Notes under the pieces: generated by a model | What the model saw: only the letters and a program-made list of their open reading frames with translations | Told to the model about the DNA's origin: nothing | The model's database searches: none | Shown here: positions 1 to 64,000 of the stretch, piece after piece | How the letters are laid out: every line of letters starts with the position of its first letter | How positions within the stretch are numbered: the first letter of the stretch is position 1 | Translations under genes and position numbers: made by a program | From: Octopus vulgaris | Lineage: Eukaryota | DNA: 64,000 nt | Assembly: GCA_951406725.2 (NCBI GenBank) | Contig: OX597815.1 | Coordinates: forward strand, 57,226,001-57,290,000 | Reading direction: 5' to 3'

Positions 1-588
1 CTCGAAAAAAGGTCGACAGAAATCTCTACAAAAATTCCATTATTACCATATCGGACCGATTTCAGGGTTAGTTCAAAAAGAACCCTCCCTTCGTCAGTGA
101 TACATGTGGCAAAGAAGTAAATGAGATACTTGCTCATACCCATGGAAGAAGCAAATACTAAGTCATGAGCACAACTAAGTACCCCAAATAAATCCAATAT
201 ATTAATTTGTGTGTGTGTGTATGTTTACACCCATACTTATATAGAATATATGAAGCATAGAAAATAAATTAAAATTTCTATCTATCAGATTTTAAAAATT
301 ATTATGGGTCACAAATCTAAAGGTGAGTAGTATACCACTGGTATTTAATTTACTATTTCATTAGCATTGAAATTATCCTAATATATTGCTCATACTTGTC
401 CTAATATATTGCTCATGACTTACATGCAATGAAAAATGAAGTCAACATTGGTGAGATTTTTAATCTGAATGTAAAAGGATGAAACTAAATACACAAGACG
501 TTTTTTCCAGAAATCTATTGTTTCAGGTATTACACTTCTATCTTTTGGGGATTAACATTATAAGGATTTTTTTTTATATTACCATCAG

Positions 589-724
589 AGCCTATTAACA
601 GAGAAATGGAGACATATGGAGTTATTAGCTGTTGAAAACTGTCAGCTTCACCCTGATCATAATGTTCTTGAGGTTGGTTTTGGACCAGGTATTGGACTTC
701 AAGCAGCCTACAATATAATTAAAA
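589..724 (+). CDS. Internal exon of a class I SAM-dependent methyltransferase (Methyltransf_11/25, YdaC-like)
   Basis: T-rich tract plus CAG acceptor ending at 588 and GTAAGT donor at 725. Translation SLLTEKWRHMELLAVENCQLHPDHNVLEVGFGPGIGLQAAYNIIK contains SAM-binding motif I (VLEVGFGPG). Ends in phase 1. Upstream exons not identified in the window. Confidence 0.85.
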
Positions 725-844
725 GTAAGTCTACTTTTAGCTATCTTAAAAGAATCTCTTTTTATCTTGTTTTTATTATCACCACCACCGCCACCATTAT
801 TATTATTATTATTATTGTTATTATTATTATTATTATTATTATTT

Positions 845-1050
845 AGTGAGCTGGCTGAAACATTAGCACGCCAGGCAAAATGCTTAGTGGCATTTCATGT
901 CTTTATGTTTAAGTTCAAATTCTGCCAAGGTCAACTTTGCCAATTCATCTTTTCAGGGTCGATAAAATAAGGACCAGTTGAGTACTGGGTTAAATGTAAT
1001 CGATTCAACCACTCCCCTAATCTTGCTGGCCTTGTGCCAAAATTTTAGAT
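845..1050 (+). mobile_element. SINE, diverged copy of the family at 10564
   Basis: gagctggctgaaacattagcacgcc...gttcaaattctgccaaggtcaactttgcc...gggtcgataaaataa aligns with 10564-10795; flanked by (ATT)n. Confidence 0.7.
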
Positions 1051-1099
1051 TATTATTATAATTATAATTGATTTGAATCAGATTCAGTCTTATTCCTGG

Positions 1100-2010
1100 T
1101 AGAATGTGGATAGCAGGTTACTACCAGTAACCTTAGATATCCAGGAGCTTTCAATAGTCTTTCAAGTGCTTAGAATACACCTGATAATCTTTCCTGTCTG
1201 TAAGAAGCAAACTTTCTGTAGAAGCTCTATTCAAATCTCATTCAACCATTTGTCTATACCTTTGCTTACAGTTTCCAATGCACCAATCATTATCATCATC
1301 ATTATTTAGCACCTGCTTTCCATGCTGGCATGGGTTAGACAGTTTGACTGAAACTAGTAAACTGGAGAGCTGCTCCAGGTCCCAATCAGATTTAGCATGT
1401 TTCTATGGCTGAGCACCCTACTCCAATAGTGTAATGGGTGCTTTTGCACTTCTTGCATCGATGGTAAACCAGGGGTCATTTTCAAATAATTTTCAGTTTC
1501 TTTTTTTGATCATTCCAAGTTCTACAATCGCTGGTATCATAGCCACTTTGAGAGGCCACATTTTTTCAATTTCAATGAACAAATCTTTATATTTTCCGAG
1601 GTTTTTTAATTCTTTTGCCGACATATTATGATCACAAAGAAGGCTGCTGTTGATCAATAAACAGACTTTATTGTTTTGGTTTTTCACAAAATATTCGGCT
1701 TATTGGTTTTGATAGTTCTATCTGTTTGTACTAAAAGTCCCAAATTATTACAGTTTCTCCCTCAGTTATGGTTTCAGGATGGTGCTTATATCATTTGTCA
1801 GTAGTTTTGATTTTATATTGCTGGTATATTAACCAGTCTAGATATTGGCCAACTCTGTCATGTCTTGATTTATACTCCACTGGTGCAAAAACTTTACATC
1901 CAGCAATTATGTGGTCCATTGTTTCAATCTCATCATTGTGGAATTGGCACTTTGGGTCAACTCCATTTTTCATCCCATTGACTTTGTTCCAGGCCAATAA
2001 GCTTCGATTA
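1100..2010 (-). mobile_element. R4/Dong-like non-LTR retrotransposon 3' fragment (restriction-like endonuclease)
   Basis: Minus ORFs show C..F....ETMDHIIAGC...RHDRVGQYL (CCHC knuckle/RHD) and KYKDLFIEIEKMW...IP motifs; decayed. Confidence 0.7.
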
Positions 2011-2288
2011 TGAAGTTTTTATTATTTTTATTATTATTGTTTTTATCTTGGACAATGAATAAAATACCTTAGTCGTTTGTTTCTCAAATATGTGGCTTCA
2101 AGTTCATTCTCACTACTTTACACCTTGAGCAAGTACCTTCTATATATAGTCTTGTGAATGAATTTAATGGACAGAAACTATACAAAGCCTGATTTGTGTA
2201 CGTACATACGTACCTACCTACCTACCTACCTACCTTCCTACCTGCATGCATGCATGCATACATACATACATACATACAGACAGACAGG

Positions 2289-2888
2289 CAATTGCCACTG
2301 GGAAAATTTCCACTGGGAACATTGTCCATGTGGGAAAATTGCCACTTGGAACATTGCCCTTGTGTGAATATTGCCACTAGGAAAATTGCTAGTGGGAGCA
2401 TTGCAACTGTAATTCAGTAAAATTTTACTTCACGCCCATCTACAATTATAAATGGAATATATGCGTGTGTATGTATGTTTGCATGTATATATACATGTGT
2501 ATGTATGTGTGTGTGTGTATGTGTGTATATGTATATGTGTGTATGTATATATATGTGTGTATATATATATGTGTGTATATATGTATGTGTGAGTATGCAT
2601 GTATATATGTGTGTGTATGTGTGTGTATATGTGTATTTGTGTGTGTACGTGTGTATATATGTGTGTGTATATGTGTGTATTTATGTGTGCATGTATGTGT
2701 CTGTGTATACTTGTGTGTGTATATATGTATGTGTATATGTGTATATATATATGTGTGTGTTTGTGTAAATATATGAGTGTATGTCTATATATATATCAGT
2801 GTGTGTATATGCATATGTATGTGTTTGCATATATGTGTGTGTATATGTATGTGTATACATGTGTGTGTGTGTGCATTATGTGAGTGTG

Positions 2889-2924
<36 letters not shown>

Positions 2925-5900
2925 CATACATGTGTATATGTGTGTATATATGTGTCTGTGTATAGATTTGTATGTGTATATATATGTGTGTGTGAATATA
3001 TATCTCAATGTATATACAAGTGTGTGTGTGTATATGTGTGGGTATATATGTGTGTATATATATGTGTGTATATATATGTGTGTGTATATATATGTGTGTG
3101 TGTGTATATATGTGTGTGTATGTATATATATGTGTGCATGTGAGTGTGTTTTATATCCTTATAATATAATGAAGCAGCGGAGAAGAAAGTATATACACGA
3201 CACACTACTATTACTACTTATTACACAAAACTCAGCACTCTGCATCAACGACTCGCAGTGAACTGCTAACAAACCTGAACTGCCAGTTGTTCACCCCTTT
3301 TTAGAATCAGTTTTCCCCTATCTTCTCCCCTCTTGAGAATTGAACACTGCTCTGAATTTTAATATCTCTTATGCTTAGGGTTCAATTCCAGTGTTTCTGT
3401 TCTTTTCTGCTAGAGCATGTAGTTTTAAATTGTTTGTGTATTGATACCTCAAACATGTCATACAATACATCCATCAGGATTACATTTCTCATGACTGTTT
3501 TTTCTGTGAATCTTTACTTAAGCTGGTTAATGTCTTTTGTATTCAATAATTTTTCCTTTTGCCAGGATTATCGTTCTTCCAATTTGTTTAATTATTACAC
3601 TGTCCTCCCAGCTTTCTTTACCATATCTATAGGTTTAAAAAAAACGGATTAGGTGTTACTTGGTACACCCTTAGAAATTGTTGGAGTGCAAAATCGTCCA
3701 TCACTTCATTGTTTGCTTTTTTCTTGAAAGTATCAACAAAACACTCCACTTGTCCATTTGACCAAGGACAATAGGGTGGAGTAGTGACATGTCCGATAAC
3801 AAACATTTTGCAAAATTTTCAAAAGTCGTCTGAGGTAAATTGAGTTCCATTATCTAACACAATGGTATTAGGAATACCATATCTGGTGAACAATTCATGT
3901 AAAAAGCTTATTGCAACCGGAGATGCACTTCCAGCTACTTTGAAAAATTATCCACCACTACAAGGTAATCTAAGCCCTTGAGTGGAACTGCATAATCAAT
4001 ATGTAGTCTGTCCCATGGAACATCTGCTTCTGGTCACAGTTGTCATTTAGTGGTAAGTGATTTTGCATGATTCCACAGATTATTCAATGTCACAGTCCAT
4101 TGTTGGCCAATATACATAACTTCTCATTAATGATTTTATTCTTGAAATCCCTAGGTGACCCATATGAAATTCCTTTAATAATTACTTTTGTAATGTGGCT
4201 GGCACTACTACTATTTGAATATACATCAACATATTGTCATATAGTAAGAAATGGTTCGCATTTGTATTAAACATATTTTTATCTCTTTTAGCCTTCAGTA
4301 TTTCTTTCATTTTTATGATGAATTTTCGTTTTCTTATCTTAATTTTATGTCTTATAAAGTAACACTTTTTATTTCATTCTCCGCTCGCAAAGTCACAATC
4401 ACAGTATCTTCAAATAGTTATGAATTTTTTAAAAACAGTCTCAATAGACAATCTGCATGACCTAATTTCTTGGATGGTATATACTCCATCTTGAAATCAT
4501 AGTTTAATAATATAGTACCCTAGCATTGCAATCTATTAGTAGAGTGGGTATGAATTCCTTTTTTCAACCCAAATATCAATAATGGATGGTGACAAGTCTG
4601 TAGACGAAAACTTCTACTCTGTAAAAATCTGTGAAATTTTTTCATGGCAAAACTAATTGCTAGAGCTTCTTTCTCGATTTGACTATAATTTTTCTCTGCT
4701 GCTATCAGAGAACGAGGCATGAACCACTGCTTTCATGTTACCATCTTTATATTTATTGCTTCTACACCATACTCAGAAACGTCTAAAGCTACAACAATTT
4801 CCATTGCAGGATCGAAGTAATCTAACAACATATTAGATATTAATATTTTTTGACAATTTTCCAATCAATTCCTTTTCATATCTTTTTCCAACAGATTATT
4901 ACATTATGCATATTTGGAATATAATTTTGGTAATAATTTGCTAATCCTAAAAATACTTGTAAGGTCACTATATTAGTCGAAGGGTTGATGTCCATTTCTG
5001 TCAATGATTTGTCTTAAATATCCTATTTCCAAGAAAAATTCACACTTTTCTTCACTCAAAGTAAAACCATAATCCCTAATTTTTTTTAATTACATATTTT
5101 ACGTGCTCTATATGTTGATCCCTGGATTTGCTTTTAATGAGTATATCATTCAGATATGGAATTGCAAATTCACAGTCCGCTAACATTGCATCCATAAATC
5201 TGTTGAAAAAGAAACTGATGTGACTTTTAAACCAAATGGTAACCTGTTGTATTTATACAGTTCTTTATATGTGTCAATAGTTAGAGCATTCATTGTCTAC
5301 TCTAATTTATAGAGTAGACAATGTAAAGTAGACAGAAAGATCCAATTTAGAAAATATCTTGCCACTGTTTAATTTCACAAAAATATCTCCTGGAGTAGGT
5401 AATGGATAGTGATATGTTTTAAGACATTCGTGGAAAAATCAGTGCACACTCTGATTTTATATTCTTTTTCTTAATATACGCAGTTGGTGCTGCCTATCTA
5501 GAATATTCCATTTTTTAGATAACTTCAATTTTTTCTAGTCTTTCTAACTCTAAGTTTATCTGTTCTAACACTGCAAATGGTACCATTCGTTTCTGTTTAA
5601 ATGTTAGTATGGCCTTTCTTGTATTTGAAACAATGCCTTTATTTTGGTACACAAATCTAATTTATTGGACAGAACTTCGGGGAAAGTACTGGTGAGTATT
5701 TTCAGGCTCCTTCTACATTAATTCCAACAATTGTTGATTTTGTTGTCGTTGTTGCTGCTGCTGCTGTTGCTGCTGTTGCTGTTGTAACTGCACTACAGAA
5801 GCCAACTAGTCTCCCATTTTATAAAGATTTTTTCGTTGGTCTCATATCAAAAAAATTTTAAACGTCCAACACAAGCTTCCAATGACTCATCACCACTTTT

Positions 5901-7017
5901 ATATCCTTGTATTGGATATATGATATAACGAAGCAGAGAGGAAGAAAGTATGTACACGACACACTACTATTACTATTACACGAGACTCAACACTCTACAT
6001 CAATGATTCACAGTGAACTGCGACCAGCCCGAACTGCCAGTCATTCACAGTTCTTTATTTCATAACTGTGAGTCAGTCCACTTTAGTCACTTGTATATGT
6101 GTGTATATGTATATGTGTACGTGTATGTGTGAGCGTATATGTGTGTGTCTGTGTGTATACTTGTTTGTATATATGTGTGCATATGTATGTGTGTGTATGT
6201 GTGTGTATGCATGTGTTTGTGTATATGTGTGTGTATATGTGTTTTCATATGTGTGTGTATATATATATATATATATGTATATGCGTGTGTGTATATATGT
6301 GTGAGTGTGTACATATATATATATGTGTGCATGTATGTGTATATATATATGTATGAGTGTATGTATGTGTGTGTATATATATGTGTGTGTATATACATAA
6401 TATATGTATGTATGTATGAGCTTATGTGTATATATGTGTGAGCATATGTGTGTATATATATATGTGTGTGTGTATATATATGTGAGTGTGTGTGTATATG
6501 TGTGAGTGTGTGTGTACATATATATATGTGTGTGTATATATATATGTGTGAGTGTATATATATATATACACACACACATATACATGCACACACATATACA
6601 GACACACAGATATACAGACACATATATGAACATATATATACCCACACATATATACACATATATACATATGCACATATGTATGTATATATGCACACACACA
6701 GAGATATATATACGCACATATATATGCACATGCACGTATACACACATACATACACTCACACACATGCAGGTGTATACACTCACACATCTAAACATCCATA
6801 TACATATACTTCTATACTAACACACATATATATATATATATACACAAACACATGTATTCCATTTATAATTGTCCACACGTCTGAAAGTAAAATTTTGCTG
6901 AATACTTCCCAGTGGCAATGCTCCTACCTGGTCAGTTTCCCAGTGGCATTCTTCACACATGGGCAATGTTTCCAGTGGCAATTTTTTCTTATAGGTAATG
7001 TTCCCAGTGGTAATTAT
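2289..7017. mobile_element. Foldback/MITE-like element with ~170-bp inverted termini (2289-2466 and 6849-7017) enclosing microsatellite and a Gypsy remnant
   Basis: aattataaatggaata vs tattccatttataatt, aaattttactt vs aagtaaaattt, and repeated ccactggga vs tcccagtgg subrepeats; both ends abut (CATA)n. Confidence 0.6.
3147..6049 (-). mobile_element. Degenerate Ty3/Gypsy LTR retrotransposon with paired short LTRs (~3147-3293 and ~5896-6049)
   Basis: Direct repeats gaagaaagta(t)atacacgacacactactattacta...cagtgaactgc...gaactgccagt. PPT (aaaaagggg on minus) next to the left LTR and TGG PBS start next to the right LTR. RNase H motif AEKNYSQIEKEALAI at 4520-4720; RT and integrase remnants with many stops. 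Confidence 0.8.
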
Positions 7018-7159
7018 CCTAGAGTCCATCACTCCATCCACCCACCCGTCCATCCATCCATCCATCCATCCATACATACATACATACATACATACATACA
7101 TACATACATACATACATACATACATACATACATACATACATGCATACATACATGCAGCT

Positions 7160-8250
7160 GGGAATAAAGAATATTAGACTAGACTTAGAAAATTTGTGTC
7201 GAAACTCACTTCTTACAAGATATCCCACAATACATTTGCAGCACCAGCACTGATTCCAACATTTGGGATACTTGACTGGTCTGTAGAGGAAATCCTCTGC
7301 ATAAACATTAAAACCCACAAGATCCTGACATCAACTATGGAAGTCCACAGAAGCAATATCAACAGGCTAAGAAAAGATGAAGGAGGTAGAAACTTGATAT
7401 GAGAGCAAACAGCCTTCAAACATCATGAAGCCTCTCTCAGACAGTATCTGCTAAAGTACAGCAGCAAAAGCAAATATGTAACCTTATTGCTGAAAAGTAA
7501 AAGGAACAACATCCTATGTGCTGGTAGTGAGCTCCTCAGGAGCACACTCACTTTCTGATGACCTCCCATACAACCCCAAATCAACCAGACTAGCATACCT
7601 CAAAGAAGACCTGGATGGGGTATGCTCAGCATACCAAAAAAAAAAAAAGGCTATTCATTGGTATGTTCCCAAAAATTTGAAGAAGACTTTAAGTGTAGCC
7701 TCTCTTGGGGGTAATGCATTTGCAACCCAAGAACAGGAGATTGCTACAAAACATCTAATAAACAAATGAGACAGCAAAACTCTTGGAGCTCCAAGATGCA
7801 ATTGGAAATGTAGATTATATCATGATTCTGTGTAAGACATCACACGTGACTAGTAGCTACCCAAAAGTGTTAGACAATGCCATTCAGGAAAAAAACTATC
7901 TTGCTATTGAACACATATGCGAGCACCAACACTTGAAATATTGATGGAACATTCCCATCAAAACTTCTGTTATTATTGTTTGGGACAGACAAGAAAAAGT
8001 ATGTACCATCATAGAGGTCACCTACTCTGCTGATGAAAATATCACTTTTGAAAATCTAAGAAAAAGATGACAACTATGGACAGCTACTTTGAAACCTCCA
8101 GTTAATAAATTCACATTTATACCAACAATAACTGGTGCACTTGCAAATACCTAAGTAACAATTTAGATAAGCTGGGGGGGGGGGATCAGAAAAAAAATCA
8201 GACAGTTAAACTCACACGTTTCAAACATAATCTGTAAGGGGGCAGTGAAG
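7160..8250 (+). mobile_element. R4/Dong-like LINE fragment
   Basis: FATQEQEIATKHL and downstream RLE-like remnants; homologous to 19330-20200 on the opposite strand. Confidence 0.6.
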
Positions 8251-9286
8251 ATAAATGTGACATTGCTTATGCAAAACCTTCAAGAGTGGCAACATTTAAA
8301 GTCATCTTCAAATTGTTGGCAACATACCCATGTATGCTGAGCATTTCTCAGCCAGGACTTCTTTGAAGGATGTTCGTCTGGCAATGGAGCTTTGTGTCTT
8401 TATAAGAAACCAGGTCCTTTCTCTGAGGAAGAATTCAAATAATTAAAAATCGAAGAGAACATTCACATAACATACACATGCACACACATTCATATCTCAT
8501 TACACATTCATATCTCATATATACACATTCATATCTCCATACATACATATAAATGTATGTATGGAGATATGAATATGTATATGGATATATGTGTGTGCAT
8601 GTGTATGTTATGTGAATGTTTACATTATGCATCTCACTACAAATGGTAAACTTTGTAGACAAATTTTTGTAGACACTATTGCCCACTAGTACTGTGATTT
8701 TAATGACATTGGAAATTTTAAAAAACTCACTTGAAAATCAGTTAAGGGCTAGTGACAGGAAAGGTGTCCAACTGAGAAGCAATGTTTCAATAATATGGTA
8801 TCCACAGTTAACTCATGTTAACAGACATAAAATGAATGATCAAATACAACTAAAAAGCATCAAATATGGTGCATCAAAAAAGCATCAAATAGGAGTGGTG
8901 GATGAATAGTGAAGAGTGTACATCTTTTTAAATCTTAAGTGCAACTATTTATTGTCTACTCACTTGAAAATTGACATATGTTTATAAAATATGAATGACA
9001 ATGTAAGCTAACAAGACAGTGTGGGCCATGACATAAAGAGAAGCAGATGGTCAAATTACTAGAACAAGCATGGGAGCATCAGTGTATAGAAAGAAATATA
9101 TGATTCAAAGAGAGTATTTACAACAGAAAATAAAAAAAACCAGTTCAAGATAGAATATAAAATGAAAATGAGAGAGAGCAACAAAAAACTTGTAAACATA
9201 TGGTTGAAATTTACAACATTGGTGATATGAATATTCTCTGTAATCATTGTGAAGCTCTTAGGTTTATAAATGTAATTCTGAAGTGC

Positions 9287-9369
9287 TGAGAGAATGAGGA
9301 AGTCATGCTCTATGAATGAGAGAATGAGGAAGTCATGCTCTATGAATGAGAGAATGAGGAAGTCATGCT
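9287..9369. repeat. 30-bp tandem repeat, ~2.7 copies
   Basis: tgagagaatgaggaagtcatgctctatgaa repeated. Confidence 0.9.
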
Positions 9370-10563
9370 TTATCCATAAAAACTGAAAGGTGTTGTAGTG
9401 ACGCTACTGTGTAAGTTTCAACGCACATGCGCAGAATTGGATTACTTCCGGTTGGCCACCGGAAGTAATCCAATTCTGCGCATGTGCGTTGAAACTTACA
9501 CAGTAGCGTCACTACATGGCTCCCCCTCGAGTGCGGAGGCACGAAACAAGAAAATCGTAGTGGCTGCAGAAAACAAGATGGCTGCCGATCCCCCAGAAGA
9601 TGTGGTACACAATATGACACAGAAAATTGAAATGCAAAAGAATATATAGCATGCACAAAGTTTGTTTTTCTTTTTTGTCTCTTCATAATTGTCCAAGAGT
9701 AAAACATGAAATTGAAAAGAAAAGAAAGTCAAAAGTCTCTTGGGCCAATGAACAGTTCTGCCCGATCTGGTAATATACGGTGTGTTCGGGGCACCCGTCG
9801 ATGGCGAAGGTGGTGTTGTAGGAGTCGGTAAAGGCAAAGGTGTCTGTGTAGGTGAAAGTGTTGTCAAAGGTGCATAGGTGGGTGTGAAAACGGTGTCATC
9901 AAGAGATGAAGACGCCTCAAAATGTGCTTTTTTTAGTCGATCCACTGAAACGGTCTCCGCATGACCATTCATTTCGATGGTGAAAACCTTAGGTATGCGA
10001 GAAAGCACACGGAAAGGTCCTTTATAAGGAGAAACAAGAGGTCCCTTGACAGAGTCGTCCCGAACAAAAACATGCGACAAGTGTCCATATCCGGTGGGAG
10101 ATGAGATGGTGGAGATTGTTTCCTGGAAACCATGGGCGGAAGATTTGAAAAATAGGAACTCAGTCTGGCGACATAGGACGCCGGATCATGGGGCTGTGAA
10201 GTGTCTGGCACCAACATCGTACCAGGAAATGCAAGTGTAGTACCATACAGTAGCTCTGCAGAAGAAAAACCCAGGTCTGCCTTGACAGCAGTACGACAAC
10301 CGAGAAGCACAAATCCAAGTGACGGAAAGCACGAGGCGAGAGTTTGTCCGTTTTAGAAGACAGGGCAAACGTAAGAGGCTTGTGATCCGTATAGATCACA
10401 AAATCTCGACCTTCAAGTTGATGCTGGAAATGACAAACCGATAGATAGACCGCTAGGAGCTCACGATCAAAAGTGCTGTATCGTCGTTCAGCTGGTTGCA
10501 GTTGGCGGGAAAAGAAAGCCAGAGGTCGAGTATGATCGTTCACTGTGAGTATATCATCGACAA

Positions 10564-10795
10564 GGCGGCGAGCTGGCAGACACGTTAGCGCGCCGGGCGG
10601 AATGTTTAGCAGTATTTCGTTTGTCGTTACGTTCTGAGTTCAAATTCCGCCGAGGTCGACTTTGCCTTTCATCCTTTCGGGGTCGATAAATAAAAGTACC
10701 AGTTTCGCACTGGGGTCGATGTAATCGACTTAATCCCTTTGTCTGTCTTTCTTTGTCCTCTCTATGTTTAGCCCCTTGTGGGCAATAAAGAAATA
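10564..10795 (+). mobile_element. Full-length tRNA-derived-type SINE with 13-bp TSD
   Basis: TSD tatatcatcgaca at 10550-10562 and 10796-10808; B-box-like gagttcaaattcc; 3' end ..gggcaataaagaaa. Confidence 0.85.
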
Positions 10796-10847
10796 TATAT
10801 CATCGACATAGGCAAACACAAAATCAAGACCGCGGACAACCTCATCA

Positions 10848-13129
10848 ATGAAGCACTGGAAGGTGCTGGTAGCATTCCGCAAACCGAAACTCATTGATGA
10901 GGTTGTCCGCGGTCTTGATTTTGTGTTTGCCTATGTCGATGATATACTCATTGCGAGCGACACACGTGAAAATCATCTCTGGCACCTTTCTCAGCTTTTT
11001 CAGCGTCTTCACGCTTATAGTGTACGCATAAATCCTGACAAGTGTGTTTTCGGACGCTCTTCTCTAGATTTTCTAGGTCATCATATTGATTCGAGTGGAA
11101 TCAGACCTCTGTCGTCCAAAGGTCGATGCCATTCAATGCATCGCACCTCCCACTTCTTTGCGCCAGCTCAGGCATTATCTAGGGATGATCAATTTCTACA
11201 GACGTTTTATTCCCGGTTGTGCAGATAAGCTACTTCCTCTCACCAGGCTATTAAAGGACACTCCTAGAAAGGACGGTCAAGTCACCCTCTCTGTTGAGAC
11301 ACTGACAGCTTTTGAGTCCATTAAGAAGGATCTAGCTTCTGTTTCTTTGCTTGCACATCCGGTTCCTGGTGCTTCTCTCTCTTTAACTGTAGACGCATCG
11401 GACACTGCGATTGGCGCTGTGTTACAACACACAGTGGACGATCATACTCGACCTCTGGCTTTTTTTTCCCGCCAACTGCAACCAGCTGAACGACGATACA
11501 GCACTTTTGATCGTGAGCTCCTAGCGGTCTATCTATCGGTTCGTCATTTCCAGCATCAACTTGAAGGTCGAGATTTTGTGATCTATACGGATCACAAGCC
11601 TCTTACGTTTGCCCTGTCATCTAAAACGGACAAACTCTCGCCTCATGCTTTCTGTCACTTGGATTTTATTTCACAATTTACTAGTGACATTCGTCACATA
11701 CCTGGAAAAGAGAACGTTCCTGCTGACGCTCTCTCTCGCCTTCCAGTCTGCGCTCTTTCGTCTCCTGCTACTATCGACTTAACTGCCATTTCGCAGGAGC
11801 AGCCACCTTTTGGCGTCGTTAAACTTAACTTCGCTTAAGTTCTCCTGTTGCCAGTTTGCCTATCTTCCGCTTCCGTCAGCCGAAGGTACCATTCTTTGTG
11901 ATACTTCCACTGGTTCTCCCAGGTCACTCGTGCCTGAGAATCATCAACGCTCAGTGTTTGAGGCACTGCACTCCTTATCACATCCTGGCATCGCTGCTAC
12001 CCTTAAGCTTATCACTGCTCGGTTTTTCTGGCCGAATATGCATCGTACTATTACTTCTTGGACACGCACTTGCTCCAAGTGTCAACGGTCCAAGATTCAA
12101 CGGCACGTTCGTGCCCCGCTTGGACATTTTCCCCCTACGGAGGCCCGTTTTCGCCATGTCCACATTGATCTGGTTGGACCATGGCCTGTGAGTCGCGGGT
12201 TTTCTTATCTTTTAACTTGTGTCGATCGTTTCTCCCGTTGGCCAGAAGCTATTCCGATAGCAGACATTTCTGCTGAGTCTGTTGCTTGAGCCTTTGTTTC
12301 TAACTGGATTTCCCATTTCGGAGTTCCGTCCAGATTGACTACTGATCGTGGACGTCAGTTTGAAGCTTCATTATTTCGTGAATTGTCGCGCATTCTAGGT
12401 GTGCATCATATTCACACTACCAGTTACCATCCAGCGTCTAATGGATTAGTTGAACGGTTCCATAGACTGCTCAAGGCCGCTCTTCGTGCCTCTTCAGATT
12501 CACAGTCTTGGACTGAATTTCTGCCAATTGTGCTTCTCGGTTGTCGTACTGATGTCAAGGCAGACCTGGGTTTTTCTTCTGCAGAGCTACTGTATGGTAC
12601 CACACTTGCATTTCCTGGTACGATGTTGGTGCCAGACACTTCACAGCCCCATGATCCGGCGTCCTATGTCGCCAGACTGAGTTCCTATTTTTCAAATCTT
12701 CCGCCCATGGTTTCCAGGAAACAATCTCCACCATCTCATCACCACCGGATATGGACACTTGGTCGCATGTTTTTGTTCGGGACGACTCTGTCAAGGCCAT
12801 CTGTTGTTTCTCCTTATAAAGGACCTTTCCATGTGCTTACTCGCACACCTAAGGTTTTCACCATCGAAATGAATGGTCATGCGGAGACCGTTTCAGTGGA
12901 TCGACTAAAAAAAGCACATTTTGAGGTGTCTTCATCTCTTGATGACACCGTTTCCACACCCACCTATGCACCTTTGACAACACTTTCACCTACACAGAGA
13001 CCTTTGCCTTTACCAGCTCCTACAACGCCACCTTCGCCGTCGACGGGTGCCCCGAGCACACCGTATATTACCAGATCGGGCAGAACTGTACATTGGCCCA
13101 AGAGACTTTCAAAAACAATTTATATTTGA
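10848..13129 (+). pseudogene. pol: Gypsy pol (RT-RNaseH-integrase), frameshifted
   Basis: ORFs 10848-11228, 11086-11838, 11810-12289 and 12335-13129 are successive pieces of one pol. Confidence 0.9.
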
Positions 13130-13898
13130 CTTTCTGTTCTTTTCAATTTCATGTTTTACTCTTGGACAATTGTGAAGAGACAAAAAAGAAAAACAAATTT
13201 TGTGCATGTTATATATTCTTTTGCATTTCAATTTTCTGTCATATTGTGTACCTCATCTTCTGGGGGATCGGCAGCCATCTTGTTTTCTGCAGCCACTACG
13301 ATTTTCTTGTTTCGTGCTTCAGCACTCGAGGGGGAGCCATGTAGTGACACTACTGTGTAAGTTTCAGCTCACATGCGCAGAATTGGATTACTTCCGGTTG
13401 GCCACCGGAAGTTTTCCTTATGCGCATGTGCAGGAACTGAAACCTAAAAGCCTGACCGCTAATTCAAGTCTTTCTGGCATGAGCAGCACTAGCGGTCGGA
13501 CGTGGCTTGACTTTCACTCAGAGAAGCTCACCCCAACGAAGCGGGAGCGAACCGACGAATCGTCTTGACTCACAACAAGAAAGCATCGCAACCAGTCCTG
13601 CGGATTCGGCTGCCGGCTTTCCTACTAGAGATACACGTGCATTAGTTCTTACCTGTAACCGAGAATAAACCACCACTGTTGTCGAAGACCGCCTGACTTT
13701 GTCTCCGTTTATTCAACTTAAATTGTATGTGACAAGATCAGATCGGACACCCCTCCAGTGTTCCTGAACTCTCATCCTGTTACAGTGTTTTTAAACGAAA
13801 ATAATGCAGAATATACAATTTATAAAGGAGCTCTAATTTTTATGACTCTTTTACCAAGGAATTTCCATGGATTTATCAATATAAGTTTATCAATCTTA

Positions 13899-14145
13899 TC
13901 TCTCTATATATAAAACTGAGAATGTGTGTCTGTCTGTCTGTGTGTTTCCTTAAAACTTGAGAACTACACAACCAATTTCATTCAAATTTTACACATGCCT
14001 TACTTAGGGTCCATGTAGTGTCATGGGCAAAAAAATGTTTAACTTCTTTGCCTAGAGCGAGCCCACAGCAATATCATATCTTCTCCACTATTTTAGTATT
14101 ACGTGATAAAAGTGAAACAAAAAATCTCTCCACTGTATGTATATG

Positions 14146-14195
<50 letters not shown>

Positions 14196-16985
14196 AAATA
14201 TAAAGTTATATCTTGAGATCGTTAGTGACAACAACGCTCAAAATATATAACAGACTGGAATAGCAGTGCTCAGATGAGCTGTATACACTTTTTAATCCGA
14301 GGGGAGGCAATGCGAGCAGCAACTACAAGAGCACTACAAAATCCACAGAAAGATCAAACACATACATATATTCATATATTCATTTATATCTACAGAGCAG
14401 ACATAAAGCCCGACGCTTAGAAATATATTGTAATATATAAATATATAAACATCATATAAAAATATATTGTACGTATAAGAACCACTCGATGTTCCATAAG
14501 AAATTTAGAAATAAAAATTGCGATAAAAGTTAGAGGTAATAATTGAATTAAATATAGTAAATGTAGTAAGTAGTAATTAAATATATTTTATTTTAAAATG
14601 GTAATTAAATCGTAATATAACAATTAAAAGAAAAAATAGCAATTAGTATAAAATGTATCAAGGACTTGAACTTGAATATGTGGCTTTGCATGAATGGGAG
14701 AAATTAAAAGATAAAAAATTTAATTGAGTGCAGAAGTGAATTAGTCCAGTTACTATAGCTGCTAGATTGAATTATATGCTTATAAAGTAGCATTCAGTAT
14801 CTATGAGAATTTTTGGGAGTACGTAATGTCTGGTCTTTCGCATGTGGCAGGTATGTAATTGTGCATTTGTTTCCGTGTACTATGTGTTGTGTGTTATTGT
14901 GCTTCTTATTTGAACCTGTGAGTTGCTGTTTAATTGTTGATTGTTAATTTTTATAGTTAAACGTTATTGTTACACGGCTTTTTGGTTTTTTGTCTGTCTG
15001 TGTTGGGACAGACAAGGAAGAAGTGGGCTGCCCCTCCCTAAGGGAGAGATGTACGAAAGTGTGTCGGATTAATCAACTTCTGAAGAAGAACTTGAAAAGG
15101 CGATAAAGAAAATGGACAAGCAATTAGGCAACACATACGCAGGAGCGACAAGAACGGAGGAAAGAGAAATAGACTTGGCCAAGTTGCCAAGCTACCAGGC
15201 ATTTATTAAAAAGGTCGGCGGTGAAGTGGAGTTGTCACCGCCACCAAAACGAGGAGAGTGACATGAACGAAGGACCATCACGTACCGGGTTTATGCCAAT
15301 GGAAAAAAGAAAATAGAATCGTCGGTATCGAAACAATAGAAGAAGCATTAAAAAGAACGGAAGAAGACATAATATTCTTGGCAAGAGGCATAAATTTCGG
15401 TACCGTGGTGGTCCAATTCAAGAATGAAAGTGTGGCGAGGAAAATGGCAGCGAGAACGGTGAAGACAGAAAAGATGTTCCTTCTGCCCTCATAGAAAAAC
15501 TACTCGGATCAGGGAGGAGGGGATACCTCCTAATGTTGACGGAGAATGAAATATGAAAATGTAATTGTGATGTTTTATGTCCCCAATGTTTGTATTGTCC
15601 CCTCTGTGTAGCCCTTTATGGGTAATAAAGAAACGATGTGTTGTGTGTAAAAAGCATCCCGACGAGGGGAGTGTCAATTTTAAATATATTGTTACGGGAC
15701 CTCCGACGAAAGCTGTTACGGAATCCCACCTGCCGTCGCTCAAACTCGAACCCGGGATCCCAACAAGTCGAGCGACGACGATTGACCAGGCTCGAATCGA
15801 TCGGCGAGTGTTCGCCACGGAACTCAGAGAGGAGAGAGACAACAACTATAACAGCTGCTGCAGGAAGAGACACAGAGGCACAAAGAAACACAGCGGAAGG
15901 CAATTGGCTTACATTTAACGTACTAGTTTATAACACTTTATAATTGTTACAACATCAAATACATATCAGATACATCAAAGAGGAAATACATGCAAGTAAC
16001 AACACATCAAATGCAATAACAACAGCATTTAAAGAAAACAACAAATCAAGAAACAGGTATACAACAGATCAAAGCATTTAAACATGCAGATACAATATAA
16101 CAGTCCGGAGACAACAGTTCTGTTTCAAATCACATTAACGTTACAGTTCAAATCACATTAAAGGCATATACAGTTCAATGTTCATTAAAGACTACAACAG
16201 AGTCTCTCTTTCTTTAACAGTTCTCTTTAGCCTTTTCTTTATAACCATCAACAACATAAACAATGTTCATTACACAGTTCTCTTTTACATTTCAATACAT
16301 CGATTCTTTTTTTACATAAATACCACAACTCTTTCCTTCTTTTTTTCTTCACATATCAAAACATACAATTAACACATACCGTTACAGTTCCTACTATAAT
16401 AACTGTGCCTTCCCTCCACCGTAATCTCTCTCCATCGCCGCTTAGTCCTATGTGCATGTCTTCCTCAGCCCTTCATCCTCTCACTCTACTGTCATCTCTC
16501 ATGACAAGCTCCCAACTACCGACTGCTCGCCTTGAATCCCAAATGCTGACTGTCTCTCAATCTCTCCAGCCGGAACTGATTTACTTAGATTCACAGCTCC
16601 TGCTTTTATAAGGTAGTTTCTTTGACCCTTCCCTGACTGGCACAAGGCCAAAGGTCCACTAAAAGCTCATTACTCTTTCTAAAACAAAGGACTATAACTT
16701 TGCATTGTAGACTTTCAGTCTCCAAGCCAAGCAAAGTAGGTCGCCAGATCTGTCCTTAAGTTGAACCACAACAATATGATATGTTTAATATCACGGAATT
16801 TGGTTTTTTGTCTGTCTGTGTTGAGACAGACAAGGAAGAAGTGGGCTGCCCCTCCCTAAGGGAGAGATGTACGAAAGTGTGTCTTTTTAATATGTCATTG
16901 TATGTTTTATTACCCCAAATTTTTAATTTAACAAATTTATACCAAACTAGCACTATGACCAGGCAACGCCGGGTCATAATGCTAG
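13899..16985 (+). mobile_element. Non-autonomous Helitron with nested insertions
   Basis: 5' A|TCTCTCTATATATAAAA with (gtct)n; 3' hairpin atgaccaggc-aac-gccgggtcat then CTAG|T. Confidence 0.75.
15690..16773. mobile_element. Solo LTR (~1.08 kb)
   Basis: TGTT...AACA ends flanked by an ATAT 4-bp duplication; non-coding. Confidence 0.55.
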
Positions 16986-18702
16986 TATTAGATAAACATC
17001 ATTATTATTAACATTTAACATGTTATTATTTAATGCTAGTATTAGATAAACATCATTATTATTAACATTTAACATGTTATTATTTAATTTCATTAACTTT
17101 ATCTTAACATCATTAACATATTGTTTCAACATTTGCTTTTCCATACTAGCATGGAAAGAGTGATTCTGCAATCATTCATACTTCTTGTCACCAATGACAA
17201 GTACCCAATAAAGTACTTATGTGCCCCAATGAATTTCTTTCCTCTTAGCTTTCAGAAACATTCATGGATATTTTCTAATGAAATTTGCAGAAGACTTTAA
17301 GTGTAACATCTCTTGAAGGTTATGTATTTGCAACCCAAGAACAGGAGATTGCCCCCCACCCCCATACATTTTCCACTATGATTTAGATATAATCAGAATC
17401 TAAACCATTTTTGTGCAAGTTATAACAAAACAAAGTCAGTAGGTTGTGTATGCCTATTATTACATTGTTGTTATATATCTACATATCAGTTTGCTTCGCT
17501 CCACTTTCTTTTTGTATGTAACAATATTTAATTATACAACTGCATGATATGTATAAGCAAAGAATATACTTCATTCATTTGGTTTGCTTAAAAAGAGTAT
17601 CAATAATGTGAATGAGATGAGCTCAATTTTCAACGATACATAGACATAAATTGGATAATTGTATTTATGACGATATTGTGTTTAGTAACAAATACTAACT
17701 ACATTAAAAATGCATTGTAGTGTGTGTATATGTTTATATTAAAATTTATCGGCAGTATTTAGGTTGTAATATTTCATTTCTTTATAAATACACATTCTTT
17801 TAGCATAACTGCATTTCATGTTATGGCACTACTTACAGCTCACATTTTCTATTATTGATGTTAGAGCTTCTTTCATGTATGTCTAGCTAGCATTCATCTA
17901 TGATACAATGTTATCAGACCAATGCAAAACATGTCATAAAGATAAAATGCACATGTATGCAGAGTTAACATGTAAAGCAGTGTTATGGAACAAGTAAACT
18001 TTTCAGTCATTCCAAATATGTTTAGAATGTATTTGATATGTAAAAAGACCATTTCAACTACAATTTATAAAGGAAAAAATGCTCGCTTTAGACAAAAGGT
18101 GTAAAATATCTTCAGAACACCCACTATGGATTAATATATGCCTTTCAAGCATTTTATGTTCTTATCAGATTTCAGTGTTTTACACATTTTTGCTTAAAGT
18201 GAGAATTTCTCAGCATGGCAGATTGCTGTGAAAGTGGCATATTTACAGGTCAAAAAAGTTTGTTTATCTAACGACACTACTTCACACACCAACCATGTGT
18301 TTTGTTCTGACCTAGGGGCTGCAGCACACGCTGAGTGATTCCTATTGATTTCTTATAAGAAAACCGAGGCATCCAATCATTTCAGAGTTGTCCACTCTAA
18401 TACTGATGAAAGCATAAAGAGCTCAAAATGTATATAATTAGTATATACAGGGTGCTCTAAAATGACCGGTGTTTTACACATTTTTCCTAAAACAAGAACT
18501 TTTCCCATAGCAAACTGCAGTGAAAATGGTCTTTTTACAAACATATTTGAACTGATCTATAGGTTTATATGTATGTATGTCATTGTTCAGTTTTATTTCA
18601 AAATTTCTTGTAGATAGAGAAAGAGCTGGTTTTTAGCCTAGATCCCTTCATTAGAATTTCAACTTCAACAACATGGTATTTTTGTTTGTATGTATGTACA
18701 TA

Positions 18703-19085
18703 AGGCGCAGGTGTGGCTGATGGTTCCGGGTTCATTCCCACTGCGTGGCACCTTGGGCAAGTGTCTTCTACTATAGCCTTGGGTCAACCAAAGCCTTGTG
18801 AGTGGATTTGGTAGACAGAAACTGAAAGAAGCCCGTCATATATATATAGAAATTTTGAAATAAAACTGAACAATGAGTGTGTGTATATGTCTGTCCCCCC
18901 AACATCTCTTGATGACCAATGGTGGGGTGTTTACATCCCCGTAACTTAGCAGTTTGGCAAAAGAGACCGACAGAATAAGTACTAGGCCTCCAAAGAACAA
19001 GACCTGGGGTCGATTTGCTTGACTAAAGGCAGTGCTCCAGCATGGCCGCAGTCAAATTACTGAAACAAGAAAAAGAGTAAAAGAG
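18703..19085 (+). mobile_element. tRNA-derived CORE-like SINE (second family)
   Basis: ggcgcaggtgtggct...gggttcattcccactgcgtggcaccttgggcaagtgtctt; its 3' part recurs as fragments at 49680-50130 and 63010-63480. Confidence 0.7.
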
Positions 19086-19329
19086 TATGTGTATGTATGT
19101 ATGTATGTATATGTGCAGATTTTTTTGTATATTTTGTTTTATGTATGTATTCTCATGCATATAGTTGGATATATACATGCTCATATGATAAACTTCTGAT
19201 AAACTTAAATGATAAACTTCTAGAAAATTTTACAAATTTTTACAGTTCTAAGTGATGAAATGGATTAGCTTTCTCCTTTCTGATTTTGAGATGCCTAATT
19301 TCTCAAGATGGGTAATTTAGGCAGTATGT

Positions 19330-20200
19330 TACATATGCTAGGGCCCCAATAATTACAAGTATAAACCTGAACATGTAATCTGGATAGTGTAGATATCAGC
19401 GTAGATATTCTCTTTTTCACTTTATGTTAACATCTGCTGGGCAGCTAATTTCTGAAACTGTATACAGTTTCTCTTCTCTATACCAAATCATCATATCAGG
19501 TCTGTTGTGCTTACATTTTATTGAGGTCTTCAATGGGACATTCCACTAGTACTCATTATTATGAGTGGCTGTGGCTTCTACCATACTGTGGGTTTTTATT
19601 TCTTTGTCCTCAGGGTTATCCTTCTGACAGGTTTCATTACAGGGTTTCCTAGCTACAACATCATGTCTCATTGGTAGATAATACTGCGGCAATATTTTTG
19701 ACAATTGATGTGGGTGATATCTTCGATGTTAACTCCACAAAGTCTACATTAGTTGTCACATTTTACCGCTTTTCCTGCATCTCTGTCCCTTTTGTGCATC
19801 AGGTATTTGGTTGATATTTCTTGCTCTTGGATTGCAAATGCATACCCTTCAAAGTGGGAGGTAGTAATCTGGCTATTGGTCCATGATAGACTACTTTGAT
19901 GATTAATGTTACTATCATCACGGAGCTTTCTACTAACATATCCATGCATAGTCTTCGGCTCATACAGGCTCATCCTTTCATCTAAGGATATGTTGCAGTA
20001 GAGTCATGTGACTTCTTTGGTCACGTATTCTAGGTTCTATCAGACAAGGAATGTTGCTCAAGGAGCTGCCTTCCAAGTCTTATGATGTTATCAGCCTCAT
20101 ATCAAACTTGGTCAAGGAATGCGCTTCAACATTTGGTTAAAAGATGTTGCTGAAGTGGGTATGATATGACATTCAAAGGCATTTTGGATTGATGTTAAGC
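19330..20200 (-). mobile_element. R4/Dong-like LINE 3' fragment
   Basis: FEGYAFAIQEQEISTKYL, C..C...EDITHI, MRHDVVA and WWNVP...KHNRPD motifs on minus. Confidence 0.75.
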
Positions 20201-20269
20201 CTCTGCTGCCTTGTTTTCATTTTAGAGGCGGCTTATGTCACTGTTTATGTGGAAATTATGTGTGCTTAT

Positions 20270-21920
20270 GTATATGTATATGCATGTCACTTCTGCTTGG
20301 CCAAACATCTCCGTCTTTTTCCTCGCTCTACACCATGGATCCCCACACTCAAGACTCCGCTTGGAACAGCACTATATCTTTAATTTACGGACAACTATCC
20401 CCCATGGACTAAACGCAACCCCTCCTCCTAGTGACTGCCTCTACACCTCCACAAGCAACTTAAATTTCTTTTCTCGTTTTTACTAGAAATTGAGCCTTTC
20501 ATATTGCATTGTCTTCCTTATCTCCTTTCAACCTTAATTTTATATTTTATTGCTTTTATAATTTTTTATTGTTTTTATTTCTATATACATGCACACATAC
20601 ACATACGTACGTATCCACGAACGCACATATACCTTCCACACACATACAACACACATACATGCACATATACACACACATACTTGCACACACACACACGCAT
20701 ACATACACACACCCACACACATATGCGCGTACACACACAGTGCACAAACGTACACACACCCACAGGAATGCACATACACACACATGCACATACATATGCA
20801 CATAATACACGCACACACATGCACATACACACACGCACATACACATACACACACATGCACATACACACACATACATACACACACACACACACACTAGCAC
20901 AGGTTCACACATATACCGCCAACACACAATGCAGAATTATACACACATGGGCATAAACACATATGCACATAAGCACACGCATGCACATACACACAGGTAC
21001 GCACATTACGCTTACACAAACCCCCCACACACACAACCCATGCACACACAAATTCACATACACACCCATACATATACATACACACACAATATATGCATAC
21101 ATGCACACACACATACACATATAGTCACACACACACACACTAATGCACACATACTTAACACACACAACCCCATGCATACACGTATATACACCCACATGCG
21201 CATTAACGACATGCACATACATACACACACACACACACACACACGCAAATGAACCCTTACATACCTCCCATACACAGCACATTCATACATACAGGCACAC
21301 AATTATACATACATATATATGCACATACACAAGGTAAAGCACAGTTACTTCCCACACACAAAACCCCTACGCATACACACATACACACACACACATACAT
21401 ACATACACACACATACTGCAAACACGCACATACTACATATACATACACACACGTAATATCACTACACACACCCAGACCTGCGTGCACACACTTACACACA
21501 CATACCTCCTTCTCTTGAATTCTCCTGTCTTTCTTCACCCATTCCCTTCCGGTCATTCAATATGTGACCGCGTGTGTATCGTTGGCGATTTTCTTTCTCC
21601 ATCTTTCCTTCTTTGGATCTTTAATTTTTCTATGTTTTTGACGAAGAGCTCTGCTCGGAATGTTAAATCCTCCTTCTATCTTTCCTTTCTTGAGCGTCTA
21701 TACTTGTTCCACGTCCTCCCGTTATTGTGTTTTCATGTTTGGATTAACTATATATAGGGAGAATTCACGAGAAAAACAAAAGACGAAGACAGGTGATGTA
21801 AAAACAAACAGATGTATTAATATAACGCTCAGGAATTGAAAAAGTCTTTAACGTTTCGAGCCTATGCTCTTGCACAGAAAGGAACTCAGAAAGAAACAAG
21901 GAGAGAAAAACTGTGTGTAG
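20270..21920 (+). mobile_element. Penelope-like element 3' remnant (GIY-YIG C-terminus, CA-rich tract, pseudo-LTR pieces in inverted orientation)
   Basis: RLRLEQHYIFNLRTTIPHGLN at ~20350-20415; decayed hammerhead-like motifs at 21635-21667 (+) and 21846-21881 (-). Confidence 0.55.
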
Positions 21921-22294
21921 TGGCTAGCGATCTATCATGGTGAATGCCAGACAGAAGGATCACACAGGAAAGCTAAGTAGGGGAGATAACAAAGTAGTAG
22001 TGATCCCAAAACGAATGTGCACAGAAATGGATTGGAAACCTTCTGGTTGAGAAGTGAACTTGTTTTCCATTGTCAATGCCTGACATTCAGGTAACCTTTA
22101 GTGAATATTTTCAATTAGTTCTAGGTAATAATTTGTTAAAAAAAATAGAGGTATTTTAAATATCAATCCAATTATTCATTATAAAACAAAATGTTATATT
22201 GATAATTGAGTCTTCACAAAATTTAGTGATTTATCTATTCCAGCGATAAATTGAAATTTTATCAATTTTTATCTAATTTGATGGTTACAAATTA

Positions 22295-22840
22295 TTGGGT
22301 TGTCCGGAAAGTTCATGCTGATTTATAGCAGCTTATCTTTCGACTTATTTTAGAACATGGTTGAGTCCATAAAATAGGATTTGACTACACCTCCATTTTA
22401 AGCTGTCTTTTCGTGGAAGAAGGTTTATGTTCCTATAACCTGTGTTAATTCTGTAACCCTTTAAAATGGAAGATAAGAAAGTTTTCAAGATGCTTTGGGA
22501 ACCAGACAAAAATTACTGCAGCTCGGCTGGGATGTGTTACCCCACCTTCCATATTCACCAGATATTGCTCCTTCGGATTTCCACTTAATCAGGTCTCTGC
22601 AGAATAGTCTTAATGGTAAAAATTTCAATTCCTTGGATGACGTAAAAAGATACCTTGATAAATTCTTTGCGATGAAAACACCTCAGTTCTGGGAAGAGAG
22701 TATTTTCAAGTTGAAGGAATGATGGAGATGCATTGCGCAACAAAATGCTTCATATTTGGTTGATTAAAAATGTAATGGCAAGTATTTATTGACCTTTTTC
22801 TTTCCTTTAAAAATCGGCACGAACTTTCCGGACAACCCAG
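22295..22840 (+). mobile_element. Internally deleted mariner (Tc1/mariner) transposon
   Basis: TIRs tgggttgtccggaaagttc / gaactttccggacaaccca, TA flanks, transposase motif HLPYSPDIAPSDFHL. Confidence 0.92.
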
Positions 22841-22878
22841 TATAATTAAAGTGGTTTAAAATTTTCTTTGCTTTTTAG

Positions 22879-23315
22879 ATGGTAAAGGAAAAGTAACTGG
22901 ATTGGATCTTTCACCTTACATTCTGGAAGAGGCTACCAAACTAATGAGTGAAGGCATCATCAAAAAACAAGTGGAACTACATCTAGGGAATGTTATGGAA
23001 ATGCCATTTCAATCAAATTCTTTTGATCGACTTTTTCACTGCAACACTTTTTATTTTTGGCCAGATCTTAATAAAAGTGCTCAAGAGTTGTATCGTGTTT
23101 TAAAGCCTGGCTGTTTTATGGTTACTGTACTTAACCAAAGATACCTAAAATATATGAAAACTATAGGTGTTTTACGATATGGTGATGCAGATGTTCAAAA
23201 GTATATGAATGCACTCCTTCAAAGTAAGTTTGAAAATATTAAGATCAGCCATGGAAAATATGGGATTAAGCCGTATCAAATTATTACAGCTTATACTGGA
23301 AATAAACAGGAATGA
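22879..23315 (+). CDS. Terminal coding exon of the same methyltransferase
   Basis: ttttctttgctttttAG acceptor at 22877-22878. A|AT joins in frame to give ..IIK-N-GKGKVTGLDLS..; motifs LGNVMEMPFQSNSFD and ELYRVLKPGC are typical class I MTase. TGA ends at 23315; AATAAA near 23640. Confidence 0.88.
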
Positions 23316-24477
23316 GTAATACATTTGAATTAAGGAATTTTGTTATACACCGTTTTTCAAATTTAGAAAGTATAAAATTTTTTCTGCTTTTCATCATATG
23401 AATTGTAAAACTAATAACAATTTTGTAAAGAGGTATAAAATTTTAGACCTTTTGTGTGGATATACAGAGCAAATAATGGATTAAAACACACACAAATTAT
23501 CTGTAACAACCTTATTTTCAATACCATTTTATTAATATTGACTAAGTGTAACGAATTGATTTGGCGGTTTTTTTTATTGACACTTATTTCATGCACTAAT
23601 ATATGTAAAGTTTTCTCAAGCAATATTTGAATTCAAGACAATAAAGTATTAAAATAAGTACTGTAAAGCATGTTGTCTGTTATTTATGTCCTGTGTAAGA
23701 TGAATTAGAAACTTGGATGAGTGTGAAGAGTAACCATTACTTTTTTATACATACATTTTTTATTATTAACTTTTATCAGGCATAACAGAGTAACATCAGA
23801 AAGTTCTAAGTTCTGTGCAAGTGGTAAGTGTTCTAGGCTATTGAAGACAGTTCTTTTTACAGTTCAGCATTCTGACAGTTACTCTGAGGAATAAAAGCAT
23901 GTGCTTGTCATTATGATTTGCTATTCATATTGCAAAGTTCCTGATTTTACACTGGTCTCTTCTAATACACTCAAGAACAACTCATGTTTAGACTGATCTG
24001 TGGTGACATCTCACAAAAATCTAGGAGATTGTTTACATTTTTTGTAACATCATTACATAATTTATCTAAACTCCTGCTGTTTATAAGCAAGTCCTTCCAC
24101 CAATACTAATAACTCAATATGGATGCATGCATGCATGGGTATGTATGTATGTGTATATGGATTGATGAATGTATGTATGCAGACATGAATCTATGTATGT
24201 ATGTATGTATGTATATATCTAAGTATTTATGTAAGTATGTATACGTGTATGCATGCATGTATGTATGTATGGATATATGTATATACATATGCATGTATGC
24301 ATATAAGGTATGTATGCATATAAGGTATGTATGCATATATGTATGTATGTATGTGTGTATGCATGAATGTATGCATGTATGCATAAATCCATGTATGTAT
24401 GTAACAATGCATGTAGATATGTTTGAATGTATGTATGTTGTACGTATGTAGGTAGCCATGCATATATGTATGTATGG

Positions 24478-27400
24478 ATACGGGATCCTCTACCATCATA
24501 TGTTGTGGTGTGTTCCATTCTAGTTTTCTATTCAGGTTAGGTTTATTTTCTATTATGTGTGTAACTTCTGTAATTTGTCTGATTGTTGCATCTGTTCTAT
24601 GTGTGGGCAATATTTTAATGTTGATGATTGATCCCCTGTGTTCCTGTTCGGCTTGTTGGTACTGAGTCGATGAGCTTTTACCTTCCTTGAGTTGTCTCCA
24701 ATGTCCATTTACCCGCTCTCCTATGCTTCTTGCCGTTTCCCCTACGTATGTCGTTGTCTTGTTACTGCATCGTCTCTCTTATACTATAGACTACATTTCT
24801 GGCTTTACAGATTTAACTTAGACAGATTTTAGGATTATACACTAAGAGAATAAGACAGAGGCCAAACAACTCGGGATTAAACCTTGCATGTGGCCTACGT
24901 AAGCTCATTCAGCGCACGAGGAAGGGAGAGGTGGTATGCCTTCCCACAGATAAGTCCGGCAAGATGTCAATAGACAGCTTACCGAACTACATCCAGGCAA
25001 TACAAATATAACAACTTTACAGGTGCATGAGAAGAGAGAAAAGGTCCTCAACGCCCACATGATGATGTGGACAATTGTTCTGGGACCCCAGAAACGTACA
25101 GCAAATAATTTCCAAGCCTGGAACAATGATATCCCGGCACTGTATGGACTTCGCAAGGACCATAAAGTAACCACTGACCCTATAGCAGGACCACCAGCAA
25201 GACCAGTCTGTGGAGCGAATATCGCTAGCAATTACAGAATCTCCTACTTCCTCTCAATTATCATACGCCCTATAATCCGGATGTCACCTGATTTTTGTGA
25301 CAGCACAGAAGATCTCCTCAGCAGGATCAATGACTGTAACAACACTTGTGACCTGACAGGATGTATGGTGGGTAGCATGGATGTGGTATCCCTATACCCA
25401 TTGATCGACGTAGCTTTTGCGGTGGAGAAGTGCGTGGAGATGATCAATGAGAGCCAGGTGGAGTTCCATAATGTCAACACAGAGGAACTGGGCCTCCTAC
25501 TTAGACTGACATGTGACAATGAATACCTAGATAAACATAATCTTAGGAGTTTCTGCCCCAGTAGATGTTTAAGAGGTAGACCACCCACAATTACTTCTAT
25601 GGCTAGGAAGACACATATAGAAAGATGGCGCAGATGAACCAGAGCCATACGGATACCGCAAATGTCCATCAGGTAAAGAAAATGATCGCACATGCACTAG
25701 GAGCTAGTATAAGAGTTACCCTAAAAGGCCACACGTTTAAGTTTAACAATAAAATATATGCCCAGGACGAGGGGGCAGCCATCGGCGTTAGTATCGCTGG
25801 TGATGTGGCCAACCTTTTCATGGTATGGTGGGACAGAAGGCTTAAAGAACGCCTAACACAGAACTCCATACTACTAAACGTACTCTCGCTATGTTGATGA
25901 TATCAACATAGTGGTAAAAGCACCCCCACAAGAGAGTACTGTTGATATAGTAATAGAAACTAATACTATGTAGAGCATCCAGCAAATAGCTAACTCCATC
26001 CACCAGAGTATTAAGGTCACAATAGACTACTCCACTAAACACCCCAACCATAGACTACCAGTACTAGACACTGAACTCTGGCTAGAAATTGTGAATAATA
26101 AAACCCAAATCCTTTATTCATACTATGCCAAACCTATGGCCTCAAAATACTTGATCCACCGGAACTCAGCCATTGCGGACAATGCCAAATTCAATATTTT
26201 GATGGCAGACCTCGTCAGAATAATGAGAAATGTGTCACGCATGTGCGAGCCTACAGAGTTAAAGAGACACATACAATATTTCATTCACCGCATGCAGTTC
26301 TCAGGTTACAGCCATAAAGAAAAGAGCCATGAAGAAATTTGATAATGTATTATGTAATGATAGGAATGAGATTTGCCCACTCTATAGGAACAAGTCATGG
26401 AACACTATAGGGAAGGCCAACTCTTGGTATGATAGCCATAAATACCAGAGTATCATGTTCGTTGACACCACCCCTGGAGGTGAACTGCCGTACCGCTTTA
26501 GACGGACCCTAGACAAACGGATTAAGGTTGTTTAAGCCAGGCAACCCTATCACATCTATAATTAGTAGAACCTATCCTTTTAGTAGGACCCCCTGTACGG
26601 ATAAGTACTGTACTGTATGTAGATTTAGCCCACAAACAAACTGTAAAGCCAGAAATGTAGTATATAGTATAAAATGTATAGAGGGACGATGCAGTAACAC
26701 GACAACGACATACGTAGGGGAAACGGCAAGAAGCATAGGAGAGCGGGTAAATGGACATTGGAGACAACACAAGGAAGGTAAAAGCTCATCGATTCTGTAC
26801 CAACACGCCGAACAGGAACACGGGGGATCAATCAACAACATAGAAATTAAAATATTGTCCACACATAGAACAGATGCAACAATCAAACAATTTACAGAAG
26901 TTACACACATAATAGAAAATAAACCTAACCTGAATAGAAAACTAGAATGGAACACTAACACTAGCACACACCACAACATATGATGTAGAGGATCCCGAAA
27001 ACATAAGATAAATAAACAAATAGAAATAAATTACTATATATATATATTTTTTCGATTTCTTATTATTACTAGTATTGTTGTTATACATACATACATACAT
27101 ACATACATACATACATACATACATACAAGCATATGTAATAATAATAATAATAATAAGTGGATGTAAACACGTGAACGAAATAAGAATAAACAATAACAAA
27201 AACAAATTTATGAACGTATATAAACAGAAGATACAGATATTACAGGCATCCCCCACACACACACACTAAATAAACATAGACACACATAGAGATATAAGCA
27301 GGCGCAAGTGAAGACATACAATAGAAATACAAAATGGCTGACGGTTAGTAAGGAGAGACACAAATGAGAAAGAAGAAAACAAAGGACCACTGATGCGGTC

Positions 27401-27480
27401 ACAGGAGTGTGACGAAAGAACTCTGGCCGAAATAAGATTAAGATTAATGTAAAAAATAAATAACACTGAAGCAAAGTAAC
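24478..27480 (+). mobile_element. Penelope-like retroelement (RT + GIY-YIG endonuclease), frameshifted, with inverted 5' copy of its 3' end
   Basis: LYGLRKDHK, ARPVC, SMDVVSLYP, GAAIG, YVDD (25890-25901); VVYSIKC...YVGETARSIGER. 24478-24810 is the reverse complement of ~26640-26997. Confidence 0.9.
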
Positions 27481-27675
27481 ACCAAATATATAGTGCGTGT
27501 GTTTTTATTGGCTAAACCGGCAAAATGACCATTCCGAAATATAACAATATCTGTTTCAACACACGACTTCACATAAAAATTCTTGCGCAACAAATATATA
27601 AACGTATATATATAGACATACATACGTAAGTAAATACATAGATACATATATTTATATATGCATACATGCATAGAT

Positions 27676-27715
<40 letters not shown>

Positions 27716-28373
27716 GCATGTATGTATGCATGCAAATGGCATGATTGTATGCATGTATGTATGAACGTATGTTTGCATGTAGATATGTATGTAGATACGT
27801 GTGCATTTACGTATGTATCTAAATATAGATGTATGTATGCATGTATGCACGTATTCATGTATGTAAGTAGTTAGGTATCTTGATATGCATGTATGTATGC
27901 AGGTACGTAAGTATGTATGAGTGTGTATTTATGTGTGCATGTCCGTATGTACGTATGTGTGTATGAATGTATGTAGGTATGCATGTAAACATGTATTTAC
28001 ATGTTTACATGCATGCCTACATACATTCATACATACGTACATACGGACATGCACACATATGCATACCTACATACATTCATACGTACATACGGACATGCAC
28101 ACATATATACATAGACTCATACATACATACGTACCTGTATACATACATATATAATTGCATATGTGAATACATAAACATGCATACAGATATATACATTCCT
28201 ATATACATACATGCATATCAACATACATACATACCTAACTACTTACATACATGCATACGTGCATACATACATTTATATTTTGATACATACACATAGATAT
28301 ATACATAAATATATACATACAAACATACGTTCATACATACATGCATATATGCATGCATACATACATGCGTATG

Positions 28374-28424
<51 letters not shown>

Positions 28425-29154
28425 ATCTATGCATATATGCATGTATGAATATATGTATGCATGTATAAATATATGTATCTATGTATTCACTTACGTATGT
28501 ATGTAAGGTCATGTATGCATGTATGTAGGTAGGTATGTCTGTATGTTGATACGTATGTATGTAGGAATGTATGTATGTATATACATAGGTATATTCACAT
28601 CTGCATATTTGTATGCATGTATGTATACAAATGTATGTTTGTATGCATGTATGTATGCAGGTATATATGAATGTTTGCATGCATGTATACATTAAGTATA
28701 ATTATTTGTATGTATGCATTTATGTATGCATGTAGTATGCATGTATGTTTCCATGCACGTATCTATGTACGTATTTATTTGTGTCTGTATGTATATATGC
28801 ATGCCTGTATGAATTTATGTGTGTATGCATACAAGTATGTTGTATACATACACACATAAACACATTGTGTCTGCATGCATGTAGGTATGCATGTATGCAT
28901 GTATGTATACATATGTATATAAGTATGTATGTATGTATGTATGTATGTATGTAGGCATGCATGTATGAATGTATGTATGAATGTATTATGTATGCATGTA
29001 TGTATGAATGTATGTATGCAGGTGTGCAACTATGAACGTATTTTCAGTGAACTTTGTAGACATTTGTTACGTAATTTTCGGTAAATAAAAGTTTTCAGAA
29101 ATCAAAATGTGACAAAATATTGCAAATAGGCAAAATATTGCAAATATGCTTGTA

Positions 29155-30297
29155 CTAGCAGCATAGCCCGGCGTTGCCCGGGTATGTAAGAGCCCCTAGT
29201 AGGCAACGACTAATCCCAATCTAGTCCTTTCCCTCTAGGGAATGAAGGCGCATGTATAGGTTGCAATGTCTTCTCTTCACTCCCAAATAACTATCAAACA
29301 GCTATCGATAATTCAACCCAACCAATTGCTACCAGGAAGAAATTACATTCGAGACTTTACCCCCAACACTAATAGCTGCTGCAGCCGCAAGTTATTCGAA
29401 TACTTTTTTTGTTTAAACTTTCTTTATAACTACCACCCCAAACGTTTTACCTTAAATTTTTGACGTACCCTAAGGGTCCTCGGACGCTACTTGCAAACAC
29501 TTGGTTTATTATAAACCGCTTTTGTCGTGTGCACCAAAAAACCTTTTCCATTCGTTTTTTCAGTTTTGACTTTTTCGTTGTTGTCACTCACATTGCTGCC
29601 CGCTTTTTTGCCGTTTTTGTACATTTTTATACATTTTGGGATACTTACCCCACGTGTTCCGAGAGTTAAAAAGGTCGAGTTGCGTCCCCTAGACAGTCTG
29701 TGGTTTGTGTTTAATACACAAATCGGTTTGCTATGTGTGCCACATATGATTTAATTAACCGATTTTTTCCAGTAATAAAGTATCATATTGGAATAAAAAG
29801 GGCCATATAGCTCATTGGAGCAGACATGATGCTCGCTGTGAATTTAAAAAAAAATTCCTGCCAATTTGTGAAAGATATTGTCGAAAATATGTCATCTTGA
29901 ATTTGAACGCGATTTCCCAAAATGGCATGATTTTATCGATTTTTTCTGATGGTAAGGTATTGCATGGAAAACTAACGTCAGAACTAAGTTTCTTAGGGTA
30001 ACATTAAGCTTCACCATGAGTTTGGTGAAAATCGATTGCAAGTTTCGAAAACTACAACAGAAAATGTGTTGCATATAAAAAGCTTAGATTCTCGACCCCA
30101 AGTCGAATTTATCGATTCTTTTCAGAACTGGGGGAACTTTTCAAAATTTTCGCTGCGTTAGTTTTGAATTATGACATTGGGCTATGTGTGTGTCAAGTTT
30201 CATCGGAATCGGTTGAAAGCCGTGGTCAGGGTGAGGGTACAACCTAACAGACACACAGACATACAGACAGACAAACTGCCGTTTATATATAGAGAGA
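29155..30297 (-). mobile_element. Non-autonomous Helitron
   Basis: Minus strand starts A|TCTCTCTATATATAAA with (gtct)n and ends cccgggcaacgccggg hairpin + CTAG|T. Confidence 0.8.
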
Positions 30298-32173
30298 TAC
30301 ATCATAATTACCTGCAGTTATGCATGCAAGCATGCATACATTCCTACATACATGCATACATACATACATGCATGCATACATTCATGTGCGCATGTATATA
30401 TGTACCTATGTATGTATGGATGTATGTAAGCATAGATGTATGCATGTATGTAAGAATATATTTATGCATGTATAAATATATGTATGTGTCTCTGCATTCA
30501 TTTACATACGGATGTATGTAGATATATATTTGTATGTATGTATGCATGTATGTAGGTATGTATGTATGTTGATACGCATGTATGTATGAAGGAATGTATG
30601 TATTTATGAATGTATGTATATATATACATATTTATGCATGTTTGCTTGTATTCACATCTGCATGTATATATAGTATGTATGTATATATGTTTGTATTTCT
30701 ATAGGTATGTAGGTATTTATGAATTTATATATACTTGTATGTATGTATTTATGTATGTATGTATGTATACATAGATACATATTCATATATGCAATTATAC
30801 ATGTATGTAGTTATACGTGTATGTATGCATATACGTATGTATATATGCATGCATGTATTTTGTTATGCAGGTTTATACATATCTGTGTAATGTATATATG
30901 CATGTATGTTTGTATGCATACATACATACATATTCACATATGCAATTATACTGTATGTAGTTATCCGAGTATGTATGTATGCATATATGTATGTATATAC
31001 GTAGACATGTATGCATACATGTATGTTTGTATGTATGTAGATATGCATGTATGTATGTAGGTACATGTATGTCGGCATGCATGTACGCATCCATGCATGT
31101 AGGTATGCATGTATGCATGCATGTACTTATGTAGCTCTTATTATAAAAGGCAGATTTTATCTGCCTCCCTTTGTCTCTTATAGAAATCTACAATATATGA
31201 TTTCTTCAATTACAATTTACCTAGCATTTTTAAGAGTAGAATGCATCGGGTCGTGCCAGGTCCGGTTTTCAAATTTCAACCCCAATTAAGCAAAATTTAG
31301 AGAAAACTCACATTGTGGTGTGTCAGTCAAGTGCTTTTCTTAGTGTGGGCTACAGCACACGCACACGCACACACACACAAACGGAGCGAACTGCTTCACT
31401 GATGCTATCACCCTAATTTCTCATCCTTTCTCTTTGCAAGTGTGCAACGATTAAAATGAAAGTATTTATATAAAACGAGAGAAGTGTACCTCAAAAAAAA
31501 AGGCAACACAGCAAACAGAAACAAATAAATACATAACGATTTACTAAAAACACAATTTCTTCAATTAGAGTTTACCTATGATTTTTCAAAGTACTTCCAT
31601 TCGGTCATGGCATACAAAATTTCTTTCAATTTCACCCCCATTTCAGAAAAAATTCAGACACGCAAATATATAAATAAAATTGTAAGCTAACGTGTGTGTG
31701 TGTGCGTGTGTGTGAGTGTGTGTGTGTGTGTGCGTCTGTGTGTGTGTGAGGGTGCGTGTGTGTCTGTGTGTGTGTGTGCGTGTGTGTGAGTGTGTGACAG
31801 GGATGAGCAAGTCAAACTGGTCATCCTTTTTGCTAGATCACCTAACATCTAAAGTTATCTCTAAGTAGCAGACGCCCAAAAGTGTATATAGACACACACA
31901 TGTATGTATAATGTGTGTGTATGTATTTCCATAGAGGTAACCATTCACTCCATACAAAGTTATTTAGGACGAATTGGACGAATATAAGATCTAAAGTATA
32001 TCCAAGTAGCAGAAAGATCGCCCAAAAGTGTATATAGATATTTAAATGTATTTATATATTCATCTATACATGTATGTATATATTCATCTATACATGTATG
32101 TATAATGTGTGTGTATATATTTCCAAAGAGGTAACCATTCACTCCGCACAAAGTTTTTTAGGTCGGACGAAAA

Positions 32174-33009
32174 TCTTTATATATAAAAGAAAGGTTGTGT
32201 GTCTGTCTACTCCGATTTAGATTCCTAACTACTCCCACATTTTGCGATGCAGTTTAACCAAAACCGAGTATCTTATAGTCGTGATTCATATCGAGCCCTT
32301 CTGGGTATTAGCGCGCGTCTACGATGAGTCTACGATTTTACAAATAATTTACTATCATTTTCTCCCATTTTAATGCATATTTTTTTAATAAAGGGAAGTA
32401 ACTCTCAAACTTCACACCAATATGCGTGCTCATATGCGACATCAGCAGCATTTCCTCACACCCACCTTGCACTTGGCGATGGCAAAATACCAGGGGATGA
32501 AAATGGTAATATTGCCATCGATTCCATTTGTACCATTGTTAAGACGCCTTCTGATCTCAGAGATGCAGTGTTCCAAGATCTACAAGCTAATTATCAGAAT
32601 ATGGATTGGATTGGCCAAAAGGCTATACTGGCCCCGAGGAATAAAAATGTTCACCATATTAATGATGAAATGCTAAAACTCATTCCTGGGGAAGTCTATG
32701 TATATCAGTCTATCAATACAACTCCTGACCCACAGGACGTCATCAACTATCCAATAGAGGTACTCAATTCCTTTGAGCACCCCGGACTAACACCACACAT
32801 TCTCAAACTTAAAGTTGGTGCCCCTATAATGCTCATCAGAAATTTGGTTCCCCCAAAACAATGCAATGGCACACGGTTGATCGTTAAGTCCTTATCTCCC
32901 AGCGTAAACTTATATCAATATTTGCCTGAATAATCATCATAATTCAGTGCAATCATTAACAGTACTTTCAAGCAATTCAGCCCCGAGCAACGCCGGGCAA
33001 TTCTGCTAG
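32174..33009 (+). mobile_element. Deleted Helitron retaining a PIF1-like helicase fragment
   Basis: A|TCTTTATATATAAAA start; KAILAPRN...PHILKLKVGAPIMLIRNL...CNGTRLIV; cccgagcaacgccggg hairpin + CTAG|T. Confidence 0.88.
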
Positions 33010-33123
33010 TCCATGAATGTATGTATAAATATATATATGCATTTATGCATATATGTATGTATGTATATATGCACATATGTATGAATGCATGTAAGTATGT
33101 ATATGTAAGTATGTATATGTATT

Positions 33124-33173
<50 letters not shown>

Positions 33174-36100
33174 CGTATGTAGGTATGCGTCTACGTAAGT
33201 ATGCATGTATATATGCATACTTACGTAGATGCAATATATAATATATACATGTATGCATACATATATGCATACATACAAACATATATGGATACATACATGC
33301 ATACATATATATATACACATAATTGCATACGTACATACATATCTGCATATATACATGCAAACCTACCTATACATACATATCAACATAACTACATACGTAT
33401 TCATATATAGATACATATATATACGCATACATAGATTTATACATAGATACATACATGTATAACTATTTACATACATACATACATGTATACCTAAATACAT
33501 ACATACATGCATACAAATATACATATATACACACATGCATACATATATACACATTTTACAGTTTTAGATAGATACCTATATACAAAAATGCATACCAGCA
33601 AAAATACATTCATAAATTAATACAGACATGCATACATGCATACCTACATGCATGGATGCGTACATGCATGCAGACACAATGAATTTATGTGTGTATGCAT
33701 ACAACATACTTGTATGCATACACACATAAATTCATACAGGCATGCATATATACATACAGACACAAATAAATACGTACATAGATACGTACATGCATACATG
33801 CATACATACATGCATACAAATATGCAGTAGGTGAATATACATATTTATATATACATACATACATACGTATCAACATACAGACATACCTACCTACATACAT
33901 GCATACATACAAACATATATATTTACATACATACGTAAGTGAATACATAGATACATATATTTATACATGCATATATATTTATACCTATCATACACGCATC
34001 GACAGGTATATATATATACATACGCATGTATGTATGCATGCATATATGCATGTATGTATGAACGTATGTTTGTATGTATATATTTATGTATATATCTATG
34101 TGTGCATTTACGTATGTATCTAAATATAGATGTATGTATGCACGTATTCATGTATGTATGTTGATATGCATGTATATATGTAGAAATGTATACATCTCTG
34201 TATGCATGTTTATGTATTCACATATGCAATTATATATGTATATATGCAGGTACGTAAGTATGTATGAGTCTATGTATATATGTGCATGTCCGTATGTACG
34301 TATATGTGTATGAATGTATGTAGGTATGCATATGTGTGCGTGTCCGTATGTACGTATGTGTGTATGAATGTATGTACGTAAACATGCATATCAAGATACC
34401 TAACTACTTACATACATTTATACGGCTACGTCCTCGCGTACGTGGGTGATACCGCTAGCTTAGGTTCGTCCCTTCGATATTGGGCACGGTAACGCGGCGG
34501 AACAACGGGCGACCGGTGCAGGCCTTCCGCGGCGCGTACTCGAAAGGTGAAAGCAAGATGGCGTGAAGGCGGAGGTCAGCCGACGGGATGACGGCGTCTT
34601 AAGCTGACGTGTCAAGCAGCTTGACGAACGATGCCGAAGACATCCACCTGCTGACTGCTAGCACTCAATATAGTCTGGACACCCTTGGGGTGCGACGGTC
34701 TGTCGCGGCTACGTTTGTGACACTGCGAGCTTCGATTCGGTTTTACTAGATCGGGCACGGTAACGCGGCGGTGCTCCAGGCGACTGTCGCAGGCCTGGTG
34801 CAACTGTACCGCTTGCGACCCCTACCTATACTAGCCGCAGTTGTCGTTGTATCGACCGTATATGTATCTCGTGACAGCCTTCCGGTATCTCTCGCGGGTA
34901 CGTCCACGTGTACGTGGGCGATACCGCTAGCTTAGGTTCGTCCTTTCTATATTAGGAACGGTAGCGCGGCGGAGCCCAAGGCGACTGGTGCAAGCCTGCC
35001 ACAGGCGGCCCCTACATATACAAGCCTCAGTTGCCATCTTTCGGGAATTTACGCGATGGAACACGTCGCTATATCGGCCGCTTGTATCTCGTGACAGCCT
35101 CCCGGCTACAGTCGCGGCTACGTCTACGCTGGTGGGCGATCACGCGAGCTTAGGTTCGTTCTTTCTATAATGGGCACGGTAGCACGGCGGAACAACGGGC
35201 GACCGGAGCAGGCCTACCACTGACGGCCCTGCGGCGATTAGTCGAAACGTGAAAGCAAGATGGCTTGAAGTCGGCGGCCACATGCCGGGCTCACGGCGTC
35301 TTAGGCTGACGTGTCAAGCATCTTGACGAACGATGCCGTAGACATCCACCTGCCGAATGCTAGCCCTCAATATAGTTTGGACCCCCTTGGGGTGCGCCGG
35401 ACACATAGAGCGTGACTATAGGTACATATCGCCACAGACGCCCGGCGACTGAAGGGATTGGTCGCGGTTTCGTCCACGTGTACATTTGTGATACCACGAT
35501 CTTCGATTCGGTCTCACTTGGTGGGGCACGGTAGCGCTGTACGACCGCGTGTATCTCGTGACAGCCTTTCGGCATCGGTCGAGGGTACGTCCAAATGTAC
35601 GTGGGCGATACCACTGGCTTCGATTCGTTCTTTCTATATCGGGCACGGTAACGCGGCGGAGCTCCGGGCGATTGGCGCAGGGTTGCCGTTGTCGGCTCCT
35701 ACCTTTATTAGCCGCAGTTGTCATCTTTCTGGAATTTACGCAAGGAACACGCCGCTGTATCGACCGCTTGTATCTCGTGACAGCCTTCCGGCATCGATCT
35801 CGGGTACGTCCACGCGTACGTGGGTTATAGCGCGAGCTTAGATTCGTTCTTTCGAAATCAGGCACGGTAGCGCGGTGGAGCAACGGGCTACCGGCGCAGG
35901 CCTGCCGCTGGCGGCCCCGCGGCGCGTAGTCGAACATGGAGAGCGAGGTGGGGTTAAAGTGGCGGCCACCCGCCGGGCTCACGGCGTCTTAGGCTGACAT
36001 CTCAGACATCATGCCGAACGATCCCGGAGACATCCACCTGCCGACTGCTAGCACTCAATATAGTCTGAACACCCTTGGGGTGCGACGGTCACCTGGAGTT

Positions 36101-37363
36101 TGACTATCCAGCGTTGGCCGACCCGTAAGCTCATGGGTCTGTTTCCGTTGACTTACGGGTTGGACCACTTCGTTGTATTTACCCGATGCATATCGCCATA
36201 GACTCCCGGCGACTGAAGGGATCGGTCGCGACTACGTCCACGTGTACGTTTGTGATACCGCGAGCTTCGATTCGGTTTTACTAGATCGGGCACGGTAACG
36301 CGGCGTAGCTCCGGGCGACTGGCGCAGGCCTGGCGCAACTGTACCGCTGGTGGCCCCTACCTATAGTAGCCGCAGTTGTCATTTTCGGGAATTTACGGGA
36401 CGGACCACGTCGCAATATCGACTGCATGTATCTCGTGACAGCCCTCCGGTATCTCTCGCGGGTACGGCCACGCGTACTTGGGCGATACCGCTAGCTTAGG
36501 TTCGTTCTTTCGATATCGGGAACGGTAACGCGGCGGAGCCCAAGGTGACTGGCGCAAGCCTGCCGCAGGCGGCCCCTACCAATGCAAGCCGTACTTGCCA
36601 TCTTTCGGGAATTTACGCGAAGGAACACGTCTGTGTATGGACCGCGTGTATCTCGTGACAGCCTTCCGGCATCGGTCGCGGGTACATCCACATGTACGTG
36701 GGCGATACCCCGAGCTTAGGTTCGTTCTTTCGATATCGGGCATGGTAGAGCGGCGGAGCAACATGCGAGCGGCGCAGGCCTGCCGCTGGCGGCCCCTCGG
36801 AGCGTAGTCGAACGGTGAAAGCAAGGTGGAGTGAAGGCGGCGGCCACCCGCCGGGCTGACGGCGTCTTAGGCTGACGTCTCAGGCTTCGTGCGTCGTCGA
36901 TAACACCGATAACACACGGACACACACACTCGTGGTCTTCGTCGATAACGTCGTATACTACTCAGACTCTTTACCTGCCGACCGACCGGCCGCACTCGTG
37001 CTCGATACCTCTCCCGACGACCGAGAACTCGCCCGAACAGGATGGCTCGGAGGTACACGACTTTTATTTTACGTCAGGTTCCTCAGCATAAACCGATCAC
37101 CCAGTGTACGCGCACAGTTACGAGCTGGCGTTTCTTCTACTTCTCATTTAGACGAGCGCATGACGATGCGTGCTCGATTCCGGGGGTAAGACGATGAAGA
37201 CGATTACGACGACCGCTAAGTCGTTCGCCGCCGCAAACACTTCGTCGCCCCACCCGACCATCGCGATCAACGAACGGCGGAGGATAACGACGCCACCTCC
37301 GCCACTTGATCGCGCTTTAGTTTGCCATCTTTCGCACCTCACCTCCTCCTTCCGCCTCGAAGG

Positions 37364-37928
37364 GACGAATCGTGTCGTTCGCGAGAAGCGACTCAATAAA
37401 TCGCACTGTGGTAGCTGCTCTACTAAGCACGTCATACCGAACGGCAAGTCGAATCGTCTGCAAGCGATCCCTTTCGTCTCGATCTCTTCGAACGAGTCAG
37501 AGCGGGCCGCGTAGACGACGACGACGGAGCCACCGCCGGCGACGCTGCCGCTCGCCGCGCGAACGCGACGGGCGGACGGCGAACGCCGAGCTAAGCCATG
37601 CGCTTTGAGGTTGAGACGCTTTTGGAAAACAACTCGTGTCCAGCTACGGTTCCGGCTTAGAGGCGTTCAGCCGTTATCGCTCAGACGCAGCCTGGCCCCA
37701 CCGCTCTATCGAGTGAGTGAGCAAACCGTTGCTCTAATCATGCGGTTCCTCTCGTACTGGACGGGATAACCGTAGACGAATTGACGTTGCTGACGCCCGC
37801 CTAAGGTCGGCCGGAGAAGCGGCGGCGGCAGCCACGACGGACGACGCGCGAGCGCTCCGCCGCCTAAGCGCACGCCGAGAACCCCGACGCGACTCGGGGC
37901 GCCGCGTACGCGCGATGCATCGGTAGGA

Positions 37929-37975
<47 letters not shown>

Positions 37976-38058
37976 GTTAGTGGGTGAACAATCCAACGCT
38001 TTGAGAATTCTGCCTCGCAATGATAGGAAGAGCCGACAACGAAGGATCAAAAAGCGAC
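37364..38058 (-). rRNA. 28S: 28S rRNA 3'-terminal fragment (orphan/pseudogene)
   Basis: Reverse complement contains gtcgctttttgatccttcg..gtcggctcttcctatcattg, gagctgggtttagaccgtcgtgagacaggttagttttatcctac, the sarcin-ricin loop agtacgagaggaacc (37744-37758) and ctgaacgcctctaag. Confidence 0.93.
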
Positions 38059-38088
38059 ATCAAGAGGCGGGCAAAATCGGACGTCCAG

Positions 38089-38187
38089 AGGCGGGCGAAG
38101 GCGGGCGAAGGCGGGCGAAGGCGGGCGAAGGCGGGCGAAGGCGGGCGAAGGCGGGCGAAGGCGGGCGAAGGCGGGCGAAGGCGGGCG
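38089..38187. repeat. (GCGGGCGAAG)n 10-bp minisatellite, 9+ copies
   Basis: Perfect tandem copies. Confidence 0.97.
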
Positions 38188-38307
38188 TGAAGATGCGGGC
38201 GAACGCAGCGTCTGAAAGGCGGGCGGTGTGGCGGCGGAAATTCGAGGATGCGCCAGCCGTGTAGAGTCGATCTTGCACCGGCAAACGGGGAGCTAACCGT
38301 TGGCAGA

Positions 38308-38337
38308 AATACGCTACCGGAGCTGGAATTACCGCGG
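38308..38337 (-). rRNA. Short 18S rRNA-like fragment (530-loop region)
   Basis: Reverse complement ccgcggtaattccagctccggtagcgtat matches conserved 18S ccgcggtaattccagctccaatagcgtat. Confidence 0.6.
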
Positions 38338-41300
38338 AAATGGGCGACGAGAAAATCCCTTTCAGACGGTCACCTATGCCGATCAGCCACAACCCTACAT
38401 AGTAGTCTGGACCCCCTTGGGATGCGACGGTCACCTAGAGCGTGACTATCCAGCGGGGGGCGACCCACAAGCTTACGGGTCTGATTATTTTAACTTACGA
38501 GTCTGACCACGTCGCTGTATTTACCCGGTGCATATCGCCACAGACTCCCGGCGACTGACGGCGTTGGGAATTTACGGGATGGACCACGTTAGTGTATCGA
38601 CAGCGTGTATCTCGTGACAGCCTTACGGCATCGGTCGCGGGTACGTGTACGTGGGCGATACCCCGAGCTTAGGTCCGTTCTTTCGATTTCGGTAACGTTA
38701 GCGCGGTGGAGCAACGGGCGACCGGCGCAGGCCTGTCTCCGGCGGCCCCGCGACGCATAGACGAACGGAGAAAGCAAGGTGGCGTGAAGGCAAGCGGCCA
38801 GCCGTTGGGCTGACGACGTCTTAGGCTGACGTCTCCGGCATCATGCCTAACGATCCCCGAGACATCCACCTGCCGACTGCTAGGCCTCAATATAGTCTGG
38901 ATCCTTTTGGGGTGCAACGGTCACCTACAGCGTGACTATCCAGCGTGGGCAGACCCGTCAGACCCGCCGCAGTGACGTGGTCCGTCCAGTAAATTCCCGA
39001 AAGATGACAGCCAGAGGCATGGTTGCACCAGGCGTGCGCCAGTCGCCCGGAACTCTACCGTGCCCAATCAAGTAAGACCGAATCAATGCTCACGGTATCA
39101 CAAACGTACACGTGGGCGTAGCCGCGACCGATCCCGTCAGTCGCCGAGAGTCTGTGGCGATATGCACCGGGTAAATACAACGACGTGGTCCGACCCCTAA
39201 CTTAACGGAAACCGACCCGTGAGCTTATGGGTCGGCCCACGCTTGATAGTCACGCTCTAGGTGAACGTTGCACCCCAAGGGGCTCCAGACTATATTGAGG
39301 GCTAGCATTCGGCAGGTGGATGTCTCTTGCATCGTCCGTCAAGATGCCTGACTCCTCAGCCTAAGACGCCGTGAGCCCGGCGGATGGCCGCCGCCTTCAC
39401 GCCATCTTGCTTTCACGTTTCGATTAATCGCCAAAGCTCCTCCGCGCTACCGTGCATGATCTAGTAAGTACGAATCGAAGCTAACAGTATCGCCGATGCA
39501 CACGTGGGGAGTCTGTGGGGATATACACCGGGTAAATACAACGACGTGGTCCGACCTGTAACTTAACGGAAACAGACCCGTGAGCTTACAGGTCGGCCCA
39601 CGCCGGATAGTCACGCTCAAGGTGGCCATCGCACCCCAAGGGGTTCCAGACTATATTGAGGGCTAGCTGTCAGCAGATGGATGTCTCCGGCATCGATCGT
39701 CAAGATGCCTGACACGTCAGCCTAATACGCCGTCAGCCCGGTCACTGCGGCTAGTATAGGTAGAGGCCGCCAGCGATAGGCCTGCGCCAGGCCTACGCCA
39801 GGCCTGCGCCAGTCGCCTGGAGCTCCGACGCGCTACCGTGCCCGATATAGAAAGAAGGAATCGAAGCTAGCGGTATCGCTCACGTACACGTTGACGTAGC
39901 CGCTCAATATAGTTTGGAACCCCTTGGGATGCGACGGTCAACTAGAGCGTGACTATCCAGCGTGGATCGACCCGTAAGCTCACGGGTCTATTTCCGTTAA
40001 CTTACGAGTCGGTCCGCGTCGTTGTATTTACCAGGTGCATAGCGCAACAGACTCAGGACGACTGACGGGATCGGTTGCGGTTACGTCCACGTGTACGTGA
40101 GCGATACCGCTAGCTTCGATTCCTTCTTTCTATATCGGGCACGGTAGCACGGCGGAGCTCCGGGCGACTGGCGGAGGCCTGGCGTTTACCTGGCGCAGGC
40201 CTTGCGTAGGCCTGTCGCAGGCCTCTACCTATACTAGCCGAATAGTCGAACAGGGAAAACATGGCGCAAACCCACCTCTGGCGGCCCCTACCTATACTAG
40301 CCGCAGTTGTCTTCTTTCGGGAATTTATGGGACGGACCACGTCACTGTAACAACCGCTTGTATCTCGTGACAGACTTCGGCATCGGTCGAGGGTACGTCC
40401 ACATGTAACGTGGGCGATACCGCAAGGTGAGGTTCGTTCTTTCGATATCGGGCACGGTAGCGCGGCCGAGTAACGGGCGGACGGCGCCGGCCTGCCGCTT
40501 GCGGCCCCGCGGCGCGTAGTCAAACGATGAAAGCACGGCGTCGTGAAGGCGGCGACCACCCGCCGGGCTAACGGCGTCTTAGGCTGACGTCTCAAGCATC
40601 TTACCGAACGATCCCGGAGACATCCACCTGTCGACTGCTAGCCCTCAATATAGTCTGGACCCCCTTGGTGTGCGACGGTCAACTAGAGACTTACTATCCA
40701 GCGTGGGCCGACCCGAAAACTCGCGGGTCGTTTTTCGTTAACTTATTGGTCGGACCACGTCGTTGTATTTACCAGGTGCATATCGCAACAGACTCCCGGT
40801 GACTGACGGGATTGGTCGCGGCTACGACCACGTGTAACATGGGCGATACCGCTAGCTCCGATTCGTTCTTTCTATATCGGGCACGGTAGCGCAGCGGACC
40901 TCCGGGCGACTGGGGCTGGCCTGCCGCTGGCGACACAGCGGCGCGTAGGCGAACAGGGAAAGCGAAGTGGCGTTAAAGCGGCGGCCACCCGCCGGGCTCA
41001 TGGTTTCTCAGGCTGACGTCTCAGACATCATGCCGATTGATCCCGGAGACATTCATCTGCCGACTGCTAGCCCTCAATATAGTCTGGAACCCCTTGGGGT
41101 GCGACGGTCACCTAGACCGTGACTATCCAGCCAGGGCCGACCCATCAGCTAACGGGTCTGTTTCCGTTAACTTATGGGTCGGACCACGTGCATATCGTCA
41201 GACTCTCGGCGACTGACGGGATCGGTCGCGGCTACGTACACGTGTGCATAGTTCTTACTAGATCATGCACGCTAGCGAGGCGGAGCTCCGGGCGACTGGC

Positions 41301-43014
41301 GCAGGCCTGCCGCTGTCACCCCCTACCTATAAGAGCCGCAGTTGTTATCTTTCGGGAATTTACGGGACGGACTACGTCACTGTATCGACCGCTTGTATCT
41401 TTCGATATCGGGCACGGTAGTGCGCCGGAGCAAGGGGCGACCGGCGCAGGCCTGCCGCTTGGGACCCCCCTGCGCGTATTCGATCGGTGAACGCACGGCA
41501 GCGTGTAGGCGGTGGTAGTATAGGTAGGGGGCGCCAGAGGTGGGTTTGCGCCATGTTTTCCCTGTTCGACTATTCGGCTAGTATAGGTAGAGGCCTGCGA
41601 CAGGCCTACGCAAGGCCTGCGCCAGGCATACGCCAGGCATACGCCAGGCCTCCGCCAGTCGCCCGGAGCTCCGCCGTGCTACCGTGCCCGATATAGAAAG
41701 AAGGAATCGAAGCTAGCGGTATCGCTCACGTACACGTGGACGTAGCCGCAACCGATCCCGTCAGTCGCCCTGAGTCTGTTGCGCTATGCACCTCGCGTGT
41801 ATTCCGTGACAGAGATCCGGCATCGGTCGCGGCTACGTCCAAGCGTACGTGGGCGATACCGCTTGCTTAGGTTCATTCTTCCGATATCGGGCACGGTTGC
41901 GTGATGGAGCAACGGGCGACCGGCGCAGCCCTGCCGCTGCGAACAGGGAAAGAAAGGTGAAAGCAAATTGGCGTGAAGGCGGCGGCCACCCGCCGGACTG
42001 ACGGCATCATAGGCTGACGTCTCAGCTATCTTGCCGAACGAGCCCGGAGACATCCACCTGCCGAATGCTAGACCTCAATATAGTCTGAAACCTCCTGGGG
42101 TGCGACGGTCAACTAGAGCGTGACTATCCAGTCGGGGCCGACCCACAAGCTTAAGGGTCTGATTTTTCTAACTTACGGGTCGAACCACGTCGTTGTACTT
42201 ACCCGGTACATGCCCGGTGACTGACGGCATCGGGAATTTACGGGATGGACCACGTCACTGTATCGACCGCATGTACCTTTCGATATCGGGCATGGTACGT
42301 GGGCGACACCTCGAGCTTTGATTCGTTCTTAATAGGTCGGGCATGGTAGCGCAGCGAAGCTCGGGGCGACTCCGCAAACCCTGCCACTGTCGGGCTCTAC
42401 CTATACTAGCCGTAGTTGTTATCTTTTGGGAATATTCGGGACGGACCACGTCGCTGTATTGACCGCGTGTATTTGATGACAGAGATCCGGCATCGTTCGC
42501 GGCTACGTCCTCGCGTACGTGGGCGATACCGTTAGCTTAGGTTCGTTCTTTCGATATCCGGCACGGTAGCGCGGCGGAGCACCGGGTGCCTGGCGCAGCC
42601 TGCCGCTGGCACAATGCGACGCGAAATAGAACGGTGAAAGCAAGGCAGCGTGAAGGCGGCGGCCACCCGCCGGGCTGAGTTCGTCTTTGGCTGACGTCTC
42701 AGCTATCTTCCCGAACGATCCCGAAGACATCCACCTGCCGACTGCTAGGCCTCAATATAGTCTTCCGGCTATATTGTCTATATATAGACTTCCGGCGACT
42801 GAAAGGATCGGTCGCGTGGACGTGCACGTGTGTGCATATAAGTGACTCTAGAAGATATTTTTTAGTTATCTCCCTTAAATTTATCATCAACAGAAGATAC
42901 AATTTTTTAATGTCTTCAGTTATTTCACTGCGGCCATGCCAGAACCTATTCTTTAATTTTAATTTAAGGGAGATTACTAAAAAAAATTTCTTTTAGAGTT
43001 ACTTCCCTTATCTT

Positions 43015-43046
<32 letters not shown>

Positions 43047-43048
<2 letters not shown>

Positions 43049-46000
43049 ACGTAAGGGACTAAAGCCATCTGAATATGGCTAGGGACAGGGCAGGGTGGTG
43101 GGGGTGTTACTGTTGCATTTAGCCCCAGGCGAACATCGACGTCACCAGAAAGGCTCGACACCGTCACGGTGCCCTAAACCTGCAAAGGGAGGTAATTCCC
43201 CGATGAAGCGGAAACCACACACGGACCATGGTTTCAAGGTGTATTGCCTATCATCGGCGTGTGGTAGGCCTCCGCTTCCTCGACGAATTCTCACTATGCA
43301 GGATTTCTTATATAGATTTTCAAGCAAAATACATTTGCTGATTTCGAAAATCTGTTCGAAAGCAATAATAATTCTCTAAAAGGGATATAGACAGTAACTG
43401 CTCGATAACATAAGGGACTAAAGCCATCTGAATATGGCTAGGGACAGGGCAGGGTGGTGGGGGTGTTACTGTTGCATTTAGCCCCAGGCGAACATCGACG
43501 TCACCAGAAAGGCTCGACACCGTCACGGTGCCCTAAACCTGCAAAGGGAGGTAATTCCCCGATGAAGCGGAAACCACACACGGACCATGGTTTCAAGGTG
43601 TATTGCCTATCATCGGCGTGTGGTAGGCCTCCGCTTCCTCGACGAATTCTCACTATGCAGGATTTCTTATATAGATTTTCAAGCAAAATACATTTGCTGA
43701 TTTCGAAAATCTGTTCGAAAGCAATAATAATTCTCTAAAAGGGATATAGACAGTAACTGCTCGATAACATAAGGGACTAAAGCCATCTGAATATGGCTAG
43801 GGACAGGGCAGGGTGGTGGGGGTGTTACTGTTGCATTTAGCCCCAGGCGAACATCGACGTCACCAGAAAGGCTCGACACCGTCACGGTGCCCTAAACCTG
43901 CAAAGGGAGGTAATTCCCCGATGAAGCGGAAACCACACACGGACCATGGTTTCAAGGTGTATTGCCTATCATCGGCGTGTGGTAGGCCTCCGCTTCCTCG
44001 ACGAATTCTCACTATGCAGGATTTCTTATATAGATTTTCAAGCAAAATACATTTGCTGATTTCGAAAATCTGTTCGAAAGCAATAATAATTCTCTAAAAG
44101 GGATATAGACAGTAACTGCTCGATAACATAAGGGACTAAAGCCATCTGAATATGGCTAGGGACAGGGCAGGGTGGTGGGGGTGTTACTGTTGCATTTAGC
44201 CCCAGGCGAACATCGACGTCACCAGAAAGGCTCGACACCGTCACGGTGCCCTAAACCTGCAAAGGGAGGTAATTCCCCGATGAAGCGGAAACCACACACG
44301 GACCATGGTTTCAAGGTGTATTGCCTATCATCGGCGTGTGGTAGGCCTCCGCTTCCTCGACGAATTCTCACTATGCAGGATTTTCTTATATAGATTTTCA
44401 AGCAAAATACATTTGCTGATTTCGAAAATCTGTTCGAAAGCAATAATAATTCTCTAAAAGGGATATAGACAGTAACTGCTCGATAACATAAGGGACTAAA
44501 GCCATCTGAATATGGCTAGGGACAGGGCAGGGTGGTGGGGGTGTTACTGTTGCATTTAGCCCCAGGCGAACATCGACGTCACCAGAAAGGCTCGACACCG
44601 TCACGGTGCCCTAAACCTGCAAAGGGAGGTAATTCCCCGATGAAGCGGAAACCACACACGGACCATGGTTTCAAGGTGTATTGCCTATCATCGGCGTGTG
44701 GTAGGCCTCCGCTTCCTCGACGAATTCTCACTATGCAGGATTTCTTATATAGATTTTCAAGCAAAATACATTTGCTGATTTCGAAAATCTGTTCGAAAGC
44801 AATAATAATTCTCTAAAAGGGATATAGACAGTAACTGCTCGATAACATAAGGGACTAAAGCCATCTGAATATGGCTAGGGACAGGGCAGGGTGGTGGGGG
44901 TGTTACTGTTGCATTTAGCCCCAGGCGAACATCGACGTCACCAGAAAGGCTCGACACCGTCACGGTGCCCTAAACCTGCAAAGGGAGGTAATTCCCCGAT
45001 GAAGCGGAAACCACACACGGACCATGGTTTCAAGGTGTATTGCCTATCATCGGCGTGTGGTAGGCCTCCGCTTCCTCGACGAATTCTCACTATGCAGGAT
45101 TTCTTATATAGATTTTCAAGCAAAATACATTTGCTGATTTCGAAAATCTGTTCGAAAGCAATAATAATTCTCTAAAAGGGATATAGACAGTAACTGCTCG
45201 ATAACATAAGGGACTAAAGCCATCTGAATATGGCTAGGGACAGGGCAGGGTGGTGGGGGTGTTACTGTTGCATTTAGCCCCAGGCGAACATCGACGTCAC
45301 CAGAAAGGCTCGACACCGTCACGGTGCCCTAAACCTGCAAAGGGAGGTAATTCCCCGATGAAGCGGAAACCACACACGGACCATGGTTTCAAGGTGTATT
45401 GCCTATCATCGGCGTGTGGTAGGCCTCCGCTTCCTCGACGAATTCTCACTATGCAGGATTTCTTATATAGATTTTCAAGCAAAATACATTTGCTGATTTC
45501 GAAAATCTGTTCGAAAGCAATAATAATTCTCTAAAAGGGATATAGACAGTAACTGCTCGATAACATAAGGGACTAAAGCCATCTGAATATGGCTAGGGAC
45601 AGGGCAGGGTGGTGGGGGTGTTACTGTTGCATTTAGCCCCAGGCGAACATCGACGTCACCAGAAAGGCTCGACACCGTCACGGTGCCCTAAACCTGCAAA
45701 GGGAGGTAATTCCCCGATGAAGCGGAAACCACACACGGACCATGGTTTCAAGGTGTATTGCCTATCATCGGCGTGTGGTAGGCCTCCGCTTCCTCGACGA
45801 ATTCTCACTATGCAGGATTTCTTATATAGATTTTCAAGCAAAATACATTTGCTGATTTCGAAAATCTGTTCGAAAGCAATAATAATTCTCTAAAAGGGAT
45901 ATAGACAGTAACTGCTCGATAACATAAGGGACTAAAGCCATCTGAATATGGCTAGGGACAGGGCAGGGTGGTGGGGGTGTTACTGTTGCATTTAGCCCCA

Positions 46001-46771
46001 GGCGAACATCGACGTCACCAGAAAGGCTCGACACCGTCACGGTGCCCTAAACCTGCAAAGGGAGGTAATTCCCCGATGAAGCGGAAACCACACACGGACC
46101 ATGGTTTCAAGGTGTATTGCCTATCATCGGCGTGTGGTAGGCCTCCGCTTCCTCGACGAATTCTCACTATGCAGGATTTCTTATATAGATTTTCAAGCAA
46201 AATACATTTGCTGATTTCGAAAATCTGTTCGAAAGCAATAATAATTCTCTAAAAGGGATATAGACAGTAACTGCTCGATAACATAAGGGACTAAAGCCAT
46301 CTGAATATGGCTAGGGACAGGGCAGGGTGGTGGGGGTGTTACTGTTGCATTTAGCCCCAGGCGAACATCGACGTCACCAGAAAGGCTCGACACCGTCACG
46401 GTGCCCTAAACCTGCAAAGGGAGGTAATTCCCCGATGAAGCGGAAACCACACACGGACCATGGTTTCAAGGTGTATTGCCTATCATCGGCGTGTGGTAGG
46501 CCTCCGCTTCCTCGACGAATTCTCACTATGCAGGATTTCTTATATAGATTTTCAAGCAAAATACATTTGCTGATTTCGAAAATCTGTTCGAAAGCAATAA
46601 TAATTCTCTAAAAGGGATATAGACAGTAACTGCTCGATAACATAAGGGACTAAGCCATCTGAATATGGCTAGGGACAGGGCGGGTGGTGGGGGTGTTACT
46701 GTTGATAGCCCCAGGCGAACATCGACGTCACCAGAAAGGCTCGACACCGTCACGGTGCCCTAAACCTGCAA
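43047..46771 (-). repeat. 359-bp tandem array (~10.4 units), hammerhead motif on minus strand; candidate non-LTR retrozyme
   Basis: Near-identical units; ORF track recurs every 359 bp (one 360-bp unit); begins at (TA)n. Confidence 0.95.
43205..43278 (-). ncRNA. Type I hammerhead ribozyme-like motif (first of 10 copies in the left array)
   Basis: Reverse complement of the motif at 46875-46948. Confidence 0.7.
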
Positions 46772-49303
46772 TTTTAGAGAATTATTATTGCTTTCGAACA
46801 GATTTTCGAAATCAGCAAATGTATTTTGCTTGAAAATCTATATAAGAAATCCTGCATAGTGAGAATTCGTCGAGGAAGCGGAGGCCTACCACACGCCGAT
46901 GATAGGCAATACACCTTGAAACCATGGTCCGTGTGTGGTTTCCGCTTCATCGGGGAATTACCTCCCTTTGCAGGTTTAGGGCACCGTGACGGTGTCGAGC
47001 CTTTCTGGTGACGTCGATGTTCGCCTGGGGCTAAATGCAACAGTAACACCCCCACCACCCTGCTCTGTCCCTAGCCATATTCAGATGGCTTTAGTCCCTT
47101 ATGTTATCGAGCAGTTACTGTCTATATCCCTTTTAGAGAATTATTATTGCTTTCGAACAGATTTTCGAAATCAGCAAATGTATTTTGCTTGAAAATCTAT
47201 ATAAGAAATCCTGCATAGTGAGAATTCGTCGAGGAAGCGGAGGCCTACCACACGCCGATGATAGGCAATACACCTTGAAACCATGGTCCGTGTGTGGTTT
47301 CCGCTTCATCGGGGAATTACCTCCCTTTGCAGGTTTAGGGCACCGTGACGGTGTCGAGCCTTTCTGGTGACGTCGATGTTCGCCTGGGGCTAAATGCAAC
47401 AGTAACACCCCCACCACCCTGCCCTGTCCCTAGCCATATTCAGATGGCTTTAGTCCCTTATGTTATCGAGCAGTTACTGTCTATATCCCTTTTAGAGAAT
47501 TATTATTGCTTTCGAACAGATTTTCGAAATCAGCAAATGTATTTTGCTTGAAAATCTATATAAGAAATCCTGCATAGTGAGAATTCGTCGAGGAAGCGGA
47601 GGCCTACCACACGCCGATGATAGGCAATACACCTTGAAACCATGGTCCGTGTGTGGTTTCCGCTTCATCGGGGAATTACCTCCCTTTGCAGGTTTAGGGC
47701 ACCGTGACGGTGTCGAGCCTTTCTGGTGACGTCGATGTTCGCCTGGGGCTAAATGCAACAGTAACACCCCCACCACCCTGCCCTGTCCCTAGCCATATTC
47801 AGATGGCTTTAGTCCCTTATGTTATCGAGCAGTTACTGTCTATATCCCTTTTAGAGAATTATTATTGCTTTCGAACAGATTTTCGAAATCAGCAAATGTA
47901 TTTTGCTTGAAAATCTATATAAGAAATCCTGCATAGTGAGAATTCGTCGAGGAAGCGGAGGCCTACCACACGCCGATGATAGGCAATACACCTTGAAACC
48001 ATGGTCCGTGTGTGGTTTCCGCTTCATCGGGGAATTACCTCCCTTTGCAGGTTTAGGGCACCGTGACGGTGTCGAGCCTTTCTGGTGACGTCGATGTTCG
48101 CCTGGGGCTAAATGCAACAGTAACACCCCCACCACCCTGCCCTGTCCCTAGCCATATTCAGATGGCTTTAGTCCCTTATGTTATCGAGCAGTTACTGTCT
48201 ATATCCCTTTTAGAGAATTATTATTGCTTTCGAACAGATTTTCGAAATCAGCAAATGTATTTTGCTTGAAAATCTATATAAGAAATCCTGCATAGTGAGA
48301 ATTCGTCGAGGAAGCGGAGGCCTACCACACGCCGATGATAGGCAATACACCTTGAAACCATGGTCCGTGTGTGGTTTCCGCTTCATCGGGGAATTACCTC
48401 CCTTTGCAGGTTTAGGGCACCGTGACGGTGTCGAGCCTTTCTGGTGACGTCGATGTTCGCCTGGGGCTAAATGCAACAGTAACACCCCCACCACCCTGCC
48501 CTGTCCCTAGCCATATTCAGATGGCTTTAGTCCCTTATGTTATCGAGCAGTTACTGTCTATATCCCTTTTAGAGAATTATTATTGCTTTCGAACAGATTT
48601 TCGAAATCAGCAAATGTATTTTGCTTGAAAATCTATATAAGAAATCCTGCATAGTGAGAATTCGTCGAGGAAGCGGAGGCCTACCACACGCCGATGATAG
48701 GCAATACACCTTGAAACCATGGTCCGTGTGTGGTTTCCGCTTCATCGGGGAATTACCTCCCTTTGCAGGTTTAGGGCACCGTGACGGTGTCGAGCCTTTC
48801 TGGTGACGTCGATGTTCGCCTGGGGCTAAATGCAACAGTAACACCCCCACCACCCTGCCCTGTCCCTAGCCATATTCAGATGGCTTTAGTCCCTTATGTT
48901 ATCGAGCAGTTACTGTCTATATCCCTTTTAGAGAATTATTATTGCTTTCGAACAGATTTTCGAAATCAGCAAATGTATTTTGCTTGAAAATCTATATAAG
49001 AAATCCTGCATAGTGAGAATTCGTCGAGGAAGCGGAGGCCTACCACACGCCGATGATAGGCAATACACCTTGAAACCATGGTCCGTGTGTGGTTTCCGCT
49101 TCATCGGGGAATTACCTCCCTTTGCAGGTTTAGGGCACCGTGACGGTGTCGAGCCTTTCTGGTGACGTCGATGTTCGCCTGGGGCTAAATGCAACAGTAA
49201 CACCCCCACCACCCTGCCCTGTCCCTAGCCATATTCAGATGGCTTTAGTCCCTTATGTTATCGAGCAGTTACTGTCTATATCCCTTTTAGAGAATTATTA
49301 TTG

Positions 49304-49304
<1 letters not shown>
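46772..49304 (+). repeat. Inverted 359-bp tandem array (~7 units), hammerhead motif on plus strand
   Basis: Reverse complement of the left array; ends in (TA)n. Confidence 0.95.
46875..46948 (+). ncRNA. Type I hammerhead ribozyme-like motif (first of 7 copies in the right array)
   Basis: gaagcgga-ggcctac-CACACG-CCGAUGA-u-AGG-caauaca-CCU-u-GAAA-CC-au-GG-UC^-CGUGUG-ugguu-uccgcuuc. Helices I, II and palindromic III all pair; GUC triplet, predicted cut after 46929. Confidence 0.72.
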
Positions 49305-49335
<31 letters not shown>

Positions 49336-49349
49336 AGATATATATATGT

Positions 49350-50290
49350 TTATTCCCCGATGTCTCAGCTATCTTGCCGAACGATGTTTTCTTTAGTTAT
49401 CTCCCTTACATCTGTCATTAACAGAATACAAGGGAAGTAACTCTTAAAGATGTTTTCTTTAGTTATCTCCCTTACATCTGTCATAAACAGAATACAAGGG
49501 AAGTAACTCTTAAAGTTGTTTTCTTTAGTTATCTCCCTTAAATTGTCTTTACCAGAATACAAGGGAGATAACTCTTAAAGATGTTTTCTTTACTTATCTC
49601 CCTTACATTTGTCAGTAACAGAAGATACAATTTTTTACTATTTTCCGTTATTTCACTGCGGCCGTGCTCCAGTCGACCAAATAGACCCCAGAACCTATTC
49701 CTTGTAGGCATAGTACTTAATCTATCGGCCTGTTTTGCTGAACCTATCAGTTACGGGGATGTGAACACACCAGCGTCGGTTGTCATGCGATGTTCGGGGG
49801 ATAAACAGATATACAAACGTGTGCGTAATCTCCCTTACATCTGTCATTAACAGAATACAAGGGAAGTAACTCTTAAAGATGTTTTCTTTAGTTATCTCCC
49901 TTACATTTGTCAGTAACAGAAGATACAATTTTTTACTATTTTCAGTTATTTCACTGCGGCCGTGCACCAATCGACCAAATAGACCCCAGAACCTATACTT
50001 TGTAGGCATAGTACTTAATCTATCAGATGGTTTTGCTGAACCCATCAGTTACGGGGACGTGAACACACCAGCATCGGTTATGATGCGATGTTTGGCAGGT
50101 TCTGGGGTCTATTTGGTCGACTGGAAATAACTGAAATTAGTAAAAAGATTGTATCTTCTGTTGATGACAAATAACTAAAAGGGAGATAACTAAAAAAAAA
50201 CATCTAGATTAACTTCATATATAAATACGTGTGTATGTCTGTTTATCCCCCGAAATCGCATCACAACTGATGCTGGTGTGTTCACCAGCT
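49350..50290. repeat. Short-period repeat (gttatctcccttac...acagaatacaagggaagtaactc) interleaved with SINE 3' fragments
   Basis: Same family at 42840-43010 and 62870-63560, i.e. flanking all 359-bp arrays. Confidence 0.75.
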
Positions 50291-50412
50291 AGCAAAAACT
50301 GTCCGACGAACGGCAACAGGAAACTAAAAGTAATAGGTATTGTTTAATATCTATACCGATATATATCTATACACACATACATAAATACATTCACATACGT
50401 ATATATACACAC

Positions 50413-50470
<58 letters not shown>

Positions 50471-50519
50471 ATATATACGTATGTGAATGTATTTATGTAT
50501 GTGTGATCATTATTTCACT

Positions 50520-53500
50520 ATTATTTCACACAGATTTTTATACATAGATTTTCATAACTAGATTTTCATACATAGACTTTAATACATACCTTGAATTTTA
50601 TATATACATAGATATATACTTAGATTTTCCTGCATGTATGTATGAAAAACTATGTACGAAAATGTATGAAAATCTATCTATGAAAATGTATATAAATCTA
50701 CGTACGAAAATGTATGTATGAAAATCTAGTTATGAATATGTATGTGTGTATAAAGATCTAAGTATGAAAATATATGTTACGTACAAAAATCGATGTATGA
50801 AAATTTAGGAAAAATTGGAATAAATTCATTGATTTCCATATAGAAATAGATAGATTTATGGATGCTTGAAAATTGTACGAAAATTGTCATAATCTCATTG
50901 AGTTTCATACATACATAGATTTCCATACGTTGAATTTTATACAGACATAGGAGAAAATCTGAAAAGCGATGTATGACAATTTTCAAACGTAGATTTTGAG
51001 GCATAAATAGATTTCATAGCTAAATATTCATACATACATTTGCATACCTAGATTTTTATCAATGAAAGTAATAAATTCGATTTATTAAAATCTGTACACA
51101 TAAAAACTAATATATGTATAAAAATCTATGAATGTATAAAAATCAATCTATGCATAAAAATCAATGTCTAAAAATCAATGTATGAAAATCTATGAAAATT
51201 TATGTATAAAATTCAACGTATGAAAATCCAGGTATGTTTCAAATCTAGGTATGTATGACAATTTTCATGCATTGGTGTTAATACATAGGTTTTAAAACAT
51301 AATCTTTCTATGAAAACCTATGTATATTTGAGAATCTATGTATGACAAATTTCATACATAGATTTGGATGCATATAAAGATTTTTATACATTAATTTTCA
51401 TGCATATATAGATTTCCATACGTTTTCAGGTATAGATTTTTACATATATCTAGATTTTCATACATAGATCTTCTACATATGAAAATCTGTAAATGAAAAT
51501 CTATGCTCGAAAACCAATGTATGTATGAAATTCAATGAATAAAAATTTATAAACCTCTGAAAATATATGTATGTATGAAAATGTATGTATGAAAATGTTA
51601 TACATAAAGAACTACACATTGATAGGTATAAAAATTTATGTATGCATAAATATCTAGGTAATAAGATGATGTAAGTACAAATATATATGTATGAAAATCG
51701 AAGCATATATAAACGTATGAAAATCTAGGTATGAATCTGTATGAAAATCTGCATAAAAATCAGTATGAAAATCAATAAATAAAAATCCATTTATGTTTCA
51801 TGATAAATGTATGAAAATCTATATGTATAAAATTCAATGTATTAAAATCTGTATGTATGCATACGTCTAAAAAATCTGTTTGTCTGAAAATCTATGTATG
51901 AAAATCAATATATGTCTGACAATTTTTATATATAGATTTTCATTTTATATATAGATTTTACATACATCGATTTTTATACATTGATTTTAATACATACATG
52001 CATATATGCATACCTAAATATTCATACGTACATTTTCATACCTAGATAATCAACGATGTATGTTTAAAATTCAACGTATGTATGAAAATCTGCATGTATA
52101 CATAGACTTCATATCTAGATTTTATACATTGATTTTGATACAAGGATTTCATTCATACATACATAAATCTATAAATCTATAGAATTCTATGTATAACAAT
52201 TTATATACATACATACATTTTCATAACTAAATTTTCAAACAAATATTTCGTAGACATTCTTATTTATATATGAATATGTACGTACAAAAATTTAGATATA
52301 GAGGAAAATCTAGGTACGAAAATTGTCATAATCTCATTGAGTTTCATACATACATAGATTTCCATACGTTGAATTTTATACAGACATAGGAGAAAATCTG
52401 AAAAGCGATGTATGACAATTTTCAAACGTAGATTTTGAGGCATAAATAGATTTCATAGCTAAATATTCATACATACATTTGCATACCTAGATTTTTATCA
52501 ATGAAAGTAATAAATTCGATTTATTAAAATCTGTACACATAAAAACTAATATATGTATAAAAATCTATGAATGCATAAAAATCAATCTATGCATAAAAAT
52601 CAATGTCTAAAAATCAATGTATGAAAATCTATGAAAATTTATGTATAAAATTCAACGTATGAAAATCCAGGTATGTTTCAAATCTAGGTATGTATGACAA
52701 TTTTTAAGACATTAATTTTCATGCATTGGTGTTAATACATAGGTTTTAAAACATATTCTTTCTATGAAAACCTATGTATATTTGAGAATCTATGTATGAC
52801 AAATTTCATACATAGATTTGGATGCATATAAAGATTTTTATACATTAATTTTCATGCATATATAGATTTCCATACGTTTTCAGGTATAGATTTTTACATA
52901 TATCTAGATTTTCATACATAGATCTTCTACATATGAAAATCTGTAAATGAAAATCTATGCTCGAAAACCAATGTATGTATGAAATTCAATGAATAAAAAT
53001 TTATAAACCTCTGAAAATATATGTATGTATGAAAATGTATGCATAAATATCTAGGTAATAAAATGATGTAAGTACAAATATATATGTATGAAAATCGAAG
53101 CATATATAAACGTATGAAAATCTAGGTATGAATCTGTATGAAAATCTGCATAAAAATCAGTATGAAAATCAATAAATAAAAATCCATTTATGTTTCATGA
53201 TAAATGTATGAAAATCTATGTACGTATGAAAATCAATGTATGTATAGAAATGTATAAATCTGTGTATGAAAAATCAATGTATGTATGACAATGTTCGATT
53301 TTCATACATCGATTTTTATACATACATTTTTATACCTAAATTTTCATCTATGTATGTATAAAATTCAATGTATTAAAATCTGTATGTATGCATAGACTTT
53401 CATATATATATATTATACGTCTGAAAAATCTGTTTGTCTGAAAATCTATGTATGAAAATCAATATATGTCTGACAATTTTTATATATAGATTTTCATTTT

Positions 53501-56500
53501 ATATATTGATTTTAATACATACATGCATATATGCATACATAAATATTCATACATACATTTTTATACCTAGATAATCAACGATGTATGTTTAAAATTCAAC
53601 GTATGTATGAAAATCTGCATGTATACATAGACTTCATATCTAGATTTTATACATTGATTTTGATACAAGGATTTCATTCATACATACATAAATCTATAAA
53701 TCTATAGAATTCTATGTATAACAATTTATATACATACATACATTTTCATAACTAAATTTTCAAACAAATATTTCGTAGACATTCTTATTTATATATGAAT
53801 ATGTACGTACAAAAATTTAGATATAGAGGAAAATCTAGGTACGAAAATTGTCATAATCTCATTGAGTTTCATACATACATAGATTTCCATACGTTGAATT
53901 TTATACAGACATAGGAGAAAATCTGAAAAGCGATGTATGACAATTTTCAAACGTAGATTTTGAGGCATAAATAGATTTCATAGCTAAATATTTATACATA
54001 CATTTGCATACCTAGATTTATATCAATGAAAGTAATAAATTCGATTTATTAAAATCTGTACACATAAAAACTAATATATGTATAAAAATCTATGAATGTA
54101 TAAAAATCAATCTATGCATAAAAATCAATGTCTAAAAATCAATGTATGAAAATCTATGAAAATTTATGTATAAAATTCAACGTATGAAAATCCAGGTATG
54201 TTTCAAATCTAGGTATGTATGACAATTTTTAAGACATTAATTTTCATGCATTGGTGTTAATACATAGGTTTTAAAACATATTCTTTCTATGAAAACCTAT
54301 GTATATTTGAGAATCTATGTATGACAAATTTCATACATAGATTTGGATGCATATAAAGATTTTTATACATTAATTTTCATACATATATAGATTTCCATAC
54401 GTTTTCAGGTATAGATTTTTACATATATCTAGATTTTCATACATAGATCTTCTACATATGAAAATCTGTAAATGAAAATCTATGCTCGAAAACCAATGTA
54501 TGTATGAAATTCAATGAATAAAAATTTATAAACCTCTGAAAATATATGTATGTATGAAAATGTATGTATGAAAATGTTATACATAAAGAACTACACATTG
54601 ATAGGCATAAAAATTTATGTATGCATAAATATCTAGGTAATAAGATGATGTAAGTACAAATATATATGTATGAAAATCGAAGCATATATAAACGTATGAA
54701 AATCTAGGTATGAATCTGTATGAAAATCTGCATAAAAATCAGTATGAAAATCAATAAATAAAAATCCATTTATGTTTCATGATAAATGTATGAAAATCTA
54801 TATGTATAAAATTCAATGTATTAAAATCTGTATGTATGCATAGACTTTCATATATATATATATTATACGTCTAAAAAATCTGTTTGTCTGAAAATCTATG
54901 TATGAAAATCAATATATGTCTGACAATTTTTATATATAGATTTTCATTTTATATATAGATTTTACATACATCGATTTTTATACATTGATTTTAATACATA
55001 CATGCATATATGCATACCTAAATATTCATACGTACATTTTCATACCTAGATAATCAACGATGTATGTTTAAAATTCAACGTATGTATGAAAATCTGCATG
55101 TATACATAGACTTCATATTTAGATTTTATACATTGATTTTGATACAAGGATTTCATTCATACATACATAAATCTATAAATCTATAGAATTCTATGTATAA
55201 CAATTTATATACATACATACATTTTCATAACTAAATTTTCAAACAAATATTTCGTAGACATTCTTATTTATATATGAATATGTACGTACAAAAATTTAGA
55301 TATAGAGGAAAATCTAGGTACAAAAATTGTCATAATCTCATTCAGTTTCATACATACATAGATTTCCATACGTTGAATTTTATACAGACATAGGAGAAAA
55401 TCTGAAAAGCGATGTATGACAATTTTCAAACGTAGATTTTGAGGCATAAATAGATTTCATAGCTAAATATTCATACATACATTTGCATACCTAGATTTTT
55501 ATCAATGAAAGTAATAAATTCGATTTATTAAAATCTGTACACATAAAAACTAATATATGTATAAAAATCTATGAATGTATAAAAATCAATCTATGCATAA
55601 AAATCAATGTCTAAAAATCAATGTATGAAAATCTATGAAAATTTATGTATAAAATTCAACGTATGAAAATCCAGGTATGTTTCAAATCTAGGTATGTATG
55701 ACAATTTTTAAGACATTAATTTTCATGCATTGGTGTTAATACATAGGTTTTAAAACATATTCTTTCTATGAAAACCTATGTATATTTGAGAATCTATGTA
55801 TGACAAATTTCATACATAGATTTGGATGCATATAAAGATTTTTATACATTAATTTTCATGCATATATAGATTTCCATACGTTTTCAGGTATAGATTTTTA
55901 CATATATCTAGATTTTCATACATAGATCTTCTACATATGAAAATCTGTAAATGAAAATCTATGCTCGAAAACCAATGTATGTATGAAATTCAATGAATAA
56001 AAATTTATAAACCTCTGAAAATATATGTATGTATGAAAATGTATGTATGAAAATGTTATACATAAAGAACTACACATTGATAGGCATAAAAATTTATGTA
56101 TGCATAAATATCTAGGTAATAAAATGATGTAAGTACAAATATATATGTATGAAAATCGAAGCATATATAAACGTATGAAAATCTAGGTATGAATCTGTAT
56201 GAAAATCTGTATAAAAATCAGTATGAAAATCAATAAATAAAAATCCATTTATGTTTCATGATAAATGTATGAAAATCTATGTACGTATGAAAATCAATGT
56301 ATGTATAGAAATGTATAAATCTGTGTATGAAAAATCAATGTATGTATGACAATGTTCGATTTTCATACATCGATTTTTATACATACATTTTTATACCTAA
56401 ATTTTCATCTATGTATGTATAAAATTCAATGTATTAAAATCTGTATGTATGCATAGACTTTCATATATATATATATTATACGTCTAAAAAATCTGTTTGT

Positions 56501-59500
56501 CTGAAAATCTATGTATGAAAATCAATATATGTCTGACAATTTTTATATATAGATTTTCATTTTATATATTGATTTTAATACATACATGCATATATGCATA
56601 CCTAAATATTCATACATACATTTTCATACCTAGATAATCAACGATGTATGTTTAAAATTCAACGTATGTATGAAAATCTGCATGTATACATAGACTTCAT
56701 ATCTAGATTTTATACATTGATTTTGATACAAGGATTTCATTCATACATACATAAATCTATAAATCTATAGAATTCTATGTATAACAATTTATATACATAC
56801 ATACATTTTCATAACTAAATTTTCAAACAAATATTTCGTAGACATTCTTATTTATATATGAATATGTACGTACAAAAATTTAGATATAGAGGAAAATCTA
56901 GGTACGAAAATTGTCATAATCTCATTGAGTTTCATACATACATAGATTTCCATACGTTGAATTTTATACAGACATAGGAGAAAATCTGAAAAGCGATGTA
57001 TGACAATTTTCAAACGTAGATTTTGAGGCATAAATAGATTTCATAGCTAAATATTTATACATACATTTGCATACCTAGATTTATATCAATGAAAGTAATA
57101 AATTCGATTTATTAAAATCTGTACACATAAAAACTAATATATGTATGAAAATCTATGAATGTATAAAAATCAATCTATGCATAAAAATCAATGTCTAAAA
57201 ATCACTGTATGAAAATCTATGAAAATTTATGTATAAATTCAACGTATGAAAATCCAGGTATGTTTGAAATCTAGGTATGTATGACAATTTTTAAGACAAT
57301 TATTTTCATGCATTGATGTTAATACATAGGTTTTAAAACATAATCTTTCTATGAAAACCTATGTATATTTGAGAATCTATGTATGACAAATTTCATACAT
57401 AGATTTGGATGCATATAAAGATTTTTATACATTAATTTTCATGCATGTATAGATTTCCATACGTTTTCAGGTATAGATTTTTAGATATATATAGATTTTC
57501 ATACATAGATCTTCTACATATGAAAATCTGTAAATGAAAATCTATGCTTGAAAACCAATGTATGTATGAAATTCAATGAATAAAAATTTATAAACCTCTG
57601 AAAATATATATATGTATGAAAATGTATGTATGAAATTTTTACACTTACGCAGATACGTAAGTGTAAAAATCTATATATTACATCTATGTATGTATGAAAT
57701 CTACGTATGAAAATCTTCTTATACAATGTTTGAAAAGACTAAGTGATGATCTATGTATGTATGGAAATCTTCGTATAAAAATGTTTGTATGACAATTTTC
57801 ATACATAATTTTTCTTGCATCCATAGAATACATGAAAAGGTATTTACATTTTCATACCATAATCTTTATACATTTTCATAACTAGATTTTATACATAAAT
57901 TTCTATACGTTTTTATAAAAAGATTTTTATGCATTTTTATACATACGTTTTTATACATACGTTAAGATTTTCATACAACGATACGTAAATTTTAAGATTT
58001 ACAACAACGATGCATAAATAGGTATAAAAATCTAGGTATGAAAATCATACATAGGATGAATAAAAATCTATTCATGTTTAAATATCTATATGAAATAATC
58101 TACTTATGTATGAAAATCGCATCTAATAAAAATCTATTCATGTTTAAATATCTATATAAAAGAATCTACTTATGTATGAAAATCGCATCTATGAAACAAT
58201 TATTGTGGAACAATTTGAAAACACAAAGGCAAATTTTTTTGAAGGCTTGTAAAAGCCAAGTGAAAGGCTTGTTGAGCCACATCCGAAAATGGATTCTCCT
58301 ATCTGCTGTTCAACTTTATCAGGTGAAAAAAGCTCAGCGGCAGTCACGCCAAAAACAGAAGCCAGAGCGAAGTTCGCAGAAGTAGCGGGCAAAAAAAAAA
58401 AACGTTAACACCGAAAAAAGCCCCGTAGCATGTTTGATAAAGGAGGTTAATGAAGTGACAGTAATACCAGAGGACAGAGGAAGTAGATGAAAGAATGATA
58501 ATTTACATAACGTATAATACAACAATAAAAACAATTGAAACAGTGAAAGAAAAAGAATCAAGAATTGTCTAAAGACAATATGGTAGGTCATCACATATAT
58601 AAACCGTGGCCGGTTGAGATGAGGTTCAGGAGAAAGGACGTGAGAGCAGAGTGACAACCTAGGCCGCAGTAAGCAGCACCAGTAAAAACCAGTAGCAAAA
58701 ACACCAAAAACTACAGCATCGACAGAAACCAAAGAAGCAACAGAAACGACAAGCGGCGAAGAAAAGGAAAAAGAGAAGTGGTGGTCAAAAATCACTGTCA
58801 AAAAAGGGAAAGCAGAAACCACACCTCAGAAAGAGAGCGAAAAGTAGAAACAAGAAACTACGGTGTTCTCCTTCCCTCTTGTGGTTCTGACAGACAATGC
58901 ATTTACAGCACACTGGGGTCTCCCTACACCACGTCTCCGAGGCGTGTCTCGTCAGGGAACACAAATTCATCTGGGATGCTTTAAAAATTTTTATAAACAG
59001 AATTTTATAAATTAAATTTTATACATACACAGATGAAGATCTATGTATAAAAATTGTCATACATACATAAATTTTCGTATATATTTACATATATAGATTT
59101 TTAATCATGTATGTATGATTTTCATACATAGATTTTTGTACTTTCATGGATTTTTGTACTTTGATAATTATAAAAATCTACGTATGCAAACGTATGAAAA
59201 TTCTGGTATGAAATCTAGCTATGACAATGTATGAAAATGTATGTAGATATGTATCTTAATATGAAAATCGATATCTGAAAATTTCTGGATGCATGAAAGT
59301 TGTCATGCATAAATTGACTTTTATAGAGATTTTCAGATTTGAAAATCTAGATAGATTTTTATACATACATTTATTTGATACACAGATTTTTATACTGATG
59401 TAGATTTTCACACTTAGATTTTCCTACATATACATATATAGTTTTCATACATATATCGATTTTTATTTATGAAAATTTATGTATGAAATCTAGTTATGAC

Positions 59501-62500
59501 AATGTATAAGGTTCAAGGTATGAGAATGTATATACATATATGTGTTTAAATATGAAATTTGATGTATAAAAATTTATGGATGCATGAAAACCTATGTATG
59601 AAATTGTTATACATACAATGACACGTAGATTTTCACACGCAGTTTTCACACGCAGATTTTTACACCTTGATATTCAAACATAGATTATATCTAGATTTTT
59701 ATACGACATGAATTTTCATATCTATATTATTATACATAGATTTTTATACCTATCTATGTATGTATGAAAGTATGCAAATATATGTATGAAAATTTCTGGT
59801 GGCATGAAAATCTATGTATGAGAGTGGTCATGCATAAATTGACTTTTATACCTAGGTTTACATAGATTTTTAGATTTTAAAATATAGATAAATTTTTATA
59901 CATACATTCATTTGATATACAGATTTTTATACTTAGATTTTCTTGCATATATAGTTTTTATACATATATAGCTTTTATACATGTATCGATTGTTATATAT
60001 GGGTTTTAAAACATAAACAGATTTTCATGCTTAGATTTTTATACATAGTTATGATTTTGTAATTTCATGTATTTTCATACCTAGATATTTATACATGTAT
60101 GTTTTTACACCTATCTATGTTTGAAAATCTATATATGTATAAAATCTATGAAAACGTATGAAATCTAGTTATGGGAATGAATAAGGATCAAGGTATGAGA
60201 ATGTATGTACATATATGTATTTAAATATGAAATTTGATGTATCAAAATTTATAAATGCATGAAAATCTGTATGAATTTGTCATACATACGTTGACTTATG
60301 TATATTTTAACACGTAGATTTTCCTACATATTTTCCTACGATTATTTTCTGATATACATGTATAGATTTTGATGCATACATTTTTACACATGGATTTACA
60401 TTAAATTGTATATCTAGATTTTTATACGACCCATCTATGTATGTATGAAAGTATGCAAATATATGACAATGTATGGAAATGCATGCATGTATAAAGATCT
60501 AGCCATCAAAATGGCTGTATGAAACTGATTTTTATCCATAAATTTTTATACACAGATTTTTATACATTAAATTTTATACATACACAGATGAAGATCTATG
60601 TATGAAGATTATTATACATACATCAATTTTCGTGTATATTTACATATTCATTCATGTATGTATGATTTTCATACAATGCTTTTTTATTTTCATACCAAGA
60701 TTTTTATACATACGTAGATTTTTATGTCTATCAATGTTGTAAAATTTGTGTAATAAATGTATCAAAATCTACCTATGAAAACGGAAATTTATGTTTAGAA
60801 TCTATTTATGAAAATGTATAAAGATAAAGGTATAAAAATGTATGTATTCTATAAAAGCATAAAAATCTATATAGTGAAATTGTCATACATACATTTTTAT
60901 ACGTATAATTTTACACATACATAGATTCTTTGTACCTAGATTTTCGAAAAATACATAGATTTTAACACCAAGATTTACATAAACACATAGACACATATTT
61001 TCATACACACATATACGTAGATTTTCATAAGTACATAGATTTTTATACGTAGATTTTCAGAAATACGTAGATTTTTATATATAGATTTTTAAACATAAAT
61101 AGATTTTCATTCATGTAGAGATTTTCATACATTGATTTTTGTACTTTTAAACATTTTTATACTTTGATAGTTTTCAAAATATACCTATGCAAACGTATAA
61201 AAATTCAGGTATACATCTAGCTATGACAATATATGAAAATAGGAAAAATCGATGTATGAATATTTCTGTATGCATGAAAATATATGTATGAAAGTTTTCA
61301 TACAAAGTTTTCATACTTTTATACGTAGATTTCCATAGATTTCTATATTTATACATACATTCATTTGATATACAGATTTTTATACATGTAGATTTTCATA
61401 CTTTTCCTACATATATGGTTTTCCTACATATATAGTTTTTATACCTATTTATATAGTTTTCATATATATAATTTACATAGATTTTTATATATGTGTTCTC
61501 AAATATATTTTCATGCTTAGATTTTTATACATAGATATGATTTTCTACTTTCATGGATTTTATACGTAGATATTTATACATATATAAATTTTTATACTTA
61601 TCTATGTATGAAAATCTATATAAAATCTATATAAAATCTAAGAAAAGTTATGAAAATTAATGTATAAAATCTAGTTATGACAATGTTTAAGGATCAAGGT
61701 ATGAGAATGTATGTACATATATGTATTTATATATGAAATTTGATGTATAAAAATTTATGGAAGCATGAAAGTCTTTGTATGAGATTGTCATACATACGTT
61801 GACTTACGTAGATTTTCCTACATATCTAGGCTTTGATACCATGATATTCATACGTAGATTTTCATATAAACGTAGAAGATTTTAAGACAATTATTTCCTT
61901 ATATACATGTATAGATTTTTCAAATTGTATATCTAGATTTATATACAACAAATTTTCATACCTAGATTTTTATACAGATTTTTATACCTATCTATGTATT
62001 AATGAAAGTATGCAAATATATGACAATTTTTGAAATTGTATTTTATGCATACGTTTGTATACATAGATTTTCGTTAAATTGTATATCTAGATTTTTATAC
62101 GACATGAATTTTCATACATAGATTTTTATACAGATTTTTATACCTATCTATGTATGTATAAAAGTATACAAATATTTGACTATGTAGGCATGAAAATAAT
62201 TGTATGAAACATTGATTTTTATACATGAATTGTTATACATTAAATTTATACATACAAAGATGAAGATCTATGTATGAAAATTGTCATACATACATAAATT
62301 TTCGTACAACTTTACAGATATACAGATTGTCAAATATATATATTTTCATACATACAGAGATTTTATAACTTATGTATGTATGTATGTATGTATTGAAATC
62401 CATGTGTGATAATCTCTGTATCAAGATTCGTACATAGATTTTAATAAATACATATTTTTTTAGATTTTTATACGTAAACCTTCATAAAATATTTGTTTGT

Positions 62501-62620
62501 ATTTATAAAAATCTATGTATAGTTATCTATGTTTGTATGAAAATCTATGTATGTATGAAAATCTACGTATGATTATCTATGTATTTTTGAAAATCGATGT
62601 ATAGGTAAATTTTAATTTTT
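50520..62620. repeat. AT-rich satellite built on tatgaaaatctatg-like motifs, with ~1.44-1.59 kb tandem units at ~50870-57630
   Basis: Marker aaaattgtcataatctcatt recurs at ~50880, 52320, 53845, 55322 and 56907. Confidence 0.9.
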
Positions 62621-63179
62621 AGCACTCAGAAACTAAGGTAACTTGCTTTCAAAATTAGCATTTTGAAAGCAAGTTAACTTCGTTTCTGAGCGCTAAAAAT
62701 TAAAAAGTTAAACTTTCTTTGAAAATGCTAATAATGATCAGCTAGGTACACACACATATATAAATACATTCACATACGTATATATTTCTGCTGCTTAAAA
62801 CAAAGCATATGGTATTTGAGTACTCTTTTTTCCCCCTTGTTTCACATTTATGTAATTCTATATATATAAATATAGATGTTTTTTTTAGTTATCTCCCTCG
62901 TCAAGAGAAGATACAATTCTTTTATACAATTTTTTTACTATTTTCAGTTATTTCCAGTCTAGCAAATAGACCCCAGAACCTGCCTATTGATGGAGTTAAA
63001 TTTAAGGGAGATAACTAAAAATAGATTAAGTACTATGCCTACAAAGAATAGGTTCTGGGGTCTATTTGGTCGACTGGATCACGGCCGCAGTGAAGTAACT
63101 GAAAATAGTAAAAAATTGTATCTTCTGTTGATGACAAATTTAAGGGAGATAACTAAAAAATATCTTCTAGAGTTACTTC

Positions 63180-63221
<42 letters not shown>

Positions 63222-63560
63222 GAAGTAACTCTAGAAGATATTTTTTAGTTATCTCCCTTAAATTTGTCGTCTCATATATATATATATATATACACACATG
63301 TTTGTATATCTGTTTATCCCCCGAACATCGCTCCACAACCGACGCTGGTGTGTTCACGTCCCCGTAACTGATGGGTTCAGCAAAACAGGCCGATAGATTA
63401 AGTACTATGCCTACAAAGAATAGGTTCTGGGGTCTATTTGGTCGACTGGAGCACGGCCGCAGTGAAATAACTGAAAATACTAAAAAATTGTATCTTCTGT
63501 TGATGACAAATTTAAGGGAGATAACTAAAAAATATCTTCTAGAGTTACTTCCCTTATATT

Positions 63561-63590
<30 letters not shown>

Positions 63591-63592
<2 letters not shown>

Positions 63593-64000
63593 ACATAAGG
63601 GACTAAAGCCATCTGAATATGGTTAGGGACAGGGCAGGGTGGTGGGTGTGTTACTGTTGCATTTAGCCCCAGGCGAACATCGACGTCACCAGAAAGGCTC
63701 GACACCGTCACGGTGCCCTTAACCTGCAAAGGGAGGTAATTCCCCGATGAAGCGGAAACCACACACGGACCATGGTTTCAAGGTGTATTGCCTATCATCG
63801 GCGTGTGGTAGGCCTCCGCTTCCTCGACGAATTCTCACTCTGCAGGATTTTCTTATATAGATTTTCAAGCAAAATACATTTGCTGATTTCGAAAATCTGT
63901 TCGAAAGCAATAATAATTCTCTAAAAGGGATATAGACAGTAACTGCTCGATAACATAAGGGACTAAAGCCATCTGAATATGGCTAGGGACAGGGCAGGGT
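63591..64000 (-). repeat. Start of a third 359-bp array (hammerhead motif at 63749-63822, minus strand), running off the window
   Basis: Same unit and same start phase as 43047, with a few substitutions. Confidence 0.92.

Follow-up and report, generated by a model that had tools for sequence, protein, structure and literature searches.

The 359-bp tandem array at positions 43046-49305 of the window (the whole stretch of 64,000 nucleotides of Octopus vulgaris DNA analysed) is very probably a single insertion of a young, dispersed, non-coding retrozyme with a hammerhead predicted to be weak. A Penelope-like element (PLE) is the likely source of the reverse transcriptase-endonuclease that placed it in a (TA)n tract, and the enzyme likely started two cDNAs on an RNA that was circular or spanned several units. 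The repeat is a newly found family among the known non-LTR retrozymes, with a short non-coding tandem unit, a hammerhead in each unit, dispersed copies and no LTR, PBS or PPT, and the evidence for its mobilisation by a PLE is unusually direct. An earlier note on this DNA had proposed a non-LTR retrozyme carrying a type I hammerhead, and the proposal was upheld by covariation, by sister families and by a dispersal with retrotransposition signatures.

Layout of the array in the window

Tandem repeats were located by TRF, with a period of 359 at 43046-46771 (10.4 copies) and 46772-49305 (7.1 copies) and 99% matches; most units are 100% identical to the unit at 47132-47490. The hammerhead core motif occurs 17 times in the array (10 on the minus strand and 7 on the plus strand) and once more at 63801 on the minus strand, so that the earlier count of about 17 nearly identical units was confirmed. 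No ORF of 120 aa or more was found in the array. Two head-to-head, palindrome-like arms are set between (TA)n tracts and are described below with unit position 1 as the first base after the predicted cut.

43015..43045, no strand: (TA)n target tract, left flank (from the tandem-repeat listing)
43046..46771, minus strand: left arm, 10.4 units with 10 hammerhead motifs; RNA 3' end at 43046 (unit position 178), truncated 5' end at position 39
46771..46772, no strand: head-to-head junction of the two 5'-truncated arms
46772..49305, plus strand: right arm, 7.06 units with 7 hammerhead motifs; 5' end at unit position 202, 3' end at position 222
49262..49305, plus strand: 44-nt 'tail' (unit positions 179-222), terminal on one arm only
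49306..49347, no strand: (TA)n target tract, right flank (from the tandem-repeat listing)
63590..64000, minus strand: start of a second, independent two-arm array, which runs off the window to about contig position 57295470

About six small differences are gathered in the left arm within 130 nt of the junction, and the junction position differs from locus to locus (141 loci examined). The extra copy reported earlier at 63591 is present, but as the start (63590) of the second two-arm array (L060), which has 8.2 + 8.2 units (16.4), the 178 and 222 ends and a slightly older haplotype. RNA ends had also been placed at 46929/46930 + 359n, and these cut positions are valid in the plus-strand arm only, because the first 10 units lie on the minus strand. 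A tie to the adjacent rDNA-like stretch was unsupported, the flanks of other loci being unrelated. The inverted two-arm architecture with two fixed ends, the most informative feature, was absent from the earlier note.

Ends, arms and templates across the genome

The core pattern was matched 862 times in the genome (reversed control, 0), and exact matches of an end plus TA numbered 757 and 533 (controls, 0) on many chromosomes, which gives at least 757 insertion ends genome-wide. Two arms were recognised at 113 of the 141 loci examined; a 178 end was paired with a 222 end at 106 of these, 5 had one odd end and 2 ran off the stretch, with no 178/178 or 222/222 pair among the 113. When neighbouring ends were paired purely by position, 43 of 44 pairs faced outward as 178/222, and 38 loci retrieved through unit matches instead of ends comprised 26 with 178/222, 3 with one odd end and 9 single arms. 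(TA)n borders 230 of 244 family arms, and target duplications of 10-12 bp were recorded at 4 informative loci (L035, L037, L199 and L323) of 111, those at the remaining loci being hidden because the target is pure TA. The inverted 5'-truncated copy, the tail on one end, the AT-rich microsatellite target and the short duplication are thus all found together, as in PLE-type insertion; an inverted copy with a tail is the PLE signature, and the tail has been tied to two internal RT starts (PMC11167929, bioRxiv 2021.04.23.441226). A technical origin of the inversions, by fold-back during long-read sequencing or assembly, combined with an ordinary satellite that resembles a hammerhead by chance, is extremely improbable and, for the family, already refuted. 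The small errors clustered beside the window's junction and the lack of an Rfam match for the window version speak for it, but such artefacts would not leave two different fixed ends at 106 of 113 loci, arms of unequal length, flanking sequences that are distinct or duplicated targets, and covariation and four families stand against it.

Both arms were probably copied from the same template, to judge by private variants that every unit in the two arms carries (L051, 13/13; L202, 8/8; L204, 4/4) and by a haplotype switch at L037 in identical order in both arms, although conversion between the arms or unequal crossing-over at a later time could leave similar shared variants. Arms are up to 15 units long, and 105 of 180 continue across the cleavage site, which implies a template that was uncut or re-ligated. 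Ends within 3 nt of the cut site were counted in 4 arms against about 1.7 expected (a hand estimate; not significant), and a pile-up of 5' ends there was therefore rejected as evidence. A fold-back model with one cDNA was also rejected, since either arm can be the longer one (24 vs 23 of 80). The two arms stop within 30 nt of each other at 23 of 107 loci (permutation mean 8.9, maximum 21); among long arms this coupling is not seen (2/60 vs a mean of 3.4). Short arms stop in excess at positions 14-60 (47 events in 7367 nt vs 17 in 7980 on later passes), an excess not separable as a position effect from distance (5/2225 vs 10/2484) and with which a hairpin coincides. True mosaics make up 8 of 49 multi-unit loci, and the template there was accordingly other than a monomer circle; private variants are fixed in every unit at 4 of the 49, for which a single-unit amplification step is needed.

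It has been suggested that a PLE inserts monomers or short copies and that long arrays grow later by unequal crossing-over or slippage (bioRxiv 2026.07.22.740005). This scenario is regarded as distinctly unlikely here. Contiguous shared-variant runs inside some arms (L045, L023, L028 and L021) would fit it, and concerted evolution likewise yields homogeneous arrays. Long arrays, however, sit in the youngest copies, with the cut site crossed twice or more by 31 of 71 arms at <1.5% divergence, 6 of 47 at 1.5-4% and 3 of 62 at >=4% (the loss of long palindromes over time could be another reason for this trend); per base, truncation is about equally likely throughout the later units (0.1-0.25 per 100 nt), as from RT drop-off; and the order of units at L037 is identical in both arms. 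U4C, a hammerhead core change described below, was rejected as the cause of long arrays, because a 2%-diverged subfamily with U4C has few long arms.

The hammerhead fold and its predicted strength

The positions claimed earlier for helix I, the core, helix II, GAAA, helix III and the cut site were all borne out by the sequence, and one copy is laid out as follows, all on the plus strand.

46883..46940: type I hammerhead, one copy (from the sequence, pair counts and natural variants)
46883-46886/46937-46940: closing pairs
46887-46889 with U46936: loop-1 triplet
46890-46895/46930-46935: helix I
46896-46902: core, with C at position 4
46903/46917: U.U (10.1-11.1) at the base of helix II
46904-46906/46914-46916: helix II
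46918-46921: GAAA
46921-46928: palindromic helix III, with the predicted cut after 46929

In 19 natural copies, 94% of 342 cells were paired, a value reached by 0 of 500 shuffles, with the caveat that related sequences can beat shuffles without structure. Both-sided change was found in only 2 of the 18 hammerhead pairs; a helix I C-G pair is replaced by U-A in 7 of 19 rows, and the 3-8 pair is U-A, U.G or C-G in all 19. Three helices round the core with helix I open, that is, the type I topology, were found in these copies and in three sister families (B, C and D), in which the fold is kept with different helix sequences. Along the subfamily ladder, 3-8 passes from U3-A8 to U3.G8 and then to C3-G8 with U4C, with U.U in helix II throughout. 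The type I hammerhead is supported by these compensatory changes on the ladder and by the three sister families, so that helix covariation, whose absence had been named earlier as counting against the reading, was found. Families A, B (16/17 UAC) and C (26/31) share a UAC/UGC triplet on the 5' side of helix I and a U on its 3' side, which may correspond to the Schistosoma loop 1-loop 2 tertiary contact.

Detection by Rfam Hammerhead_1 (RF00163), offered earlier as a check, failed for the window version, with no hammerhead match on 46800-47500 at E<=10 and none among the 150 of 299 matches listed for the whole window. An older copy (L309) was matched at E=0.008 with 26.7 bits, below the gathering score of 34, and families B, C and D gave no match to RF00163 in the 6 loci scanned. 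The 81-nt hammerhead region folds with z=-4.3 (vs 200 shuffles), and the 359-nt monomer is highly self-paired (z=-4.9 as a circle), with pairing probabilities of helices II and III of <=0.08 in the circular fold. Window copies depart from the consensus core by C4 instead of U4 and by U10.1.U11.1 instead of a pair; both occur in all 362 young cores counted, and U4 is found in older subfamilies and sister families. The in vitro activity of U4C is considerably lower (PMC3088659), and C4 and U10.1.U11.1 have both been reported in natural, weaker ribozymes (including PMC3088659). For the fold of the window unit, weak self-cleavage is predicted.

A reading that falls only somewhat short of probable is that the family is PLE-mobilised but the ribozyme of the window subfamily is dead or irrelevant, the templates being uncut linear multimers from existing arrays with no circular RNA. 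The two core changes in every young core (362/362), the reading of arms through the cut site, the non-significant count of ends near it and the mosaic loci beyond a monomer circle all agree with this, as does the lack of effect of hammerhead mutants on PLE insertion in vitro (PMC11167929). Set against it, G5, A6, A9, GAAA, U16.1 and helix I pairing are intact across 11-14% divergence, the 3-8 pair is back to Watson-Crick in the youngest clade, the variants fixed in all units require single-unit amplification, a U4C viroid variant is still infectious, and U.U is the best-tolerated mismatch at 10.1-11.1.

Transcription, PLE partners and related systems

47198..47228, plus strand: TATA-like box (47198-47204) and putative transcript start (47228), in every unit (from the sequence)
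47073..47090, plus strand: 6-bp hairpin, 17 nt ahead of the 178 end, retained in family B
24490..27620, plus strand: decayed Neptune-like PLE that includes an inverted 5' piece and belongs to an abundant ORF-bearing family with matching architecture

One contig of run X1 (its kind guessed) has 26 non-genomic letters before 47228 on the sense strand, presumably a template-switch cDNA adaptor, and suggests sense transcription starting 30 nt behind the TATA box. Contigs of runs X1 and X14 go back 359 nt, for which a circle and a tandem would look alike. No RNA run appeared among the sequencing runs listed for the repeat, an outcome given no weight in either direction. We infer that the hairpin is a candidate RT recognition element.

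The PLE at 24490..27620 has no sequence match to the 359-bp unit and is therefore a parallel, unproven as the partner. Of 8 loci of ORF-bearing PLEs inspected in this genome, 6 have the tail on one arm at (TA)n and 2 were unreadable. Two ORF-bearing Neptune-like families were rejected as partners for their own tail lengths (about 55 and about 40 nt, respectively) and for the lack of a match to the unit, and tblastn matches near repeat loci proved to be unrelated neighbours. No unit-like sequence was found in 78 PLE-bearing loci of a few families, with thousands more candidates in the genome. Pfam returned nothing on two long PLE ORFs, whose putative assignment is based on recognisable RT motifs, on one weak match to GIY-YIG and on Atlas neighbours.

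In the proposed mechanism, an internal TATA-type promoter in each unit would drive sense transcription from a point immediately upstream of the ribozyme, and multimers would be cut slowly, probably via a dimeric helix III, part of them perhaps being ligated to circles. The PLE protein would nick both (TA)n strands about 10-12 bp apart, one cDNA would begin at 178 and the other at 222 on one template, and the two cDNA 3' ends would be joined head-to-head. Because both cDNAs would cross uncut or re-ligated junctions, over up to 15 units, tandem arrays would arise at insertion. A more specific proposal, doubtful and put forward tentatively, is that the palindromic arrays are footprints of rolling-circle reverse transcription, in which a PLE protein dimer would use two fixed starts 44 nt apart on one circular RNA, strictly one per target strand, and the master-lineage hammerhead would be kept permanently detuned, thereby sparing circles and multimers for use as templates.

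As far as metazoan non-LTR retrozymes (coral, mussel and axolotl, with newt satellite 2 as cited there) are described in the consulted part of Cervera and de la Pena 2020 (PMC7229834), the family resembles them in its non-coding unit (359 bp, inside the 150-450 bp range), GC below 50%, highly self-paired monomer and type I hammerhead with a 6-bp helix I and a short palindromic helix III; U.U at the helix II base is also found in axolotl HHR_Amex2. Compared with the same part of that source, it differs in the U4C core and in its insertions as head-to-head pairs with two fixed ends at (TA)n. With EN+ PLEs having an inverted pLTR (Neptune and Naiad, bioRxiv 2021.04.23.441226, PMC3846280; PAc, PMC11167929), it shares the inverted 5'-truncated copy, the one-ended tail (44 nt vs 30-40 in those papers), the (TA)n bias, duplications of about 10 bp and internal RT starts downstream of the hammerhead. 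Unlike them, it has no ORF, a hammerhead of canonical instead of minimal type, and arms built as tandem arrays with as many as 15 units; its genomic arms use strictly one start each, whereas in the PAc system in vitro both strands used both starts (PMC11167929). For vertebrate retrozymes, PLE origin and mobilisation were likewise proposed (bioRxiv 10.64898/2026.07.22.740005), there with local post-insertion array growth, and cleavage was seen in 1 of 9 predicted Xenopus retrozyme dimers tested. The link to PLEs was argued there from co-occurrence and pLTR similarity; for the 359-bp family it is argued from the insertion signature, with no pLTR homologue found in the 78 PLE loci.

The family bears on which enzyme mobilises animal retrozymes and on whether tandem arrays form during insertion. 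Because it is young (with many identical units), abundant and carries the PLE signature base for base, the 359-nt unit is a defined substrate on which two predicted RT start sites can be examined with the in vitro PLE assay already available. The strict one-site-per-strand rule calls for an explanation, and the subfamilies offer natural hammerhead core variants in a dated series for assay.

Two-arm arrays and their insertion signature

The interval described in the earlier note as an array of 359-bp units holds 17.4 of them and 17 hammerhead motifs. The units are nearly all identical, as had been claimed, but they form two opposed arms instead of a simple tandem. The arms meet 5' end to 5' end, and (TA)n flanks the array at both sides. 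Unit positions are counted from 46930, immediately 3' of the predicted cut.

43046-46771, minus strand: left arm, last unit position 178
46772-49305, plus strand: right arm, last unit position 222

The extra copy reported near 63591 was recovered as an 18th motif at 63801; it belongs to another two-arm array, which is of a slightly older haplotype and extends beyond the window. Both arrays are inserted in the terminal TA tract of a copy of an AT-rich repeat family, which adjoins them at 42840-43015, 49360-50100 and 62870-63590 and is a perfect palindrome around a (TA)n tract at 63160-63241. Other features of the window were as follows.

9400-13500: remains of LTR-retrotransposon pol (RT RNase H, integrase), broken up and partly duplicated
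22860-23315, plus strand: Methyltransf_11 match (E=1.5e-15), probably an exon of a gene for a class I SAM-dependent methyltransferase
32328-32933, plus strand: Pif1 helicase 2B fragment, probably a Helitron relic
37367-38092, minus strand: degenerate remnant of a eukaryotic LSU rRNA gene, 3' part (Rfam, 145 and 91 bits); the GC-rich stretch around it (34500-42700) contains short tandem repeats, and the appearance is that of an orphan rDNA fragment and spacer
about 50500-58000: AT-rich array, period about 1.45-1.55 kb (recurring TRF rows)

In the 2.8-Gb assembly, the core pattern was matched exactly 862 times and the two end-plus-TA patterns 757 and 533 times, with no match to any reversed control. 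Among the ends listed first, 100 at position 222 and 66 at 178 from one common span, 44 neighbouring pairs lay at most 12 kb apart; 43 were outward-facing 178/222 pairs and none joined like with like. A total of 141 loci were sampled, 61 via unit or core matches and 80 via ends (of the 78 listed ends without a partner, 19 lay outside the sample), and 106 were two-arm 178/222 insertions; the others were two-arm with one odd end (5), had an end off the stretch (2), or were single arms (25) or a stub only (3). Arms ended exactly at 178 or 222 in 216 of 251 cases, and (TA)n followed in 230 of 244. Where the target was not pure TA, it was duplicated over 10-12 bp (4 clear cases among 111). A hairpin at unit positions 49-67 (window 46978-46996) was a point at which short arms frequently stopped and joined, with 10 first-pass ends at position 49.

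Hammerhead fold and sister families

The type I hammerhead was present as drawn in the earlier note except that core position 4 is C and 10.1-11.1 is a U.U mismatch; the proposed Rfam check did not detect the window's version. According to PMC3088659, U4C makes activity considerably lower in vitro and still allows viroid infectivity, and of the mismatches at 10.1-11.1 the best tolerated is U.U. The reality of the fold was settled by older subfamilies recovered from the genome. The covariation check came out in its favour: pairing held in 94.2% of 342 cells across 19 natural copies, against 26-55% in slid controls, and 0 of 500 shuffles equalled that value, a result which kinship inflates by the tool's own warning. 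Helix I C-G was changed to U-A in 7 of the 19 rows, the 3-8 tertiary pair was U-A, U.G or C-G in all copies, and only 2 of 18 pairs were altered on both sides. In helix III one perfect palindrome was replaced by another (ACCUAGGU, ACCAUGGU), and a third form contained G.U; these forms and their self-duplexes, computed at -9.8 to -11.4 kcal/mol, would fit dimeric cleavage, which is described in PMC4209133.

A 35-copy tree (core columns kept in, midpoint root on families B and C) formed a ladder of cores from UUGAUAA through UUGAUGA/UUGACGA and CCGACGA to the window's CCGAUGA, along which divergence from the window unit dropped from 11-14% to <1%. One older copy scored 26.7 bits (E=0.008) with Rfam Hammerhead_1, below the gathering score of 34. 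Three sister families, homologous to the window's family A downstream of the ribozyme, maintained the fold with other helix sequences (first-look candidates: B, 2261; C, 2554; D, a single sighting). Among the sister-family motifs listed, 48 of 49 carried U3-A8 plus U4 and the remaining one was canonical. The tail, by which the two fixed ends are offset, was 44 nt in family B, as in A, and about 59 in C; the two-end architecture was common to B and C, with thousands of candidates each. Examples with their own hammerheads, by locus handle, were as follows.

L053:820-1161: family B
L177:190-490: family C
L186:5947-6180: family D
L021:800-1145: further sister-family example

On these comparative grounds, the hammerhead fold is under constraint. 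The ribozyme predicted for window-type units has a slightly better than even chance of being measurably active.

Templates and putative transcription

In the end-ascertained set, the predicted cut site was crossed by 105 of 180 arms, at least twice in 40 and at least five times in 10. A cut linear monomer yields at most 222 nt, so that in most cases the template was either a multimer left uncut or a circle formed by re-ligation. The 5' arm ends were not significantly enriched at the cut site. After 8 error-rich or complex loci were dropped, 49 of the remaining 53 had at least three units. In 4 of these 49, a substitution absent from all other sampled loci was present in every unit (across both arms in 3 of the 4), which requires amplification from one unit at some point. 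Variants were partly shared in 11 (8 true mosaics, 3 with a deletion at one common site), and at one locus (L037) the unit order was identical in both arms, which requires a multimer template. Given the fixed private variants and mosaics, single-unit-derived and multimer templates both, or later recombination, are possible; that circular RNA was the main template is somewhat doubtful.

None of the sequencing runs listed as containing the sequence was recorded as RNA. Among four runs examined, one (X1) contained a single 402-nt contig (depth 10). It opens with 26 non-genomic letters, presumably a template-switch cDNA adaptor, continues from 47228 on the ribozyme strand and makes one full pass of the unit. 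A TATA-like box (47198-47204) begins 30 nt before this position; in families A, B and C such boxes lie 54-62 nt upstream of the core. The single contig is only a hint of putative sense transcription starting at 47228. Runs under three other organism labels (relatives or mixed samples) contained older haplotypes.

Relation to retrozymes and Penelope-like elements

On testable features the family is a metazoan non-LTR retrozyme, resembling in these and in its working those described in PMC7229834; it falls short of the strict hammerhead core consensus and of the Rfam threshold. The literature search found no paper on this family and no report of retrozyme insertions with inverted arms and a tail, although the supplement of PMC7229834 may add hosts and insertion structures; the available main text of a 2026 octopus repeat annotation (PMC13282606) never mentions hammerhead, ribozyme or retrozyme.

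A decayed Neptune-like Penelope-like element (PLE) with an inverted 5' piece lies at 24490-27620, with a hammerhead-like motif near 27385-27430 in its terminal repeat (pLTR). It is one copy of an ORF-bearing family with 7792 first-look candidates; this family was probably recently active, since many candidates are equal in score and open frames reach 1312 aa. A second ORF-bearing Neptune-like family (loci L223-L248, e.g. L230:2667) has 781-aa frames, a tail of about 40 nt and, in the pLTR, a hammerhead motif that carries U3-A8 and whose helix III is palindromic. None of 78 ORF-bearing PLE loci matched the 359-bp unit in sequence, and a candidate partner was not found among them.

PLE mobilisation of retrozymes has already been proposed (PMC7229834; PMC7761336; bioRxiv 2026.07.22.740005). 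The hallmarks of PLEs, according to bioRxiv 2021.04.23.441226 and PMC3846280, are a copy that is inverted and 5'-truncated, a tail of 30-40 bp at one end only and a microsatellite bias. In the in vitro work of PMC11167929, AT-rich DNA is cut on both strands by a PLE protein, and reverse transcription starts at two internal sites, the interval between them being the tail, in a reaction independent of the element's hammerhead. The ORF-bearing Neptune-like PLEs of this genome have the same layout as the retrozyme insertions, with tails of their own. The retrozyme family was very probably mobilised by a PLE-type mechanism, and the weight of the finding comes from the mechanistic evidence, less from the ribozyme itself.
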